Below are positions 1 to 64,000 of a stretch of DNA of 64,000 nt, piece by piece. Numbering within the stretch: position 1 is the stretch's first letter; each line of letters opens with the position of its first letter. The notes beneath the pieces were generated by a model, which worked only from the letters and a program-made list of their open reading frames with translations, made no database searches and was not told where the DNA came from. The DNA comes from a virus (lineage: Duplodnaviria > Caudoviricetes): the IMG/VR virus record IMGVR_UViG_3300021440_000022, positions 382 to 64,381 of that record; one strand, given 5' to 3'. The translations under genes and the position numbers were made by a program.

Positions 1-3000
1 GCGCCAGGGCCTCGCGTTGCTCCGGCGTGTGGCGGTCCACGCTCAGGCTCGCGTCGTTGCCGGCTGGCGCGGTGGCGGCGCTTTGGCTGGTGGCCTGGCT
101 GCTTGCCTGGCTGCTGGAGTACTCCTTCATCGCCTGCACGACGGCATCGCGCGCGGCCATTACGTCGCTCAGGTACTTGTCGGTGCCGTACGGGCGCTCG
201 TTGCGCAGGCGCTCCAGCACGCCGTTGAGGAAGTCGCGCACGGCGCCGAGCACGCGCTGGAACAGGCCCGGTCGGCCCTCCTGCAGGCCGCGCCAGAACG
301 CGGGATCGGTGAAGTTGTCGCCGACGATGTCAGCCACCAGTTCCTCGCGGACCGTCTGCGCGCTTGGGACGGTCAGCGCGGCGTTGTTGTAGGTCTTGGC
401 GATCTCCCTGAAGTGCTCACCAGGGTCCTTGATGAGCGCATCCAGCCGCTCAGCGAGTCGGTCGTACAACTCCGGCTTGTCTCTGCGCATCTGGTGCAGC
501 AGCTCGTGCCCGAGCACGGACATGACCGGCCGCTTCGTGCCGGCGTTCATGAACAACAAGTCGGGCCGGCTAGACAGGGCCACACCGTTGATTCTGGCGG
601 TTCCACCTCCCTCCGACGTGAACAGCACCACGCGCTTTTTGAAGAGGGCACGCATCATCGCCACGGCCGCGAAACGTTCCTGCTCGGCTGCAGACGCACC
701 CTTCTCGATCCGCGTGATAGCCGGCGCCGCCGTCAGCGTGAACCGCCGCTCCTTGCCACCGGAAAGTTTTCGCTCCAGGTAGGCCACGGCCTCAACGTCG
801 GCAGCGCTGGCCTGGCCGCCGGCCACTGCTGCGGCTGCATCACGGCCCAGGTCAAGCTGGGCGTCCGGGTACTTCTCCGCGAGCTTTGCCAGGTGCTCGG
901 CGCGGATGAAGAAGCCGCCGTCCTTCTTGAAGGTGTACTCGTCCACCTCCTTGGCCTGAGCCAGCGTCAGGTCCTTGCGGACCACGCCCTTCAGCAGCTT
1001 TCCCTTCTGGGTGGTGTGCTCCACCAGCACGGCACCGGTGGCGGCGGCCAGCGCTTCGCCCTGCTGTGTGGCCGCAGCCTTCTCGGCTTTGGCCGCTGAC
1101 CTCGGCGCAGGCGCGGGAGCGGCCGGCGCTTGCGCCTCTTTGCCGGTCTGGACGCCTGCGCGCGGCTTCAGCTCCAGGCCCTCCATGCGGTCAAACAGTT
1201 CGTTGATGTCCTTGGCGTCGGTGTAGTCGCGGTTTATCTGCTGCGGCGGCTGCTCGTCCTTCTTCGTCTTCTCGATCACGACGACGCGCGTCATCACCTG
1301 CGTGCCGGCGCGCTCGAACGTCACGGCCGGCAGCTTGATGTCCGCCACCAGGTGCAGGCCCTCGGCCGGCCGCACGGACTTTGTGCGAGGTCCCGTGGGG
1401 TTGACCTCTGTGATCGACTGCACCGTGACCGTGGTGTCGTAGTTGTAGCCCGGGGCCCGAACCATTACGACGTCGCCCCGTTCAGCGCCGACTGGCTTCC
1501 CGACCACGCGCGCCTCCGGCTCCCAGGCCGCACTGGTCTTCAGCGTGTCGCCGCGGTAGACCGGCCCCAGGGTCGGGTGCTCGAACAGCGGCTTCAGCGG
1601 CCTCTGCTCCTCCTCGTAGAACCACTTGTCGAACTTCTTGTCGGCGGCCGGGCCCGTCGGGATCAATGCCACGATACGGCCGCCCTCGCGCAGGTGCTGC
1701 TCGGCTGCCTTCGCCAGGTGGTCGATCGCGGTCCGGCCGGCGGTGCCGAAAGGCGGGTTCATGGCGATGCCGTCGTACTTGTTGACGACGTTCAGGTCCT
1801 CGAAGTCACCGCGGATGATCTTGCCGTCGAAGACCATGGCCAGGCGCGAGCCCAGGGTGTTGCTGGGCTCTACGGCCGTGCGGTTGGCTGTCTCCGGGAA
1901 CCAGCGGGCAATGGCGCCGTGGCCGGCGCTTGGCTCCAGCGCGTCCTCGCCACCGCGCAGGTCCAGCATCTGCACCATCTTCAGGCCGACGGGCTCGGGC
2001 GTGGCGAAGTAGTCGGTGCCCTCCTTCGCCTTGGTCTTGGCCGTCTTCTTGGCCGTGCCGAAGTAGAACGCCTTCGCGCGGTCGTACTCGGTCACGGCCT
2101 CGTTGGCGAGCCGGTCACGCTCCTTGCCGCCGGTGCCCTCGCCTTCGTGGCCGGCGGGGAAGTCGCCGCTCTCCTCGAAGCCGGCGATGAACGCGTCCTT
2201 GAGCGCGCGCGCGAGCTCGCCGGTGGCCAGGTTCTCGGCGGCGCTGGCGCGCTCGGCGATCGTCTGCGCGAACGCCCACCGCTCCCAGTTCGTGCCGGTG
2301 TTGAGGTAGCGGAAGATGGCGTTGCTGACCTGGCCCGTGCGGTAGATGCGCCCTTCCTGCTGGATGCTCATCGTCGGCTGCGTCGGCAGCCCCAGGTTGA
2401 ACAGCACCCGCTGGTGCTTGCCGGTGGTGTCGTGGCCGCTCCAGCCCTTGTTCTTGGCCGACTGCACGAGCGCAACCTGCGGGCCGACGTCGTCGTCGTT
2501 GAAGCGCTTGTACCTGGCCAGCAGGTCCGGCTTCTTCTCGTCGCCGTTGATGAGCAAGACGCCAGGGAACTCGCGCTTGAACCTGGTGATTGGCGACACC
2601 AGTTCGGCCAGCAGGCGGTCGCCGGCGAGGTTTGGAAATGCGTTCCTGAACTCCGCGGCGGCGGCGTTGCGGGCCTCCAGCACGGCCTTGTACTTGTCGA
2701 ACCCCTCCTCGTCCATGTGATCTGGGCGCCTCAGTGGCGCATCGATCTGGGCGAAGGCGAAAGGGTTGCGCGAGCCGCCCTTCTTGAAGTCGTGGAAGAC
2801 CACCACCTTGCGGCCGATGGCCATGTGGTCGCGCACGTGCTGGATCACCTCCTTGGCCTTGATCGCCTCCAGCAGGTACCGGCGCACCAGGTGCCCGGTC
2901 TTGCCGAACAACTGGTCGTTCAGTTCGGCCTCGATGAAGGCCCAGCCGTCCACCGCATCCTCCTTGTCCTTCTTCTCGATCCTGGATGTCTTGGCCTGGT

Positions 3001-6000
3001 CGCGGATCCACTCGATCGCGCGGTCAATCTCGTTGCCCACCGCCGACTCGGCAAGGATGAAGCGGCGGTCGTAGTCGGCATCGACGTCGAGCATGCGCCC
3101 AGACAGCACGCCCTGCTTCTTCAGCCAGCCGTTGAACTGGCGCTGCAGCAGGCCTCGGTCAACCTTCGAGTCCGGCTCCGTGAGCTTGCCATAGCGCATG
3201 CGGTAACCGAAGTGCTGCATGAAGAACTTCTCGCGGGCGCCGCCCTCGTTGTAGCCTGGGCTCGCCTGCTCTTTCGCGCCAGCCCCGTCCGGGTCGTAGT
3301 CGAAGAGGTAGCCGTCGGCCCAGTCCACCGTCTTCTCGTAGGCGAACGGCGTTGCCGACAGGCCTGCCACGCGCGTGCGCTTCTCGCCCTGCCTGGCCGC
3401 CACATCTTCCTCGACGCGTTTGCGGGCCTCTTTCAGTTTCTTGTTCAGCGGCTCGTAGCGCTGGCGCAGCGCCTCGATCTGGGCGTCCAGATTCTTCCTC
3501 TGCTCGGCCCCGGTTCCGAGCCGATCCTTCTCAAGCTTGGCGATCTGGTCCGACAGGTCGCGGCGCGTGTTCACGTCGTCGCGGTTGAGCATGGCGAAGC
3601 GGTCGCTGACGCCGCGCGGGTGCAGCGTGATCGCCCGCAGCGCGTCCAGCGCCTTGGTCTGCTTGCCGTCGGCCGACTGCATCAGCATGTGCACTTCGTC
3701 CGGCACCACCAGGTCCCAGGAGCGGCCGGCCAGGGCATCGTTCTCGCCCAGGTTCGCGTAGGTCGTGATCGTCACGCCGCGGCCGGCATCCTTCGTGTCC
3801 GCCAGCGCCTTGATGTCGAGCCCCAACGACGTCCCCGACTCGATCCAGTCGGCCATGATCTTGGCATCCGGCACGACGATCAGGACGTCACGCTTGCCGG
3901 CTCGGACGAAGCGCTTGACGATGCCGAGTCCGCTGAAGGTCTTGCCGGTCCCCGTCCCGTTTGTAAACAGCATGCCGTAGCCGCCTGGCTTCGAGAACCG
4001 CTGCTCGGCCTTGAACACGTCGTCCTGCTGGCCTGGTTGCAGGTATGGCAACGTCGCCCGGATGTTGTCGATCCCGGGCTCCTGCTTCACCGATTCGGCG
4101 GCGCGCTGGGCTGCTCGCTTTTCCGTAGCACTGGCCCACGCAGCAGTAGGCCGCGCAGCCGGTCCTGCTGGCCTGGGGTCAGGCTGAACTCCCGGGATGC
4201 CAGGATCGTCGCTTCGCTCACCGTCGTCAGTTCCGGCATCGAAGAGCGAAGGCTCTGCCGCCCGGCCGCTTCCACGTAGCGGCTGATCGCCAAGTTCTCG
4301 AAGAGGAGAGGCGCCACCAGTAGGTACGCCCGCGTTGTCCGGGCGTCCGCGCCGAGCGCTTCCAGTTCGTTTTCCATCGGTCTGAGGGCCTTCACCAAGT
4401 CCTCGGCCTGAAAGAGCTTCTCCCACCTCTCGCTCGACATTTCCTGCGTCGCCGCGATCTCGTTCCACACCGGTGTCGGCGTCTCGTACATTGCCCTGCT
4501 CCTCTGCGGCCGCAGCCGTCTCGTCCAGCTTGCCAAGTGGCGTCATGTCGGTCTGGAGCGCCGCAGCGCGGGGGTCGTAGTAGACCGCCGCATACCAGCT
4601 CTTCAGGTATGGGCGCACCACCTCGCCCAAGTCATCGATCATTGCCTTCGCGTAGGCAGCGAACGTGCGCGCACCCTTCTCAATGTGGTAGCCGGTCAGC
4701 GTGATGCCGGCCTGGAACACCTCCGGGTCCAGCGCCCCGCCTTGGCCCTTCTTCGTGCCTGGCCGGCCTGGCTGCTCCAGCTTCTTGCGCAGCAGCGCCC
4801 GGGCCCGCTCGGCGGCGTCCTCGGTGAAGATCGTGTTCTTGCTGACTTCCTGTTTTCCCGACTCTTTTGTGGGCGGTGGTGCCGGCGGAACAGCTTCGGC
4901 CGCCGCTGGTGCCAGTGCTGCCGGCGCAGCTTCGATGCCAAGGTCCCGTTGCGTCAGCCCAAGCTTCTCCATCATTGGCGCCAGCAGGCTCACCGGCTTG
5001 TCGCCCAACAGCACCGCACCTATGGCGTCGGCAATGATCTCGTCTGGCTTCCTGGCGTGCCGCCGAAACCGATCATTGGCGTGGTTGTGCACGCCCGGCC
5101 TGAACTCGCGCGAGGCAGCTACCAGGTCGTCCCAGTTGGAGATGTAGCGCTGCACCTCGCTCTTCGGGAACCCGCGGAACCCCAACTGGCGCTTTTTCAT
5201 CACCACGTGGCCAAGCTCGTGAGCGAAGACATGTGCCTTTGACACGTCGCGCTGGCTATCAACGTCGCCGTCAGGGATCGTCACCATGTCGCCGGTGGCG
5301 TGCCAACCGCCTGCACTCTCTGTGACGCTCACTCCGAGGGATTTCGCGACGGCCATCAGCCGCTCGATCCTTGCCCGGCCGGCAGACTGCGCCACCGGCT
5401 CAGCGGTCGGCGCTACCCCAGCGGCTTGTACACCGGCGCCGGTGGCAGTGGGTACTCCCGGCCTGGCGGCTGGGATGCTTGGTGCTGGCGCTGGCGCTTC
5501 AACTGGCGCGGCTTCTGCTGCTGGTGGGGCTGCATCGGTGGGCTGACCTTTCGCTTCGGTGGTGGTTGGCTTGGCCGTCTCGGCCGGGAAGAACTTCTGG
5601 CGCGGGCCCAGGGCGCGAGCGGCCTTGACCGCAGTCAGCGCTTCTTCGGTGCTGGCCCCGGCCGGCACCCGCACGGGTTCCCCACTGTCATAGTCCAGCA
5701 GCTCGTGGCCTTCCAGCCACGGCGTGTGCGTCCCGTCTGGGTTCGTGCGCAGCTCCAGCGGCACCGCCTGCTTCGGCGTAATGCCTACCCGGGCGATCAC
5801 GCGAGTGGCGTCAGCGCCTCTTCCACCGACCAGCCGAGTTCCAGCCGCTGTCGAATCGTTGACGGAACCATCCCGAGTTCGCGTGCCCACCTTTTCAGTG
5901 GTTGCGACCGCCCCTGGTGTTCCAGCATTCTGTGCTTGCTGCCGGGCAGCATCTTGCCGACCAGCAGGATCTTCTCTGCCGGCAAACCTCGGTTCATCCG

Positions 6001-8758
6001 TGCGTACAGCGTCGTTGCCCGCACCCCCAGTTCGCGAGACCACTCGGCCAGAGTCTGCGTCTTGCCGTTGTACTCCAGGAGCCTGACGAACCCCGGCCGG
6101 TTCTGCGACTGCTGCTCCTTTGTCGCCCACCGGACGTTGCCCGGCTGATACCCCAGACAGCCCTTTATCCGGTCCACTGAGTGCTGCGGCGTCGGCTTGG
6201 GGCCCAGTTCCTCCAGGAACAGCAGAAAGTCGGCCTCCCACTCCGGGCACATCTTGATCCCCTTCGCGCCGTACTCCGGGTAGTCGCGGCAATTCGGGTC
6301 GTTGCACCGACGTCGCGCGTGCTGCCACGCTGTCCACTCCGGGCTTCTGGTCATTCTGTGTTTCGTCATGCCCCTTATTGTAGGAGTCGCTGGTAGCGCT
6401 CGGGAACTCGCGAACCAATGGGAGTAGCTTCGTGATCGGAGCATCAAGGCGAATTACCGATACCGGTTCACCATCGTCAAGTTTCGCGAGCCACTGGTGA
6501 TGGCCGTCAAGCACATAGCCATCGGACGAAACAAGGATAGATCGATTGGTGTCTGTGAACCCCTTGGCCTGAGCCACCTTGGCAGGTGAGAACTCGGCCT
6601 GTGTCGGTTTTAGGTCTTCGGCCGGCACGGCAGCCTCCGCAGCGTAGTCAACGCCACGAGCGCGCAGGAACTGCACCAGGGCGCTTCTATCGCCAGCCTT
6701 GATCTGTGGCATCTCGGCGCGCGGCACACCCTTCGTGCCGGTGTCTGGCTTGAACTCAGCCCAGTCGTTCTGGGGCGACGTGGCCGCGGCGTGGGCTGCC
6801 TCGTCGATGCCAGCAGCGGCAGGGGCCGGCGCAGGAACCTGGTCAGCCGGCTCGCTCAGGCCGCTGTAGTCGGGCTCGGCGGCAGCCGGTGTTCCAGTTT
6901 TTGCTGCCTCCGTCCCAGTTTCGGCCGCTTTCGTCTCGCCGGCCTGGGCCGCACGCTCCTCCGGCAGCACCACCGGCCCAGCTTCCAGCGAATCCAGCAC
7001 GTGCACGTCAACCGGCGCACCCACCAGGTCACGCTTCTGCAGGGCCTGCACGAACCGAGAGTAGAAGGGCCCGAGCTGGGCGGCCGGGATCCCCTCTGCC
7101 GCGGCCTTGGCCCGCGCCACCGCGCTCGGCGGGATGCCGTACTGGGCCGCCGTGTTCTCGAAAATCGCCGTCGTCTTCGAGCGCTGCGTCTTGGCGTCGT
7201 CCGACACCAGCGGCGGCTCCACGCGGAAACCGCGGGCGTTGGCAATGGCGTATGGATTGGCGCCCCACTTGTCCACTGCCATGCGCTCGGCCTGGGTCAG
7301 TCCGCTGCGCGCCACCGCAGCGTCTGCTTGGCGCATCGCGTCACGGCCCTGGACGATCGCCGCTGGACCGCCGCCCATCACCGCGGTCTGGCCGATGGTG
7401 ACCTTCAGCGTCTCGCCGGCCTGCTCAAGGTAGTCCTGCAGCGTCGCGTTGGGCGACTGAGCCGCCGGTCCGGCCTTGTCGGCCAGGAACTGAATCGCCG
7501 TGGTTAGTTGCTCGCCCGGGATCTCCTTGCGGATCAGTTCGCCGAATGTCTTGGCCATCTCGCCCGGCGGCAAGTCGCGCACAACGCCCTTCAGCAACTT
7601 GATCTGCTGCGTGAATCCGAAGCGCTCTCCAAGCACTTCCGCGGCACCCATGATCCCGGCTCGGGAAAGCGAGTCCTGCATGCTGAACCCGGAGTTCCTA
7701 CCGGTGTTGTACTCCGACAGGGCCGTCTGCGTGAACAGGGCGCGCATGGCGGGACCGCCGCCAAGCCCAACGACCAGCGTCGGCACGGATTGCCCGATGC
7801 TGTTCGTGACGTCGGCCACCAGCTTTTTGGTGCCCTGCATGTCCTGCATCGCACCGCTTTGAAACACGTCCCCTTCTTTTGAAGCGGCGCCAGCAATCCC
7901 GGCCACCGTGTCAAGGCCAGCGAGGTCTGCCGCCAGGCGAACCGCACCGAACAACGAATTGCTGACGCCCACGCTGGCGGTTACTGCGCCTCTGGCTACC
8001 GGGTTGTCCGTGAAGTCACGGAAGTTTGCGGCGGCCTCTTGCGTCGGACTGAGGGCGGTCAGGTACTGGGGCCCGCGCGCGTTTTGCTCACGGATCTTGC
8101 GCAGTTGCTTGAGCCGCTCCGGCTCGATGGAGCCTTCCTCAATCTGCGCGTCAGAGTACCCAGGTCGCGGCGGCACCTTGTCCATGAAGGCGCCAAATGT
8201 TTCAGGTCCTTTGACTGGCGCCCCGCCACGGCCGCCGATGTTCCAGCGCGGAGCCGCTTGTGATGACGGGGGCGCCGCATTCTGCTCCTGGTCCAATTTG
8301 GCGGCTTCAGAGTCATGCAGCCGCTGTGCGTACTCTGTGGCCGCCTCTGGGGTCTTGAAAACACCAAGGTGCCTGCCAGTCTTACGGTACTGGTCGATGG
8401 CCTCTTCGTCGCTCATTACGCGCCCGGCATCGCTCACGGTAGGCATCAGGACTTCGCGGCCGTCGATGTTCGCGCTGATCGACCGAACCGTGCTGGTAGA
8501 GCCGTCACCATTCTTGACGCGCGGCCGGTTCGACATGTCGATGTTGCCGGCCTCAAGCTGGTCAGACGCCAGCGACGGGTTGGTGACGCCGCGTCCCCCC
8601 GCGACACCCGACGGCCTGACGCCATCCGGAAGAGGCTTCCGTGCCTCGGCGGTGCGAAGTGCGTCCGTCTGCTGGCGCGCCACCCGAGCGATCACGTCGT
8701 CCGGGGTACCCTCCTCGAAGTCGAGGACCGTGCCGTCATACAGTTCTGCTTGTGGCAT
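1..8758 (-). CDS. Giant polyvalent virion/ejection protein (DarB-like), N-terminal >=2919 aa, runs off window start; ParB-like domain, two HExxH zincins, SF2 helicase, N6-adenine methyltransferase
   Basis: ATG at 8758 abuts the upstream TGA (8759-8761). Absent from the ORF track because no stop is reached; long plus-strand antisense shadow ORFs share its register. Motifs read by hand: VLDGHHQW (~6490-6515), AHELGH (~5210), GTGTGKT (~3940-3960), DEVH (~3690), SATP, QQEGRIYR, YFATPE, EPSAGHG, NPPF (~1750), GHELLH..EELVAD (~330-510). Confidence 0.9.
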   Translation of the reverse strand, partial: MPQAELYDGTVLDFEEGTPDDVIARVARQQTDALRTAEARKPLPDGVRPSGVAGGRGVTNPSLASDQLEAGNIDMSNRPRVKNGDGSTSTVRSISANIDGREVLMPTVSDAGRVMSDEEAIDQYRKTGRHLGVFKTPEAATEYAQRLHDSEAAKLDQEQNAAPPSSQAAPRWNIGGRGGAPVKGPETFGAFMDKVPPRPGYSDAQIEEGSIEPERLKQLRKIREQNARGPQYLTALSPTQEAAANFRDFTDNPVARGAVTASVGVSNSLFGAVRLAADLAGLDTVAGIAGAASKEGDVFQSGAMQDMQGTKKLVADVTNSIGQSVPTLVVGLGGGPAMRALFTQTALSEYNTGRNSGFSMQDSLSRAGIMGAAEVLGERFGFTQQIKLLKGVVRDLPPGEMAKTFGELIRKEIPGEQLTTAIQFLADKAGPAAQSPNATLQDYLEQAGETLKVTIGQTAVMGGGPAAIVQGRDAMRQADAAVARSGLTQAERMAVDKWGANPYAIANARGFRVEPPLVSDDAKTQRSKTTAIFENTAAQYGIPPSAVARAKAAAEGIPAAQLGPFYSRFVQALQKRDLVGAPVDVHVLDSLEAGPVVLPEERAAQAGETKAAETGTEAAKTGTPAAAEPDYSGLSEPADQVPAPAPAAAGIDEAAHAAATSPQNDWAEFKPDTGTKGVPRAEMPQIKAGDRSALVQFLRARGVDYAAEAAVPAEDLKPTQAEFSPAKVAQAKGFTDTNRSILVSSDGYVLDGHHQWLAKLDDGEPVSVIRLDAPITKLLPLVREFPSATSDSYNKGHDETQNDQKPGVDSVAARATSVQRPELPRLPGVRREGDQDVPGVGGRLSAVPGGTGPQADAAALSGPDKGLSGVSAGQRPVGDKGAAVAEPAGVRQAPGVQRQDADSGRVVSRTGGAGNDAVRTDEPRFAGREDPAGRQDAARQQAQNAGTPGAVATTEKVGTRTRDGSVNDSTAAGTRLVGGRGADATRVIARVGITPKQAVPLELRTNPDGTHTPWLEGHELLDYDSGEPVRVPAGASTEEALTAVKAARALGPRQKFFPAETAKPTTTEAKGQPTDAAPPAAEAAPVEAPAPAPSIPAARPGVPTATGAGVQAAGVAPTAEPVAQSAGRARIERLMAVAKSLGVSVTESAGGWHATGDMVTIPDGDVDSQRDVSKAHVFAHELGHVVMKKRQLGFRGFPKSEVQRYISNWDDLVAASREFRPGVHNHANDRFRRHARKPDEIIADAIGAVLLGDKPVSLLAPMMEKLGLTQRDLGIEAAPAALAPAAAEAVPPAPPPTKESGKQEVSKNTIFTEDAAERARALLRKKLEQPGRPGTKKGQGGALDPEVFQAGITLTGYHIEKGARTFAAYAKAMIDDLGEVVRPYLKSWYAAVYYDPRAAALQTDMTPLGKLDETAAAAEEQGNVRDADTGVERDRGDAGNVEREVGEALSGRGLGEGPQTDGKRTGSARRGRPDNAGVPTGGASPLRELGDQPLRGSGRAAEPSLFDAGTDDGERSDDPGIPGVQPDPRPAGPAARPTAAWASATEKRAAQRAAESVKQEPGIDNIRATLPYLQPGQQDDVFKAEQRFSKPGGYGMLFTNGTGTGKTFSGLGIVKRFVRAGKRDVLIVVPDAKIMADWIESGTSLGLDIKALADTKDAGRGVTITTYANLGENDALAGRSWDLVVPDEVHMLMQSADGKQTKALDALRAITLHPRGVSDRFAMLNRDDVNTRRDLSDQIAKLEKDRLGTGAEQRKNLDAQIEALRQRYEPLNKKLKEARKRVEEDVAARQGEKRTRVAGLSATPFAYEKTVDWADGYLFDYDPDGAGAKEQASPGYNEGGAREKFFMQHFGYRMRYGKLTEPDSKVDRGLLQRQFNGWLKKQGVLSGRMLDVDADYDRRFILAESAVGNEIDRAIEWIRDQAKTSRIEKKDKEDAVDGWAFIEAELNDQLFGKTGHLVRRYLLEAIKAKEVIQHVRDHMAIGRKVVVFHDFKKGGSRNPFAFAQIDAPLRRPDHMDEEGFDKYKAVLEARNAAAAEFRNAFPNLAGDRLLAELVSPITRFKREFPGVLLINGDEKKPDLLARYKRFNDDDVGPQVALVQSAKNKGWSGHDTTGKHQRVLFNLGLPTQPTMSIQQEGRIYRTGQVSNAIFRYLNTGTNWERWAFAQTIAERASAAENLATGELARALKDAFIAGFEESGDFPAGHEGEGTGGKERDRLANEAVTEYDRAKAFYFGTAKKTAKTKAKEGTDYFATPEPVGLKMVQMLDLRGGEDALEPSAGHGAIARWFPETANRTAVEPSNTLGSRLAMVFDGKIIRGDFEDLNVVNKYDGIAMNPPFGTAGRTAIDHLAKAAEQHLREGGRIVALIPTGPAADKKFDKWFYEEEQRPLKPLFEHPTLGPVYRGDTLKTSAAWEPEARVVGKPVGAERGDVVMVRAPGYNYDTTVTVQSITEVNPTGPRTKSVRPAEGLHLVADIKLPAVTFERAGTQVMTRVVVIEKTKKDEQPPQQINRDYTDAKDINELFDRMEGLELKPRAGVQTGKEAQAPAAPAPAPRSAAKAEKAAATQQGEALAAATGAVLVEHTTQKGKLLKGVVRKDLTLAQAKEVDEYTFKKDGGFFIRAEHLAKLAEKYPDAQLDLGRDAAAAVAGGQASAADVEAVAYLERKLSGGKERRFTLTAAPAITRIEKGASAAEQERFAAVAMMRALFKKRVVLFTSEGGGTARINGVALSSRPDLLFMNAGTKRPVMSVLGHELLHQMRRDKPELYDRLAERLDALIKDPGEHFREIAKTYNNAALTVPSAQTVREELVADIVGDNFTDPAFWRGLQEGRPGLFQRVLGAVRDFLNGVLERLRNERPYGTDKYLSDVMAARDAVVQAMKEYSSSQASSQATSQSAATAPAGNDASLSVDRHTPEQREALA
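4087..4491 (-). CDS. Nested (overprinted, +1 frame) 134-aa helical protein inside the giant gene
   Basis: GAGGAG-7nt-ATG; protein-like composition (MYETPTPVWNEIAATQEMSSERWEKLFQAEDL...). The host frame here is stop-free (checked codon by codon) but reads as an R/G/D-rich linker. Confidence 0.7.
   Translation of the reverse strand: MYETPTPVWNEIAATQEMSSERWEKLFQAEDLVKALRPMENELEALGADARTTRAYLLVAPLLFENLAISRYVEAAGRQSLRSSMPELTTVSEATILASREFSLTPGQQDRLRGLLLRGPVLRKSEQPSAPPNR
5797..6369 (-). CDS. Nested (overprinted, +1 frame) HNH-like homing endonuclease-family protein, 190 aa
   Basis: W..ARRRC..P...YPEYGAKGIKMCPEW..F..F...GPKP..HSVDRI....YQPGNVRWAT..QQSQNR plus two C-terminal 'G..TL.EW.RELG...T..R' HTH-like repeats; host frame checked stop-free across it. 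Confidence 0.85.
   Translation of the reverse strand: MTKHRMTRSPEWTAWQHARRRCNDPNCRDYPEYGAKGIKMCPEWEADFLLFLEELGPKPTPQHSVDRIKGCLGYQPGNVRWATKEQQSQNRPGFVRLLEYNGKTQTLAEWSRELGVRATTLYARMNRGLPAEKILLVGKMLPGSKHRMLEHQGRSQPLKRWARELGMVPSTIRQRLELGWSVEEALTPLA
6370..6406 (-). promoter_or_regulatory. Candidate internal sigma70 promoter for a leaderless transcript of the nested HNH gene
   Basis: TACAAT (6382-6377) lies 7 nt before the ATG; weak TTCCCG -35 with 18-nt spacer. Confidence 0.5.
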
Positions 8759-10366
8759 TCACTTCACCAGGTTGCCCTGCTTGTCGAACTTCATCACCTT
8801 TGGCGCCGCCTTTTGGCCGCCTACGGCCGCGGCCGGCGCCGGCTCTGCCTGGGTGGCCAAGGTCGCCTCGGCTTCGGCGCGCAGATCCTTCGCGCTCTTG
8901 CCGATCCCATCCACGCTCTTTCCGATGTCGCCGGCCAGCTTGTCCACGCGCTTGGCGTAGTCCTGGGCCTTGACCGGCTTGCCGTCCAGCACCAGTTGCT
9001 TCACCGAGCCGTCCCGGAACACGCCGACCATGTAGCCGTCGGCGCCTACCTTCGTGCTCTGGATTGTGGTCGATGGGTCGTTGCCGCTGCCGCGGCCGCC
9101 AGCCGGCCGGGCCGTGCTGATGGTCTTGACCAGCCCCGAGATGGCGGCGTCAGCCTCTTCGTCGGAAAGCGAGCCGCCGTTGCTCTCGCGCTGGCCGTTG
9201 ATGGCGTCGATCTTCTCCTGCGTGGTGCCCGCGCGCTTCTGTGGCGTCGGCTTGGCGTTGCCCTCGATGCGGCGCTCGCTGACGACGCGGCCGCTCTGGT
9301 CCGTGGTCTGCTCCAGCACCGATCCGCCAGCCGGGATTGGCGTCCGCGTGGTGCTGAGCGTCTTCGTCGGCTTCACGCCCACGCTGGAGCGCGCCTGCAG
9401 GTACTCGGCCGGGTTCCACGCGGCTTCGTCCTCTTGCAGCTTGGCCAGCACCGGCGGCGCGTTCAAAACCTCCACCGCCTGCAGCTGCTTCGTCATGCGC
9501 TGCATGAAGTCCTGGACGCCGATCGACTTCACTGGATCGTTGGGGTCAGAACTGCGCCCCTGCGTGAGCGGCGCGTCGTAGTAGCCGGTTGAGCCGTCTG
9601 GCATGCCTGGTGGAACGGGCCCGCGGAAGTCCTTGCCGCTGTTGACAAAGACGCGCATGACCGGGATCACCTTCGGGTTCTCTGGGTCGCTGCTGTTCGG
9701 GTCCGGCACCACGTTGATGATCTGCTTCGCCACGATCTTTCCGTGTGGGCTGTCGGAGCCGACGCCGACGGACAGTTCAGGCGCGTGCAGCACGTTGAGG
9801 CCGCTGATGACGCGCCCCATGTCGTTGCTCTGCAGGCCCTCCAGCACGTTCATGCTAGCCTTTTCGATCGGCGCCATGCCGCCGGGCACGCGGATGTAGT
9901 CCTTGGGATCCCGTCCCGTGGCCACCGTGGCCGCGCGCGCGAGCTGGCCGGGCCCGAGCGTGGCGGGATCGACCTTGCCAGAGGCGATGGCCTCCAGGTC
10001 GGCTTTCCCGGCCTGCTCGGCAGCCGTAAAGTCCATGCCACCGGACGCCTTGGAAAGCAGTTTGCCGCGCGCCTGCCGCAGGCCCTTCACGCGCGTCGCG
10101 AAGTCCTGCTGGCTGGCAGAGTCCCTGGGCACGCCGGAATCGACGACGCCCTGCTCCTCCTCCTGAAGGAGCTTTTCCTGCTGGCCCAGCGAAGCCAGTG
10201 CGTCTGCGTCTGCCTGGCGCTGCCGGGCGATGCCCAGCGACTGCGTGTGCTCGGCGTCCAGCTTTTCCTGGCGCGCCTTCGCGTCCTGGGCGGCCTGGTA
10301 CTGCTGCACGCGCGAGAACCCGGTGTCGATACCGTTGGCGATGGCCTCGCCGATGCTTCGTGCCAT
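8759..10366 (-). CDS. Internal virion / DNA ejection protein
   Basis: 535-aa ORF; coiled-coil N-terminus; position between tail genes and the giant protein. Confidence 0.65.
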   Translation of the reverse strand: MARSIGEAIANGIDTGFSRVQQYQAAQDAKARQEKLDAEHTQSLGIARQRQADADALASLGQQEKLLQEEEQGVVDSGVPRDSASQQDFATRVKGLRQARGKLLSKASGGMDFTAAEQAGKADLEAIASGKVDPATLGPGQLARAATVATGRDPKDYIRVPGGMAPIEKASMNVLEGLQSNDMGRVISGLNVLHAPELSVGVGSDSPHGKIVAKQIINVVPDPNSSDPENPKVIPVMRVFVNSGKDFRGPVPPGMPDGSTGYYDAPLTQGRSSDPNDPVKSIGVQDFMQRMTKQLQAVEVLNAPPVLAKLQEDEAAWNPAEYLQARSSVGVKPTKTLSTTRTPIPAGGSVLEQTTDQSGRVVSERRIEGNAKPTPQKRAGTTQEKIDAINGQRESNGGSLSDEEADAAISGLVKTISTARPAGGRGSGNDPSTTIQSTKVGADGYMVGVFRDGSVKQLVLDGKPVKAQDYAKRVDKLAGDIGKSVDGIGKSAKDLRAEAEATLATQAEPAPAAAVGGQKAAPKVMKFDKQGNLVK

Positions 10367-10375
10367 GAAGTGCTC

Positions 10376-10669
10376 CTAGAAAAGTCCACCGATGAGGCCG
10401 CCAAGCGTGCCGCCAATGGCCGTGCCAGCTGGGCCCCAGGCAGAGCCGATCACAGCACCAGCCGTGGAGCCCAGCTGCGCGTTCCCAGCCTTGGCCTCCT
10501 GCTCCATGTTGGCGTTGGCCGCATCGGTGGCTGCCGCGCCCCGTGCCGCGGCGCCGATGGTGCTGGTGGAGCTTTGCAGGTCCTGCTGGCCCAGCGATGC
10601 CACCGATGGCCCCGAGATGCGCGGCCGGGCCGGGATCGCCTGCGCGAGCCCGAATGTTCCTGTCCTCAT
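10376..10669 (-). CDS. Small Gly/Ala-rich virion (ejection/pilot-like) protein
   Basis: C-terminal glycine zipper GAVIGSAWGPAGTAIGGTLGGLIGGLF; GGAGG RBS. Confidence 0.65.
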   Translation of the reverse strand: MRTGTFGLAQAIPARPRISGPSVASLGQQDLQSSTSTIGAAARGAAATDAANANMEQEAKAGNAQLGSTAGAVIGSAWGPAGTAIGGTLGGLIGGLF

Positions 10670-11094
10670 AGTCCACCTCCAAGGATTGCCTGCTGGCGCT
10701 GCAGCGTGAGGTCGCGCGCCCGGTTCGCAGCGCCTGAAGTCGCAGTCGCCCGCGCCAGGGCCAGCGACCGGTTGGCAACGACCTGCTGTTCCGGATCCAG
10801 CCCGCCCAGCGGCCGGAGCCGGCGCTCTGTGGCCGCCGCCTGGCGGTCGAAGGCGCTGGACACGTCCTGCTGGGCCGACTGCATGGCTGTGGCCGCCTGG
10901 GTCGGATCCATGGCGTACTCGATGTACTTGTTCTCGTAGGGAATGAACACGCCAGCGTAGTCGGCGAACTGCTGCCGTGTCATTGCCGCCTGGATCTGCT
11001 CCGGGGTCCCGCCGGCCAGCGTCTGGCCGTAGAAGTTCGTGTTGCTGGTGGTCGGCTGCTGGTACTGCCTGAACGCGGAAGAAAGTACGGGCAT
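10666..11094 (-). CDS. Virion/ejection-associated protein
   Basis: Start MPVLSS after GGAGG; Ala/Gln-rich helical; overlapping start-stop. Confidence 0.6.
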   Translation of the reverse strand: MPVLSSAFRQYQQPTTSNTNFYGQTLAGGTPEQIQAAMTRQQFADYAGVFIPYENKYIEYAMDPTQAATAMQSAQQDVSSAFDRQAAATERRLRPLGGLDPEQQVVANRSLALARATATSGAANRARDLTLQRQQAILGGGL

Positions 11095-11095
11095 G

Positions 11096-11725
11096 TCAGC
11101 GACCTCCCCTGAGTGAATTGGGCAACGTCGTGCCGCGGTAGTCCTCGGTGTTCGGCTGCACGCCGTTTGAGCCCGACCACAGGGCGGCGGCGGTGCCAAG
11201 GCCCTGGCCCACCAGGCCGGCGGCGCCGATGCTGCTCTGCAGTGACCTCTGGGCCGCATCCCGGGCCTGCTGGCCGCTGATGTCGGCGGCCGTGCTGGCG
11301 CTATCGATGGCCGTCGCCTGCTGGCCGCGGCCGGCGGCTATGGCGCGGCCGAGGCCGGACACGTACTGGTCCTCTGCGCCCTGGTCTGCCGCCACGGCAC
11401 CGAACCCCGCTGACGTGGCGGCATCGGCCCCCATGTCCACGGCGCTGAGCTTGTGCGCGGCCGAGCCGAGTTCTCCGCGGCCGGCGGCCACGGCGTCGGC
11501 CTGCTGGCCAGCCTGACCGAAAGCGGCCGCGTTCTCGGCGCTGGTCTGGCCCAGCGACCGCGTGCGCTCGAAGGACCCGGGCTCGTGCGCGCTCGTGATC
11601 TGGGCGGCAAAGGTCTTGAGCGCTGGCAACTCACGCTGCCGGAACCGCTGGGCCTGGAACTGGGCGATCTTCAGCAGCTCCTGCTGCTGAGGTGTCTGCT
11701 CGACCGTTCCGTCGTGGGTGCTCAT
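11096..11725 (-). CDS. Ala/Gln-rich virion/ejection protein
   Basis: AGGAG RBS before MSTHDG; helical composition; synteny. Confidence 0.6.
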   Translation of the reverse strand: MSTHDGTVEQTPQQQELLKIAQFQAQRFRQRELPALKTFAAQITSAHEPGSFERTRSLGQTSAENAAAFGQAGQQADAVAAGRGELGSAAHKLSAVDMGADAATSAGFGAVAADQGAEDQYVSGLGRAIAAGRGQQATAIDSASTAADISGQQARDAAQRSLQSSIGAAGLVGQGLGTAAALWSGSNGVQPNTEDYRGTTLPNSLRGGR

Positions 11726-12108
11726 TGAACGCTCCTGACGTAGAGGCCGTCTCGCACGGCCCACTCTTTTCCCAGCAACCTCGCCCAGCCGCGGCGCATC
11801 GTCTCGAACGCGAGCTCGTGGGCACCAAACTCGCGGGCCACCTGCAGCATTTCCTGTTCGTGCGCTGCAAACGCGCCAGGCGAACCGTCCGACACCGCCA
11901 GCATGACCACGAGCCGGATTATCGGCCCGGCCACCACCGGGGTCACCACCACCACGCCGCGAGGGCTAGCCAGACACACGGCAGCGCCGGCCTGGCACCG
12001 CTGCAGCAACTTGTCCAGCAGCGCCTCCTTCATGCCGCTGCGGCCGGCCCGGGCCAGCACGAACGGCCAGCAGGCGGTGGCGTCGGCGATGCCCAGGCCG
12101 GCCGCCAT
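11722..12108 (-). CDS. Tail-region protein, possibly degenerate GNAT fold
   Basis: C-terminal AREFGAHELAFETMRRGWARLL resembles podophage tail-associated GNAT-like proteins. Confidence 0.45.
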   Translation of the reverse strand: MAAGLGIADATACWPFVLARAGRSGMKEALLDKLLQRCQAGAAVCLASPRGVVVVTPVVAGPIIRLVVMLAVSDGSPGAFAAHEQEMLQVAREFGAHELAFETMRRGWARLLGKEWAVRDGLYVRSVQ

Positions 12109-12473
12109 CAGGCGACGCCGATCTCACCTTCGCCCGTCACCACCAGTGCGTTGGCGGTTCCTGATAGGCCAGTGAGGAAGTCGGTGGTGTCCAGCCGGAG
12201 CGCCCCGTACCAGTGGTCCGTGGACTTCCCGGCCACTTCCTTCGCTGTGCCAACAACCTCGGTGCCTGACGCCGACGCGCCAGTCGCGCCGAGGTAGAGA
12301 CTGTAGGTTGCCGTCGTCGGCGTGCGGTTCACCACCTGAAGGTGCCGGATGAGGATGTAGAGGTCAGGTGTGCCGGCCCCGACGCCACCGGTTGTTCCGG
12401 GCGGGTTCAACAGGTCAGCGATCACCGTGCCAAGCGCGACCGGCCCGAACCTGAATGCCTTGTTTGATGCCAT
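12108..12473 (-). CDS. Beta-rich virion/tail accessory protein
   Basis: 121-aa ORF with RBS; coupled to the next gene. Confidence 0.55.
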   Translation of the reverse strand: MASNKAFRFGPVALGTVIADLLNPPGTTGGVGAGTPDLYILIRHLQVVNRTPTTATYSLYLGATGASASGTEVVGTAKEVAGKSTDHWYGALRLDTTDFLTGLSGTANALVVTGEGEIGVA

Positions 12474-12500
12474 GACTTTGCCTTTTCTAAGCGTCCACGC

Positions 12501-13226
12501 TCATACCGGGTTGATGATGAACCAAGCCACATCACTGGTATCTGTCGGGTCCGCAGAGAGAATTGTGAATGAAGTTCCTCCCGAGCGAGCCGATACCGCC
12601 AATGCGGCTGGAATTGCAATGGTTCCTAGATTCTGCGCTGTCAGTTGAATACGGCTACTACCGGTCACTGCTGTCGTGTTCACAACAACAGTCCCGCCGA
12701 CAAGGGTAGCTACGCCAGAGCGGGCGTTTGATCCTTCGGCCACATCCAGGCCTTTACCAGCCGTGAGAATCTGCAAACTCGCGCCGATGGCAAGGATGTC
12801 ACCAGCCGCACTAGATGATTTCTGAAGCGTCAGGTTCCTGCCGAATACCAGTTCAGCATCCGCATCGGTGGCACCGGCTCCATTCATCGTCAGGTGGCAA
12901 CCATTCTTTGTCGAGTTCCCACCGGTTCGCAGCGTGACACTACCGGTGGTGCCTGTGCCAGGATCTGCCTCCGTCTCAAGCTGGAAGTCGCCGAAGCCGA
13001 GTGGAAGGAGCAACTGCGACGCAAGTGCCGGGGCCGCGTCAGAGCGCATTGCCGTGGTAGCCACCCCATTAACCTCGGTGAAGTTGATCTGTTCTATCGG
13101 ATCGTCGAACGGAGTCACAAGCTCGCTCAGCGTGGCCTTGCTTGTGATGCCGCTTTGGACCAACGGGATAACTTCAGTGCCGTCCAGTGGGTTAGCGTGA
13201 GTTGGTAAAGCTGAAATGGTAGGCAT
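12501..13226 (-). CDS. Tail fibre/spike-like protein
   Basis: Thr/Gly/Ser-rich, beta-prone; visibly lower GC than neighbours. Confidence 0.55.
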   Translation of the reverse strand: MPTISALPTHANPLDGTEVIPLVQSGITSKATLSELVTPFDDPIEQINFTEVNGVATTAMRSDAAPALASQLLLPLGFGDFQLETEADPGTGTTGSVTLRTGGNSTKNGCHLTMNGAGATDADAELVFGRNLTLQKSSSAAGDILAIGASLQILTAGKGLDVAEGSNARSGVATLVGGTVVVNTTAVTGSSRIQLTAQNLGTIAIPAALAVSARSGGTSFTILSADPTDTSDVAWFIINPV

Positions 13227-13229
13227 TGA

Positions 13230-13748
13230 TTACCCCAGTAGGATGGCATCGCCACCTTCAGTTAGTAGCGCCCGACCTTCTTCGTCCCAAAGAAAACTGT
13301 CACCCCCCGGGCTAGAAGTCCCAGTGACCTGCTGGAGCACGATGGTGTACTCGTCGCCTCCGCAGTCGTCACAGCCTTGCGCCGCCATGGGCCCAGGCGG
13401 TCCAGTAGGTCCGGGCGGTCCCGGTGGGCCGGCCAGGCCGTCTTCGCCGTCGTCGCCCATCTGCATGGCCAGGTAGGTCGTCGGCTGCCGTGCCGTGGTT
13501 GCCGCTGTGACCTGCTGCGCCAGTTTCTCCAGGGCTTTCTGTAGGCCAACAATCTGCGCCTGCAGGGCCTCCAGCGTGTCCTGTGGGGAACTGGCGTCGA
13601 GCGTGTTGAACGCCCGATTCACTGCCGCATCGATTTTGTCCAGCCGCGTGCGGATCTGGTCCACTGCAGCCCGGGTTGCTACCAGGTCCAGCGCCATCGG
13701 AATCGATGGCCGCCCGTCCAGCACCAGGCGTCTACCGGTCGTGGCCAT
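13230..13748 (-). CDS. Tail fibre-associated protein with coiled coil and short collagen-like GPP repeat
   Basis: GDDGEDGLAGPPGPPGPTGPPGPM. Confidence 0.6.
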   Translation of the reverse strand: MATTGRRLVLDGRPSIPMALDLVATRAAVDQIRTRLDKIDAAVNRAFNTLDASSPQDTLEALQAQIVGLQKALEKLAQQVTAATTARQPTTYLAMQMGDDGEDGLAGPPGPPGPTGPPGPMAAQGCDDCGGDEYTIVLQQVTGTSSPGGDSFLWDEEGRALLTEGGDAILLG

Positions 13749-14239
13749 CAGCCGAACTCCCTCATGTCGTCAACCAGCAGCGTCTCGCGCACACGGCTCG
13801 TGCCCACCAGTTCAATCTCGTAGGTGTCGTAGTTCTCGCGCGCCGGCACCGTGAACGTGTTGCCGCTGCTGACCACCCGCTGCTTGAGCAGCACGCCGTC
13901 GCCGTAGTGCGCGACCAGCAGGTTGTCGTAGGACACAGCCCTGACCCTGCCAATGCGCAGCGACTGGGCATAGGCCAGCAGGTTCAGTTTTCCCTTCCAC
14001 CGGTAGACCATGTCGCCGTCTCCATCCTCCGAGTCGAACTCGAAGATCTTCAGGCCGTTCGGAACCACCGCCGTGCTGGCAGTCGGCAGCAGCACGTCGG
14101 TCGGCTCCGTGTTGACGTCCAAGACCTCGTAGAGTGCATCGGTTTCCGGGTCAACGAACACCGCCGTGGCGTGGTGTGAAAGCCGCGTCAGGCCGGAGCC
14201 GTTCGCCTTCACGTCGAGTGCGTAGCTTCCGCTTGCCAT
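13748..14239 (-). CDS. C-terminal segment of tail nozzle/head-closure protein (split gene, part 3)
   Basis: AVFVDPETDALY...YRWKGK...YEIELVGTSRVRETLLVDDMRE resembles the C-terminus of 933W/Bcep22-type tail protein (from recall). Confidence 0.6.
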   Translation of the reverse strand: MASGSYALDVKANGSGLTRLSHHATAVFVDPETDALYEVLDVNTEPTDVLLPTASTAVVPNGLKIFEFDSEDGDGDMVYRWKGKLNLLAYAQSLRIGRVRAVSYDNLLVAHYGDGVLLKQRVVSSGNTFTVPARENYDTYEIELVGTSRVRETLLVDDMREFG

Positions 14240-14854
14240 TCAAGCCTCCAAGTCGCCGGATAGCGTAGGTGAGACCAATCCCTGCAACCAGCGCTTGGCG
14301 TTGACGACGGAACGCATGTAGCTGGGCCACAGCCTGGCGCCACTTGGCCCTGGCCGCCAGTCGTACCGCGGCACCGGATCGTAGATGAATCCCTGCTGTG
14401 CCAGCGTGCCATAGGCGATCACCTCCCAGGCATAGCAGCCGGCCGGCCAATCGATCGCGCGCAGGGCTGCGACATTGCACACCACGCCGTGGTGGACCAG
14501 TGCATGCTCGCGCAGGTAGGCCTGCAGCGTGAACGGCGCCGTGGCGCCGGGCCGTCCATGCACGGTCTCTGCCATGTAGCCGATGGGTACGCCGGCCGCC
14601 GCGGCGCGCTCGACGAGTGCTTCGCACGCTGGCACGAAGTCGTCGGCCAGCACGTCCTCGCCGCCATCCACGAAACACAGCCACTCCGCGGTGCTGCTGG
14701 CCACGGCCTCCAGCCGGCGGCGATAGAGCGCGGCGCCGTGCCGATCGGCCAGCGGCATACAGCGCAGGCATGGCATCTGCCGGATTGATTGGTTGCCCAA
14801 AGCGATGAAATCAATTGGGCTCGTATGCATATGAAGCGCCGGAATAAAACTCAC
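14240..14854 (-). CDS. Glycosyltransferase-like (GT-A/GT2) protein; start uncertain
   Basis: RRRLEAV..STAEWLCFVDGGEDVL, a GT2-like 'F.D.DD.L' region; later HH motif. Confidence 0.5.
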   Translation of the reverse strand: MSFIPALHMHTSPIDFIALGNQSIRQMPCLRCMPLADRHGAALYRRRLEAVASSTAEWLCFVDGGEDVLADDFVPACEALVERAAAAGVPIGYMAETVHGRPGATAPFTLQAYLREHALVHHGVVCNVAALRAIDWPAGCYAWEVIAYGTLAQQGFIYDPVPRYDWRPGPSGARLWPSYMRSVVNAKRWLQGLVSPTLSGDLEA

Positions 14855-16601
14855 CAGGCAAGAAAGTTATTGTTGTGAACCCAGATTCACCTTCTAAAAA
14901 TAGAAGGCCTCCACCGTCCCCGAAGTCCATATTGCATGTAATAACCCATGTATACCCAGACCATATGCCGTCACTTGGATCTAGCGCAGAAAAGGTAGGC
15001 GCCGGTTCGCCGCCAATACTCGGGTACCAGTTAACCCCCTCAATTATCACTGGAGCCTCAGCCGGGCCATTCACTGGCACGTATACTAAATTACTTGCAA
15101 CATTGGCGGATGTTGCATAACTTGCACTTAACCCCTCCTCCCATGGAATGGTTGTACCTAGAACTTCATAAGTCCCGAATGCGCGCGCACATGGGGTGGT
15201 GCTGCTTCCAACGCTATACACAAGCCAATCGGCTGCTGAGGGTGCCTCTTCTGTCTCCCACCACCAGTGCAACACACCATCATGCACGGCTGCAATGATG
15301 GACGAAGGGTTCGTCTCTCTCCACTGGCGCTTGGTGAAGACGTTCTCGGTCAGGTTGCGCAGGTTCCCCGCTGAGCCGGCGCACAGTTGGTATCCATCCG
15401 GTGACGCGAAGGCCACGCCCTGGCCGTCCAGGTACACCATGCTGCGCTTCGACACGCAGGCCTGGCTCTCGCCGGGCTCGCTCATGACGTAGCTGCCCGG
15501 ATCCGTGCCGGTGCAGGTGTATGCACGGCCCTCGGTGCCGACGACGATGGTGTTCCCGACTTTTCCGATGGCCACGATGTTGAACTCGCACGAGTGGCGC
15601 TGCTGCAGCGGCCACGCGTGCGGCCAGCCGGCGGCACTGATGCACAGCTGCTTGCCGACGAAGCCACAGTAGGCGCCGCTGGGCAGAGCCATGATCCCGC
15701 GCAGGCCGTCCGGCGGCAGGTCAAAGTTCTGCGACAGGAGTTCATCGGGCCCGACCTCGTTGTCGGCGAGGTTGTCAACGAAGTCGGCCTGGGCCAGTGG
15801 GATCTCAGCCACCAGCAGGAACAGGTCGCCAGTCAGCGCCTGCACCACGCGGTAGATGCGTTTTAGCGTGACTGCGGGGTAGCCGACTGGAGCCGTGGTG
15901 CTGGTCGTCACCGTGACCTGCACACCGTCAGGCCGCAGGACGTTGGCTGTGGGCAGGCTCGGCACCGACTCCCAGCCGCGGTTGTTGACGAAGGTGTAGA
16001 CGTAGGCCGTGGACGTCAGCTTCGGCACGAACCCGGTGGCGCCAGATGCCTGCACGCGGATGTTCTTGACGTCGAAGGTGCTGGCGCTCCCCAGCTGGTC
16101 GAAGCAGCTGTGGAAGCCGCAGTAGGGCCCGCGGGGCACGTTGACTGTCGCCGTCAGCGTGCCCAGGTCGTTGTCGGACAGATCGCGCACCGTGGCCGTG
16201 ACGGTGGTGCTGTCGTCTTCTTTGACCTCGGCCTTGATGTGCATCCGCCAGAACGTGTTGACCGCCAGGCCCGCCACCGTCGTGCCGTCGATGAACGATC
16301 CCTGCTGCGCCCACGAACCGGTCGTGCCGATTCCAAGTGACCACACGGCGCCGGCGTGCTCGATCGCGACGACGATGCCGTCCCCAGTCTCTGACCTGTA
16401 GATTCCCCACTCCGCGCGCGAACGCCCGGCGACGTCGTTCACCTCCCAGTCGCTGGTGAACTCGCACAGGGTCGCATCTTCAATGCCGAAGTTCCTGGCG
16501 GCGAAGGTGGGGATGCCACCGCCCTGGGTGTCGCGCCACTGCAGGCGGATGACGGTGTCTCCGCCGACAACCACCTGGGATACCGATGACTCGAATGCCA
16601 T
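14811..16601 (-). CDS. Middle segment of tail nozzle/head-closure protein, with extra N-terminal beta domain and low-GC C-terminal extension (split gene, part 2)
   Basis: YVYTFVNNRGWESVPS, KRIYR, LPPDGLRGI..LPSG..CGF.G, WPHAWP, QACVSKRSMV, FASPDG. Confidence 0.75.
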   Translation of the reverse strand: MAFESSVSQVVVGGDTVIRLQWRDTQGGGIPTFAARNFGIEDATLCEFTSDWEVNDVAGRSRAEWGIYRSETGDGIVVAIEHAGAVWSLGIGTTGSWAQQGSFIDGTTVAGLAVNTFWRMHIKAEVKEDDSTTVTATVRDLSDNDLGTLTATVNVPRGPYCGFHSCFDQLGSASTFDVKNIRVQASGATGFVPKLTSTAYVYTFVNNRGWESVPSLPTANVLRPDGVQVTVTTSTTAPVGYPAVTLKRIYRVVQALTGDLFLLVAEIPLAQADFVDNLADNEVGPDELLSQNFDLPPDGLRGIMALPSGAYCGFVGKQLCISAAGWPHAWPLQQRHSCEFNIVAIGKVGNTIVVGTEGRAYTCTGTDPGSYVMSEPGESQACVSKRSMVYLDGQGVAFASPDGYQLCAGSAGNLRNLTENVFTKRQWRETNPSSIIAAVHDGVLHWWWETEEAPSAADWLVYSVGSSTTPCARAFGTYEVLGTTIPWEEGLSASYATSANVASNLVYVPVNGPAEAPVIIEGVNWYPSIGGEPAPTFSALDPSDGIWSGYTWVITCNMDFGDGGGLLFLEGESGFTTITFLPGEFYSGASYAYEPN

Positions 16602-16605
16602 GCGC

Positions 16606-17136
16606 TCAGTCCGAGAAGGGGATGGTTGGCGACGAGATCCAGGACTGCGCGAGCTGGTCGCCGGGGTCGGTCACGTCGATTGAAAACGTCGTCGGGCTGT
16701 TGTCCACCCCGAGCGCCAGCACTGGGATGTCGCTCGGCCCGGGGACGCCCAGCGGAAGCAGGCTGCCGGTGACGGGGAAAGGCTCGGATCCAGTCGTGGC
16801 GGCCGCGTAGGTCGTGTATACGGGCGTGTCGAACAGTTCCGGGCACGTCAGTAGCAACAGCCCATCTGGATCGTCCTCGACAACGTTGCGGGCGATGTCC
16901 ACGTCTTCGTTGAACGAAAGCCAGGCGTTGGCGCTGGTGGTCGGGTGCTGGGCGAGGAAGATCGTTTGCACCGTGCCCGTGTTGGCCAAAGCCTTGGTCT
17001 GGGCGAACTGCTTGAACGGCTGCAGGTTCCCAGTCTCCATGCGGCAGTTGATCGCCACCTGGGCGGCCTGGTCTGGCAGCGCCTCCGGCGCGATGTGCGG
17101 AAGTTCGCCACGGAACTCGTTGGTGCCGATTCGCAT
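16606..17136 (-). CDS. N-terminal segment of tail nozzle/head-closure protein (split gene, part 1)
   Basis: FRGELPHIAPEALPDQAAQVAINC...WLSF..DVDIAR...LGVPGP, typical N-terminus of this family. Confidence 0.7.
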   Translation of the reverse strand: MRIGTNEFRGELPHIAPEALPDQAAQVAINCRMETGNLQPFKQFAQTKALANTGTVQTIFLAQHPTTSANAWLSFNEDVDIARNVVEDDPDGLLLLTCPELFDTPVYTTYAAATTGSEPFPVTGSLLPLGVPGPSDIPVLALGVDNSPTTFSIDVTDPGDQLAQSWISSPTIPFSD

Positions 17137-17143
17137 GGCCGCC

Positions 17144-17812
17144 TCAAATCTTCAGCACGCGCGAGCGCGTGCGTGTGTTTGGAGCCCCGCCGACGGTGCT
17201 GACCCGGCTGCCGGCGTTGTGCTTGCGATCCGCCAGCGCGCTGTAGGTCCCGACGTTCGACTCGTACATGCGGCCGTTCATGTCGGCGCCGCGTGGATCG
17301 CTCCACGGCATGCCGACGATGGCCTTGACGCGGGCCAGCACGCCATACTCGATGGCCTGGTCGCACTCGTCAGCTAGCCGGCTGTCGATCGACGTCGAGT
17401 CTTTCTTGGGCCGCATGAAGGCCTCCACGACAAGGTCGTAGGCAGCGGCTGGCGGCGGATTTAGCTTGAACTGACCGGTCATGACGTACTCCCAGCGTTC
17501 GGGGATGTCGCTGGCAGCGTCAGGGTCCCAGAACTCTGACGCCTGCTCAACCAGCTGCCTGGTTTTGGTCGCCGACTCCAGCAGGTCGATCGAGAACACG
17601 CCAAAGAGGTCGTTGTACGTGTCGGCCGTGATCGTGTAGCTCACCTGATCCACCGCCGTGGCGATGCCGGTCACGGTCTTGGTCAGCCAGCGCGTACGCT
17701 CGCAGAAGTCGCGGCAGACGTCGATGTAGTTGCGGACCAGCGTCGGCCGTGGGCACTCCCGGCACTGCTCCGCGATCGACTCCAGCAAGGTCACCACATC
17801 GGTTTGAGCCAT
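17144..17812 (-). CDS. Head-tail adaptor (tail tubular A-like)
   Basis: CP......DFCERT...AIEYGVLAR...MPWSDP pattern; synteny. Confidence 0.7.
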   Translation of the reverse strand: MAQTDVVTLLESIAEQCRECPRPTLVRNYIDVCRDFCERTRWLTKTVTGIATAVDQVSYTITADTYNDLFGVFSIDLLESATKTRQLVEQASEFWDPDAASDIPERWEYVMTGQFKLNPPPAAAYDLVVEAFMRPKKDSTSIDSRLADECDQAIEYGVLARVKAIVGMPWSDPRGADMNGRMYESNVGTYSALADRKHNAGSRVSTVGGAPNTRTRSRVLKI

Positions 17813-18456
17813 CACGAACCCCCTGGTGCGCCAGTGCGCGGCGCCAGCGCCATGCCGGCCTGGGCATTGAGCCCGAGCATGGCCATGGCCTTGTTCTCGT
17901 AGTAGGTCGCCTTCTCCACGTCGCGCTTGACCGAGTTTGCGCTGTAGCACTCGGCCAGCGTCAGCGCGTCGATGACGGGCTTGTAGATGTCGTTCACTGT
18001 CAGGTCGTTGCCGGCTGCAGTCAGCCGTGTCGGCACCTTCGACACCAGCGCCTTCACGGAGCCGTCGCCCGTGTTCGGCGGGTAGACGCGGAAGACCGTC
18101 TTTGCCCGGGCATCGTGGATCCAGTGGACGACGTCATCCTCCGGCGTTGCCGCCGCCCAGTTCCTGGCGCCGTTGTCGAGCATGCTCCTCGGCGCCAGCG
18201 TCACCACTGCGCCGCTGTCGATGTTGTGATAGATGTCCAGGATCGCAACGTGCGTGCCGTCCAGTTCCTGAACGGTGCCGGCAGTGAGGGTGAGGTCTGC
18301 CATGGACTGGCCGAGGTCAGGCCGGGCCAGCACCGCCTTGAACTGGGCGGTGTTGATGAAGTCCAGCAGGTCGGTGTCGCTGAACCAGTCGCCCGGGCTG
18401 GGATCCAGCAGCACCAGGCGGACCGATGCGATGACCTGGGTGCCGGTAATGCTCAC
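17812..18456 (-). CDS. Head-tail adaptor (DUF6682-like)
   Basis: WFSDTDLLDFIN.AQ...RPD...FRVYPP motif. Confidence 0.7.
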   Translation of the reverse strand: MSITGTQVIASVRLVLLDPSPGDWFSDTDLLDFINTAQFKAVLARPDLGQSMADLTLTAGTVQELDGTHVAILDIYHNIDSGAVVTLAPRSMLDNGARNWAAATPEDDVVHWIHDARAKTVFRVYPPNTGDGSVKALVSKVPTRLTAAGNDLTVNDIYKPVIDALTLAECYSANSVKRDVEKATYYENKAMAMLGLNAQAGMALAPRTGAPGGS

Positions 18457-19160
18457 GCCTTCGTCTCCGCGCGCAGGGCCTGCATCTCCAGGAACTGCTC
18501 ATACAGCTTCTCGGGCTTCAGCCTGGGGTTGAGCATGTACGAGCGGGCGGTTGCCAGCTGGCGCACCTCCTCCACGGACATGGCCTTGAGGTCGTCGAGG
18601 CTGAGCATCAGCGCCGGCGCCTTCAGCGCCTCGTGCGCGATCACGGCCACAGGCTGCGCCGGCGCCAAGTCGCCCACGTCGGCTCCACTGTCGTCGGGAT
18701 TGCCGTCTTCGAGCACCACCTGCACGAGGTCGGTGTTGCGGCTGGCCGCAAGATCCTGGCGCTCTTCGAGGTCCTGCGAAACAACAGGCGGCGTCTTCGG
18801 CCGCAACCCCGCGACCATCGCCTCAAGCTGGCGGATGCGCTCCATGGCCTGCTGGAGCACGTCCGCATGGTCACGTTCAAGCTGGGTCGGCTGGTCGGTC
18901 TGGGCGCGCTGCGCATCGGGCTGGGCGGTGGCCGCGCCGGCGGTTCCGGCCGGCGACATGGTTGCCGGGTCAAACAGCCGCCAGACGTCTGGGTGCTCGG
19001 CCAGCAGCGGCCATCTGTCGGCCGGGTAGGCCTTGACGTCTCCATGCCCGTCCCAGATAACGCCGCTGTTGGAACGGCAGTCCGGTTTCGGGCCACGGGC
19101 CGCGGGCCACACGCATTGCACCAGCACCTCGCCGGGCCTGGTCTGAGGAATCGTTCGCAT
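18453..19160 (-). CDS. Virion-associated protein with C-terminal Rho-N/HeH-like helical hairpin
   Basis: AAGGAG RBS; LKAMSVEEVRQLA...LKPEKL. Confidence 0.55.
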   Translation of the reverse strand: MRTIPQTRPGEVLVQCVWPAARGPKPDCRSNSGVIWDGHGDVKAYPADRWPLLAEHPDVWRLFDPATMSPAGTAGAATAQPDAQRAQTDQPTQLERDHADVLQQAMERIRQLEAMVAGLRPKTPPVVSQDLEERQDLAASRNTDLVQVVLEDGNPDDSGADVGDLAPAQPVAVIAHEALKAPALMLSLDDLKAMSVEEVRQLATARSYMLNPRLKPEKLYEQFLEMQALRAETKA

Positions 19161-19184
19161 CGTCAGTTCTCCTTGGGTTCTGGT

Positions 19185-19202
19185 GGGGGGCTTTCGCCCC
19201 CC
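19185..19202 (-). terminator. GC hairpin with GAAA tetraloop (weak terminator or RNA stability element)
   Basis: GGGGGGC-GAAA-GCCCCCC on the minus strand; no U tract. Confidence 0.45.
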
Positions 19203-19220
19203 GGTCTGCTCTGGTCCCGA

Positions 19221-19661
19221 TTACTTGGGCCCGTTCATGTTGCCGCCCATGATGATGTGCAGCTCGTTGTTGGCGGTCTGGCCGGCCGCCGCCGTGCCGA
19301 TCAGGAACGAGATGTAGACGTCCTTCTCGAAGGTGATCGGCTTGAACACGTAGTCAACGAGCCCCGCCGCACGGAAGGCCGTTTGGCCCGCCGCCGCGAA
19401 GTAGTCCGTCACGGCCGTGGGGCCGGCGGTGCTGTCAACCGGCCGGTACCCGACGCTATACAGCAGCGCCGTGCCCGTGTCCAAGTCGTCGTTGATCGAC
19501 CGCAGCATGCACAGCTGGAAGCCGGCCGGGCACAGGAAGTCGATGGTGTCGGCGGCCGACGGCGCGGCCGCGAGGATGCGCTTGTCGGTGATGAAGACGC
19601 CGGTACCGTCCACGCGCATGATCAGCGGCATGTTGGCCCGCAGGCCTTTGAGAGATGCCAT
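19221..19661 (-). CDS. Capsid decoration/cement protein
   Basis: 146 aa directly after the capsid gene; DDLDTGT motif. Confidence 0.6.
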   Translation of the reverse strand: MASLKGLRANMPLIMRVDGTGVFITDKRILAAAPSAADTIDFLCPAGFQLCMLRSINDDLDTGTALLYSVGYRPVDSTAGPTAVTDYFAAAGQTAFRAAGLVDYVFKPITFEKDVYISFLIGTAAAGQTANNELHIIMGGNMNGPK

Positions 19662-19742
19662 GGTGTTTTCCTCTGGCTGGTTTGGGTGAGGCGGGCCAGG
19701 TAGCCCGCCAATGCTTGGTTCCTACTCGGTTCCTGCCAGGCC

Positions 19743-21044
19743 TTACAGCGCCCGCTTCTTGACCACGGTGTCGATCACGGCCACGCCGAAGTCGGTCGGC
19801 TCCAGGTCGCCGTCCTGGTTCGGCAGGCTCCAGCGCAGCTTCTGCTCGGCGCCGATGATCTCGCCGGCAAATTCGAGGTTGCGCTTGAAGTTGGTGCGGT
19901 TCTCCAGCAGCGAGTAGGACTCCTCGCTGTACTGGTTCGATCCCGAGGCACAGGCCAGGGCCTGGGCGCCCAGGAACAGCATGCGCGAGACCTGGTGCGT
20001 GGTGGAGAGCGACGCCGACACCGTGCCCGCCGTTTCGGTCGCCGTCAGCTTGTTCGCCACCGCCACGTACTGGTAGCTGTCGCTGGCGTTGAAGCGGATG
20101 GACGTGCCGATCTTGCGGAAGAGGATCCCGCGCCACAGCAGCACCTCACCCGAGAACAGCGGGTGCGCGCGCAGATTGCCGTAGCTGGCGCGCTGGATCG
20201 CGTTCTGCTGGAAGGTGCGGATGTTGTTGCTGGTCGTGGTGTCGGTGATGAAGTCGTTCCAGGCCAGCTCATCCAGCATCAGGATGCCCTTGATCGGCTC
20301 GTCGCCGGCTGCGGGGTCGCCCGGAATCATGATCGGGGCCATGCGCGTGTGCATTTCCGCCCAGATCGCCGCGAACTCGTCGATGTGGCTCATCTTCAAC
20401 GTGTCCGTGGTGGCCATGGACGCCACCTGCAGCCCGCCCTGGGTCAGCGTGGTGCCGTTCACCACCCAGTGCCGGTTGTAGGTCGGCGCCTTCACGGTGT
20501 TGATCATCATCGACGCGAACTCGGGGTCGGTGGCCAGTGGCAGGATCCAGTCGGTGCCGTCCTGCGCGCCGCGGGCCCCAGCCATGGCCGTGTGCGCACG
20601 CTGCCACCGGAACCGCGGGATGCCTCCTTTCAACTGCGCCAGGGCGTTCTGGCGCATGCTGTGCGGGGTGCGCTGCTGCGTCATCTGGCCGCCGGCCGAG
20701 ATGGGCAGCGTGGCCATGTCGATCAGGATGTCCTGGCTGCTGTACTTCAGCGACGCGCCGCGACCCTCGGCGTTGGTGTCGCCCATCACCGGGCGCAGCT
20801 TGACGACGTGCGCGCAGTCAACCTGCACGGTGTCGCCTGGCCCCTGGCTGAGGTCGTCAACCATCACCACAGGCATGTCGGTGGTGGTCTGCTGGCGCAG
20901 CTTGCGCAGCGCCTTGTCTTCGCTGGGCATGGCGCCGCTCAACATCTTGAGCGGGGTCGGAGCCCGAACGGCCATCGCAGCCAGCGCTTTGCTGTACTGC
21001 TTGTTTGCCAGCGGCGAGCCGCTGGGGATGCTTGTGGTAGACAT
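19743..21044 (-). CDS. Major capsid protein (N4-gp56/DUF4043 family)
   Basis: DLSQGPGDTV, PVMGD..AEGRG..L, AGGQMTQQRT, HPLFSG..LWRGIL, LFLGAQALA, DFGV.VIDT. Confidence 0.9.
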   Translation of the reverse strand: MSTTSIPSGSPLANKQYSKALAAMAVRAPTPLKMLSGAMPSEDKALRKLRQQTTTDMPVVMVDDLSQGPGDTVQVDCAHVVKLRPVMGDTNAEGRGASLKYSSQDILIDMATLPISAGGQMTQQRTPHSMRQNALAQLKGGIPRFRWQRAHTAMAGARGAQDGTDWILPLATDPEFASMMINTVKAPTYNRHWVVNGTTLTQGGLQVASMATTDTLKMSHIDEFAAIWAEMHTRMAPIMIPGDPAAGDEPIKGILMLDELAWNDFITDTTTSNNIRTFQQNAIQRASYGNLRAHPLFSGEVLLWRGILFRKIGTSIRFNASDSYQYVAVANKLTATETAGTVSASLSTTHQVSRMLFLGAQALACASGSNQYSEESYSLLENRTNFKRNLEFAGEIIGAEQKLRWSLPNQDGDLEPTDFGVAVIDTVVKKRAL

Positions 21045-21075
21045 TTCTCGGTCCTGTAAAAGGACCCCGCTTCAC

Positions 21076-22095
21076 CTATGGTCCGAGGGACGCCATGATC
21101 TCTTCGTCGGTCATGCCGTCACGCACCATTTGGCGGAAGTCGGGGATGGTTGAATGGCTGGGTGCACTCCCCCCGCGCATGTCGCCGATCGTCACCGGCG
21201 CGGCCGATGCCGGGATGGCATCGATCACGCGCTTGGCATCGCCAGCGGTTGCGGGGGCTTTCGGAGCCGGCGCCTGGGCACCGGTGAAGTCCGCTTTCAC
21301 ACGCCTGACCACCTCTTCGAGGCGCTCCTTGTCGGGCTTGCCCGCCCAAGACGGCATGACCGCCAGCAGGTCGTCCATCTTCTTCGCGGCGTCCCACAGC
21401 TTCGCGTGCTGGGCGCTGTTCTGCCAGTCGCTGAGCTCGTCGATGGAATCGACTACCTCCTGCAGGGCCGCGTCGGGGATCTCTTCGGGCGTGAAAACAG
21501 TATCGCCAGGCTTCGTGCCCGACGTGGTCTGGACCTTTGCCGCCAGTTCTGCGGTCGTCCGCTCAAGCTCGGCGATGTACTCGGCCGCGGGTGCCGCGTA
21601 GGCCTCCACGTCCCTCATCACGTCGTCGCTCGGGCGCTTGGCTTTCGCGTCCTGCGGCTGAGCCTGCCTGCGGAATCCTTCGAGTTCGGTGCGGGCCTTT
21701 TCAAGCTCGGCGCGGAGTTTTCGCTCCTCCCGCCGAGAAGCCCGCAAAGCTGCCCTGGCATCACCACCTTCCGGCTGGCTTGTGGCCTGAGCGGTTGCTG
21801 GTGCTTGCGCTGCTGGTGCTGCTGCAGCGGTAGCCTGGGCGGCGGCCTGTGGCGCCGGCGCGGCACTTGTCGAACCTTCCGCCGCCGCGGGTGCCGCTGC
21901 TGGCGCCGCAACTGCTTGCGCAGTTGCCGGTGCCGGCGTGGCCGCCGTTGCAGTGGTTTGGCCCAACGCTTCGTTGGTGCGCGCTTCTTCCTCGGCCTCC
22001 TTGAGCATGGTCGCGTCGAGATCGGCCTGCTCGCGCATTGCCGTCTCCAAAAGCTGCTGCTCTTCCTTGCTGAACTCTGCTGAACTGTCAAGCAT
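21076..22095 (-). CDS. Scaffolding protein
   Basis: Acidic, Ala-rich coiled coil between portal and capsid genes. Confidence 0.75.
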   Translation of the reverse strand: MLDSSAEFSKEEQQLLETAMREQADLDATMLKEAEEEARTNEALGQTTATAATPAPATAQAVAAPAAAPAAAEGSTSAAPAPQAAAQATAAAAPAAQAPATAQATSQPEGGDARAALRASRREERKLRAELEKARTELEGFRRQAQPQDAKAKRPSDDVMRDVEAYAAPAAEYIAELERTTAELAAKVQTTSGTKPGDTVFTPEEIPDAALQEVVDSIDELSDWQNSAQHAKLWDAAKKMDDLLAVMPSWAGKPDKERLEEVVRRVKADFTGAQAPAPKAPATAGDAKRVIDAIPASAAPVTIGDMRGGSAPSHSTIPDFRQMVRDGMTDEEIMASLGP

Positions 22096-22278
22096 TTTCG
22101 GTCTTCCTTTGCCTCACTTACGGGGGATGCAACCCGAGGCGGTTTCCCGCCGCCGTCCCTGATACGCGCTTTGCCGGCGGACGAGTCCGGCATCGCGGCT
22201 ACCACTTGCTACGCGTTGCAGGCCAGTGGCCACGCCTGCAACGGCTTCGGTGCCCGGATTGTGGGGCACCTTGAACTC

Positions 22279-24405
22279 TCAGGCCGCGAGGGCCTCCTGA
22301 ATCGAATCGTCGATGGCCCGGTCCGGGTCCTGCTCTCCAGGCTGGTCCGTCTCGCGCTGCTGCAGATCCTGCTGGACCTCGTTCATGCCCATCTCGTGAC
22401 CGATCTGCACGGACTTGGCGTTGTTGAGCTCGGTCTCGGACTTGGTCTTCTCGACCTTAGCCGCCTTGTCCTGCATGTCCAGCTGCGCCGCGGCTTCTGC
22501 CAGCTGCTGCTGTTTCTCGGCCTGAGCGCGCCCGGCCTCTTCCATCTGCTGGGCCCGCTGCTTGTCGCCGGCCGTGGGCTGGCCTGACAGGCGGCGGATG
22601 TCGTCGGCGACCTCCTGCCGGTTCTGGATGTCGGTGGACTCGACGAAGATCGGCGTCAGCACGGCCACGGCCTGCGGGTTATTGGCCAGGGCGTTGATGA
22701 TGGTGGCGATCTGCTGCTGCTGCTGCATGCGGTAGGCCGGCGTGTTCGGCACCTCGCCCAGGCCCACGCGCAGCGGCGCGTCGGCGACGTTGTTGGCGAT
22801 CGTCAGGTTCTGCGGGTCCCACTGGTTGAGCACCACCACCCGGCGGTTGCTGCCGGTGCCGACCTTGACCGGGATCTCCCCGTTCTCGTGGTCCTCGACG
22901 ATGAGGTCCATCAGGTTCTCGAACACCAGGCGGCGCGAGTGCCGGTAGTTGTCGTTCAGGTCGCCCATGCTCACGGCGCCCTGCTCGATCAGCAGGCTGT
23001 TGGCGATCCCGCTCGTCACACCCGCCGCCGGCTGGCCCAGCTGCGAGCCGTAGACGCCTGGAACGTCCTGGATCAGCTGCTTCGCGTCCTGCATGACGTC
23101 CACCTGCTCGCGCTGCAGCTGCAGGTTGTTCAGCACCTGGAAGCCGTTGGCGTTGCGGCGGTCCCCCCGCAGCACCACCGTCATGTCCGGGCGCATGATC
23201 TGCTCGGCGACCTCCTTCAGGCTGTTGACCTTGGTGTCGAGGGCGTCGTTGTCCACCAGGATCTGGCGGGCCCGCAGCAGCCAGTTGATGCGCAGGCGCC
23301 TGGAGTTGTACTCGTCCTGGGGCCCGATCATCCCCTCAACCAGGCCGTACGGGCTGAAGTCTTCGTCGTCGCGGTAGGCGATGAACGGAACGTAGGGGAA
23401 GTTGCGCTTCTTCGTTCCCAGGTCCTGCAGCCGATGTGGGCCCGCGAACAGAGACATGCGGATCTGGTGGGTCAGTTCCTTCGTGACGCGCACCTGCTGG
23501 CTGGCCACGGCCTGGACGTGCGCCCGGTTCTCGGGGTTGTACAGGAGCCGTCGTGTCGGGCTCAGGTGTAGGAACACGCCCCAGGCCGGGATCTTGTACC
23601 AGACCTCGTACATTTTCACCCGGCCCCGGCCCCTGTCGTACCACTCGCTGCGCCGGCGCACGCTGCACCACACGCGATCTTCCTGCCACCGGTCCGCCAG
23701 CACGGCGCCGTCGGCGGTGTCGTCGAAGGCCAGGCTGTCCCAGCCGTTCGCCATCCTCTGCAGCAGCGCCGCGTGCTGGGGCATGCGCGCCTCCAGCTCG
23801 TCCAGGTCTTCCCAGCGCTTGCGCACCATCCACCTGGCGCCCTGCAGCAGCACGTCTCGCTTCGCGCCGGCCCAGTCCCACCACATTTCAGATCGGTGAA
23901 CCTCCTGGACGCGGTAGTTGTAGAGCCGGGGGTCGCTGTTCTTGGCCACCTCGACCCAGCCTATCCCTGGCCCGACCTGGCCGAAGTAGGCCTGGCTGAC
24001 GGCCATGTCGGCGTAGCACTCGCGCTGCGCCTCCTTTACCTTGGCGCCGAAGAAGTCGATCAGGTCCGAGGTGTCGTCGTCGTCGGCATCGACCTTGATG
24101 TCAGTCCTGGCCTTGGCCTCCTGGCCGCAGACGCTGCGGACGACGCGGCCCACCAGGTTAGTCGCCCGCACGTCGGGCATGTGCTCCAGGTGCAGCGCCT
24201 GCAGCTGGTCGGACGTCAGCTGCTTGCCGTCCACGTACGCGGCCGCCAAGTCGGCCCGGTCCCTCCACCCGCCCGGCTGCTCGTCGCAGTCCATCACCAT
24301 TTTCATCAGGTGGGTCAGGTTGAAACCGCCGTGGGCGAGGTCGAAAACCCCCCACCCGCTGTTCGGCGTGCTCACCTTCACAGGTTCCAGTTGGCGCTGA
24401 ATCAT
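22279..24405 (-). CDS. Portal protein (P22/933W-like)
   Basis: Start MIQRQ overlaps the TerL stop; YVDGKQ, GIGWVEV, FPYVPF, PYGLV..M..PQDEYN, GVTSGIA. Confidence 0.9.
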   Translation of the reverse strand: MIQRQLEPVKVSTPNSGWGVFDLAHGGFNLTHLMKMVMDCDEQPGGWRDRADLAAAYVDGKQLTSDQLQALHLEHMPDVRATNLVGRVVRSVCGQEAKARTDIKVDADDDDTSDLIDFFGAKVKEAQRECYADMAVSQAYFGQVGPGIGWVEVAKNSDPRLYNYRVQEVHRSEMWWDWAGAKRDVLLQGARWMVRKRWEDLDELEARMPQHAALLQRMANGWDSLAFDDTADGAVLADRWQEDRVWCSVRRRSEWYDRGRGRVKMYEVWYKIPAWGVFLHLSPTRRLLYNPENRAHVQAVASQQVRVTKELTHQIRMSLFAGPHRLQDLGTKKRNFPYVPFIAYRDDEDFSPYGLVEGMIGPQDEYNSRRLRINWLLRARQILVDNDALDTKVNSLKEVAEQIMRPDMTVVLRGDRRNANGFQVLNNLQLQREQVDVMQDAKQLIQDVPGVYGSQLGQPAAGVTSGIANSLLIEQGAVSMGDLNDNYRHSRRLVFENLMDLIVEDHENGEIPVKVGTGSNRRVVVLNQWDPQNLTIANNVADAPLRVGLGEVPNTPAYRMQQQQQIATIINALANNPQAVAVLTPIFVESTDIQNRQEVADDIRRLSGQPTAGDKQRAQQMEEAGRAQAEKQQQLAEAAAQLDMQDKAAKVEKTKSETELNNAKSVQIGHEMGMNEVQQDLQQRETDQPGEQDPDRAIDDSIQEALAA

Positions 24406-25895
24406 CAGGAATATCCCATCAGTTTCCGGTAGCCGTCGATGTCCAAACCCACCTGCGACGACGTAGATTCTAGGATGGACGCCCCCTCGCCGGCTCCCAG
24501 CACCATGTACTGCCCGGCCTCGCATGGGTGCGAGTATTTGTTCTTGTCCGGCAAATCACGCCATCTTTCATCGCCAGCGACCTTCACGCGTTTGTACGCG
24601 TAGCCACCCTGCAGGCCCTTGCGCGTGACCTCGCACTGGGGGTGGATGAGAAACCCGGGCTGGCCATCCCGGAACCTTCGCATGGGCGCCGCGAACGCCT
24701 CGCTGCGCAGCAGGAAGTCGTTGTTCCCTGGCGCGGGCTCGGCGGCGATGTTGTTGGCGTGCAGGATCTGGAAGGCGGTGCGCTCATCGACGTCGCCGGC
24801 CTGGCGCTGACCGCCGGCGGGGTCGCCGTAGATGCCGCGCACCGGCCATCCGTTGTAGCGCTGGTTCATGAACAGGTTCACCTCGCCCGCGAACCGGTGG
24901 ATCCCCGTGTCCTCCGTGCAGAGCTCGCTGTGCACGCGCCACTGGCCGCCGGGCGTGATCTGGCCGGCCAGCAGCGCCGGCGTGAGGCCGAAGTCGAGAC
25001 CGACGTAGATCCCCAGTTCCCGCACCAGTTCAAACTCGCGGCACATCGCCACGTCGTTGTAGTCTGGGTATACGGGCTTACCCTCGCGCACGAACCCGTA
25101 CTGGTTGGCCAGGTTGACCAGGATCCAGTCCTCGGCCTTCCCCTCCATACCCTCGATGTAGTAGTCCTTCGGCAGGTTCCGCAGGTTCTCCGCGTCCGGG
25201 TTCGGCCGCCACGGCGCGTTTCTGTCGGTCCGAATCAGGCCGCCAGGCTGGCGCAGGAACCTCCAGCCCTTCGGCCCGCGCATCCGCTGGCCAGTGAGCG
25301 GGTGCGGGTGGAACGTCTTCTCCGCCATGTTGTAGTACCAGTGGTCGGTGTCGGGCGCGTTCGTGTCGCCGAACATCCCGTGCCACGTCGCCGGCACCTC
25401 CTTCGGGTAGCGGCCGGTCCGCAGGTCGGCCATGCTCACAACGCCGAACGGCAGTTCCTTCGCCTCGGACAACATGATTGCCGTGGTCTGCATGCCCCGC
25501 AGCTTCTTCACGTGCTCGATGCGGTCCAGTGCCAGGAACACCATCTCGGCCAGCACGTGCGTGCGGTCCGGCAGCGCGAAGTCCAGGTAGTGGCAGGGTG
25601 GCTCGCGCCCGCCTTCCTTGAACTGGCCCAGGTCGTCGAACAGGTCGCGCCAGTCCTTTGCCGTCGTGCTCAGCAGGTCGCTGTAGGTGTTGCGCACGGC
25701 CACGATGCGGGTGCGACGCACCTTCTGGCGGTCCGGCTGCTGGTTGGTCATGATGCGGAAGCCCTTCCAGCAGCTCGCCGCCGTCTTGCCAGACCCCAGC
25801 GGCCCGCATATCAGGCACCGGCGCGTGCGGTCCCGCAGGTAGGCGTCGATCACCGGCCCCTGGGGCTTGAAGTGGAACTCGATGCGGCGCGCCAT
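24405..25895 (-). CDS. terL: Terminase large subunit
   Basis: Walker A GPLGSGKT, VRNTY, LSEAKE, DTNAP, nuclease GLDFGLTP, YGDPAG, KNKYSHPCEA.QY. Confidence 0.92.
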   Translation of the reverse strand: MARRIEFHFKPQGPVIDAYLRDRTRRCLICGPLGSGKTAASCWKGFRIMTNQQPDRQKVRRTRIVAVRNTYSDLLSTTAKDWRDLFDDLGQFKEGGREPPCHYLDFALPDRTHVLAEMVFLALDRIEHVKKLRGMQTTAIMLSEAKELPFGVVSMADLRTGRYPKEVPATWHGMFGDTNAPDTDHWYYNMAEKTFHPHPLTGQRMRGPKGWRFLRQPGGLIRTDRNAPWRPNPDAENLRNLPKDYYIEGMEGKAEDWILVNLANQYGFVREGKPVYPDYNDVAMCREFELVRELGIYVGLDFGLTPALLAGQITPGGQWRVHSELCTEDTGIHRFAGEVNLFMNQRYNGWPVRGIYGDPAGGQRQAGDVDERTAFQILHANNIAAEPAPGNNDFLLRSEAFAAPMRRFRDGQPGFLIHPQCEVTRKGLQGGYAYKRVKVAGDERWRDLPDKNKYSHPCEAGQYMVLGAGEGASILESTSSQVGLDIDGYRKLMGYS

Positions 25896-26392
25896 CACCA
25901 GACCCCGGCCGCGTAGAGCACGCGGTTCAGTTGCGCCACCAGCCGGCCCAGGGCGTAGCACATCACCTCTTCGCCGGGCATGCGCCCCAAGTCCGCGCGC
26001 CGCCACCGCGCCCAGGCCATGGCCGCGTGACCGCACTCGTGGCTGACGATCTCTCCGGGCCTGATGCGCAGGTCCTTGCAGCTCAGCCACATGTGCGCCA
26101 CCACCGCGCCATTGTGCAGCCTCGGCGTGTCGGTGGACGCGCGCGCGAACGAGCGGACCATGCCCGCGCAGTGGAAGTCATCAGGGTCTGGTGGCCAGCC
26201 CTGCTGCCTGTTGGACTCGGCCAGCCGGCGCGCGTTTCTGCAGATCCTCACCTCCACCACGGCCCGCGGGAACTCTTGCCGGTCAGGGTAGATGCGGAAG
26301 ACCCGGGCTGGCATCAGCCGATTGCGGTGCAGGACCACGTCGCGGCGCTCCAGCCGGCGCCGCTGCGGTTTCATGCGGCGCCGGTGCTTCAC
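25895..26392 (-). CDS. Small HExxH zincin-like protein
   Basis: IVSHECGH...EEVMCY; GTG start overlaps the upstream TGA. Confidence 0.6.
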   Translation of the reverse strand: MKHRRRMKPQRRRLERRDVVLHRNRLMPARVFRIYPDRQEFPRAVVEVRICRNARRLAESNRQQGWPPDPDDFHCAGMVRSFARASTDTPRLHNGAVVAHMWLSCKDLRIRPGEIVSHECGHAAMAWARWRRADLGRMPGEEVMCYALGRLVAQLNRVLYAAGVW

Positions 26393-26758
26393 AGCGCCCC
26401 CAACCAGCACGCCAGCGCGGCGACGAACACCACGAAAGCGCCAATGACCTGGGCCATAGCCGAATCTTCGGCGTCCGCTCTCAGAGCCGTTTCCATTGCA
26501 GTCGGAAAAGAGGAGCCAGGTCCTTGCATCAGCGGCCCCCGAGCATGCGAAACCGGAGCCACGCTCCATGAACCTGATTCGCCGGGATCGGCACCACCGT
26601 CACCACGGCCGTGACCGGCGCGCGCCCGCGCTTCTCCTCGGTGTCACGATCGCGCGCGTGGCGCACCAGCGCCCGCCACAGTTCGCGCCCGAACAGGAAG
26701 GCCGACGGCTGCCACTTGGCCACCTGGTGCTGGTGGCGGTAGAAGGGGCTGCGGCGGC

Positions 26759-27550
26759 TCATACCTTGCCACCTTCCGGCCCGGCCACGGCTGGCTTGAA
26801 GCGCTGGATGCGCTCGGCCAGTACGCCCGTGTACTCGGCCATCGCCTTCCGCTGGCGTAGCAGCAGCATCCTGTCAGCCTCGTCCAGCCCGTCGAACATC
26901 GGCCCGCAGATGAAAGCGCCCAGCTTCCGCCCGCGCTCGGACATTTCGTGGTGCTCCTGCACCACGCGCTGCTCATGCGGGGCCAGCCCGGGCAGCAGGA
27001 CGCCAGTGTGCGGGCCCAGTTTCGTCAGCCGTTCGACGGAATCGTCCAGAGTCTGCAGTTCGGCCAGCACCCGCATTGTGGTGGACAAGCCGACCGTGGC
27101 CAGGGCCTGCTCCACATCCATGTCGCCGCGCCCGGCACGCATGTGAAGCATCTGCGCCAGCGGCCCCCACCGTTCGGGGTGTGCCCTTGTTGATGCGGCC
27201 GCGATCAGGCACTCGTGGAAGGTGTACGGCTTCAGGCGCAACCACTTCAGCGGCGCCAACCAGGCGTTCCTCTGGTCCCCATCCCAGACCACCGGCTGGC
27301 CAGCCGGTTCGGCCGGTACAGATCCGCAGATCACGCTCTTCATCACCTTCACCACCTCATCGACCACTGGCGAGAGGCCTTCGGCAGTGGGAACCCCAGC
27401 AACCGCAAGGTCAAATAACACCAGCCTCATGGACCTGGCGTTGGCCTGCGTCTCGTCCGACACCATGATGTCCCAGCGCTTTGCAGACTGGTTCCATACC
27501 AGCAGCACCTCAACCTTTGGCGCAAATGCGTTTCTCACCGCTTCCATCAC
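26759..27550 (-). CDS. Hypothetical protein with C-terminal crAss001_48-like helical domain
   Basis: PHEQRVVQE..E...R..KL.AFI....F..L....R.LL..Q...M..Y..VL.ERI..F. Confidence 0.6.
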   Translation of the reverse strand: MMEAVRNAFAPKVEVLLVWNQSAKRWDIMVSDETQANARSMRLVLFDLAVAGVPTAEGLSPVVDEVVKVMKSVICGSVPAEPAGQPVVWDGDQRNAWLAPLKWLRLKPYTFHECLIAAASTRAHPERWGPLAQMLHMRAGRGDMDVEQALATVGLSTTMRVLAELQTLDDSVERLTKLGPHTGVLLPGLAPHEQRVVQEHHEMSERGRKLGAFICGPMFDGLDEADRMLLLRQRKAMAEYTGVLAERIQRFKPAVAGPEGGKV

Positions 27551-27650
27551 TTCCCCTTGCCGGCCCGCCTGGCCGCCTTCTTCGCCGCTGCTGCGGCCTT
27601 CTTGGCGCGGCAGGCCCGCTGCCTCCGCGCCGCCTCCGCTCGCTTCGCCT

Positions 27651-28085
27651 CTATACCAGCAGCCGCTGTATCAGGCTTTCCAGCCGGTCCGCCAGTTCGA
27701 CCATGCTCATGCGCACGTTCGCCATGTCCTGCGGCAGCTTGTCGCTTCCCACCAGGTCCTGCGCCTGGCCTGGCGATGTGCTTTGCGGTGCCGACAGCAC
27801 CCGCTCCAGCCGCCCCTCCAGGACGCCCACCAACGTGTGCAGGCTCGCCATGCCTGCGCACTGCAGGTTCAGCATGTGCTCCACCGGTGACGGCTGCGGT
27901 GGAATCTCCGGGCTGGGCTCGGGCTTGTAGAACCGATGCTGCGCGTTCTAGCCCACCAGCCGGTAGGTCTGGTCGCTGGTTTCGCACTGGGCCCTCTGGC
28001 ACGCCATGCACTGGCAGCGGCCCAGCGCTGCCGCTACATCGCCTTGCTCCACCTGCCGCTTGGGGCTCATGAGTTTGTCGTTCAT
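27651..28085 (-). pseudogene. Hypothetical gene interrupted by an in-frame TAG (27950-27948)
   Basis: AAAGGA-ATG at 28085; same frame continues into the 27651-27884 ORF. Confidence 0.4.
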
Positions 28086-28313
28086 CTCGTCCTTTCGTTG
28101 GTTTCGCGGGTGCCGCCGCGCCGGGTTTCTTCACTCGTTTGACGGCCAACGGCCGCACCGGCTGGCCAGCGTCGTCGAAGTAGATGGAGCGCTCTGCGCC
28201 CGAGGCGGCAGCCATCGCGGCAGCCACAGCCGCGTCAAGTACGCCCAGCGCGCCACCGCACCCCGCGGCAGGGTCGTGCACACGCCGGCACATCGGGCAG
28301 CGGCGCCAGGCTG

Positions 28314-28529
28314 TCACGGGCATGGCACCGGGTCCTCGTGGTCGGCGATCTGGTCGTCCAGGTCTTGCAGGCGCCAGACCATGCCAGCGTGCCGACGCAG
28401 GGCCTGCACTTGCCGCTCCCTGGGCATCGCGTCGTAGACGGGCCCGGTGATGAGCGCGTCCAGCGCCGCCGCGTCGTCGGCCAGGTCCTCGCGCAGGTAG
28501 CGCAGCATCCGCACGTTGGCGCCGCTCAC
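28314..28529 (-). CDS. Small protein, second crAss001_48-like copy
   Basis: L...AALDALITGPVYDAM.......RRHAGM....DLDDQIA. Confidence 0.45.
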   Translation of the reverse strand: MSGANVRMLRYLREDLADDAAALDALITGPVYDAMPRERQVQALRRHAGMVWRLQDLDDQIADHEDPVPCP

Positions 28530-28979
28530 CACTCGCCCCCGACGGTCGCGGTTGGGAAGCGTGGATCGAACAGCGGCTCGGCCGGCAGCGTGCCAGACCA
28601 CCACACCTCCACACCCTGGGCTCGCGCTGCCTCCGCCCGCTGGTGCTGGCGCGTCAGCCGCTCAAGCGCTCGCTGATCCCGCTCAAGCTGGCGCGCGCGC
28701 CTGGCTCGCAGCTTCGTGGCCCTGCGCTTGGCCGCGTTCGACTGCGCCCGGCTCACAGGCGCACCTCGAACGGTTGTCCTGCTCTGGCGCTGGCGCGCGC
28801 CCGCTGCACAGCAGCCCAGGCCAGTACCGCCTCGTCCATGTCGCGGCCATAGGTGGCCACGCCTGCGCCGCGGCAGCGCCATCGCTGTACGCCGATCTGC
28901 TTTGGCAGCAGCATCACCCGCGGCTTCGGCCCCGCCGGAATGGCACGTGGCCTGATCTGCTCGTCCATGGGCGTGTCCT

Positions 28980-29342
28980 TCAGCCGGCTGTGACGTAGAT
29001 CGACTGTGGGGCGTAGTACGTGCGCGCCGGGTCGTCGGGGACCTCGGCCAGTTGCGCCTCGTGCGTCACCAGCAGGCCAAGCGGCGCCCCGGTGTCGTCC
29101 AGCGCCTGCACCTCCACGTGCAGGCCGCCGCCTGACTGCACGTCATCGAACGCCACGGTGTAGGCCAGGTTGCCGCCGCCATCGACCTCCGGGGCTCCGC
29201 CAGACGTGATGAATGCCTCCTGCAGGTCACCTGACGCCTCTTCGGTGATGGTGACACGGGTTGACCCGTAGTCCCGCCGGTCTGGCTGGATCGTCAGCGG
29301 CGTGACGCCGATGTGCACTTGAACGGGAATTCTTGCTGCCAT
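28980..29342 (-). CDS. Beta-sandwich-like hypothetical protein
   Basis: AGGAG RBS; 120-aa beta-rich ORF. Confidence 0.55.
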   Translation of the reverse strand: MAARIPVQVHIGVTPLTIQPDRRDYGSTRVTITEEASGDLQEAFITSGGAPEVDGGGNLAYTVAFDDVQSGGGLHVEVQALDDTGAPLGLLVTHEAQLAEVPDDPARTYYAPQSIYVTAG

Positions 29343-29908
29343 GCATGGCTCCTGCTGTGTGACCGGATGCCCTCCGGCTGGGGTGGCCTGGCGCGCGCCC
29401 GGCCGATGAACTGTCACGGTTGCCCGCTTTGCATGAACACGTCGCGCCACTTTGCACCCGCTGGCAGTAGCCTGCGCCACCACCCCGCCGGCCTGGCCGC
29501 GATGGCCGCCTCAAGGTCAGCCAGCAGCCGCTCGGCTGTCGGGTGAACTATGGGCCGCACAGGCAGGCACCACAGAGCGGCGTGCTCGCGCACGTCTTTG
29601 CGCCACGCGTCGTAGGCGTGGCGCGGCTTCTCAACGTGACCAAGATCGGCCCCCAGCCACGGCGGGGCCGGCACAGGCGCGCCCACGGGCACAGGCGCCT
29701 CGCCCAGCCGGCTCACGCGATGGCCTCCATGGCCAGGCGCACCTGGTCGGCCGGCGCTTCCGCGCCCAGGGCCAGCACCAGCGCCGGCGCCCGGCCCGTG
29801 CGCTGGGCGTGCTCGCGCACGCTGCGCTCGATCACTTCCACCAGCTCGCGGTCAGCTGGGTGGGCGTCGCGGATGTGCACGTCCATGCGCACGCCCAGGC
29901 GGCGCAGG

Positions 29909-30619
29909 TCAGTACGGTGTTGCGTCTGCATCGGGTACCTCCTCAATCTCCGGCGGTTCCAGCTGTGGCGGCGCATCCGGGTCGCCGCGCCCGGTGTAGT
30001 CCTTGATGACGGCCAGCGGTGGCCCGTCGCCCACGATCGTGTTCAGGCCCCATGCCTCGCGCTCCAGCGTGACAGCCGTCTTCAACGCGCCCAGCAGTAC
30101 GTCAGCCGTCTTCGCGCGGCCCGGCAGGTCCATCACCACCTGCGCCACCTGGCGCAGCAGCACGTCGGGCACCTCATCGCCCAGTGCCAGCAGCATGTGC
30201 ACCTTCGCCAGCATTTCCGGCTCGTGTGTCACAGCGGCCATCTCCTGCATCAGCGCCTGCACGATCCCGCGCGCGTGGGCGATGTCACGCCGATGCGCCA
30301 GCCGCACCTGCATCAGCGCTTCAGCGCCCGCTTCAACCACGGCCTGCTCAGTCGCCGCTCGCGCCGTTTTTTGGCTCGCGTCAACTTGCGCGTTCAGCAC
30401 CGCCTTGTTCACTTTCTCCTCGGCCCTGGCGTTGATGCGCGCGCGCAGGTCACGGGTCCACTTGTGCTTGCGCGCGTGTGACAGAAGGGCGGCGGGCGAG
30501 CACCCGATCTGCTGGGCCATGTCACGCAGGGTGCGGATGCCGGCGCTGTATGCGGCGTGCACGCTCTCGTAGTCGGGCGGATCAAGATCGGCGCGGGTTG
30601 TGAGGGGCTTGCGTGACAT
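29909..30619 (-). CDS. terS: Terminase small subunit
   Basis: PDYESV..AY.AG..TLRDMA..G.S......ARK..W.RDL..RI HTH; LEREAWGL. Confidence 0.85.
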   Translation of the reverse strand: MSRKPLTTRADLDPPDYESVHAAYSAGIRTLRDMAQQIGCSPAALLSHARKHKWTRDLRARINARAEEKVNKAVLNAQVDASQKTARAATEQAVVEAGAEALMQVRLAHRRDIAHARGIVQALMQEMAAVTHEPEMLAKVHMLLALGDEVPDVLLRQVAQVVMDLPGRAKTADVLLGALKTAVTLEREAWGLNTIVGDGPPLAVIKDYTGRGDPDAPPQLEPPEIEEVPDADATPY

Positions 30620-30800
30620 GGGCGCGATTATGGGGCCGTGTCACAAACCGTGCCACCTGGCACCGGCAGGCTGGTGGTGCCGTAACACGTCGTTGCTGTG
30701 ACCAAAACCGCCACGTGGCGGGAACCGCGAGTGACGGTTTGCGTCGTGATTGCGCTTGCAACCTTGCGAAACAGGGTGGCACGGGCTGTGCACCTGTTGA
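30620..30800. promoter_or_regulatory. Divergent control region 1 (late TerS promoter and early small-ORF block) with palindromic operators
   Basis: Minus strand TGGCAC-17-CATAAT-7-ATG; TGCCACCTGGCA at 30651-30662; CGCCACGTGGCG at 30709-30720. Confidence 0.65.
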
Positions 30801-30803
30801 GGC

Positions 30804-33800
30804 ATGAACACACCCACCGTTTACCTGCCGGTGACGCGCGAAGAACTCGCGCGGGCCAGCCGCGCCGAACTGGTTGCGTACCTGGGGGCCTGGTGCTTCC
30901 AGTGCTACGACAGCGAGACCACCGACGAACTGCGTGACGCAGCCCTTGCGAACTACGACACCGAAGGAGCGTGACCATGGACATGCCCGTGCGGCTTGCG
31001 ATCGAGTTCCTGCTGGCCAGCGGCGCCCGGACCGCTGAGCGGCTGGACGCGCTGGTGGAGCACTACGCCAAGGCCTACGGCCTGACGCCCATGCTGGCCG
31101 ACCTGCAGGCCGATGCGCGCAAGCGCGTGGCCGACCGACTGACCGACTGACCCCACGACGAAGGAGCACGCCATGGCAATGTCCAATCAGCTTCGCGGCG
31201 CCGCAGCGCTGGTCTACGCCGACGTCACTGCTGCGATGCAGAACGCTGAGGAACTGGGCGGCCCAGACCATGGCGACTATGTCGCGCTCATGCTGGCCAT
31301 TGCCGCAGAAGCCAACGAACGCGTGCGCTCCTACCGTGCTGCGCACCCAGAAGTCACGACGCCAGCCCCCGCGCTACCCGAGGGCTTCGAGGCGCTGGCC
31401 TTGGCCTTGCGGGACATCGGCAAGTACACCGGTGATGGGCCCAATACGACGCCATGGCGCGAGATCGTGCGCGGCCTTTCTGAGAAGGCGCGCGGCGCCC
31501 TTGCCGCTGCAGGACTTTGAGCGCAGCGGCCTGCCCAGCGGCAGGCCAGTGCGATCACCCAACCGGAGCCCACCATGGCCAAGAGTTTCATTGTTGACGG
31601 ACGCGCGTACACCGAGCAGGAAATGCTTGCAGCCAACGACGAGGCGCCAGACATCTGCGAGTGGATCAAGAACGCGCGCCCCGGCGACACGTGCCCGAAC
31701 GCGATGCTGGACTGCCGCTGCGTGGATGGCGGCCTGTTCAGCGCCGCCGTGGACGGGGCCATCAAGCAGTACGGCGAACAACTGCTGGGGCGGATGGTCG
31801 CCGACGGCGCCCGCGACACCAGCGACGCCGAGATCGAGCGCACGCTGGCCGGCTGCGTGTGTGGGCCCATGCTGGTGGTGCTGGCGAAGGAAATGCGCCG
31901 CCGCGGGCTGCTGGTGCTGGACGGCAAGGCGACCCTGCGCAACGTCCTGGCGCCTCACTGGGTGGCGCTGATCGCCAAGCACGACGCGTGCGTGGTGACC
32001 ACACCCGGCGGCCCGGACCTGCTGAACTGGGCTGCCGACGAGCCCTGCAGCATCGACATCATCAACGCGACAGCCTACGCCGACTCGTTCTGCGCGCAGT
32101 GGCCGGAGCAAGCGGACGCGCTGCGCGAACTGGCGTGCCAGCGTATCGGCGTGCTGGCGTGGGGTTGAGAGCCATGGCCACCACCTACACCACCCCCAAG
32201 GCCGGCGAGCACGTCATCAGCTTCGCCTACCCGGGCAGCGACACCGCCAGCAAGCTCGGGCAGGCTGAGCGCGGGTGCTTCGCCGTCCATCTGGTCGGCG
32301 AGGTGTTTGCCCACGCCACCTACATCGCCTGCGTCGCCCACGTGGCCACGACGGGAACGCGCCCGGGCCGGTGGTCGATGGATCACCCGTGGAACCAGCA
32401 CCTCTATCCCCACCACGACGACGCGCCCGAGGCGCGGGCGTGGCACCAGCGGCTGGCCGACGAGGAGGCGGAGCGCGTCGCCGCAGCGGAGCGCACGCGC
32501 AAGCTGCTGGCCGCCGGGGGTCGCGTGACGATCGCCATGGATCCGACGCCCATGCGCACCGTCGTCACGGAGACGCACCACGACGCCGAAGGCAATGGCG
32601 TGGCCATCCGCAACGCCGGCGAACTCTGGGGGGCCCGGTGATGGCCGGCACCAACAACCACCGGCAGGCGCTGGACGCGCGCACCCAGCAGGAGATCGAT
32701 GCCCACGTGCTGCGCGCGATCTGGTGCAGCATCGAGGCGCACATGCACGACATCGATGGGGAGCCCGCTGCAGCGGCCGACGCCAGCCGCGACGCAGCCG
32801 CGCACGTGCGCTGCGCCATGTTCCTGGCCGGACTGCGCGCGTAGCGCCAAGGAGACCGCCGTGTTCGTGACGTTGATGGGCTTGCGTTGCTGGGTGGGGT
32901 GTGGCCGAGATCTGGTGTGGATCTGCTGGTACGTGGGCTTGCGCTGCCCCAGCAACCTCGTGACGATGTACCTGAGCGGCGAGCACGAGGACTACCTTGC
33001 CGCCGCCATCATGGCCTGCAACCAGTCAGGAGAATGAGCATGAGCACCGGCTACGACAACACCATGGCCTGCCGCGCCACCGTGCGGCTGCTGTTCCGCA
33101 TGCGCCGGCACAGCGGCGCCGCCCGCGCCGAGTGCCAGCGCGCAGCCACGGCCCTGCACCTGCCCTGCCTGATGGCCCTGCGCGGCGTGCTGCGCAGCGT
33201 GATCTGACCACCACCGAAGGACATCCATGAGCACCACCCACACGCCGGCCACGAAGCTGGTGTCAATGAACATGAGCGGCAACCTCCACATGGTCGCTAG
33301 CTACGTCACGCAGTTCGGCCTGTCGGACTTCTTTGTGCAGGCCGAATCCAGCGGCTTCAACAGCACCGTGCTGTTCAAACTTCCCATCGACTGGCCCACC
33401 GACAACCACGGGCCGCTTGCGGCCACACCAAGGAACAGCATGTCCCTCAAGCTCATCAACGGGCCCAGCATCACCAGGCACGTCTACCACAGCAGTTGCG
33501 GACGCGTCCGGCTGGCCCTGACCATTGGCCAGGCCCGCAGCGTCTCGCATGAAGGTGACTGCACGCAAGAGGTGGTCCTGCTGGCCGCCAAGCCCGAGGT
33601 GGCCAGCCAGCTTGCTGAGCTTGACAAGGAGCATGTGCGTGCGGAACTGCTCTATACCGGCCACTGGACCGACGACGATCTGGATTCCGACGCCGACAAC
33701 CTCCTGCGCTTCCTCTGGCTCGCAGCCAACTACATCGCGGAGAGCCCGGACGAAACCATCGATACCGACGGAGACTTCTGACCGAACGCTGTCACGCGGT

Positions 33801-36800
33801 GCGCGGCAGCCGGGCCCAGTGGGCGGGGCGTAAGACCGCATGCGGACACGACACCAGACGGAGACCAACATGGCATTCACGCACTACCAGCGCATCACCA
33901 GACACGCCTCGGGTCGCATCACCCGCGACTGGTGGGAGCCGCTCCAGCGCCAGCAGTCGATCGACGGCGCGATCTGGGGCGAGACCCGCGTCACACACGT
34001 CAGCGATGAAGTCGTGTGGAACGAGGGATTCGCCGAGGCGCTGGGCCGCGTCGAGTACCGCGGAAGCGACGGCCTGGTCACGGACCTGGGCGAGGTGTTC
34101 CTGCGCACGATCGCGCCGGCGGCGCCCACCTACCCGAGGCCAGACGGCACTGGCGGCGCCCGCGTCACGCTGCGGGCCCTGGGCTGCGTGGACTGGCGCC
34201 ACATCACCGGGCCCGTCTGCGGGCTGTCGGTGGACACCATGATCGGCTCCTGCTGCCTTGATGCCCCCGACGACATACCCGCCGGCTCCACCGTGCCCGG
34301 CCTGGCAGGCCGCGCCATCACCAGCTACTCCACCACCACCCAGAGGGAATGATGAACACGCCCGCGTACAAGAAGACAGTCACGCTCAGGAAGAGCACCA
34401 CCACGCGCACCGCAATCGAGCTGACTGAGGAAGAGGCGGCGGAAGTCCTGCGTCGGCACTTCGAGCTGAGCCCGTCGGCCACGGTGGAGTTCGTGTGCAG
34501 CCGCAGCGAGTTCCTATCGCGCGTCGTGCTCACCGACGTCGCTGTCGTTGAAGACACCGAGGAGACCACAGGTGACGTCTGACCAACTGAGGAAGGCACT
34601 CTCGCACTTCAGCACCAGGCGCCTGCACCTTGACCCATTCGACCACGTCCTTGTGATGGGCGAGCCGATGCGGCAGTTTCCAGTGGACGTGCAGCAGGCC
34701 TGCGCCACGGCACTTGTGTACATCACCGATCTCGAAGTCATCAAGGCCGCTTTCGAGGACCAGCCGCAGGGGCGCGTGTTCATGCAGGCGCTGTCGGAGC
34801 GCAGGGGCCTGTACCAGCAGGTGGACAGTCTGCGCACGCAGGTGAAGCGCCAGGCCCAGCAGATCGACGAGATGAACAATCGCTTGGCGGCTGCACGGGG
34901 CGGATGATGCCAGCGCCAATACCAGGTCCGCTCTGGCACAGCACCGGCGGCACGCGCGCCGTGAACCTAGCCAGGCAGGAATGCCAGTACCCGGCCTATG
35001 GCCTCGGGCGCGATTTCCTGGCCGGCGGCCCCATCGACGCCCCCGACATCATGCCCGCCGGCAGCCGCTGGGCGGTCCCAGACCCTTTCCAGCCCGGCCA
35101 CTACGAGCCGGTGATGACCTACACCTACCGCCCCGGCAGCGAGCCGTGGCCATACGACTGAAAGGACCGACGTGATCCACCGCCTGCTTGATGAAGACGA
35201 CACCCCCTTGGGCGCGCCGCGCCTGCGCGCCGGCAACGACTGCATCGCCAGCGAGGCATGGCCGGCGTTCAGGTTCAAGCCCGCGCCCTACCGCGCCGCT
35301 TACTGGCGCGCCAGCAACCGCAGCTTCGGCGGGATCCTGCTCACCGGGCGCGAACTGCTGGCGGTACCGCCCGGCATCCTCGTGAAGGCGGCCAAGGAGA
35401 ACGCGGCGCGCCTGGGCGTGCTGCTGGGCGGCGGCTCGATCGTCATCATCGGCGCCGACGGCGTGGACGAGCCCGGGACCCGGTGATGGCCAGGTCGAAG
35501 CTGCTGCCGCACTACCGCGTCGAGGTAGCCCGCGCCACCGGAGACTGGCTCACCACGCCCGAGTACGTTGGCGACGTGGACATGGACGAGCACTTGGCCA
35601 CGCCAGACACCGACATCAGCCACTGCGACACCTGCGAACTCGGCGACGGCTGCCTGCCGCAGACCCTGACCACCATAGCCGTCACCATCACCTGGAGAGA
35701 ATGACCGTGGCAACCTACCAGATCCCCAAACGCTACGAGGCGCCGCTGCAGGCGTACGTGACCAGCCACGCGCCGACCTGCCACTTCCTGGCGGCCGTGC
35801 TCACCAACGACCTGGCGCGGGCCTGCCGCGAGGGTCAGCACGACGCCATCGCCAACCTGCCGGCCATCATCGAATGGCTGCACGAGAACGCCCCTGAAAA
35901 GGCCTGGGGCACCGCCGAGCGGGTGGCGGCGTGGATCGCCAGCTACGACGACGGCATCCCGTTCTGAGGCTGACCATGGCCAGCCACCGCCCCGTTCAAC
36001 GCCTGGCGCGCCTGCTGCAGTCCGGGCCGCCACCAGACCGCAGTCCGAACCCGACGCTGGACCTGACCATCGAACTGGCGCGGGTGCGGGCGGCAGCGTG
36101 CGCGATGGCAAATGCTCTGGGCGTGGTTGCCATCTACAGCGCCGACGGGTCCCTGAGACGCATGGCCGAAGACGCACTGGACCTCGCAGTGCAGATGCTG
36201 GACTGACCGATTTCCATGCGCGGCAGCCGCTTTGCTGCCATTTCAACCGACGGAGAGAACCATGACGATCCAAACCGTGATGACACTGAACGTGGGCCAG
36301 CGCAGCTACTTGCGCGCCGCCATAGCCTGCCTGCTGGCCGTCCAGGGAGAAGCGTGCCGCCGCAAGCCGCTCGGCCCGTTGGGCAGCCAAACGGGGACGC
36401 AGTTTTGTGCTGACCTGCGAGACGAGGTGCTGGCCATAGCCACCAAAGACGGCGCCGTGCCGCCGCTGGACCACCAGGACGGGGCCGAGCTGGCGGACCT
36501 GCTCGCATCGTGCGTCGTTGAACTGCGCGTGACCGACACAGAGCACAGCGGCATCACCCCCTTCTACGCCGACGCGCCGGGCAGCTTCACCGACCTCGTC
36601 GGCCCCGACGAAGAGGCTTGGCGCGTGCCGGTGGTGCTGACGGTGGTTGGGAAAGACTCGGACTTGGCCGCCGCTCAGGCTGCGCAGGAGTTCCTGAACC
36701 GGGCCACGGCACACGAGAGCGTGAATGTTGACGAACAGGTGCAGGCGTACGACGTCGGCGGCTACGAGGCGGCTTTCGTGCCGTCGCCCGTGCCATCCAT

Positions 36801-36828
36801 TGCTGACGGGGTATCCCTGCAGGCCTGA
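30804..36828 (+). other. Cluster of ~18 small coupled early ORFs (e.g. 30804-30974, 30977-31150, 31173-31520, 31575-32168, 32174-32641, 33227-33781, 33870-34352, 34349-34582, 35172-35486, 35701-35967, 36262-36828); probable host-takeover/accessory genes
   Basis: Tightly packed same-strand ORFs with GGAG/AAGGA RBS and ATGA overlaps; no recognisable families. Confidence 0.7.
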
Positions 36829-36834
36829 AGAGGA

Positions 36835-36945
36835 GAAGTAGCCCCCCGGCCCTGCGGCTCGGGGGGCAAAGCTGGGCGGCTCGCTCGCGCACCCAGCCGG
36901 AGACAAACGCAAACCGGTGGATCCTCCAACCAACCGACTCGCCGG
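36835..36945 (-). ncRNA. Candidate small structured RNA or bidirectional terminator at the convergence of operons
   Basis: Three adjacent hairpins (CCGG/CCGG, GCTGGG/CCCAGC, GCCCCCCG/CGGGGGGC); TGGCCG-17-TATCAT upstream on the minus strand. Confidence 0.4.
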
Positions 36946-36997
36946 CGCATGATAGCCGCGTCGGTCCGCGTCGGCCACGCCACCCATCCCGCTGGCG

Positions 36998-37201
36998 TCA
37001 GCGCTTCTTCAGCACGGCATTGGCCTTGGCGTCGATCTTCTGCTTCTGCGCCGGCGAGAGGTTGCCGGCGGCCACCTGCTGGGTTGCGCGGGCCTTGGCG
37101 TTGGCGGCGTGGCTGGCGTCGTTCACGGGGTAGCTGCGGCCAGGTCCGGCGAAGGCCTTGTCCGGCAGGGCGTTGCGCGCCTTGGTGGTGAGCTTGGTCA
37201 C
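36998..37201 (-). CDS. Small basic conserved phage protein
   Basis: AAGGAG-GTG; LT..ARNALP..AFAGPGRSYPV.D..HA.NAKARA. Confidence 0.75.
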   Translation of the reverse strand: MTKLTTKARNALPDKAFAGPGRSYPVNDASHAANAKARATQQVAAGNLSPAQKQKIDAKANAVLKKR

Positions 37202-37239
37202 GGTGGGCTCCTTGAGGTGGTTGCGCCGCCGATTATCGA

Positions 37240-37472
37240 GCCCCCCGTTCGGGGGAGCGCGTGGTTTCCCAGAAGGTCAGGCGTGTTGGCCACCAGGGCC
37301 GGCGATGTGGGCGGCTTGACTGCACCGCCCCTTAGAGTGGCCCCCGCTTACGGTGTGCGGGACGTGCGGCGGATCCGGCCCACGTCGCTTCCCCCTACAG
37401 GTGTTCGAGGCGGCCTTTCAGTCCGCATGGCCCTCTAAGCTCGGGCTGGCTCCCTCTCCGCTCCGCTCCAAT
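37240..37472 (-). ncRNA. Candidate multi-branched ncRNA
   Basis: Closing stem CTTAGAG-GGCC/GGCC-A-CTCTAAG encloses internal stems; then GGGCGG/CCGCCC hairpin; TAGACT -10 upstream. Confidence 0.45.
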
Positions 37473-37614
37473 GGGCGCGAGTCTACCTGCTTCCCGGGCA
37501 ATTCTCAGCAGGGCTTCTTGCCGCGCCCCATCGGTTGCTTCGGTTGCTGCGCCGGCTTCTGCTGGGCTGGGGTCTGGGTCGGCTTGGGCTGCTTCTTGCT
37601 CACGAGTCTCTCCT

Positions 37615-38070
37615 TCATGGTTGATGGCCGGCCTTGGCGGCGGCCGGCGGGCCGATAACGGGGTCCAGCTGGAGCTGGAGTATCTCCGCGTAGGCGCGGA
37701 TGCACGCGTGCATATGGTCAACGAAGGCCCTGGTTTCCGGGGTCAAGCCATCATCGACTTGCTCGATTGAGGTTGCGCCGGTATGGGTGTGCGTCGTGAC
37801 GCTGTACCTCGGCATGCTCACGAACCTCACCCTCGTGATGGCACGCAGAAATGGCTCCGTCTCGCGCCGGAAGAGGCGCACACAGGCTGCCGCAAGGGCT
37901 TGCCGAAACACAGTGTCGTCTTGGGCCGGGCTGTTGTGGCAGTCCAGGCCACGGCGCCGACGCAAGTAGCAAATCTCCCGCGCCATCGCCTCCGCCTCCG
38001 CGCGCAGGTGCGGCGCCGACTCCCTGACCAGGCCAAGCAACTGTTCGTTGGTGAGCGTTTCCATGTTCAT
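37615..38070 (-). CDS. Hypothetical protein
   Basis: GAGGAG RBS before MNMETL; ATGA coupling. Confidence 0.6.
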   Translation of the reverse strand: MNMETLTNEQLLGLVRESAPHLRAEAEAMAREICYLRRRRGLDCHNSPAQDDTVFRQALAAACVRLFRRETEPFLRAITRVRFVSMPRYSVTTHTHTGATSIEQVDDGLTPETRAFVDHMHACIRAYAEILQLQLDPVIGPPAAAKAGHQP

Positions 38071-38441
38071 CTCCTCGCGGCCTTGACCGCCTGAATTCGT
38101 AGCCTCAGTTCCACCCGCGCCGCCTCTGTTCCGTACCCAAGGATCCACGCCTCGCGCTCGGCGGCCCCGAGCTGTAGGAGCGTGCGAGCCAGGCACTCCA
38201 GCTGCCATTCCGCGGATCCGCTGTCCACTTGGCGGCCGTCGTGCAGCGTCACCTGGCCGTACAGGCGCGGCGGCTGGGTGATGGTCGGCCCGGCCTGCGC
38301 CACCTGCATGGCCTGCAGTTCCGCGGCCGGCCTGCTAGACGGCGGCTGGGCCTCCACAGGTGCTGATGGTGCCTTCGGCCTGGGCGCGCGGGACCGGCGC
38401 GGAAGTGGCGCTTCTGGCGGATCACCGAACAGGCCGCTCAC
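38067..38441 (-). CDS. Hypothetical protein
   Basis: DGRQVDSGSAEWQLECLAR motif; coupled ORF. Confidence 0.6.
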   Translation of the reverse strand: MSGLFGDPPEAPLPRRSRAPRPKAPSAPVEAQPPSSRPAAELQAMQVAQAGPTITQPPRLYGQVTLHDGRQVDSGSAEWQLECLARTLLQLGAAEREAWILGYGTEAARVELRLRIQAVKAARR

Positions 38442-39199
38442 GCTCCGTACTCCTGCTCAGCCATCTCGCAGAACAAGCCGCATTGCGGCACATCGCCATT
38501 GCGCCTCGCCGGGCCGGGAGGTAGGTCTCTCAGGGGGAAGCGCTCGCCCTTGCGCGGGCCGCTTCGGTAGCGCAGGAACCAAGAACCTGGGCCAAGATCA
38601 TCCTGCACCAGGCAGTTCACCTCGAACACCTCGGGAAAGTCCTCGCGGATCGCGCGCCAGTAGCCCTCGCCACCCTTCACGCAGCCGATGCAGTTCGCGT
38701 TGTCGTAGCCCAGCAGGTACATCACCGGCAGCACGATGCCAGCGCGCTCGACCATCGCCTTGCAGTCCGACTTCGTGAGGCCGGCCTCGACCAGCGGCGC
38801 CAGCACCTGCAGTGCGGGGTTGCGCTCGCGGAAGTCGTCCAGCCGGTCAGCCTCCTCGGACGTGAACCCCAGCACCATCACATCGCCCGGCTGGCGCCAC
38901 GCGTCCATCACGCGCCGCTTCAGCGCGCGCGAGCACGGCGCGCCACGTGGCCCCATCATGAAGCGCTCGCGCCTGAAGACCGTGATCACGTCGGCGCCGT
39001 ACTTCACGTCGCGCAGCATGGTGATGGGCCTGCCGAACCACTCCTCGCAGTCGGTCGCGAAGCGCCGGTTGTCTGGGTGTTCGTTCACCAGGAACGCATT
39101 GATCACCTGCACGTCGGCGTCAACATGCTTGGCCAGCACGAGCTTGGTGGCCACCGCCGAGGCGGCGCCGCAGGAGAACTGGCAGACGATGCGGCTCAT
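38438..39199 (-). CDS. PAPS-reductase-like (adenine nucleotide alpha hydrolase) protein
   Basis: PP-loop FSCGAASAVA, EHPDN.RF, APC..LK, NANCIGCVKGG, CGLFC. Confidence 0.8.
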   Translation of the reverse strand: MSRIVCQFSCGAASAVATKLVLAKHVDADVQVINAFLVNEHPDNRRFATDCEEWFGRPITMLRDVKYGADVITVFRRERFMMGPRGAPCSRALKRRVMDAWRQPGDVMVLGFTSEEADRLDDFRERNPALQVLAPLVEAGLTKSDCKAMVERAGIVLPVMYLLGYDNANCIGCVKGGEGYWRAIREDFPEVFEVNCLVQDDLGPGSWFLRYRSGPRKGERFPLRDLPPGPARRNGDVPQCGLFCEMAEQEYGA

Positions 39200-41004
39200 G
39201 CTACTTTTAGCTGCTCGGTGTCGCAGTAGTTCGCCGCCACCAGCGCGCGCGCCAGCGGCGGGCACACGCTGTTGCCGCACAGCCGAACCTGGGTCTCTTT
39301 GCTCATCTGGATGCGCCGTCCGTCCTCGGTCAGCCCCCACTCGATGATGTAGCTGTCGGCGAAACCCTGGGCTCGGAAAAGCTCGCGCGGCTGCAGCATG
39401 CGCATGCCGATGTCGTCGATCGCATACCGCACGCCCGCCACCATCACCACCGTGAAGCGGTCCCGCGTTGGCACGGTGTGCATGGGCTCGTCCATGTCAC
39501 CGTCCTGCAGCGTGCCGTAGTAGGCGGTCAGGAAGGCGGTCACAGCGCCGTGGTGCTGGCCCTGGGCGCTGACCGTGCCCAGCGGCTCGTCGGCCGGCCT
39601 GGCAGAGCTGGTGCCGCGCAGCTTCACAAGCGCGCTGGCCACCAGCGCCGGGTTGCCGCTGGTGGTGACGGTCGGCAGCGGCGTTTCGGCCGAGCGGTTG
39701 CCATGGCTCCAGCGCCTGGCGCCGCTGGGCGAGGTGTCGCCGTGGGCGCTGTCGATCAGGTTGGCCGCCACCACGCTGGTGTGATCGCGCGCAGTCACGG
39801 TCGGCGCCGGCGCGTCGATCTCGCACGCGGTCTTGCCGGGCCCAGGCTCTCCACCGAAGTGCTTGGCCAGGAATGCGGCCGCGACGCCGTGCTTGCCAGA
39901 GCCCACCACCGTGCCCAGCGGCTGCGTCACCTGCGCCGCCCGTGGCGCCTGGCCGTCTCGCTCGCCGTAGCCGACCGTGGCCAGCGTCGGCGCCACCAGC
40001 AGGTGCTCGGCTTTCGTCGTCACGGTCGTGAGCGGCTGCGTCACCGGCGCGCTGTAGATGCCGTTGCCACCAGTCTGGCCGATGCGCGTGATCGTGGGCG
40101 CTACCAGCGCCGACTCGCCGCGGTGGGCACCGGTCACGGTGCGGGCGGGTTCGTCGATCGAGTGCACGCGCGTCGGGCCGCCGGCGTGCGTCACAGGCAC
40201 CAGGAACGGCCGCTTCGCCTCGATGACGTAGCGCACCACGCCGTGTGCTATGCGGCGCAGCGTGGCATCGGCCAGCGGGCGCTTCACGCCGATGGCCTTT
40301 CCCTCTTCAGCGGTGAGGAAGATGGACGGGCAGGCCAGGCTCCAGTCGATGCACTCGGCGGCCGTACGGTAGGGCTTCAGCCCCGGGCCGTGGGTGGCGG
40401 CGGGCCACACGATGGGGCCGGTACCGCGGCGCTTGGCGATCATGAACAGGCGCTTGCGGATGGTGGGCACGCCGAGGTCGCAGGCCTTGATCTCGCGGAA
40501 CTCGATGTCGTAGCCGGGGCCGGCGCGCTGCAGATCCAGCGTCCACCGGCGGAACGTCTTGCCCTTGCGGTCAGGGCATGGCCGGCCGGCCACCACGGGG
40601 CCCCAGTTGCGGAACTCGGGGATGTTCTCCAGCAGGATCAGGTCCGGGCCCACGGCCTTGGCCCATTTCACCACCACCCACGCCAGGCTGCGCACGCGAT
40701 CGCTCACGGGCGCGCTGCCCTTGGCTGGGGAGAAGTGCCTGCAGTCCGGGCTCGCCCACAGCAGCCCAACAGGCTGGCCACCGCAGGCCTCCAACGGGTT
40801 GACGTCCCACACGTTCGTGCGGATGTGGCGCGTCTGCGGGTGGTTTGCGCGGTGGCACGCCAGCGCGGCATCATCGTGGTTGATGGCGGTGTCTACCGGC
40901 CGGCCTATGGCCTGCTCAATGCCGGTGGACGCCCCACCCCCGCCAGCGAACAGGTCCACTACCAGCTTGCTGGCCAGGGCCAGCGTGAATTGGGGTGTCA
41001 GCAT
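39196..41004 (-). CDS. C5-cytosine DNA methyltransferase with long repetitive variable region
   Basis: DLFAGGGG, ASPDCRHFS, ENI, T.RKRLF, RML.PREL.RAQGF, GNSV.P. Confidence 0.92.
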   Translation of the reverse strand: MLTPQFTLALASKLVVDLFAGGGGASTGIEQAIGRPVDTAINHDDAALACHRANHPQTRHIRTNVWDVNPLEACGGQPVGLLWASPDCRHFSPAKGSAPVSDRVRSLAWVVVKWAKAVGPDLILLENIPEFRNWGPVVAGRPCPDRKGKTFRRWTLDLQRAGPGYDIEFREIKACDLGVPTIRKRLFMIAKRRGTGPIVWPAATHGPGLKPYRTAAECIDWSLACPSIFLTAEEGKAIGVKRPLADATLRRIAHGVVRYVIEAKRPFLVPVTHAGGPTRVHSIDEPARTVTGAHRGESALVAPTITRIGQTGGNGIYSAPVTQPLTTVTTKAEHLLVAPTLATVGYGERDGQAPRAAQVTQPLGTVVGSGKHGVAAAFLAKHFGGEPGPGKTACEIDAPAPTVTARDHTSVVAANLIDSAHGDTSPSGARRWSHGNRSAETPLPTVTTSGNPALVASALVKLRGTSSARPADEPLGTVSAQGQHHGAVTAFLTAYYGTLQDGDMDEPMHTVPTRDRFTVVMVAGVRYAIDDIGMRMLQPRELFRAQGFADSYIIEWGLTEDGRRIQMSKETQVRLCGNSVCPPLARALVAANYCDTEQLKVA

Positions 41005-41394
41005 TACGGCTTTGCTCGGGCCAGCGCCCGTCCCATGGTGGTGATGGTGATGACGTGGCCGTGCCCGGTGATGTAGATGAGGCCGCGCTCGAACAGATCG
41101 GCCACCGGCACCCCGAACAGGTAGAGACGCGCCAGTGCCACATCGATGAGCGGGTAGACGCGTGACAGGTCGATCTCGCCACCTGCGGCGACGAGGTGCG
41201 CGAGTGCATCGCGCTGTTCTTCGGTTGCGCCGCTCATAGCTCGATGGCGCACACGCGCCAGGTGATGCTAGCCAGGGTGAACGTCTGCCCAACCCTGAAC
41301 CCCCACATATGCGAGAACACAGCGGAGTGCTTGCCCTCTATCGTGATCTTCAGCGGCGCCCAGTTCCCGCGGCCGACTGGCTTGCATGTGAGGG

Positions 41395-41973
41395 TCATGG
41401 TGCTACGCCGGCTTCGGCCAGGCGATCGTAGGAGTCCCACATTCTCAGGCTGGCCAGCCGGGCGATGTCGATGGCGCTGTCGGCGCTGATCTTCTTCGCG
41501 TCGCGGTTCGGCGTGGCCCGGCGCTGGCACTGGACGACAAGCCAGCGGCGGCGGTCGCCGCGACGTTCCAGCAGCAGCACTCCCGATGCCGGCGACGGCA
41601 GCGCCTCGAACAGGCTGTCGTCCCAGATGTCCTTCGGTACGGCCAAGTAGTGCTTCCAAACCTTCGGCGGCCACAGTCTGGAGCGCCGAGTCTCACGTGT
41701 GTGGCCCCACTCAGCACCCAGGCCAAGATCCTGTGCCTCCTGGTAGCTCAGGTAGTGCCACCATTTGTCCTTTGCGGCGTCGCGCCGCAGGTCTGCGCGG
41801 CTGGTCTTGATCTCGACGTCGATCACGCGCAGGTCCGTGGTCACCACCAGCAGGTCGCACTCGTGCCCCGTCCAGTTGCACTCCGGCACCACCACCAAAT
41901 GCTTGCGGTTGAAAAACTGCCGGGCCAGCGCGCCGGCGATGAGGTTGGCGTTCCACGCGGCAGCTTGGTTCAT
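41395..41973 (-). CDS. PD-(D/E)xK nuclease-like protein (MmcB-like)
   Basis: ECDLLV.....IDVEIKTSRADLRRD..K.KW. Confidence 0.7.
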   Translation of the reverse strand: MNQAAAWNANLIAGALARQFFNRKHLVVVPECNWTGHECDLLVVTTDLRVIDVEIKTSRADLRRDAAKDKWWHYLSYQEAQDLGLGAEWGHTRETRRSRLWPPKVWKHYLAVPKDIWDDSLFEALPSPASGVLLLERRGDRRRWLVVQCQRRATPNRDAKKISADSAIDIARLASLRMWDSYDRLAEAGVAP

Positions 41974-42389
41974 GGGGTCGCCAAGGTGATGAACACGCGC
42001 ACGCCTGGGGTCTGTGAGTAGCGCTTGCGCTGTGCGCCATCAACCACCTGAACGTCGTCCTTCCACACCACGCCATTGCAGGCGTCGTAGACGGCCTTGA
42101 CGACGTTGTCCGTGTCCGGCCGGACCACTGGCATCACGCTACCGGCTATGGCCGCACGCTGCTTCTTCTGCGACCAGCTTGCCGGGACTTGGCAGTCGAT
42201 ATAGATGGCCACCCGCACGGCGGCGGTGAGCAACGGCTTGCCGGCCATGGCGATGCTGGCCGCGTGCGCGATCAAGCCCTCGTATGAGGCCGTCTTTTTC
42301 GGCGGCGCGAGCCGGCTGAACCCTGCGATCTTGACGATTCTCGGCCGGCCCTTGCCCTGCGGCACACCCGGGACATGGAACGAAATCAT
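41970..42389 (-). CDS. rusA: RusA-family Holliday junction resolvase
   Basis: GKGRPR...RPDTDNVVKAVYDACNG.VW.DD.QVV. Confidence 0.88.
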   Translation of the reverse strand: MISFHVPGVPQGKGRPRIVKIAGFSRLAPPKKTASYEGLIAHAASIAMAGKPLLTAAVRVAIYIDCQVPASWSQKKQRAAIAGSVMPVVRPDTDNVVKAVYDACNGVVWKDDVQVVDGAQRKRYSQTPGVRVFITLATP

Positions 42390-43081
42390 GCCTCCCCCCC
42401 CCCTGCGCGCAGCGCCACCCACTCGGAATGGAACCCGCCCTCCCCCCCCGTCGCCGGGTCAACCCCGAACCGGTCGATCAGCACCCGCGGCGTCGGGCGC
42501 TCCACCTTCTTCACGGTCGGCGGATAGATGACTTGGACCTGGTGGGCCTGGACCTTCGGCGTCGGCGCTGCAGCCGCAGGCCTTGCAGCGGCTGGCGCCG
42601 GCGCTTTCGCCGAGCTGGTGGCGCGCGGCTTCTTGGCCTGGTATGTCGCCTTCGACGCGGTTGCGCGACGCGTGCGCGCGGCATCGTATGTGGCTTGGCG
42701 CTCGCGGTCCAGCCGAGGCCGCTGCTCTGCCGCCGCTTCCTCGCTCGGAAAATAAACGGCCCGGCCCATCCACTTGACCACCGCGCACTGGCCCTGGTGC
42801 CGCAGGTTGTAGAGCACGTTCTGCATGGTCTTCACAGTGGTTCCAAGAGCCGTGGCCACCTGCTCCGGCGTCTGCCCGTCCACCACGTGCTCCGCCAGCA
42901 GCTTGAGGATCTGCTGGCGCTCAGCCGCCGGCGGCCGGCCGCCCACGTCGTCGATGCCGGCGATCGTCATCTCTGCCCACTGCAGGGCCTCGGCGTGCAC
43001 CTCCTGGCCATCCGACTGCAGCCGCAGCAGCTCGGCCGCGGCAATGCGGCGGATGCGGAAGTAGGTTCTACGCTTTGCCAT
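42386..43081 (-). CDS. Winged-HTH DNA-binding protein
   Basis: TPEQVATALGTTVKTMQNVLYNLRHQG. Confidence 0.6.
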   Translation of the reverse strand: MAKRRTYFRIRRIAAAELLRLQSDGQEVHAEALQWAEMTIAGIDDVGGRPPAAERQQILKLLAEHVVDGQTPEQVATALGTTVKTMQNVLYNLRHQGQCAVVKWMGRAVYFPSEEAAAEQRPRLDRERQATYDAARTRRATASKATYQAKKPRATSSAKAPAPAAARPAAAAPTPKVQAHQVQVIYPPTVKKVERPTPRVLIDRFGVDPATGGEGGFHSEWVALRAGGGEA

Positions 43082-44512
43082 TCACATCTCCACTTCAGGC
43101 GGACCTGACTTTGACGCCGCCGGGCTACGGTAGTCCTTGGCGAGGTTGTCGAACTTGGTCATTGGCTTGAGGAACACCAGCCGCACGGTTTCGGTCGGCC
43201 CGTTGCGGTTCTTGGCGACGATGATCTCGGCCTCGCCGGGCGTGAGGCTCTGCTTGTTGTAGTAGTCGTCGCGGTAGATGAACATGATGATGTCCGCGTC
43301 CTGCTCGATGGCGCCGCTTTCGCGCAGGTCGCTCATCATCGGCCGCTTGTCCGTGCGCTGCTCGACGCTGCGGTTCAGCTGCGACAGGGCCAACACCGGG
43401 CAGTCAAGCTCCTTGGCCAGGCCCTTGAGCCCGCGCGTGATGGCGCCGATCTCCGTCGCCCGGTTTTCCTCTCCGGCCACGCCCGCCATCAGCTGCAGGT
43501 AGTCGATCACGACGAGGCCGAGCTTGCCGCACTGCCTGGCCAGCCTGCGTGCCCTGGCGCGGATCTCACCCGCCCCCAGCGCCGGCGACTCGTCGATGAA
43601 AACCGATGTGTCCCGCAGTTTGTCTGTCGCATCAGTCAGAGCGCCCCACTCGAAGTCATTGAGCGTGCCCTTGCGTAGGTGCTGCTGCTGGATCTTGCCG
43701 ATGCTGCCCACCATCTTCACTGCCAGCTGGGTGGCGCCCATCTCCATTGAGAACACCACCACCGGCAGATGCTCCTTCACGGCCACGTGCTCGGCGATGT
43801 TCAGGGCGAAGCTGGTCTTGCCCATGCTCGGCCGGGCCGCCAGCACCACCAGGTCGCCGCCGTTGAGCCCGCACAGCACCCGATCAAGGTCGGTGAATCC
43901 GGTGGACACGCCCGTCACCTCGACGCCGCCCTTGTCGTGCATGTCCTGGATGCGGTCCAGCACCTGCACCACCAGGTCCTGGATGGCCACCGGGCCACTC
44001 TGCCCGGCAGCACCCTCCTCGCAGACGCGGTAAATCTCCGACCCGGCCTCGTCCAGCAACTGCAGCGCCGTGCTCTGGCCGGGGTTGAACCCGCGCGTGG
44101 CGATGTTGTCGCCGACGGTGATGAGTTTCCGCAGCAGCGACCGCTCGCGCACGATCTCGGCGTAGCGGCGGACGTTGGCGGCGTTGGGCACGCTCTGCGC
44201 CAGCGAGTTCAAGTAGACCAGGCCGCCGACTTCCTCGGCCTTGCCCTGGGCCTGCAGTGCCCCGAACGTGGTGATGACGTCGGCGGGCTTGCTGCAGGCA
44301 ATCAGGCCGCAGATCGCGGCGTAGATGACTCGGTGCTCGTAACGGTAGAAATCGCTGTCCAGCAGCAGGTCGCCCACGCGGTCCCATGCGGCGTTGTCCA
44401 GCAGCAGGCCTCCAAGCACGCTCTGCTCGCCCTCCACGCTGTGCGGTGGCACGCGCAGCCTTGAAACGTCGTCATCGGGTGGCACTGGTCGGCCGTCCAG
44501 TGTCTTGCTCAT
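43082..44512 (-). CDS. dnaB: Replicative DnaB-family helicase
   Basis: PPHS.E.EQSVLGGLLLDN, ARPSMGKT, FSMEM, IDYLQLM, LSQLNR, DLRESGAIEQDAD, KNRNGP. Confidence 0.96.
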   Translation of the reverse strand: MSKTLDGRPVPPDDDVSRLRVPPHSVEGEQSVLGGLLLDNAAWDRVGDLLLDSDFYRYEHRVIYAAICGLIACSKPADVITTFGALQAQGKAEEVGGLVYLNSLAQSVPNAANVRRYAEIVRERSLLRKLITVGDNIATRGFNPGQSTALQLLDEAGSEIYRVCEEGAAGQSGPVAIQDLVVQVLDRIQDMHDKGGVEVTGVSTGFTDLDRVLCGLNGGDLVVLAARPSMGKTSFALNIAEHVAVKEHLPVVVFSMEMGATQLAVKMVGSIGKIQQQHLRKGTLNDFEWGALTDATDKLRDTSVFIDESPALGAGEIRARARRLARQCGKLGLVVIDYLQLMAGVAGEENRATEIGAITRGLKGLAKELDCPVLALSQLNRSVEQRTDKRPMMSDLRESGAIEQDADIIMFIYRDDYYNKQSLTPGEAEIIVAKNRNGPTETVRLVFLKPMTKFDNLAKDYRSPAASKSGPPEVEM

Positions 44513-45093
44513 GCTGCCGTCCTCGGGTCGTTGACCACCTTGTCCCAGGCCCGCTCGGCCACGAGGTAGTCGAATGTCACGGGACCGCGTTCGGGGTTGC
44601 TGCGCCCCATCATCCAGTCGCTGCGGCGCGCGCGCTTGAAGTAGGCCCTGAGCCAAGCCAGCGCCTCGTCTTCGGTCGTGGCACGCACGCTGCCATCGCT
44701 CCGGCGCTCGGTGAAGATGCGAAGCCACATGGCGTCCATGAGGCGCTTGCGCTTGATCCACACGGCGCCGTAGCGGTTCGGGATCGGCGCCAGGTTCACC
44801 GGCAATTCCTTGCTGCCGGCCGGCGGCATCCACTTCACCAGCTCCTGGTGGAACACGGCCAGGAATTTCTCGTACGGGCACGGTATTTCGGCCATCGCAT
44901 GGGCCTGCTTTTTCCTGGTCTTGCGGGCCCGTCCCGGCACCAACTCCAGCGACTCCACGCGGGCACAAGGCTTGCCCAGTGGCTGTGTGATCCGCTCCAG
45001 CAACTCCTCCAACTCCGGCGCATTGGCGTCGAAGGTGCGCATTTCCCGCTCGCCTGGCTGGTCAGCTGGTAGGGAGACGATCAGTCTGAGCAT
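44509..45093 (-). CDS. Protein resembling the C-terminal domain of phage O-like replication initiators
   Basis: CPYEK...FHQEL...YF...RSDWMMG......FDYLV.....KV; coupled to dnaB; AGGA RBS. Confidence 0.55.
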   Translation of the reverse strand: MLRLIVSLPADQPGEREMRTFDANAPELEELLERITQPLGKPCARVESLELVPGRARKTRKKQAHAMAEIPCPYEKFLAVFHQELVKWMPPAGSKELPVNLAPIPNRYGAVWIKRKRLMDAMWLRIFTERRSDGSVRATTEDEALAWLRAYFKRARRSDWMMGRSNPERGPVTFDYLVAERAWDKVVNDPRTAA

Positions 45094-45099
45094 CGGTAA

Positions 45100-45712
45100 T
45101 TCCTGCTGCAAGAAAAGGGGGGGCTTTGGGGATGGTTGCACATCCGCCGCTCCAGGCTGGGGGTGCTTCTGCCCGCTCCAGCCCCAAGTGCCCTGGGGGG
45201 TGACCTGAGTCGCTGCCATGCAATGCCTGCCCCGTTGTCATGGCTACCGCTTGCCCGGCTCGTGTCACCAACGGCCGGATCGGCTCGCACGCATGGGTGG
45301 CGTGGCCGGTCTTTCTTCCGGTGCCCCGATGCAGGGGCATGGCTCGTGTTCTCGGCTCGACCGGTAGCCCAGTCGGGGACGGCTTTGTGGTGGTGGCGAT
45401 CATGGCCGCGTCATCCGGCGTCCATCCGCGGCGTAGATGCATACCATGGGCTGCTCATTCCCAAGGCCCGGCCGGTCGGCACAATGACCACCACCACAAA
45501 GCCGTCGCGCCAAAAGCAAAACCCCGCAAACGCTTTGCTGGGGCATGGCCCTTGGCATGGACAGGATCGACACGGAGGCTCCGGAAGGTACGGACGTGCT
45601 TCACCTACGCATGCCCCAGCAAAACACTCGCGGGGTTGCGACCTTCCTTCACCTCTGTGCCGGCTGCCACACCGACGAGGCGGACTTTGCAGCAACTGCT
45701 GATGCGCGTCAA
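45100..45712 (-). promoter_or_regulatory. Promoter and ~600-nt structured leader or origin region
   Basis: TTGACG-17-CAAAGT; 28-bp inverted repeat 45520-45547/45610-45637 followed by a U-rich tract; perfect 19-bp inverted repeat 45378-45396/45488-45506. Confidence 0.65.
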
Positions 45713-45759
45713 CCCCCGGTTGCGGCAAGAATTTCCGGACGGCAAGCGGCGCGCCACGG

Positions 45760-46971
45760 TCAGCCACGCGTCACCTCGGCCAGCAGCGGCGCGTCGGCAG
45801 CAATGCGATCGGCCGCCATCGGCCCGTTGCGCTCGTCCAGGTCGATGAGGATGGCGTCGCGGCCTTCCTGGTCGGCCACAAGGCCCGTGGTACCACTTCC
45901 ACCAAAGCAATCCAAAACGGTGCCACCTGGTGGGCACCCGGCCCGCACGAACGGCCGGATCAGCTCGGGCGGGTACGTGGCGAAGTGCGCGCCGCGGAAT
46001 GGCTCGCTGGAAAGCCAGCGAACGCTGCGGGGGTTGCGCGTGGCCGGCTTCTCCGTCAGCGCAGCGTCGAAGCTGGCGTTGTTCTTGGCGCGCCAGCCGG
46101 CGCCACTGCCCATGCGCGCGCTCTTGCCGTCGGCATAGGCGCCGTCGTTGCCGCTGGTGGCCAGCGCAGCCTTGGGGGTCTTCGGGTGCTGGCCGGCCTG
46201 GGCGTGTGCCGCGGCGTCGTGCGGGACTTGGCCCTGGGCCCAGCCGTGCGGGTGCCTGGCGCGCGGCTTCTGCACGTCGTCGTAGCCGCGCCCGAACCCG
46301 ACGCCGGTCGATGCCATGCGCTCATGCGCGCCCATGCTCGCCGGCTCTTGGATGGCCTTGGCGTCGAAGTAGTAGTGCGCGCTTTTGGCCAGCAGGAACA
46401 CGTGCTCGTGAGCCTTCGTGAAGCGGTCGTGCACGCTCTCCGGCATGGGGCTGCGCTTCGCCCAGATGATCTCCTGCCGGAGCCACCAGCCCGCATCCTG
46501 CAGCGCGAAGGCCAGGCGCCACGGCTGGCCCACCATGTCCTTCGGCTTCAGGCCGGGCTGGGCGAGATCAGACCGCGGCACTGGGTGTTTGTCTCGGCGC
46601 GGGCCGGCGGTCATGCGTTGCGCCTTTGGGCCGCCGCCGACATGGCCATTGCCTCGCAATGTGCTGCTGGTGCTGGGCGGCGTTACGCCCTGATGGCCGC
46701 GGGCGCCAGCGTATGAGTCCCCCAGGTTCAGCCACAGCGTGCCATTCGGCTTGAGCACCCGCCTCACCTCGTCGAAGACGCCGACCAGGGTCCGCACCCA
46801 ATCCTGCACCGTGGGCTCGCTGCCGATCTCCAGGTGCTTCAGCGGGTGGTTGGCTGGCAGGTATGACCTTAAACCCCAGTAGGGGGATGAGGTGATGCAG
46901 CAGTCCACGGAGTCGTCGGCCAGGGTCTTCAGCACCGCCCGCACGTCGCCGGTGAGGATGCGGACCGTCAC
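45760..46971 (-). CDS. N4-cytosine/N6-adenine DNA methyltransferase (beta class)
   Basis: ITSSPYWGLR, LWLNLGDSY, HEHVFLL.K, HFATYP, LDCFGGSGTTG. Confidence 0.92.
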   Translation of the reverse strand: MTVRILTGDVRAVLKTLADDSVDCCITSSPYWGLRSYLPANHPLKHLEIGSEPTVQDWVRTLVGVFDEVRRVLKPNGTLWLNLGDSYAGARGHQGVTPPSTSSTLRGNGHVGGGPKAQRMTAGPRRDKHPVPRSDLAQPGLKPKDMVGQPWRLAFALQDAGWWLRQEIIWAKRSPMPESVHDRFTKAHEHVFLLAKSAHYYFDAKAIQEPASMGAHERMASTGVGFGRGYDDVQKPRARHPHGWAQGQVPHDAAAHAQAGQHPKTPKAALATSGNDGAYADGKSARMGSGAGWRAKNNASFDAALTEKPATRNPRSVRWLSSEPFRGAHFATYPPELIRPFVRAGCPPGGTVLDCFGGSGTTGLVADQEGRDAILIDLDERNGPMAADRIAADAPLLAEVTRG

Positions 46972-47195
46972 GGCTTGGCCCGGCGCTTCTTCGGCTCTGG
47001 CGGGTTGAGCACGGCGTCGATCGCCCGCAGCGTCACCGTGCTGGGGCGGTAGGCCTTGGCGTCCGGGCGCGCGCTGGCCACCAGCCGCTGCAGCGTGCGC
47101 AACGGCAGGCCCGACTGGCGTGAGAATTCCTCGATGTTGGGGATGGCCACGATTTGAGCGCGGATGGCGACGGGGTCGATCGGTTTTGTATCCAT
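46968..47195 (-). CDS. Small Cro-like HTH regulator
   Basis: IEEFSRQSGLPLRTLQRL...PSTVTLRAI; first gene at the divergent switch. Confidence 0.7.
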   Translation of the reverse strand: MDTKPIDPVAIRAQIVAIPNIEEFSRQSGLPLRTLQRLVASARPDAKAYRPSTVTLRAIDAVLNPPEPKKRRAKP

Positions 47196-47300
47196 GCCGA
47201 ACATGCTACAGAAACCCGCCACCTGTCGCAACACCCCATAGACGCGTCAGGTGCCAAAGCGGGGGTTGACACCCCGCCACGTGGCAGGCAAAGTCGGGCC
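47196..47300. promoter_or_regulatory. Divergent control region 2: back-to-back sigma70 promoters with three operator-like palindromes
   Basis: Minus strand TTGCGA-17-TAGCAT-7-ATG; plus strand TTGACA-17-CAAAGT; sites at 47217, 47245, 47275. Confidence 0.75.
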
Positions 47301-47330
47301 TCCTCCTACCAACCGATGAAGGGACCGCTC

Positions 47331-48402
47331 GTGTCCAATCAACTGCACCCGGTGTTCGCCGGGATCCTGGCAGCGCATGGGCTGCCGCAAGACCAGCCGC
47401 CACCGCCAGTCGTGCGCGCCGACTACATCGCGGCGATGATCCGCTGCGGCTGGACCATCGACAGCGTGCCGGACTACCTGACCACCGAGCGCGGCCAGGC
47501 CGAGGTCCAGCGCCTGCGCGAGATGCGCAAGGCCATCGACCAACTGGGCTTCCTGTGGTTCGAGTTTGCCCACCCAGCATTCAGGGACGACGCGCTATGA
47601 GCGACCAGCCACCGTGCAAGCTCTTTGACCTTCCTCTTGGCTCGCGGTTTCGATACCTTGACAGCGGGGCAGAACGCCGGACCTACGTGCTCCTTGGTTT
47701 GGGCGAATGCGGGCTGGTGGGCGATGCGCCGGCGAACAAAGTCAGGCGCGTGTTCCAGGGCTTGTATAGCGCCGCCGAGTCGCGCAAGGAGTTCGAGGAT
47801 CTGCTGGTTGAGTTCGTCCCCGTCTGCGAAGCCGGGCCGGCCCTGCTGGCGGCTCTGGTCATGGTCCGTGACGCCGACGACGACTGCATCCGTGACGGCT
47901 TGCCGCGCATCCCGAACCTGCCCCGGGCCAGCATCGACGCTGCCATTGCCCAGGCCACCAGGGGACCGGTATGAGCAACGTCTACGACGGCGGTCCAGCC
48001 TTCCCGGTCCTGAACCGCTCCAAGGAGTGCAGCAACTGGGATGGAGAAACGCACGTGGCGCACGAGACCGTGGGCGGCATGTCGCTCAGGGCCTACTTCA
48101 TGGCCCACGCGCCAGCGGAGCCGCAGGCTTGGTTCAGCCCGGCCGGCGTCGCCGAGTTACCGCCGATGCCGGCCATGGTGCAGAACATGACCGAAGCCGA
48201 AGCAACCGAGATGGAAGGCTGGGGCGAGTACCTTGGCACCTCCGATCTGACGGAGCTTCGTGTCATCGAGTTCGCGCTGGCCCACGATGCCAGAAGCAAA
48301 GAAGTTTCACTGCTGGCCTTGGAGTTCGAGAAGCAGCGCTACTTGCAGTGGCCGGCGGCCTGGGCGGATGAGCAGTTGGCAATCCTGAAAGGCAAGCCGT
48401 GA
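47331..48402 (+). other. Three coupled hypothetical early ORFs (47331-47600, 47597-47974, 47971-48402)
   Basis: ATGA overlaps; the third has the common DGGPAFP...GMSLR.YF motif. Confidence 0.7.
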
Positions 48403-48890
48403 GCGTGACCTGCAACCACTGCGCCGCCGAGGCGACCCTGGTCAACGGCCAGGACCTCTACGGGTCCGCCGCGCTCCAGCACAAGCTATTCTGGCAGTGC
48501 CAGATCTGCAGCGCCTACGTCGGCTGCCACCCGCCGGCCAGGGCGAACGGCAAGGGCGGGCAGGGCGATGGCACGGTGCCGCTGGGCACGCTGGCCAACC
48601 CCACCGAGCGCCGGGCCCGCAGCCGCGCCCATGCTGCCTTCGACAGCCTGTGGCAGCCCGGCGGCCCGATGACGCGCAAGGAGGCCTACGCGTGGCTGGC
48701 CGGCCGGCTCGGGCTCCGCGCCGACGACTGCCACATCGGCATGTTCGACCCGCAGTCCTGCGAGCGCGTGTGCACCGAGGTCGCTGAGTACTTCAGGCGG
48801 CTGCGCGGCGGCCGCGTTCACACAGTGCCGCCCGGCACGCTATCCGCCGCCACCCGGGCGGGACAACCTCACGCAAGGAGAAACCGGTGA
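48399..48890 (+). CDS. DUF3268-like zinc-finger protein
   Basis: CxxC..CxxC.AYVGCH...PLGTLA...H.AFD.LW...AY.WLA...CHIGMFD...C. Confidence 0.8.
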   Translation: MSVTCNHCAAEATLVNGQDLYGSAALQHKLFWQCQICSAYVGCHPPARANGKGGQGDGTVPLGTLANPTERRARSRAHAAFDSLWQPGGPMTRKEAYAWLAGRLGLRADDCHIGMFDPQSCERVCTEVAEYFRRLRGGRVHTVPPGTLSAATRAGQPHARRNR

Positions 48891-49828
48891 CCACCACCAC
48901 AAAGACCGAACAGCATGAGACCGCCGCCATGCGCCGCGGCACCGAGCAGGAAGCCCTGGCGCGCCAGCACTACGAAGGCGCCACCTCTGGCCCAGCCACC
49001 CCGACGTACAACCCGGTGCTGCAGGAGACCGAGCGGCACGCCATTGCCACGGCCCCTCACCCCCCTGTGCAGGTCATGCCGGCCCAGCAGCAGACGCCGG
49101 CCACGTGGGTGGACAACGCCATCCGCCAGGGCGTCCCGCCCGACCAGCTGCGCATGCTGATGGACCTGTGGAAGGAGTGGAAGGCCGAACTGCGGCGCGA
49201 GGCCTTCGCCGCGGCCGTGGCTGCCTTCCACGCCACCAACCCCGTGGTGGTGAAGGACAAGCGCAACGACCAGTACGGCAGCTACTACACCACGCTCGGG
49301 AACCTGGTGCAGAGCGTGAGCCAGGAGCTGGGCCGGCAGGGCCTGTCCGTGTCCTGGGACCCCGACAACACCGCCGAAGAGGGCTGGGTCACGATCACGT
49401 GCACGCTCCAGCACGCAGCCGGCTACTCGAAGACGACGTCGGTGCGGCTCCCGAACGACGAGTCCGGGAAGAAAAACCCGCTGCAGGAGATCAAGTCCGC
49501 GATCACCTACGGCCGGGCCCTGACGTTCGAGAACGTGCTCGGCCTGGCCGCCATCGCCGAGGCCAACCTTGACGATGACGGCAACGCCGCGGGCGTGCCG
49601 CGTGGCGAGGCCGGCGGTCGCCAGCGCCAGGGTGGTGGTGACAACGCCGGCAAGGAGAAGCTGCTGGATGCCGGCCGCAACAAGGCGCTGGAGGGCATGA
49701 CGGCGCTGACGAAGTGGTGGTCGCTGCTGAGCAGCCCCGAGCGCTCCCTCATCACCCCCGACTTCGCGCACATGAAGAAGGCGGCCCGCATTGCCGACGA
49801 AGAGAAAGAGCGCGGAGGTGCGGCATGA
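48887..49828 (+). CDS. ERF-family single-strand annealing protein
   Basis: L.H..G......P......KNP.Q...SAITYGR......GLA....DDDGN. Confidence 0.85.
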   Translation: MTTTTKTEQHETAAMRRGTEQEALARQHYEGATSGPATPTYNPVLQETERHAIATAPHPPVQVMPAQQQTPATWVDNAIRQGVPPDQLRMLMDLWKEWKAELRREAFAAAVAAFHATNPVVVKDKRNDQYGSYYTTLGNLVQSVSQELGRQGLSVSWDPDNTAEEGWVTITCTLQHAAGYSKTTSVRLPNDESGKKNPLQEIKSAITYGRALTFENVLGLAAIAEANLDDDGNAAGVPRGEAGGRQRQGGGDNAGKEKLLDAGRNKALEGMTALTKWWSLLSSPERSLITPDFAHMKKAARIADEEKERGGAA

Positions 49829-50610
49829 GCCACCCAACCAAGGCGACTTACGTCTACAAGCCCTGCGAGCAGGGCAGCGAGGTCTGGCACAGCCTGCGCG
49901 CCGGCGCCTGCACGGCCAGCCGGTTCACTATCGCCCGCCAGCGCATGAAGCGGTCCGCTGGCGGCCGCGACGTCGGCGCCCCCACGGCTGCGTGCGAGCA
50001 GTACGCGTGGCTGCTGGCGCTGGAGCGCATCGCCGGCAAAGCCCTCTCGGACCCGTTCGAGACCTACGCCATGCGCCGCGGCCGCGAAGAAGAGCAGCCC
50101 GGGCGCGAGCTGTACGAGTGCCGCACGGGCATGGTCATACAGGCCCAGGGGCTGGCCCTCACCATCGACGGCCGGTTCGGCTACAGCACCGACGGCCGGG
50201 TCTACGACCAGCCGGGCCTTGTGGAGATCAAAACGCCGATGGCCCCCGAGAAGGTTGGTGGCGTGTGGGTTGACCCGAAGCCGTTCCTGGACGAGCACAT
50301 CGACCAGTGCGACGGCGGCCTCATGATCACCGGCCACGACTGGATCGACCTGGTGGTCTACACGCCTTGGCTTGCAGCCATCGGCAAGGACCTGTTCGTG
50401 CACCGGTTCATGCGCAACGACGCCCGTATCAAGGCGTTGAAGTCCGACCTGGAGGAGTTCTGGGAACTGACATCCAGCTACGAGCGGGCCCTGCGCGCAG
50501 GGTCAGCCGAACCGGCGCCGAAGCCACCGCCTGCAGCGGCGCCAGCCCCGGCGCCGATCATCAACATCCCCAGCACCGCCCCCGGTGCGCTGCCCGAAAC
50601 CCTCTTCTGA
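49825..50610 (+). CDS. YqaJ/lambda-exonuclease-like recombination nuclease
   Basis: EQGS..W...R.G..TASRF, M.RG..EE, G.STDG, GLVEIK.P. Confidence 0.9.
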   Translation: MSHPTKATYVYKPCEQGSEVWHSLRAGACTASRFTIARQRMKRSAGGRDVGAPTAACEQYAWLLALERIAGKALSDPFETYAMRRGREEEQPGRELYECRTGMVIQAQGLALTIDGRFGYSTDGRVYDQPGLVEIKTPMAPEKVGGVWVDPKPFLDEHIDQCDGGLMITGHDWIDLVVYTPWLAAIGKDLFVHRFMRNDARIKALKSDLEEFWELTSSYERALRAGSAEPAPKPPPAAAPAPAPIINIPSTAPGALPETLF

Positions 50611-50620
50611 GAGCAACCAC

Positions 50621-51877
50621 ATGAGCGAGAAAGACACCATCAAGACCGACGCCGACGCCATGGCGTCCAGCCTGGCCACCGTGCAGACCGCGGTCGCCGG
50701 CTTTGACATCATCGCGGCCGGCATGGTCGCGCTGGCCAAGGCCCATCCCGTTGACGTGGTCGCCGACGCATCGACCAAGGAGGGCATGCAGATCCTGAAG
50801 GACGGCTACAGCGCCTACCGGAACCCCCGCCTGGAGTTGGAGCGCAGGCGCAAGGAGGCCAAGGCGCCCGTCGTGGCCTTGGGCAAGAACATCGACGCCT
50901 TCGCCGGGCAGCTGGAGAACCAGCTCCGGGTCGGCGAGAACCACTACGGCGGCCAGATTGAGGCCTACAAGGCCGAGCAGGCGCGCAAAGCCGAGGAAGC
51001 GCGCCTGGCCGAGGAGCAACGCCGGGAGAAGCACGAGAAGGCGCTGGCCGTGATCCGGTCCTACTCGGCCATGGCCACGGGGCTGCCGTCGGCGCGAATC
51101 GCCAACGGCATCGCCAAGCTGGAGGCGATGCGGTTCGGCGCCGAGTGGGAGGAGTATGCGTCCCGGGCCGTGATCGCCCAGACGGAGACGCTGGTGCAGT
51201 TGCGGACCATGCTGGACCAGGCCAAGGCCGCTGAAGCGGCTGCAGAGGCCGAACGCATCCGCCAGGAGGAAGAGGACCGCAAGCGCGAGCAAGAGCGGCA
51301 GGACAACGAGCGCAAAGCCGCCGAACTGAAGGCCGCGGCCGACGCCCTAGCCGCCCAGATGGCTGACCTGAAACGCCGAGAGCAGGAGTTCGATGCCCTG
51401 CGCGAGGCCGTGCAGCAGACCGATCCGGCGGCCGAGGACAAGGACGCGAACAAGGCCTTCGATGTGTCAGAGGCGCAGGCAGATGCCGCGAGGAACACCC
51501 TGGACGCCAAACTCTCTGAGACGCCTGCGAGCATGCTCACGCCATCCCAGCTCGCGAGCGTGCGCCCGATGGGCCGGCCGCTCCTTGAGCCGCCGGCCGT
51601 GCACATGCTGGCCACCGACGGCGACAAGGCCAGCCAGCACCAGCAGGTGCGCCTTTCCGTGGTGCCGAAGGCGCCAGAGGAGCCGACGGTGAAGCTTGGC
51701 GAGATCAACGCGCTGATGGGCGAAGGCTTCGCGATGACTGAGGCCTTCGTCACGAAGACGCTGGGCATCGCCAAGCCGACGCCGCCGGCCGGCTCGCGTG
51801 GCGTGCTGTTCCTGCCGTCGCAGGTGCACGAGATCCTGACGGCCCTGGCCGAGCGCGCGCTTTCTTCGAGGCCGTGA
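50621..51877 (+). CDS. Coiled-coil recombination-associated protein (DUF1351-like)
   Basis: LERRRKEAKAP....GK.IDA; follows the ERF/YqaJ pair. Confidence 0.6.
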   Translation: MSEKDTIKTDADAMASSLATVQTAVAGFDIIAAGMVALAKAHPVDVVADASTKEGMQILKDGYSAYRNPRLELERRRKEAKAPVVALGKNIDAFAGQLENQLRVGENHYGGQIEAYKAEQARKAEEARLAEEQRREKHEKALAVIRSYSAMATGLPSARIANGIAKLEAMRFGAEWEEYASRAVIAQTETLVQLRTMLDQAKAAEAAAEAERIRQEEEDRKREQERQDNERKAAELKAAADALAAQMADLKRREQEFDALREAVQQTDPAAEDKDANKAFDVSEAQADAARNTLDAKLSETPASMLTPSQLASVRPMGRPLLEPPAVHMLATDGDKASQHQQVRLSVVPKAPEEPTVKLGEINALMGEGFAMTEAFVTKTLGIAKPTPPAGSRGVLFLPSQVHEILTALAERALSSRP

Positions 51878-52092
51878 GCCATGGCCGGTTTGAAGCCATT
51901 CATGAGCGGGCACTGCACGACGTGCCCTGAGTGCGGGGCCACGGGCGACTACGAACTGCTGGCCCAGCGCGTGCGCGAGATCCAGGAGGCCTGGGCCGCG
52001 GCTGGGCGCTATCCTGACACCATGGCCGACCGCGCAGCCATTGAGCACGCGATCGACCTGGCTGTGGCAGCCATCGGCAAGGAACCTGGTCC

Positions 52093-52560
52093 GTGAGGCG
52101 CAGCATGTTCAAACGCCTGATACCGGAGCGGAAGCGGTCTGTGCCGACACCTGGCACCGGCCGCGGCGTGCACGCGCGCAGCCCCGACACCGTCGTGGCT
52201 GTGCCCAAGGAGGACGTGCCGCGCTGCGAGGACTACCTGCGCTACGTGGCGAGCCTGCCCTGCTGGCTCTGCGGGGCCGAGGGGCGGTCCCAAGCCGCCC
52301 ATTCGGATGAGGGAAAGGGCGAGCGCATCAAGGCCGGCGACGATCGCGCGTTTGCCCTGTGCGCAGACCAGCTTGGCAAGCCCGGGTGCCACCACGCCAT
52401 GGGCACGGCCGGCACGTTCACGCGCGATGCCCGCCGGCGCCTTGAGCGCCAGGCCGTGGCCTACACGCAGCACGTGCTGATCGAGCGCTCGGCCGGCGAC
52501 CCGAAGCTGCGGGCGGTGCTGGTCAAGGTGCGGCTGCTGCCGCCGTTGGAGCCGGCATGA
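52093..52560 (+). CDS. DUF968-like HNH/Zn protein
   Basis: YL.YVA.LPC..CG.....AAH...........LC......CH. Confidence 0.65.
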   Translation: MRRSMFKRLIPERKRSVPTPGTGRGVHARSPDTVVAVPKEDVPRCEDYLRYVASLPCWLCGAEGRSQAAHSDEGKGERIKAGDDRAFALCADQLGKPGCHHAMGTAGTFTRDARRRLERQAVAYTQHVLIERSAGDPKLRAVLVKVRLLPPLEPA

Positions 52561-52952
52561 AGAAGCAGCTTCGGTGGCGGTACTACTGCGACCACTGTCG
52601 CAAGGCCGGTGGACAGGCCAAGGCGATGGAGAAGCACGAGGCCGTGTGCACCATGAACCCTGCCCGGGTTTGCGGCATGTGCAAGTTCGCCGACCTGGAG
52701 CAGGTGCCGCTGGCCGACCTGCAGGCGGCATGGCTTCGGCTGACGTTCGCGGAGGTCAGAGAGATGGCCGGCGGGTGTCCGGCCTGCATGCTGGCAGTGA
52801 TGCGACAGGACAACGAGCCACATCCTGACTACGACGACCGGGCCGCCTACGAAGACTACGAACGCCGCCACGCGAGCGAATTCGACTTCAAGCAGGCGGC
52901 GAAGGAATGGCTCAGCGAGTTCGGGCGACGCCGCTGTGAAGAAGGTTACTGA
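52557..52952 (+). CDS. Cys-rich hypothetical protein
   Basis: CDHC, HE..C, CGMC, CPAC. Confidence 0.6.
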   Translation: MKKQLRWRYYCDHCRKAGGQAKAMEKHEAVCTMNPARVCGMCKFADLEQVPLADLQAAWLRLTFAEVREMAGGCPACMLAVMRQDNEPHPDYDDRAAYEDYERRHASEFDFKQAAKEWLSEFGRRRCEEGY

Positions 52953-52955
52953 GCC

Positions 52956-53438
52956 ATGACAGAACACGACGCCTTCGTCCGCGTATTCGTGCTGGACTCC
53001 GAGCAGGCTTGCGCCCAGCTCTGGGCCGTGCTCAAGCAGCGCCACGAGATTGCCCAGTGGGGCCAGGTGCTGCAGGTTGTGGTGTCGAAGCGTTCGCCGA
53101 CGCGCCGGGCCGACCAGAACAGGAAAATGTGGAAGGCCTACTTGGAACCCATATCCCAGCAGGCGCGCGCGAACGGACATGCCATCCGCGCCGAGGACTG
53201 GCACCTGGTGCTCAAGGCCATGTTCCTGCCGGAGGTGTGCGCCAAGGGCATCCACAAGTGGACGTACAAGGACAACGGCGACCGCGAACTGACCATGTCC
53301 ACAGGCGACCTGAACGAAAACGAGTTCGAGGTGTACCTGCACGAGATCGGCAGCTACGCCACACACGACCTGGGGGTTCGCCTCCCAGCCAACCCCAGAG
53401 ACCTGCAAGGGTCGCAATACGAGGAACCTGAAGCATGA
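52956..53438 (+). CDS. ninB: NinB-family protein
   Basis: R..DQN.KMW...I..Q......EDWH..K..FL...ST.DL...EF..YL. Confidence 0.75.
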   Translation: MTEHDAFVRVFVLDSEQACAQLWAVLKQRHEIAQWGQVLQVVVSKRSPTRRADQNRKMWKAYLEPISQQARANGHAIRAEDWHLVLKAMFLPEVCAKGIHKWTYKDNGDRELTMSTGDLNENEFEVYLHEIGSYATHDLGVRLPANPRDLQGSQYEEPEA

Positions 53439-54385
53439 AACTGAAGCAGTTTGGACTGACCGTCTGGACCCCGGCGCGCTGCAAGCACGTGGCCAAGCGC
53501 GAGGAGAACCATGGCGACGACTTGGTGGACGCCATGACCATTCACTACGAGATCGAGTTCACGAACGACCGCCTCGACGACTGGTTCCCTGGCCTGCGCC
53601 ATGCCCTCTACATGGCCAAGAACACCACCAGCACAATCGACGGCGTGCCGGAGGTGACACCCGACAAGCGCACGGACCTGATTGAGTCGCCGCACCACCT
53701 CAAGACCGAGTGCGCCGGCTACATGCTCTACATGCGCCGCGGCGCCGGCCACTCGAAGCCGATGCAGGTTGAGTGGGCCGGCGTTGACGCCAAGGACTTC
53801 AAGCTGGACGCGAAGGCTGGCGGCCTGTGCAAGCTCGGTTTCAAGACCAACCTCTCCGGACTGGACCCGGAGACCATGGGCCGGCTCGCAAGCATGGGCG
53901 GCCGCGACGTGGAGATCATGTTCGTGCCGCCGAAGCTGCAGGAGGGGACGATGCCCGATGGGCACCAGCCGCCGAAGGGGAAGGTCAAGCCGACCTCTTC
54001 CAAGCAGATGCGGATCCCTGGCGCGGGCGACGGTGCCGAGCCGGTCGGCGGCGAACAGCCGGCCGGAGGAGCTCCAGAGACGCCGGCGGCCGAGATCAAC
54101 CCGTTCAAGTTCAGCGTGCGAGACGGCGAGATCATTGACAACAACCCAGGCGCCGGCAACCCGTTCGTCGTCGGTGACCCGCCCAGCGCCACGGAACTGT
54201 TCCTGGATGCGCATGCGCCCGAGATCGGCGAGTTTCCTGACGATGGCAGCGGCGACGCCGAGCCCGATGACGAAGGCGATGGCGAGGACGACGCGGCTGC
54301 AAGCACCGGCCTGGCCGACGACGTCGTGCCAGAGCGCTCGGTGAAGCGGGGGTCCGCCATTTCCGGCAAGAAGTCGAAGAAGTAG
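53435..54385 (+). CDS. Hypothetical protein with acidic tail
   Basis: 316-aa ORF with GAGGA RBS. Confidence 0.65.
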   Translation: MKLKQFGLTVWTPARCKHVAKREENHGDDLVDAMTIHYEIEFTNDRLDDWFPGLRHALYMAKNTTSTIDGVPEVTPDKRTDLIESPHHLKTECAGYMLYMRRGAGHSKPMQVEWAGVDAKDFKLDAKAGGLCKLGFKTNLSGLDPETMGRLASMGGRDVEIMFVPPKLQEGTMPDGHQPPKGKVKPTSSKQMRIPGAGDGAEPVGGEQPAGGAPETPAAEINPFKFSVRDGEIIDNNPGAGNPFVVGDPPSATELFLDAHAPEIGEFPDDGSGDAEPDDEGDGEDDAAASTGLADDVVPERSVKRGSAISGKKSKK

Positions 54386-54446
54386 CACCTACGACGGGCA
54401 AGCCACCGGCCCACCACGGTGGCGAACACAGCAAGGAGAGAACAGC

Positions 54447-54728
54447 ATGATTCCACCAACAGTTGGCCGCCGCGTGTGGTACTGGCCCAAGAAGGACGAG
54501 AAGGTCAAGTCCGACCACGAGCAACCGTTCGATGCCGGCATCGTCCACGTCAACGGCGACGGCACCGTGAACCTGGACGTGAAGAACGAATACGGGTACC
54601 CGCTGACTGGCAAGCACCACATCACGCTGGTCGAGAGCCCGGACAAGGCCGTGCCTGGGCAAGCCAGCTGGATGCCATACCAGGTCGGCCAGGCCAAGCA
54701 GCCCCAGACCACCCAGATCATCCCCTGA
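54447..54728 (+). CDS. Small SH3-like conserved phage protein
   Basis: PTVGR.VWYWP...WMPYQ.GQA. Confidence 0.7.
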   Translation: MIPPTVGRRVWYWPKKDEKVKSDHEQPFDAGIVHVNGDGTVNLDVKNEYGYPLTGKHHITLVESPDKAVPGQASWMPYQVGQAKQPQTTQIIP

Positions 54729-54765
54729 CCACACCAATTCCAAACCACCACCACTGGACACCACC

Positions 54766-55053
54766 ATGCCCGCATCCACCATCCCACTGACCCTCACGCC
54801 CGAATCCTCGCAACTGCACGGCTACGGCTACGACCCCAAAACCCAGACGCTGGCGCTGGAGTTCAACAGCAACCACGCCACGAAGACCTATCACTACCCG
54901 GGCTTCACGCCCGAGCAGTTCGAGGCGCTGAAGAACGCCGCGGCCGAGTCAATCGGCAGCCACTTCTACAAGCACATCAAGAAGCAATGGGAGGGCAAGT
55001 TCCAGATCCTCTACAAGGACGTGGCCACCGACCACGACCCGCTGGAAAGCTGA
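54766..55053 (+). CDS. KTSC-domain protein
   Basis: SS....GYD...TL.LEF......Y.Y.......SIGS.F..HIK. Confidence 0.8.
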   Translation: MPASTIPLTLTPESSQLHGYGYDPKTQTLALEFNSNHATKTYHYPGFTPEQFEALKNAAAESIGSHFYKHIKKQWEGKFQILYKDVATDHDPLES

Positions 55054-55065
55054 AGCTGCGCCGGC

Positions 55066-56607
55066 GTGATTCAGCTCGAACCCACCAGCGCCGCACCGTG
55101 GGCGCGCGAGATGATCGCCGAGGAGGCCGTGCGCATGCGCGGCCTCGAAGGCAACGCCCGCAAGTACGCGGCCAAGCACGCCGTGGCTCGCCAGGCGTCC
55201 ACCTACGTCGCCGAGGCCTATGCAGAAGCAGCGATCCTGCTGGAGAAGCGTCTGGCCGGCATCAACCCAGTGAGCACCGTGTGACAACACCGACCCACAC
55301 CCATACCCTCGCTGTCATGGCGGTCAGCCAGGCCGCCTTCATGGAGATCCACGCCAACCTGCTTGGCGCTGGCTATGAGCACGCGATTGCCAAGGAAGCC
55401 GACGGCACGGACATGCTGGACATGACCGGCATCGGCCTTGTTCCCAACGACAACAGTGGGCCCGCGCACGCCGAGCACATGGACGCCGGCGACTGCCCGA
55501 TACCGCCCGGGCTCATCGGCACCGTGACCGGACGCGACTGGCTGCTGCGCGAGGCCGTGCGCGTCATGCAGGCAGCGCAGGACCTGGGCTTCGTACTCAC
55601 CATCGACCTGGTGCCGCGACGGCCGCTGGCGATGGGCAACTACGAGGCGCTGGCGACCGTACGGCCAGCGCGCGGACCGCGTGGCGACTACGAGCCGCCG
55701 GTGCCAGATGGTTTCGACCCAGATTCCTACGACTGGAGGAAGGCCAGCGCCGATGCGCAGCCGCTCCACGAGGTCCAGTCGGTGCTCACCTGCCACGCTG
55801 CGAAGGACGACCTGGTATGAGCTACGTGCCTGAACCAAGCTCCGTGGCCGCTCGTGTTATCGCACTCCTGAGAGCGAAACCTCCTGGCGCGCTGATTACC
55901 AATGCCGAGCTTTCCCACCAGCTCGGCGTCCCAGCTTCTTCATTCGCCGGCTGTCTCACGTCGGCCGTGAACGCTGGCCTCGTGCACAAGCGCTGGCACG
56001 ACATCGCCGGCGGCCGCAGCACTATCTGCTGGGTCCTGGGCCCGCGGGTGGTGGAGCCTGTGGGGCTGCCTCAAGATGTGCCGCAGGACCACTCCCCTGC
56101 GCCAGCAGCTGAACCAGCCGTGACCGCCATTGCCACCAATGGCGGCGAGCCTGACCCAGTGACCGTTGAGATCAAGTCAATTCTTGACCAGCAGGAGGCG
56201 ACAGCACCGGCGCCGGCAGGTGCGCCAGAGTCTTTCGCCTGCGCGCTCTTCAACGACGGCCGCCTCTACCTCGAACTCGGCGACGAAACGATGACGCTGC
56301 AGGTAGAGCACACGCGCGCCCTTCTCGCCTACCTCGAACGCGTGGCGATGCCGTGAAGAAGCCGCCGCCGGCCGCATGGTCCATGCAGAAGCTGCGCGTC
56401 AGCTTTGGCACCGTGCCGGAGGCGCTCTCGTTCATCGTGCTGCCGCAGTGCAGGCGCGCGAACAGTGGCCAGGTTTGGCAGGTGATGAGGGTCCGCGGCC
56501 GCACGCTGCACTGCATGGTGATGCCGCCGGACCACGACTACAGCAAGGAGCCCGCAGACACCGTCTACCTGTGGTGGGAGTGGGCGACACGGAAAAGGAG
56601 GCCATGA
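55066..56607 (+). other. Four coupled hypothetical ORFs (55066-55284, 55281-55820, 55817-56356 wHTH-like, 56353-56607)
   Basis: Overlapping start/stop codons; GC-rich codon usage. Confidence 0.6.
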
Positions 56608-57581
56608 TGGCCGTCAAAACCAGAATCGAATGGTGCGACAGCACTGCCAACTACTGGCGCGGCTGCACCGAGGTGTCCAAGGAGGAAAGTGGCGGCGGCG
56701 GCTGCGACAACTGCTACGCCGAGTCCATGAACAACTGGCTCCACGGCGGCGAGAACTGGGGGCCCGGCGCGCCGCGGCACAAGTACGACACGACCTCGCG
56801 AATCGTGCGGTCCTGGCAGCGCCAGGCCAGCAGGTTCGCGCAAGAGCACGGCCGGCGGCGGCGCATCTTCGTCAACAGCACCGCCGACACCTTCGACAAC
56901 GAGGTGGAGCAGGCTTGGCGTGAGGAAATCTGGGACGACATCCGCGCGTGCCCGGACCTGCTGTTCATGGTCCTCACGAAGCGCATTGGCAACGCCCGTG
57001 GCATGCTCCCGGCCGACTGGGGGTGCGGCTACCCCAACGTCATGCTGCTGGCCACCGTGGTGAACCAGCGCGAGGTGGACCGCGACGTGCCGAAGCTGCT
57101 GGCCCTGCCAGCCAGGTGGCGCGGAATCAGCGTGGAGCCGCAGTTGGGGCCGATCGACCTGACCAGGGTGAACCCAGAGACGGCCGGCTGGAAAGAGCGC
57201 GAGAGGTATGGTGACGTGCTGCGTGGCGTCATGCTCGAACAAGAGCTGGTCGACAATCGCCGGTCAGCAGAGTGCCCGTTGGACGGCAAGTTGGACCTTG
57301 TCATCAACGGCGGCGAGAGCGGTCGCCGAGCCAGGCCATCGCACCCGGCGTGGTTCAGGTCACTGCGCGACCAGTGCGAGGAAGCCGGCACGGCCTACCT
57401 GCTGAAGCAGATTGGCGAGTGGGTTGCGCGCGAGGCGGTGGAAGACACCCGCGCCGACCCGCCGAAGTCGCTGGTCTACGTCGCCAAGCACGACATGACC
57501 TACCGCCGCGTCGGAAAGAACGCGGCCGGCCGCGCGCTGGACGGCCGCGAGCACATCGCATTCCCGAAGGATTTCAGATGA
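56604..57581 (+). CDS. Gp37/Gp68 (DUF5131) radical-SAM-like protein
   Basis: IEWCD.T.N...GC...S...GC.NCYAE, FVNS.AD.F, LTKR, S.EP.LGP, GGESG..ARP.HP.W.RSLRDQC. Confidence 0.9.
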   Translation: MMAVKTRIEWCDSTANYWRGCTEVSKEESGGGGCDNCYAESMNNWLHGGENWGPGAPRHKYDTTSRIVRSWQRQASRFAQEHGRRRRIFVNSTADTFDNEVEQAWREEIWDDIRACPDLLFMVLTKRIGNARGMLPADWGCGYPNVMLLATVVNQREVDRDVPKLLALPARWRGISVEPQLGPIDLTRVNPETAGWKERERYGDVLRGVMLEQELVDNRRSAECPLDGKLDLVINGGESGRRARPSHPAWFRSLRDQCEEAGTAYLLKQIGEWVAREAVEDTRADPPKSLVYVAKHDMTYRRVGKNAAGRALDGREHIAFPKDFR

Positions 57582-58615
57582 GCGCCGGCGGTGACGAGGA
57601 CCCACGGATGTGGGACTACTGGCGCAACAAGTACGGGCACGATGAGGCCCTGCGCCTGTACTACCCCAACACCATATCGGCCGCGCCTGAACTGCGCGTG
57701 TGGCTGCAGCAGCAGCTGGCTGCGCAGCAGGCGATCGACGCGCACATGGCCAAGCTGGCCGCCGAGGCCGAGCGCGCAAACCCGGATGGCAATGCCTCCG
57801 AATGGTGGACCAAATGACCAGCCTTGCACTTCTCATCGACCTCACGCCGCACCAGCCCATCGAATGCGCCATGTGCGGGGCCGTGGGCCCCTTCGACTGC
57901 GCCGTTCCCTACTACTGCGGGCCCGTGCTCGAAGGGCAGAGCCAGGGCGGCTACCGCTGCGTGTGCAGGACCTGCTATCGGAGGTGGGAGGACTGGAGCG
58001 AACGAATCACCCGCGAGCGGGCCCAGGCTGCCGCGCTCAGCTGGGACCAGTGGAAACCATCGAGGGATATTCAATGAGCAACAGCAGCAAGCCTGCGCCG
58101 CTACCAACGCGCCTGATGCGCGCTCGCACGCTCCTTCGTTCATGGAAGGTAGCCTGCCGAGACGGCAGCACTGAGAGGGCCGGGCCGAACAAAGGCACGA
58201 TCACAGACGCCCGGGTGCTACGCGAACTGGCGGACTTCGACGCTGCCATTCAGGCGGTCAATGAGGCCATCAAGCTCGCGCGCACGCCACAACTGGGACC
58301 GCCGGGCGTGCATGGCGGCCTCACCCAATGCGACATGCACGAGGACGAATCGAGATGATCACCAAGAGCCTTGACGTAGTGCTATCCACCCCTGGGATCT
58401 GGATAGCGGTGACCAACTGCCTCATGCTGATTGAGGTTGAGCCAGACGGTACCTGCCACCAACTCAACATGAGGAACATGGAGCGCGACGGCGAACTGAC
58501 CCGTGGCGGCTGGTGCATCAGCCCCTGGCTCCAGTTCGTCGGCCCGATTGGACGTGCTGGGCAGACCGCCGGCACGACTGGCGGCGCGTCGTCGCAAAGC
58601 AAAGGACCACTATGA
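57578..58615 (+). other. Four small coupled ORFs (57578-57817, 57814-58077, 58074-58358, 58355-58615)
   Basis: ATGA overlaps. Confidence 0.6.
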
Positions 58616-59208
58616 GCTACGAGAGCAAGCAGTCGATGCTGGAGCGCGGGAAGGATCTGGCCACCAGGTTCTGTCGGGCCAACGGAATCAATGCCCCCCA
58701 GGTCGAAGAGGTCCAGCAGGTTGACTGGCGCTTCGGCGCGTGCGCCTACTACCGAGCCAACGTGACAACGATCTGCGTGGCGAAATGCGCCGGAGCCGGC
58801 TACACGGGCATGCAGTGGTCTTTCCCAGGCTACACCGTGGACCGCACGCCGTATGGCGTCATCCAGCACGAACTCGGGCACCACGTGGATATGACCTTCA
58901 GTGACGCCAAGAGGCTTTATTACGGCGACTTCAGCCAGGGCATGCGCAAAACGTCTGGCGAAGACCCGATCACCACCTACTGCCCGAACGACGGCGAGTG
59001 GTTCGCGGAAATGTTCCGCGTCTTCGTCACCAACCCAGACCTGCTGCGGCTGTTGAGGCCGCGCACGCACGCGGCGCTGACCTTCTGCTTCAAGCCGGTG
59101 TTCGATGACACCTGGCGCGAGCGTTTGGCCGGAGCACCCGACCGCACCGTACTGGCTGCGCAGCGAAAGGTCGAAGCCGCGGCTCAGCGCCGCTTCAACG
59201 CTTCGTAG
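58612..59208 (+). CDS. Zincin-like metallopeptidase-domain protein
   Basis: IQHELGHHV...Y....EWFAEMF. Confidence 0.7.
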   Translation: MSYESKQSMLERGKDLATRFCRANGINAPQVEEVQQVDWRFGACAYYRANVTTICVAKCAGAGYTGMQWSFPGYTVDRTPYGVIQHELGHHVDMTFSDAKRLYYGDFSQGMRKTSGEDPITTYCPNDGEWFAEMFRVFVTNPDLLRLLRPRTHAALTFCFKPVFDDTWRERLAGAPDRTVLAAQRKVEAAAQRRFNAS

Positions 59209-59630
59209 GAGCGCTCGCAGGCGAGGCCGGCGGCTCTGGCGCTGTCGGCATAGGCAGCCAGGACCGCCGCGCGATCGTCAGCGCGCTGGAACACGTCGGC
59301 GAGCACTCCGATGGGATCGCCGGCTGCCTCGCCTCCGCCGGCAGGGGCGGCACGGGCAGCGGCAACGGCAGCGGCGAGCCGCACCCGCAGATCACGGCCG
59401 GCAGCATCCAGGTCAGCCCGGTCAATGCGCAGGCGCGCCAGTTCCTCGGTCGTCCGTGCATGGCTCTCCTCCATGCGGCCGCGCATGGCCGCGTCTTCAC
59501 GCTGGGCTTCCTCGACGGCGGCGACGCGCTCGCGCTGGGCGCGCGCATCGCGCCAGTCCCACCCGGCCCACCCGCCAGCGGCCAGACCGACGGCTAGCGA
59601 CAACGCCACGGCCGCAGCGATCTCGCTCAT
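59184..59630 (-). CDS. Inner-membrane spanin (Rz-like, DUF2514-like)
   Basis: N-terminal TM helix, coiled coil, C-terminal YAD.AR.AG.ACERSY. Confidence 0.8.
   Translation of the reverse strand: MSEIAAAVALSLAVGLAAGGWAGWDWRDARAQRERVAAVEEAQREDAAMRGRMEESHARTTEELARLRIDRADLDAAGRDLRVRLAAAVAAARAAPAGGGEAAGDPIGVLADVFQRADDRAAVLAAYADSARAAGLACERSYEALKRR
59195..59461 (-). CDS. Outer-membrane spanin (Rz1-like lipoprotein) embedded in Rz, +1 frame
   Basis: GGAG RBS; signal peptide and lipobox-like VICGC; Pro-rich; C-x3-C. Confidence 0.75.
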   Translation of the reverse strand: MHGRPRNWRACALTGLTWMLPAVICGCGSPLPLPLPVPPLPAEARQPAIPSECSPTCSSALTIARRSWLPMPTAPEPPASPASAPTKR

Positions 59631-60136
59631 GCCTCGCTCTGGCTGGCGCTGGCGTCGATGATCGGCAGCGGCACGTACATCCTGTCGCCGGGCGGCAGCC
59701 GAAAGCCCAGCACGCGCCCTTCGTCGAAGGCTGCCAGGGACACGGCGTTGCCCTGGTTGCCACCGAGGCATACCAGTTCCGCAGACCTGGTGCGGCCCAC
59801 GGCCAGGGCGACGTGGCCGCCGCCTTCGCGGCCGAACACCACCACCGTGCCCACCACCGGGTTCGCTGTGGACTTGCCCCAGTCCAGCCAGGACTTGGCG
59901 CGCCAGCACGATGGCGGGGGCGCGATGCCGGCCTCCGTCATCCACGCGCCGACGGCGCCGCCGCACCACGGCGTCTCGTCGTCGGTGAACGGTGCTTTGA
60001 CGGCGCGCCACATCGCCAGGATGCGCGGCGCCTGGATGTGGCCCGGGACCTCGCGCAGGCCGATGTCGCGGCGCGCGATCTGCAGCCAGTAGGGGTCGCC
60101 GGGCTGTGGCTGGGTCTGGTCAGAAGTCGTCGGCAT
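59627..60136 (-). CDS. Endolysin, NlpC/P60 TIGR02594-like
   Basis: DDETPWCG, A.SWL.WG, R.GGGHV, GGNQ.NAV. Confidence 0.88.
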   Translation of the reverse strand: MPTTSDQTQPQPGDPYWLQIARRDIGLREVPGHIQAPRILAMWRAVKAPFTDDETPWCGGAVGAWMTEAGIAPPPSCWRAKSWLDWGKSTANPVVGTVVVFGREGGGHVALAVGRTRSAELVCLGGNQGNAVSLAAFDEGRVLGFRLPPGDRMYVPLPIIDASASQSEA

Positions 60137-60368
60137 TGTTCCTCCAGTTGTCGGCCAAGGCCTCCAGCCCGTACGGCAGGCGCTCCTTGAGCCAGGCCAG
60201 AGCGTAGCCGAAGGCGTCGCGCTCGGTCACCAGGTGCTCGACGGTGCAGGTGCCGTGGCCAGCGCGATCGAGTGCGTATTGCTCGGCCCGCGTCCGCTCC
60301 TTGAACAGCGCCGTCTCTCCCTTGGCGCACTCAACAACCTCACCGACCACGCGCATTGGTCTGGGCAT
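60120..60368 (-). CDS. Small soluble hypothetical protein in the lysis cassette
   Basis: GGAG RBS; 82 aa. Confidence 0.5.
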   Translation of the reverse strand: MPRPMRVVGEVVECAKGETALFKERTRAEQYALDRAGHGTCTVEHLVTERDAFGYALAWLKERLPYGLEALADNWRNNADDF

Positions 60369-60371
60369 GGG

Positions 60372-60725
60372 TCACTCCGAATCTTGGTAGGTGCCGGCCG
60401 GGGCGGAAAAACGCCACCGGTGCGCGCTCAACAGCAGGTACAGCAGCACGCTGGCCACCAGCGCCATCGTGCCGATGTCGCGGTTCTCCAGCAGGTCCAT
60501 CACCCAGCCGCGGGCGCCGAACTCGCGCGCCAACTCCCAGTTGATGCTCCACACCGCTGCGCAGAAGAGGCCTATGGCCAGCACCGCGTGCTGCGCCGCC
60601 ACCGCCAGCTTCGTGCGCGCGGGGTGCATGAGCCGCAGCCGACAGAGGATCGCCCAGATCCCGGCCGCGGCCAGCACCAACGTCAGCAGCGCCACCGGCG
60701 CGATCAGGCAGTGCAGCATGCTCAT
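60372..60725 (-). CDS. Holin-like membrane protein (3 TM)
   Basis: Three hydrophobic segments; upstream of the endolysin. Confidence 0.6.
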   Translation of the reverse strand: MSMLHCLIAPVALLTLVLAAAGIWAILCRLRLMHPARTKLAVAAQHAVLAIGLFCAAVWSINWELAREFGARGWVMDLLENRDIGTMALVASVLLYLLLSAHRWRFSAPAGTYQDSE

Positions 60726-61111
60726 GGGGCATCCCCTTTCACTTTGGACTCGACGACGCGGGCGGCGCGCCGGAAGGCCCACCTGATGATCCCGAGCCAG
60801 CTCGTGCCGATCGCGGGTATGGCGATTGCCACGAAGAACAGCAGCTCGAACGGCTTGCTGTGCAGGTGCGGGGCGACGATGTTCGCCAGCGCGCCGGCGC
60901 CGCCAACCGTCACGATGAAGCTGACGACGATGAACCAGATGGTGTTGATCCTCGTGCCGTCCTCGCCCATCCGCCACACGCCAATGATGACGCCTGCGAA
61001 CCAGCCGAACACGATGAGCATCATCATGCCCAGGGCTGGCCCGAGCACGTTGCCGAAGGCCCAGACAGCAAGGGTGACAAGCACCGTGTCAAGACTTGGG
61101 ATTTTTTCCAC
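60722..61111 (-). CDS. Holin-like membrane protein
   Basis: AGGAG-GTG; 3-4 hydrophobic segments; basic C-terminus. Confidence 0.6.
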   Translation of the reverse strand: MEKIPSLDTVLVTLAVWAFGNVLGPALGMMMLIVFGWFAGVIIGVWRMGEDGTRINTIWFIVVSFIVTVGGAGALANIVAPHLHSKPFELLFFVAIAIPAIGTSWLGIIRWAFRRAARVVESKVKGDAP

Positions 61112-61466
61112 CGCCAGGGCTCCTGATGAGGAACAACACCACGAGGCCGATGAACAGCCCCACCAAAGCGAGCGGAATCTTGAACCGGGCGTCGCACTGG
61201 TCTTGGCCAGGCAGTACCACCCACGGGTTCGCGAGCCAGAGCATAGAACACCCGGCCGTGAACATGAACAGCACGATGAGGTAGCAGCAGACCAGCACCA
61301 GCCGCGGGTAGGTGCGGTAGCCCAGCGCCAGCGACCCCAGCAGGAACATGACCAGGATCGCCAGGCTGGCGTTCCAGACGTCGGCCTGGGCCCACTCTGG
61401 CGCCGCCTTCCAGCCGAAGACCGTGAACATACCCACCGCAAGCAGGCCGATGGCGGTGATCTTCAC
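61089..61466 (-). CDS. Membrane protein (4 TM)
   Basis: GTG overlaps the upstream TGA; hydrophobic segments. Confidence 0.55.
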   Translation of the reverse strand: MKITAIGLLAVGMFTVFGWKAAPEWAQADVWNASLAILVMFLLGSLALGYRTYPRLVLVCCYLIVLFMFTAGCSMLWLANPWVVLPGQDQCDARFKIPLALVGLFIGLVVLFLIRSPGGGKNPKS

Positions 61467-61606
61467 TTCGGTGTCGTCGGCCGCGGCCCGAAGCTCACCA
61501 GCAGCTTGACGGCCTGGCCCACGGTCTGGGCCGGCGGCCGCAGGCGGAACACCGCCCACGACGCTACCACCACCGCCGTGCCGCCAATCAGCATTGCCTC
61601 GTACAT
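61463..61606 (-). CDS. 47-aa single-TM peptide
   Basis: AAGGAG RBS before MYEAMLIGGTAVVVASWAV. Confidence 0.55.
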   Translation of the reverse strand: MYEAMLIGGTAVVVASWAVFRLRPPAQTVGQAVKLLVSFGPRPTTPK

Positions 61607-61621
61607 GGTCTTCTCCTTCGG

Positions 61622-63997
61622 TTACTGGGTGCTCCGCACCACGGGGTTGGTCATCACCTTGTGGCTGATGAGGGCCTTCTGCGCCAGGATCTTGTCGATC
61701 TCCTCGCGCTTTTTCTCCGGCGTCATCTTCTTGTCGGCGTAGATGGCGTCGCGCTTCCTGTTCAGGTCCTGCAGCATGCTGGTGGCCGACTGTACCTGCT
61801 GCCGCAGCGCCAGCTTTGTGGCCTCGCGCTTGGCCAGCGCTATCGCGCCTTCCTTGTCTCCCTTCTTCGCTTTGTCGCGCACGGTCTCGTAGATTTCCTC
61901 GACGTCGGTGCGAAGCGCATACAGGTCCTGCTCGAAGACGGTCGCCCGCGGCGGATCCATGCGGTAGAAGTCGCGCACCAGCGGCAGGTCGTCCAGCCGC
62001 CGGGCCGGCGCCGGCGCCTTGTTGTCCAGTGCCGCCACGGCCAGGTCGGCCAGCCCAAGGGCGTATGCGCCGATGGTGCCGAAGTAGGCGTTGGCCAGGT
62101 ACTCCAGCTTCTTCGGCCCGAGCCCGGTGGCGTTCACCAGCGGCTCCGCGGCCTGGGCCAGCTTCACCGCCGCCGGCGACGTCAGCGCGCTGTAGCGCTG
62201 GGCCGGCTGCTTCTTGGCGTCGGACATGCTCTCGATCGGCCGGTCGCGGAAGGTGTCGCGGTTCATGGCCACGTTCAGGCCCGGCCGGATCGCCTGCGGC
62301 ACCGGGTCGAAGGCCAGCTGGTCAATGATGTCGTGGGCGATGCGCGTGGCCGCCTTCTTGCCCGTGTCCTGGCCGCGGATGTACCGCATGATGCGCTCGG
62401 GCACAGTGGCGAACGCCACGCCCAGCTCAAACGGCTTCGGCAGCCGGAAGTGCTCGCCGCGGATCCAGAAGTGCCAGTAGTTGTCCTTGTCCCAGTCTGG
62501 CAGTTCCTCGTACTCGGGGTTGTCGGCGTTCGCCCACGCCAGCGCCAGGCTCGCGGCCACCATCAACATGCCGTAGGCGGCCAGCCGCTTCGGGTTCGCC
62601 CGGCCCAGCCGGTACAGGCCCTGCACGCGCGCGTTGAAGAACGGAAGCACGTCCGCCATGAACTGGTAGACGGGGCTGCTGCCGCGCAGGGTGAAGTCCA
62701 TCAGGTCCTTGGCCTCGTAGGCGGCCGCCGTGCCACCCTTTCCGGCCTTGGCCGCGGCCTCGTAGACGGCCTCGCGGTTGGCGTTCTCCACGGCCTCGCC
62801 CACATGGCGGTAGTGCTCCCACCACCTGGCGGGCGTGTCGATCACCGTGCCCATGAACCCCTCGACGGTGGCGGCATTGAACCCGCGCCGTCGCAGCGCC
62901 CGGCGGATGGCAGCGCCAGTGCCGGCCGGGTCGCCGGCGTTCACCTGACCCGATTGGAAGCTGGCGCCGGCAAACAGCATGGCCTCCCCGGCTCCAGTCT
63001 CCGTGTAGGACTTGACGATGCCGGACACGGACTTGCCTGGTGAGAAGCCGTCCCGGCCGACCAGCTGCGCCGCAGCGGTGTCGCGCACGAAGTTGCGGAT
63101 CCAGAACGGCGGCGCGGCCGTGACACCGGCCGTGAGGAAGCGCTTGAACGCGCGCAGCACGCCCAGGCCAGGGAAGTCGAACGGCACGAAGCTGGTCAGC
63201 GCCTTCAGCAGCAGCGGGTCGTTGACGCGGTAGTAGCGCGGGTGCCCGTCCACCATCACCCGCACGATGTCGGGGTCGGCCGGCGGCTGCATCGCCCACA
63301 TCTTGGCCATGCCGGCGAAGGCGGTGTCGGGGATGATGTCCATCACCACGTCCGGCGTGCCGGCGTCGCGGAGCACCTTCTTCACCTGGCCGGCCGGCAC
63401 CAGTTCCTTGCTGAACGTCATGCCCTCGCGCGTGACCACATCCGACCCCGCCTGCTCCAGCAGGTGCACGGTCTTGGCGATGGCGCGGTTCTTCAGCGAG
63501 GCGTCGATGAGCCGGCTGAAGTTCATGATGATGTTCTCCATCGGGTCGTTCAGCGCCGACTCGCCGCCTTTCAGCGTGCGAATCCCAGAACTCTGCCCGG
63601 CCAGGCCTTTGCGGCCGGTCGGGCTGAACACCGCCTCCTGGTCGATCTTCCGGTAGAAGGGGATGTAGTCGGCGTTGTCCCAGACCTTGCGGGCCTCGCC
63701 ATCGATCAGGCCGGCATGCTCGGCGATGTCGAGCACGCTGCGCTTGAAGGCCGCGTACTCCAGCGCCGCTGCCCGAAACTTCGCCTCCTTGCCCTTGGCC
63801 AGGTCCTGCAGGGTCTGGATCTGCGCCGGCGTGAGGTTGCGCTCGCGGCCCTCCTTGGCCAGGCGCGCGGCGCGGTTTCCGATCATCCAGCCGAAGAAGT
63901 CGTTCAGGTCCTCGCCCAGCGGCGCCAGGATGTCCAGCAGACCCCGGGTGCCTGGGATCTTCACCAGGTGCTGGCCGTTGTCCGCCCACGCCGCCTG
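61622..63997 (-). CDS. C-terminal part of the giant virion protein with LPD38-like domain
   Basis: YIPFYR, NFVRD, LMDF..RG, PFFNARVQGLY, Y..LPDW.KD.YW......PKPFELG. Confidence 0.8.
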   Translation of the reverse strand, partial: QAAWADNGQHLVKIPGTRGLLDILAPLGEDLNDFFGWMIGNRAARLAKEGRERNLTPAQIQTLQDLAKGKEAKFRAAALEYAAFKRSVLDIAEHAGLIDGEARKVWDNADYIPFYRKIDQEAVFSPTGRKGLAGQSSGIRTLKGGESALNDPMENIIMNFSRLIDASLKNRAIAKTVHLLEQAGSDVVTREGMTFSKELVPAGQVKKVLRDAGTPDVVMDIIPDTAFAGMAKMWAMQPPADPDIVRVMVDGHPRYYRVNDPLLLKALTSFVPFDFPGLGVLRAFKRFLTAGVTAAPPFWIRNFVRDTAAAQLVGRDGFSPGKSVSGIVKSYTETGAGEAMLFAGASFQSGQVNAGDPAGTGAAIRRALRRRGFNAATVEGFMGTVIDTPARWWEHYRHVGEAVENANREAVYEAAAKAGKGGTAAAYEAKDLMDFTLRGSSPVYQFMADVLPFFNARVQGLYRLGRANPKRLAAYGMLMVAASLALAWANADNPEYEELPDWDKDNYWHFWIRGEHFRLPKPFELGVAFATVPERIMRYIRGQDTGKKAATRIAHDIIDQLAFDPVPQAIRPGLNVAMNRDTFRDRPIESMSDAKKQPAQRYSALTSPAAVKLAQAAEPLVNATGLGPKKLEYLANAYFGTIGAYALGLADLAVAALDNKAPAPARRLDDLPLVRDFYRMDPPRATVFEQDLYALRTDVEEIYETVRDKAKKGDKEGAIALAKREATKLALRQQVQSATSMLQDLNRKRDAIYADKKMTPEKKREEIDKILAQKALISHKVMTNPVVRSTQ

Positions 63998-64000
63998 TCA

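What the first reader, a model, noticed from the sequence alone, without database searches (positions are those of the whole stretch)
5797..6382. Homing-endonuclease-like gene overprinted inside an intact giant virion gene, with no intron or intein
Seen: a full 190-aa HNH-type ORF lies on the same strand in the +1 frame of the giant ORF. The giant frame has no stop across it (checked codon by codon, 5761-6660) and reads as an R/G/D/A-rich linker. TACAAT sits 7 nt before its ATG. Known: homing endonucleases usually avoid disrupting host genes by sitting in introns, inteins or intergenic space. Inference: a further route, in which the insert is tolerated as a disordered linker of a modular injected protein and expressed from an internal promoter. 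The usual DRIDN reads DRIKG, so it may be a domesticated DNA-binding protein.
Basis: partly seen in the sequence, partly recalled or inferred. Interest (0 to 1): 0.9.

Follow-up and report, generated by a model that had tools for sequence, protein, structure and literature searches.

The report
Endonuclease gene hidden inside giant phage gene
An intact homing-endonuclease-type gene sits out of frame inside a giant phage virion-protein gene whose own frame reads straight through it as a floppy linker, an arrangement first described in 2025 and here found again in phages of Gram-negative bacteria.

Summary
A 190-aa ORF (minus strand, 6369..5797) lies in the +1 frame of a giant ORF (8758..2, still open at the window edge). 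It matches phrog_3377 "HNH endonuclease" over its full length (E 4e-52). The giant frame has no stop across it and reads G/A/R/V/D-rich.

Both the GC3 signal and purifying selection belong to the HNH frame; the giant frame is conserved only in staying open. Chance of that openness is 0.01-0.06 for the window. The same arrangement, always HNH = giant +1, occurs in at least seven other polyvalent-protein genes, including three from isolate genomes. These HNHs fall into two clusters of the family tree.

There is no room for an intron: 13 nt lie between the ParB-like domain and the ATG, and the stop overlaps the next domain. There was no Rfam hit, and an out-of-frame gene cannot be an intein.

The linker idea holds. 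The TACAAT promoter and the "DRIKG = domesticated" ideas do not.

The route is not new. Arsenault et al. 2025 (PMC11855218) described "hidden" out-of-frame HNH insertions in mycobacteriophage methylases. This is an independent case in another host-gene class, now with statistical evidence for selection.

The parts
2..8758 (-). Giant polyvalent (PLxRFG/DarB-like) virion-protein ORF. It has 2919 codons in the window and continues past the window start.
   Evidence: No stop in frame. Pfam hits: ResIII, Helicase_C_4, MTS. Homologues are named PLxRFG or LPD38 domain-containing protein. The gene caller's product is a single 3796-aa protein, P0003.
6383..6763 (-). DdrB-like ParB domain (giant aa 666-792), immediately upstream of the insert.
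   Evidence: tblastn at 63-69% identity to the giant genes of F116-like and other phages. For most hits the homology ends at query residue 306, which is giant aa 792. GC3 is lower here, 0.60-0.65.
6370..6382 (-). 13-nt spacer holding TACAAT and an AAGGGG Shine-Dalgarno-like run just before the nested ATG.
   Evidence: Sequence read. No -35 partner was found.
5797..6369 (-). Nested HNH-family homing-endonuclease-type gene (190 aa plus TGA), in the +1 frame of the giant ORF.
   Evidence: phrog_3377 E 4.2e-52 over residues 1-187. Homologues of 186-219 aa at 50-66% identity over 96-99% of the query. AlphaFold2 model pLDDT 93.7. The N-terminal module resembles HNH enzyme PacI at Z 6.0. GC3 signal lies in this frame. 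pN/pS 0.39-0.63.
5795..6370 (-). The same DNA read in the giant frame (aa 797-988): a stop-free G/A/R/V/D-rich linker.
   Evidence: Composition. pN/pS 1.3-1.6, so only openness is kept. P(open) 0.01-0.06. Seven other giant proteins carry a similar peptide.
5573..5806 (-). Conserved downstream domain (RVI..G.TP...ELR.N.DGT.TP...). The HNH stop codon overlaps its first codons, R-V-I.
   Evidence: Aligned with P0012 and L026. Nine further loci carry this domain behind ordinary linkers with no HNH.
4087..4491 (-). Second nested +1 ORF (133 aa, GAGGAG-7nt-ATG). It is not part of the HNH element but shows the same nesting principle.
   Evidence: GC3 signal lies in the +1 frame. Homologous ORFs lie in the +1 frame of the giant CDS of phages ZX1 and Skulduggery.

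Best explanation
The element is a compact cassette: a Shine-Dalgarno-like run plus a 190-aa HNH-family endonuclease gene of the free-standing homing-endonuclease type. It sits between two domains of a giant polyvalent virion protein and makes up essentially the whole interdomain linker.

Two products are read from the same DNA. Ribosomes translating the giant gene go straight through in frame 0 and produce about 190 residues of G/A/R/D-rich spacer, presumably disordered. Ribosomes initiating internally at ATG 6369, in frame +1, make the endonuclease.

The endonuclease frame is the older and constrained one. The linker reading is the one laid over it, and selection keeps it free of stops. No RNA or protein splicing is needed.

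Shown here: the two ORFs, family membership, intactness, coding signals, selection on both frames, and recurrence in other genomes.

Inferred: both proteins are made, the HNH protein cuts DNA, and it moves or once moved by homing.
For: Family and intactness:
- phrog_3377 E 4e-52, full length.
- 1020 phage records hold tblastn relatives.
- The nine-sequence alignment that includes the window protein has 45 invariant columns, so the window protein carries every one.
- The structure model has pLDDT 93.7 and a beta-beta-alpha element at residues 64-88. Its best structural match is the HNH enzyme PacI (Z 6.0, rmsd 2.8, 76 residues). The C-terminal repeats weakly resemble the I-TevI and I-HmuI DNA-binding domains (Z 3.9 and 3.2).

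Frames:
- The GC3 signal switches to the nested frame across 6358-5759.
- pN/pS is 0.39-0.63 in the HNH frame and 1.3-1.6 in the giant frame (6 pairs).

No splicing element:
- No Rfam match at E<=1 in 4800-7400.
- Only 13 nt lie before the ATG, and the stop overlaps the next domain.

The open frame is selected:
- 8 of 8 nested genes have 0 stops in the giant frame and 5-11 in the third frame. Each has P 0.006-0.25, and the joint value is 1e-11 to 1e-13 if the loci are treated as independent.
- Among relatives not in giant genes with GC3 >= 0.75, there are 1.64 stops per 100 codons, and 7 of 34 are stop-free over shorter matches. Among the giant-nested ones, 9 of 9 are stop-free.

Recurrence:
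- Of 163 loci with an HNH relative, 17 have a same-strand frame open across the match.
- In L025, L027, L035, L036, L101 and L118 that frame is a 2753-3765-aa ORF, always with the HNH at +1. L026 is the same but cut by its contig end.
- Five of those giant ORFs were scanned, and all five carry polyvalent-protein domains.
- L025, L027 and L036 come from isolate genome assemblies.

Other points:
- The nested HNHs form two clusters in the tree, with supports 93 and 96.
- Start codons with AGGAG or GGGAGG sit 6 nt upstream in L025 and L027.
- Insert-free relatives exist. P0012 has the same domain order with an ordinary linker of about 100 aa, and 9 of 9 further loci with the downstream domain lack the HNH.
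Against: - There is no expression data for either product. No RNA run holds the stretch.
- No close insert-free allele of this particular giant gene was found, so the exact insert boundaries are inferred from distant relatives (41% identity).
- Pfam gives no HNH hit, only weak HTH_8 below its cut-off. A profile search of PDB sequences found nothing, and Foldseek found nothing at E<=0.001. The PacI match at Z 6.0 is below the level the tool calls safe.
- The window's Shine-Dalgarno-like run (AAGGGG) lies unusually close to the ATG.
- The eight nested loci share ancestry, so the joint probability overstates their independence.
- Two relatives show other frame relations. In L089 the HNH is in frame with the upstream part. 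In L029 it is in frame with the downstream part. The arrangement is therefore not uniform, or those contigs carry indels.
- No near-identical copies in different genomic backgrounds were shown, so active homing is unproven.
Confidence: 0.75

Rival explanations
1. The architecture is the same, but the HNH protein is no longer a selfish homing enzyme. It is a resident, vertically inherited partner of polyvalent proteins, a DNA-binding or nicking factor made from inside the gene. The cassette reaches new sites through the domain shuffling typical of these proteins.
For: The nested HNHs form two clusters with no free-standing members inside them and with deep divergence, 35-69% identity. That suggests long persistence. 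All family-invariant residues are kept. No near-identical copies in different backbones were shown.
Against: The distribution is patchy. The HNH is absent from P0012 and from 9 of 9 loci with the same downstream domain. It sits at different sites in non-orthologous giant genes. 146 of the 163 loci with a family relative have no same-strand frame open across the match, and phage records annotate such relatives as HNH endonuclease. The window, L026 and probably P0013 share one site next to the most conserved DNA of the gene, as expected for homing.
Confidence: 0.17
2. The giant polypeptide is not made across the cassette. The insert splits the gene into two working halves (genes in pieces), and the open frame has no functional meaning.
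For: Free-standing endonuclease genes that split phage genes are known (recalled, not checked here). In L089 and L029 the frames differ on one side of the HNH. In L026 the ORF ends about 130 codons after the cassette.
Against: The giant frame has no stop, so ribosomes have no signal to end. The open frame is kept in 8 of 8 nested loci against odds of 0.006-0.25 each, which is unexpected if read-through did not matter. Recognised domains lie in one frame on both sides in the window, L101 and L118.
Confidence: 0.05
3. The insert is removed by splicing, as a group I or II intron carrying the HNH ORF or as an intein.
For: HNH genes often ride in phage group I introns (general knowledge). Rfam models can miss introns that contain ORFs.
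Against: No Rfam match at E<=1. Only 13 nt of non-ORF sequence lie upstream and none downstream. The HNH is out of frame, so it cannot be an intein domain, and Pfam finds no Hint domain in the giant protein. Splicing would remove any reason to keep the giant frame open.
Confidence: 0.02
4. It is an assembly or sequencing artefact, either a chimeric join or compensating indels.
For: The window is a metagenomic virus contig, and read depth in the public runs is low.
Against: Contigs of runs X1 and X2 match both junctions with 0 differences and no indels. The same arrangement is present in three isolate genome assemblies.
Confidence: 0.01

Closest known systems
ShiLan-domain 'hidden HNH' insertion in mycobacteriophage DNA methylases (Arsenault, Gosselin & Gogarten 2025, Genes 16:178, PMC11855218; abstract and sections 3 and 4 read)
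   Same: An insertion adds no stop in the host gene's frame. The HNH ORF lies in another frame, starting a few bases into the insert and ending at its last bases. No intron or intein signature is found. The in-frame reading has no recognisable fold. Insert-free homologues exist.
   Different: - The host there is a methylase of actinobacteriophages; here it is a giant polyvalent virion protein of a GC-rich phage whose relatives are proteobacterial.
- The ShiLan HNH has flanking zinc fingers, a GTG start and no ribosome-binding site. Here the protein has a PacI-like N-terminal module plus two helix-turn-helix-like repeats, an ATG start and Shine-Dalgarno-like sequences.
- Here the insert replaces an interdomain linker rather than looping out of a domain.
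- Sequence homology between the two HNHs was not tested, because I had no ShiLan sequence.
Pacc40 gp60 insertion (same paper, section 3.6)
   Same: The host protein combines helicase and methylase domains, as this giant protein does. It carries an out-of-frame ORF for an HNH-like DNA-binding protein. Relatives keep a similar gene free-standing next to the host gene.
   Different: The host protein is much smaller. The authors themselves call the HNH assignment less certain. No statistics on the open frame were given in the sections I read.
[quoted passage not shown]
   Same: The homing nuclease is encoded in another frame of an element that is translated through.
   Different: In that case the surrounding element is an intein that splices itself out of the protein. 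Here nothing splices.
Intron-encoded HNH homing endonuclease I-HmuI and the free-standing relatives in phrog_3377
   Same: The modular build of a nuclease module plus helix-turn-helix DNA-binding modules is shared. The structural resemblance is weak (Z 3.2 to I-HmuI, 3.9 to the I-TevI DNA-binding domain).
   Different: I-HmuI sits in a group I intron. Most relatives of the window protein stand alone between genes: 146 of 163 loci have no open same-strand frame across them.
Classical overprinting in viruses (review PMC8227390, listing and abstract only)
   Same: Two proteins are read from one stretch of DNA in different frames of the same strand.
   Different: In overprinting a new gene arises inside an old one. 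Here the nested gene is the old, widespread family, and the enclosing reading (the linker) is the derived one.

Membership tests
phrog_3377-type HNH endonucleases (free-standing homing-endonuclease-like genes) | Full-length match to the family profile | tested here: met
   E 4.2e-52, residues 1-187 on profile positions 4-186 of 196.
phrog_3377-type HNH endonucleases (free-standing homing-endonuclease-like genes) | Beta-beta-alpha-metal (HNH) nuclease fold | tested here: inconclusive
   The model has strands at 64-67 and 79-82 and a helix at 84-88. The best structural match is the HNH enzyme PacI, Z 6.0 over 76 residues. Against this, there is no Pfam HNH hit, no PDB sequence hit, and no Foldseek hit at E<=0.001.
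phrog_3377-type HNH endonucleases (free-standing homing-endonuclease-like genes) | Conserved family residues retained | tested here: met
   The window protein carries the 3 invariant and 15 near-invariant columns of the 65-sequence alignment. 'DRIKG' affects a variable position.
phrog_3377-type HNH endonucleases (free-standing homing-endonuclease-like genes) | Site-specific DNA cleavage and homing | not testable with these tools
   This needs a cleavage assay and mixed infections.
Hidden out-of-frame HNH insertion elements (ShiLan type) | The insert adds no stop in the host gene's frame | tested here: met
Hidden out-of-frame HNH insertion elements (ShiLan type) | The endonuclease ORF lies in another frame and spans nearly the whole insert | tested here: met
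   The ATG is 13 nt after the ParB-like domain ends, and the stop overlaps the next domain.
Hidden out-of-frame HNH insertion elements (ShiLan type) | No intron or intein features | tested here: met
   No Rfam hit, no Hint domain, and no spare sequence.
Hidden out-of-frame HNH insertion elements (ShiLan type) | Insert-free homologues of the host gene exist | tested here: inconclusive
   Only distant ones were found: P0012 at 41% identity with the same domain order, and 9 loci with the downstream domain. No close allele was found.
Hidden out-of-frame HNH insertion elements (ShiLan type) | Sequence homology to the ShiLan HNH | not tested
   No ShiLan sequence was fetched. The kind is defined by architecture, so membership is claimed on architecture only.
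Group I intron-encoded homing endonuclease | Structured intron RNA around the ORF | tested here: not met
   No Rfam match at E<=1. Less than 14 nt of flanking non-ORF sequence is present.
Intein | In-frame Hint splicing domain with an in-frame nuclease | tested here: not met
   The HNH is in frame +1, and there is no Hint domain.

The most novel reading that the evidence does not exclude
A lineage of HNH homing genes has specialised in living inside polyvalent-protein genes. Its coding sequence has co-evolved so that its -1 reading is a stop-free flexible spacer, and each copy serves as an interdomain linker while it spreads. Its double-strand breaks and the repair tracts they trigger would help shuffle the modules of these giant anti-defence proteins. 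R/G/D-rich 'linkers' in polyvalent proteins would then often mark nested genes, including the second conserved +1 ORF upstream of the helicase.
Probability: 0.3. Interest if true: 0.8.

Novelty: new variant of a known kind. Interest (0 to 1): 0.6.

Why it matters
Homing endonuclease genes are usually thought to need an intron, an intein or an intergenic gap to avoid killing their host gene. A fourth way, being translated through in another frame, has so far rested on one computational paper about mycobacteriophage methylases.

This case shows the same solution arose or spread in a different nuclease lineage. The hosts here are the giant polyvalent proteins of phages and prophages of Gram-negative bacteria. 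At least eight loci were examined at the DNA level, and seven more giant proteins carry a similar read-through peptide.

It also gives what the earlier work lacked in the sections I read: a quantitative test that the host frame is kept open by selection, while only the nuclease frame is conserved as protein.

In practice, gene callers miss these nested genes and report the read-through as an unexplained low-complexity region. Annotation of polyvalent proteins should therefore check alternative frames.

The isolate genomes carrying the arrangement (Paracoccus hibiscisoli, Thermomonas sp. S9) make the idea testable at the bench.

Tried and rejected
**Close relatives lacking the insert**
- The search for related loci with the downstream 297 aa in viral contigs found none.
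- A DNA search of 301 genomes of the family of G001 with the L025 region gave only short or rearranged matches and no empty site.
- Read laying showed no contig joining across the insert. One 57-nt skip in X4 had only 22 letters on one side, and I disregard it.

**Expression**
- No RNA holder was listed for 5400-6800. This says nothing about expression.

**Sequence and fold searches that found nothing**
- NCBIfam: no hit for the HNH.
- PDB profile search: 0 hits at E<=1.
- Foldseek against PDB: nothing at E<=0.001.
- Promoter scan: 0 sites.

**P0013**
- Its read-through region aligns with the window's, so it probably carries a nested HNH at the same site. Its DNA could not be fetched, so it is not counted as a locus.

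**Other points**
- The 7 'cover<1500' loci (frames of 117-600 aa open across the match in very GC-rich DNA) were not counted as nested in giant genes.
- Rows dropped before the tree: matches not covering query residues 15-88, and identical sequences. This left 139 rows from 163 loci plus the window.
- The FastTree has few columns and many unresolved forks. No AU test was run.
- I did not fold the giant-frame linker.
- Supplementary files of the papers were not seen. The survey tables of PMC11855218 may list further cases that bear on novelty.
Full report
**What is there.**
The window is almost all of a 64,381-nt IMG/VR virus record. On the minus strand a giant ORF runs from 8758 to the window edge, 2919 codons without a stop. 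The public gene call for this contig is one protein of 3796 aa (P0003).

Pfam finds ResIII, a Strawberry-notch-type helicase C-terminal domain and a methyltransferase domain in it. Homologues are named PLxRFG or LPD38 domain-containing proteins, and phage records call them DarB-like, structural or internal virion proteins. It is therefore a polyvalent protein in the sense of Iyer et al. 2017 (PMC5512222, passages read).

Inside it, offset by +1, lies a 190-codon ORF from ATG 6369 to TGA 5799-5797. The bases before the ATG read TACAATaaggggc.

**The nested ORF is a real, intact gene.**
- It matches phrog_3377 "HNH endonuclease" end to end (E 4.2e-52) and four other PHROG families annotated as HNH or restriction endonucleases.
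- tblastn finds relatives in 1020 phage records.
- The closest proteins in a 5.8-billion-protein collection are 186-219 aa long, 50-66% identical and cover 96-99% of it.
- The AlphaFold2 model built on 65 sequences has mean pLDDT 93.7. It shows a beta-beta-alpha element at residues 64-88, followed by two repeats of two strands and two helices.
- A search without Foldseek puts the HNH restriction enzyme PacI first (Z 6.0, rmsd 2.8, 76 residues, model residues 1-91). The repeats weakly resemble the DNA-binding domains of I-TevI (Z 3.9) and I-HmuI (Z 3.2).
- These Z values are below what the tool calls safe. Pfam, the PDB sequence search and Foldseek gave no HNH hit. The fold assignment therefore rests mainly on the PHROG family and is only moderately backed by structure.
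The neighbouring R67 is nearly invariant and is present. L025 also reads DRIKG.

**Which frame carries the information.**
Across 6358-5759 the GC content by giant-frame codon position is about 0.84/0.62/0.45. The usual high third-position GC has moved to the nested frame. On either side the giant frame shows the normal pattern.

Between the window and three nested relatives, pN/pS is 0.39-0.63 in the HNH frame and 1.3-1.6 in the giant frame. Protein identity is 50-69% against 31-48%. The endonuclease sequence is under purifying selection; the giant-frame peptide is not conserved as a sequence. Its composition is G16 A15 R11 V10 D9 %, with 15% hydrophobic residues.

**Is the open giant frame chance?**
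An exact calculation over synonymous codon choices gives P(no stop) = 0.063 with the HNH's own codon usage and 0.010 with the giant gene's. Empirically, the +2 frame of the giant gene is open over 191 codons in 112 of 1669 windows. One case could therefore be luck followed by survival. The comparative data rule that out.

**Recurrence.**
I collected 163 loci encoding relatives of the HNH from IMG/VR and from one genome per prokaryotic species. In 146 of them no same-strand frame is open across the match. In 17 one is.

- Six of the 17 are ORFs of 2753-3765 aa: L025 Paracidovorax citrulli DSM 17060, L027 Paracoccus hibiscisoli, L036 Thermomonas sp. S9, L035 a Rhodoblastus MAG, and L101 and L118 viral contigs.
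- L026, a 64.7-kb Rubrivivax MAG contig, is the same but cut by the contig end.
- In all of them the HNH is at +1 relative to the large ORF.
- The five large ORFs I scanned all carry polyvalent-protein domains: LPD3, LPD38, LPD39, MuF_C, InPase, N6 methylase or SNF2.
- All eight nested genes, window included, have 0 stops in the giant frame and 5-11 in the third frame. Individual probabilities are 0.006-0.25.
- Relatives not in giant genes with GC3 >= 0.75 have 1.64 such stops per 100 codons. Seven of 34 are stop-free over shorter matches, against 9 of 9 for the giant-nested set, which includes two variants.
- The loci are related, so the joint figure of 1e-11 to 1e-13 overstates independence. 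Even so, keeping the frame open through this much divergence needs selection.
- In a FastTree of 139 distinct N-terminal modules the nested genes fall into two clusters. One holds the window, L025, L026, L089, L027, L035 and L029 (support 93). The other holds L101, L118 and L036 (support 96). Neither has free-standing members inside. The tree is poorly resolved elsewhere.
- A phmmer search of 1.84 billion representative proteins with the read-through peptide found seven other proteins of 1249-4195 aa (E 1e-10 to 2e-4). The match lies at various positions in them. Some may be the products of the loci above.

**Position and boundaries.**
Homology of the DdrB-like ParB domain to other phages ends at giant residue 792, nt 6383. 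The ATG follows 13 nt later. The TGA overlaps the codons for R-V-I, which begin a conserved domain (RVI..G.TP...ELR.N.DGT.TP).

- That domain is also found directly after the cassette in L026.
- In P0012 it follows an ordinary S/T/G/A-rich linker of about 100 aa. P0012 shares the window's domain order at 41% identity.
- Nine further loci with this domain have ordinary linkers and no HNH.
- The cassette therefore is the linker.
- The window, L026 and probably P0013 (protein only) share this site beside the best-conserved DNA of the gene. The other nested copies sit at other domain boundaries, for example just before or just after an InPase domain in L036 and L101.

**Splicing and artefact.**
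- Rfam gives no match at E<=1 in 4800-7400.
- There is no spare sequence for a ribozyme.
- An out-of-frame gene cannot be an intein domain.
- Selection for an open host frame would be pointless if the insert were spliced out.
- Contigs of two public runs match both junctions without differences or indels, at low depth.
- Three isolate genome assemblies show the same arrangement.

**Expression.**
The simple sigma-70 scan finds no promoter in 5500-6900, so TACAAT alone is not evidence. Relatives have AGGAG or GGGAGG 6 nt before the ATG (L025, L027), and others have GGAG-type runs. The window has AAGGGG close to the ATG. Internal translation initiation on the giant mRNA is the simplest reading, but it is inferred.

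**Variants.**
In L089 the HNH frame is continuous with 1463 upstream codons, while the downstream part starts in the other frame. In L029 the reverse holds. These may be real fusions or splits, or indel errors in metagenomic contigs.

**Comparison with what is known.**
Two searches were run: 'homing endonuclease' with 'overlapping gene', 'alternative reading frame' and 'phage'; and 'out-of-frame' with 'HNH endonuclease', 'insertion' and 'homing'. Both led to Arsenault, Gosselin and Gogarten 2025 (PMC11855218; abstract and sections 3 and 4 read).

[quoted passage not shown] It adds no stop to the host frame, has no intron or intein features, and is predicted to loop out of the methylase. They describe a second case in Pacc40 gp60, a helicase-methylase.

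A search for 'homing endonuclease' with 'polyvalent protein' gave four papers, none on this topic by title or abstract. The polyvalent-protein paper has no occurrence of 'homing' and mentions HNH once, in another context. I found no description of such elements in polyvalent proteins, but I could not see supplements.

**Verdict.**
The feature is real. It is a new variant of a recently described kind. It involves a different nuclease lineage and a different class of host gene, in phages of another bacterial phylum. It occupies interdomain linkers, has ribosome-binding sites, forms two persistent clusters, and now comes with a quantitative case that the host frame is kept open by selection.

What remains unshown is that both proteins are made and that the nuclease still homes.

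Noticed in passing
window 4087-4491, minus strand: There is a second nested ORF in the +1 frame of the giant gene (133 aa, GAGGAG 7 nt before the ATG), and the GC3 signal lies in its frame. Homologous ORFs starting M[YF]QVP sit in the +1 frame of the annotated giant CDS of Klebsiella phage ZX1 and Pseudomonas phage Skulduggery. The giant frame is open and low-complexity across them. Six other phage records also match. There is no Pfam or PHROG family. It looks like a conserved overlapping gene just upstream of the helicase domain.
   Followed up: partly
window 6155-6316 and 6372-6542: In runs X3 (2022) and X4 (2024), the only listed contig pieces with 0 differences are these two: the 5' half of the HNH gene and the 3' end of the ParB-like domain. 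The other listed pieces are 85-95% alike. This could mean a ParB-end plus HNH cassette sits in other phage backbones. However, the pieces are unlinked 151-nt contigs and the table is truncated.
   Followed up: no
window 6359-6718: The ParB-like domain has lower third-position GC (0.60-0.65) than the rest of the giant gene (0.7-0.97).
   Followed up: partly
window 5279-5638: In another stretch of the giant gene (aa 1041-1120, an A/P-rich linker) codon position 1 has higher GC than position 3. No long alternative-frame ORF was seen there.
   Followed up: no
L089:4164-14278 and L029:5574-12903: These are relatives in which the HNH is in frame with the upstream (L089) or the downstream (L029) part of the giant gene, instead of being out of frame with both. 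They may be natural fusions or indel errors.
   Followed up: partly
window start and P0003: The called giant protein has 3796 aa, but only 2919 codons plus 381 nt lie before the record's end. The gene must continue at the other end of the record, which implies a circularly permuted contig.
   Followed up: no

Follow-up and report, generated by a model that had tools for sequence, protein, structure and literature searches.

In phage lambda, the small gene Rz1 is contained entirely within another gene of the same strand; it is read in the +1 frame from a ribosome-binding site of its own, and the two proteins are both made and work together. In hepadnaviruses, the disordered spacer of the polymerase overlaps the surface gene; the folded protein is constrained, and the spacer only has to stay open. 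Overprinting is reportedly the subject of a 2021 review by Pavesi. The DarB protein of phage P1 needs small accessory proteins (Hdf, DarA, DdrA, and others) for its incorporation, and these are encoded by separate genes. Polyvalent proteins of phages and conjugative elements place many domains on one giant polypeptide (Iyer et al. 2017, PMC5512222), and a term search of that paper found no passage on genes embedded in another frame. A literature search outside subscription journals and supplements returned no description of an embedded gene within a DarB-like or polyvalent one.

The window analyzed here, meaning the whole stretch of 64,000 nucleotides, comes from a phage of about 64 kb. Comparison of related loci shows positions 4491 to 4087 on its minus strand to be dual-coding DNA that carries what we read as a genuine embedded protein-coding gene. 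Taking the evidence as a whole, we put the probability that an embedded gene is the best explanation at about 0.8.

As with lambda Rz1, the nested open reading frame (ORF) lies wholly inside a gene of the same strand, in the +1 frame, with an apparent Shine-Dalgarno (SD) sequence and ATG of its own. Unlike in the Rz/Rz1 pair, the host is a polyvalent virion gene with 2,919 codons or more, the segment of its protein that is overlapped is a predicted disordered tether rather than structured sequence, and the nested product is no lipoprotein but looks like a cytoplasmic helical protein from a new family; family searches (Pfam, PHROG, NCBIfam, and PADLOC) gave no sequence relation to Rz or Rz1. 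The likeness to the hepadnavirus polymerase and surface genes is that the predicted disordered spacer of a large enzyme shares its bases with a folded protein. The differences are that the present case is a double-stranded DNA (dsDNA) bacteriophage and that its nested gene has free-standing and fused relatives, suggesting that the gene predates the spacer. With P1 DarB, the locus has in common a host protein of the putative anti-restriction virion type with a helicase and, probably, a methyltransferase module, and by analogy a comparable accessory role is proposed. The accessory genes are separate in P1 and embedded here, and a tblastn search of 50,697 phage records with the nested protein (E ≤ 0.01) found no P1 record. 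The host gene belongs to the polyvalent class, with many domains on a single polypeptide. The nested domain is absent from the families detected in family searches.

The nested reading frame and its host gene

The host gene encodes a giant DarB-like, or polyvalent, virion protein and occupies positions 2 to 8758 on the minus strand, with at least 2,919 codons and a 3' end beyond the window. Its polypeptide carries ParB-like, HExxH, helicase, and probable methyltransferase domains. It matches phrog_10691 (E = 0) and phrog_10089, "DarB-like antirestriction" (5.4e-27), and homologous giant coding sequences (CDSs) are annotated "DarB-like antirestriction" or "LPD38 domain-containing protein." The helicase module starts at positions 3674 to 3988 on the minus strand (giant residues 1591 to 1695), with a Pfam ResIII match of 2.5e-07 and 31.2 bits against a cut-off of 22.5. 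For the DNA methyltransferase module, the Pfam MTS match of 19.6 bits is below the cut-off of 23, and PHROG methyltransferase families match the giant protein at 2.9e-23 to 5.1e-17.

The nested gene runs from 4491 to 4087 on the minus strand, opening with ATG at 4491 to 4489 and closing after 134 codons with TGA at 4089 to 4087. An SD-like GAGGAG is read directly at 4504 to 4499, and the 7-nucleotide spacer CAGGGCA separates it from the ATG. It was on these features, a GAGGAG seven nucleotides ahead of an ATG that opens a 134-residue frame, that the initial annotation had proposed an overprinted gene, and all of them are in place on the minus strand. Its assignment of the +1 register is equally borne out: both ends of the ORF lie inside the giant ORF on the same strand, and the start falls on base 4,267 of that ORF, which is 1 modulo 3 and so makes the nested frame +1. 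The nested ORF ends at giant residue 1558 and the ResIII match begins at residue 1591, so the gene does sit just before the helicase domain, as had been stated. From stop to stop the stretch around the ORF measures 151 codons, or 149 counted from TTG at 4536, and the 17 nested-frame codons upstream of the ATG are open in the window.

Across the overlap the giant frame reads ...VERDRGDAGNVEREVGEALSGRG... and is, in keeping with the earlier description, open yet low in complexity. It contains no stops; G, R, D, A, E, and P together account for 0.70 of its residues versus 0.52 in the whole giant protein, and hydrophobic residues account for 0.12 versus 0.24. This G/R/D/A/E-rich linker, at giant residues 1419 to 1538 (positions 4145 to 4504, minus strand), is predicted to be disordered. 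In an AF2 model of giant residues 1300 to 1720, made with 32 aligned relatives, model residues 120 to 239 have pLDDT values of 32 to 41 and no secondary structure, and both flanks are folded. The giant frame is simply kept stop-free here, yielding a stretch of about 120 residues, predicted disordered, that joins the upstream helical domain to the helicase-methyltransferase module. The initial annotation had also suggested that R/G/D-rich linkers in such proteins may often be shadows of hidden genes. For this linker the suggestion fits, with predicted disorder over nearly the whole nested core (1419 to 1538); the wider idea is only hinted at, by the composition of a second stretch in the same gene.

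Coding evidence and selection

By itself, the length of the nested ORF is within chance at 66% GC. Other +1 stretches in the same giant gene are open for up to 218 codons, and the nested frame was still open in 15.7% of synonymous shuffles of the giant frame (P = 0.157). Codon-position GC is more telling. Over about 4560 to 4160, that of the giant frame flips, to 0.83-0.85/0.60-0.68/0.43-0.50, and that of the nested frame is 0.64/0.52/0.83, so the usual coding pattern falls in the nested frame. This flip, together with conservation in relatives, is far beyond chance.

Among 52 mid-divergence pairs, substitutions at nested codon positions 1/2/3 number 1809/1497/2634. Over 27 locus pairs, which are phylogenetically non-independent, the NG86 median dN/dS is 0.32 for the nested frame versus 1.62 for the giant frame of the same bases. 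In the flanking helicase (250 codons from the region) the pattern is reversed, at 0.24 for the giant frame versus 1.23 for +1. Purifying selection is weaker among the closest pairs; in seven pairs, substitutions at positions 1/2/3 number 46/58/79, and single pairs have nested-frame dN/dS values up to 0.6 to 0.8. In a contig of about 91% identity, six of the seven substitutions listed at 4094 to 4130 affect the third position of a giant codon. When the nested protein and the codons it uses are fixed, the chance of a stop-free giant frame has a median of 0.25 per locus; across 22 clusters (identity below 60%), taken to be independent, the joint value is 10^-19.8. As read from these comparisons, selection is falling on the nested frame and not on the linker residues.

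Conservation of the arrangement

A tblastn search with the nested ORF, of the kind the initial annotation had put forward to see whether matches fall in the +1 frame of other DarB-like genes, reached six distinct phages in eight records (E of 1e-10 to 3e-12). The match lies in the +1 frame of the annotated giant CDS (offset modulo 3 of 1) in 6/6 phages, with 0 stops in the giant frame. At all 43 loci of a first set, comprising the window, the 6 phage loci, and 36 viral contigs with GC of 0.38 to 0.69, an ATG-initiated ORF of 119 to 143 codons is found in the +1 register of a frame that stays open over 1,107 codons or more. The same arrangement was found at 11 of 16 further loci in a second set (plasmid, bacterial genomes or MAGs). 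Altogether, a homologue occupies the same +1 frame of a giant ORF at 54 of 59 loci including the window, at 38 to 69% GC. The out-of-frame arrangement is common to dozens of related phages.

Start signals are conserved along with the frame. An SD core at -16 to -4 is present at 42 of 49 distinct homologous loci (and missing at the other 7), versus 419 of 4,895 control ATGs (8.6%) in the same loci. The viral and genome loci were found with a search pattern that contains the initial M, so the universal ATG is partly built in, and the bias-free loci are the six phage loci and the plasmid locus only. A nested-frame stop directly adjoins the ATG at L020, L022, L023, L025, L029, L031, L042, and L045 and lies 1 to 4 codons before it at L002, L004, L005, L006, L021, L032, L052, and L058. 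Where stops in the +1 frame or loss of the ribosome-binding site in homologous linkers had been named as evidence that would speak against the gene, the frame is open and most loci keep the ATG and SD. In a second sample, contigs show no difference over 4273-4847 and 3943-4093, and both ends of the ORF are covered in this way. Among the sequencing runs listed, no RNA data set containing the sequence was found; run X17 is labeled RNA-Seq, is probably DNA, and was not counted as expression evidence.

Within giant genes the position of the nested gene is constant, right after a helical domain of type A or type B and before the helicase. The embedded gene is not universal in DarB-like giants: Sinorhizobium phage PBC5 and Ralstonia phage AhaGv share the upstream domain, yet the A2 profile found no homologue less than 2.5 kb away from it in either. 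Intact copies at L047 and L049 stand alone among housekeeping genes with no giant gene, so the nested protein can persist without its proposed partner. Of 401 sampled genomes from the order of G001, 3 gave a match.

Fold and family of the nested protein

Alignments A1 and A2 and an AF2 model point to a conserved folded core of about residues 1 to 120 with eight helices (positions 4132 to 4491, minus strand). The model of the nested protein has a pLDDT of 88.3 and a pTM of 0.82; its helices lie at residues 6 to 118, and the tail at 124 to 131 has pLDDT below 50. A profile search returned 559 cluster representatives at E ≤ 1e-3. Among the 150 listed of these 559, 118 are no longer than 152 residues, the match mostly begins at residue 1, none is above 413 residues, and the C-terminal extensions vary. 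Alignment A3, which is diverse, varied too much to support a pattern scan. A compact fold of eight helices is predicted for the nested product, and the large family to which it belongs has no name.

Searches for known families or folds were negative within their scope. Pfam, PHROGs, NCBIfam, and PADLOC gave no family above noise for the nested protein and 20 longer relatives, and the best match of a PDB sequence profile had an E of 0.26. With the nested model, Foldseek found no convincing match (best E of 1.7 in PDB and 0.54 in BFVD), and a wide VIA-align comparison reached a best Z of 4.8, to a designed protein; ESM Atlas yielded no usable match. The absence of family and fold matches does not prove a new fold.

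The upstream helical domain

The type A helical domain upstream of the linker spans giant residues of about 1313 to 1418 (positions 4505 to 4822, minus strand; alignment A4) and contains GYHIEKGAR and PYLKSWY. It is folded in the AF2 model of giant residues 1300 to 1720, at a pLDDT of about 90, and a Pfam search assigned it no family. Free-standing proteins carry this helical domain fused with the nested domain in one frame, in both orders. In P0042 and P0069, the nested domain is followed in one frame by a segment 54 to 55% identical to giant residues 1328 to 1412. In the opposite order, the free-standing P0135, of 413 residues (also L067, 414 codons in one frame), is colinear with the giants L070 and L071: its residues 45 to 120 match the giant frame and residues 120 to 244 match the +1 frame, and the two matches abut. 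Searches of viral contigs with P0135 found no relative, and searches with P0069 found ordinary nested loci only. One free-standing relative lies in an integrase/VapE-like island beside a SNF2 helicase and a PLD-nuclease/helicase gene. A complex prediction for the upstream domain (A4 12-112) with the nested protein (A2 1-123) scored 0.01 against a mark of 0.32 and is evidence neither way.

Discussion

From the start signals we infer that translation of the small protein begins internally on the mRNA of the giant gene, at the nested GAGGAG-N7-ATG, and does not depend on frameshifting. The small protein would represent the detached second half of a two-domain module, for which the frame switches precisely where the domains meet in giant genes and is a single one in free-standing relatives. 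Once made, it may reassociate noncovalently with the helical domain just upstream in the giant protein and serve as an accessory subunit, either in assembly or packaging or in control of the adjacent helicase. Encoding it in cis would guarantee coexpression of the nested and giant proteins. Whether the hidden protein really is a partner detached from the giant one seems to us evenly balanced. The idea is drawn from the free-standing proteins that carry the upstream and nested domains in one frame, and its basis is five fused cluster representatives and one independent locus pair. The initial annotation had guessed at a chaperone or inhibitor of the adjacent helicase-MTase, for and against which the evidence is equally silent; as candidate partner, these architectures point first to the helical domain just upstream.

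A different role would leave the embedded gene itself real. The gene could be lodged in a tolerant linker while its product acts independently, for example in cytoplasmic anti-defense or regulation, and does not bind the giant protein. The stand-alone copies among housekeeping genes with no giant gene nearby, the varied C-terminal extensions, and the free-standing relative in the island with SNF2 helicase and PLD-nuclease/helicase genes are all compatible with such a role. It does not account as readily for the one position kept in giants, between the type A or B domain and the helicase, or for the fusion of the same helical domain in one frame and in both orders, and we regard independent action as possible though rather unlikely. 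A programmed +1 ribosomal frameshift, which would yield a truncated fusion of the N-terminal ~1,420 residues with the nested domain, finds a parallel in P0135, where the giant-frame and +1-frame domains are colinear and abut. The 17 open codons before the ATG in the window would permit such a product, and SD-like sequences can stimulate frameshifting. Nested-frame stops 0 to 4 codons before the conserved ATG in many loci are difficult to reconcile with it, as is the conservation of the ATG and SD spacing, and neither a stop nor any other pause signal occurs at this point of the giant frame. The frameshift product was rejected on account of the upstream stops and the conserved ATG and SD, and we consider it very improbable.

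The unremarkable length, the other +1 stretches of up to 218 codons, and the shuffling result would agree with an ORF that arose by chance in a gene of 66% GC, or with a silent relic, no longer expressed, of a gene absorbed into the giant one. A chance ORF was rejected as contradicted by the comparative data: the frame is conserved at 38 to 69% GC with its ATG, SD, and stop kept, the nested dN/dS of 0.32 is reversed in the flank, the predicted fold is confident, and the profile search extends to 559 cluster representatives. Chance or fossil status has, in our estimate, an even slighter probability than frameshifting. The record is a metagenomic assembly, in which two compensating frameshift errors might have displaced a normal in-frame domain of the giant protein. 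Assembly or sequencing error was rejected because the same frame relation recurs in six isolated and sequenced phages, a complete plasmid, and dozens of independent contigs. The second-sample contigs are identical across both ends of the ORF, and in none of the representatives listed is the domain found inside a giant protein; the probability left to such an error is close to nil.

On the order of events, we lean toward the nested frame being the older one and the linker the overprinted frame. More tentatively, and with some doubt, we suggest a "fusion through overprinting," in which a pre-existing small gene, the second half of a two-domain module, came to be read through in the other frame. 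Its shadow would then have become a flexible tether joining modules of one injected polyprotein, and the small protein, still made separately, would dock back noncovalently as a subunit of the giant protein.

All 7 of the annotated records that were examined, 6 from phages and one from a plasmid, carry only the giant CDS over the nested gene. Gene callers of the usual kind assign a single frame to each locus, and with only the giant CDS annotated, a family of hundreds of sequence clusters has been left without a name. For dsDNA phages, the locus offers a definite example, open to testing, of a long gene embedded out of frame, and it shows that a second gene can leave a "disordered linker" as its by-product. 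This bears on how linker composition, disorder predictions, and dN/dS above 1 are interpreted for the giant proteins of phages. The locus likewise points to a component so far missing from accounts of injected anti-restriction proteins of the DarB type, for which neither the mode of action nor the assembly is well understood, and the cultured relatives Skulduggery (Pseudomonas fluorescens SBW25) and Parlo (Serratia) make the question directly testable. Should fusion through overprinting prove general, dual coding would extend to many "disordered linkers" in the polyvalent proteins of phages and plasmids, and the hidden products would be unrecognized components of injected anti-defense machines.

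Results

The 134-codon ORF lies on the minus strand, running from an ATG at 4491-4489 to a TGA at 4089-4087, and is preceded by an SD-like GAGGAG at 4504-4499 and the spacer CAGGGCA, as the initial annotation had described. The virus record is 64,381 bp long, with an estimated completeness of 94%; its bases 382-64381 form the window, and the giant DarB-like frame occupies 8758-2 of the window's minus strand (2,919 codons, running off the window). Since the nested start falls at base 4,267 of the giant ORF, the nested frame is +1, the register originally proposed, and the gene spans giant residues 1423-1558. The description of the giant frame as open but of low complexity here is also borne out: G/R/D/A/E/P residues make up 0.70 of it, versus 0.52 of the whole giant protein, and hydrophobic residues 0.12, versus 0.24 in the whole protein and 0.30 in the nested product. 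The ORF ends 33 residues ahead of a Pfam ResIII match (giant residues 1591-1695), which agrees with its placement just before the helicase domain; the giant protein also matches giant "DarB-like antirestriction" and DNA methyltransferase families in PHROG.

ORF length by itself is not significant, and the case therefore rests on other evidence. The gene has a GC content of 66%, its other +1-frame open stretches measure 91 to 218 codons, and the nested frame is still open in 15.7% of synonymous shuffles of the giant frame. Codon-position GC in the giant frame shifts from a gene-wide 0.70/0.49/0.80 to 0.83-0.85/0.60-0.68/0.43-0.50 over window positions ~4560-4160, and reading this region in the nested frame gives 0.64/0.52/0.83, a normal coding pattern. 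Among the other +1 stretches of at least 90 codons in the gene, only 6453-5797 is coding-like (0.60/0.50/0.78). This stretch (5797-6453, minus strand; 218 codons, or 216 from a TTG at 6447) underlies another low-complexity part of the giant protein, rich in G/R/D/A/V, at about residues 770-990; its Pfam matches were limited to sub-threshold HTH_8 and HTH_30, with no HNH, and it is probably another embedded gene. A 1,049-codon ORF antisense to the giant gene (1130-4279, plus strand) is not counted as evidence for a gene, being expected in a high-GC gene with G/C-rich third positions. The 15-nt sequence CCAGGCCAGCAGGAC (minus strand) is present as a direct repeat at 4022-4036 and 4162-4176, 140 nt apart. 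One copy specifies P-G-Q-Q-D when read in the nested frame; the other, at the beginning of the helicase module, does so in the giant frame. The repeat may be coincidental or a relic of recombination.

Homologs of the nested ORF are found in the same setting elsewhere. The tblastn comparison with 50,697 phage records, a check suggested by the initial annotation, matched 8 records from 6 distinct phages (29-36% identity; E values of 1e-10 to 3e-12): Pseudomonas phage Skulduggery, Serratia phage Parlo, Ruegeria phage 45A6, Klebsiella phage vB_KpnP_ZX1, Vibrio phage D274, and Vibrio phage 1.232.O. In all six, the match is offset from the annotated giant CDS start by 1 modulo 3 (4255, 4438, 4765, 4735, 2935, and 2923), placing it in the +1 frame as anticipated, and the giant frame is stop-free across the fetched 3.3 kb. 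All six nested ORFs start with ATG at a conserved N terminus, M-[YFH]-Q-[VA]-P..WN.I, have an SD-like motif 6-9 nt upstream, and stop just past the conserved region. A pattern scan of viral contigs added 36 loci, and all 43 (the window, 6 phages, and 36 contigs; GC, 0.38-0.69) have an ATG-initiated ORF of 119-143 codons in the +1 frame of an open frame of at least 1,107 codons. A 57.7-kb Comamonas plasmid has the same arrangement at an offset of 4522, the overlying CDS being annotated as an "LPD38 domain-containing protein." Because the contig and genome scan pattern includes the initial Met, the ATG count is partly built in at those loci; this bias does not affect the six phage loci or the plasmid locus. 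In none of the seven annotated records does the match carry an annotation other than the giant CDS.

Counting the plasmid together with bacterial genomes and MAGs, the arrangement recurs in 11 of 16 loci, and the giant frame in these is 1,172 codons or longer. The exceptions are a giant gene in pieces (L046), a decayed copy (L059), two free-standing copies (L047 and L049), and a Thermodesulfobacteriota MAG locus (L055) whose host gene (4553-5539) has only 328 codons. The N-terminal part of this host matches giant residues 1297-1430. Beyond that part, the host ORF continues across the nested gene (5001-5366), keeping the usual frame relation to it, and terminates about 170 nt further on; the locus may represent an intermediate arrangement. 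Within one bacterial order, only 3 of 401 sampled genomes gave a match. In PBC5 and AhaGv, which share the upstream domain, a profile search around that domain did not find the nested family. For Sinorhizobium phage PBC5, the annotation splits the DarB-like gene into two CDSs with 1.6 kb of unannotated sequence between them (L060 3044-4674), where the family profile likewise had no match.

The two frames are under different constraint. Across 37 distinct nested DNA sequences, substitutions at nested positions 1/2/3 number 46/58/79 in the 7 closest pairs, 1809/1497/2634 in 52 pairs of mid divergence, and 37106/30704/41541 in 607 distant pairs, the most variable being the nested third position, which is the giant first. 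Nei-Gojobori estimates for 27 pairs at 3-30% nucleotide divergence, which are not independent of one another, give a median dN/dS over the overlap of 1.62 in the giant frame and 0.32 in the nested frame, the synonymous variation that the initial annotation had proposed to look for; over 250 helicase codons downstream, the medians are 0.24 in the giant and 1.23 in the +1 frame. The closest pairs are noisier (0.18-0.83). By these estimates, constraint switches frame within the overlap. A ~91% identical contig from another sequencing run spans the whole ORF, and its substitution table, which is incomplete, lists 15, 7, and 2 changes at nested positions 3, 2, and 1 in the core (4140-4491), versus 6 of 7 on nested position 2 (giant position 3) in the tail (4094-4130), so that constraint is back in the giant frame near 4135. 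In a ~91% identical relative (contig of run X17), one inserted and one deleted nucleotide are separated by 7 nt within the overlap (4264-4271), and together they restore both frames after two codons.

Shuffling synonymous codons within each nested ORF leaves the giant frame stop-free with a median probability of 0.25 per locus (0.068 for the window); this null is conservative, since the overlap has itself already influenced codon choice. The giant frame is stop-free in all loci, with a joint probability of 10^-19.8 over 22 clusters below 60% identity, treated as independent; by this measure it is held open. A core SD (GGAG, GAGG, or AGGA at -16 to -4) precedes 42 of 49 distinct loci versus 419 of 4,895 control ATGs.

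The initial annotation had also described the product as globular and helical, in keeping with an AlphaFold2 model built with 54 aligned homologs (pLDDT, 88.3; pTM, 0.82), in which eight helices lie within residues 6-118, followed by a disordered tail. In a model of giant residues 1300-1720 with 32 aligned relatives, residues 1313-1418 form a folded helical domain, 1419-1538 have a pLDDT of 32-41 and no secondary structure, and the chain folds again from 1538 into the helicase. Across the nested core, the giant frame therefore encodes a predicted disordered stretch, a putative tether.

A profile search of 1.84 billion representatives returned 559 proteins at E values of ≤1e-3, 446 at ≤1e-10, and 77 at ≤1e-30. 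Among the 150 matches listed, 118 are no longer than 152 residues and the longest has 413; most alignments begin at residue 1, and none of the 150 is a giant protein with the nested domain in frame. None of 23 proteins returned is informatively named, three being labeled only "hypothetical protein," and the family had no match in Pfam, PHROG, NCBIfam, or PADLOC, nor to PDB sequences, PDB folds, or BFVD folds.

Longer forms (169-413 residues) account for 32 of the 150 listed representatives. In P0042 and P0069, a second segment follows the nested domain without a change of frame and shares 54-55% identity with giant residues 1328-1412; it corresponds to the helical type A domain that adjoins the nested gene upstream in the window. 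Other giants have a different helical domain, type B, in this upstream segment, and in P0099, P0135, and P0137 a single frame encodes a type-B-like segment and, immediately after it, the nested domain. By tblastn, P0135 is colinear with the giant genes of L070 and L071, its residues 45-120 matching their giant frame (46-50% identity) and residues 120-244 their +1 frame (67%), and the two matches abut. A free-standing one-frame form of 414 codons (L067) is divergent from a gene for a 955-residue SNF2 helicase, in an island (1-7427 and 9767-14351) with a tyrosine integrase, a VapE-like protein, and a nearby PLD-nuclease/ResIII helicase gene with an NgoFVII-type domain; this looks like a mobile defense or counter-defense element.

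Discussion

We conclude from these sequence comparisons that the nested ORF is a real, embedded gene under purifying selection. A second sample yielded contigs that match the window exactly at 4273-4847 and 3943-4093, covering both ORF ends, and we reject an artifact on this ground. Synthesis as a frameshift-made fusion is ruled out as a general mechanism because a nested-frame stop abuts the ATG in L020, L022, L023, L025, L029, L031, L042, and L045 and lies 1-4 codons upstream in L002, L004, L005, L006, L021, L032, L052, and L058. We infer instead that the nested gene initiates on its own, through its SD and ATG, on the mRNA of the giant gene.

Fused relatives suggest, with a probability of about 0.5, that the nested protein represents one half of a two-domain module that has become detached, and that it would serve the giant protein as an accessory subunit, docking on the helical domain upstream. 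The main rival, that it acts independently of the giant protein, is supported by intact free-standing 124-codon homologs in two Burkholderiales MAGs (L047 5001-5375 and L049 1948-2322), which are flanked by an NmrA-like epimerase gene and an alpha/beta-hydrolase gene, with MurB further upstream, lack an SD core, and have neither a giant gene nor any similarity to the giant protein in their surroundings; we consider independent action rather unlikely. As to the order of events, the genome-typical composition of the nested frame and its free-standing and fused relatives tilt the balance toward the nested frame being the older, with the linker as the overprinted frame.

The same embedded-gene architecture is known from lambda, where Rz1 lies within Rz, and the overlap of the hepadnavirus polymerase spacer with S follows a similar logic. 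Unlike in those systems, the host here is a giant polyvalent gene, the linker is the shadow of the nested gene, and the protein family is unnamed. A term search of the polyvalent-protein paper (PMC5512222) and literature searches at the level of openly accessible listings and abstracts returned no mention of such an embedded gene. If it does dock on the giant protein as a subunit, the nested protein may help in assembly or packaging, or it may control the adjacent helicase.
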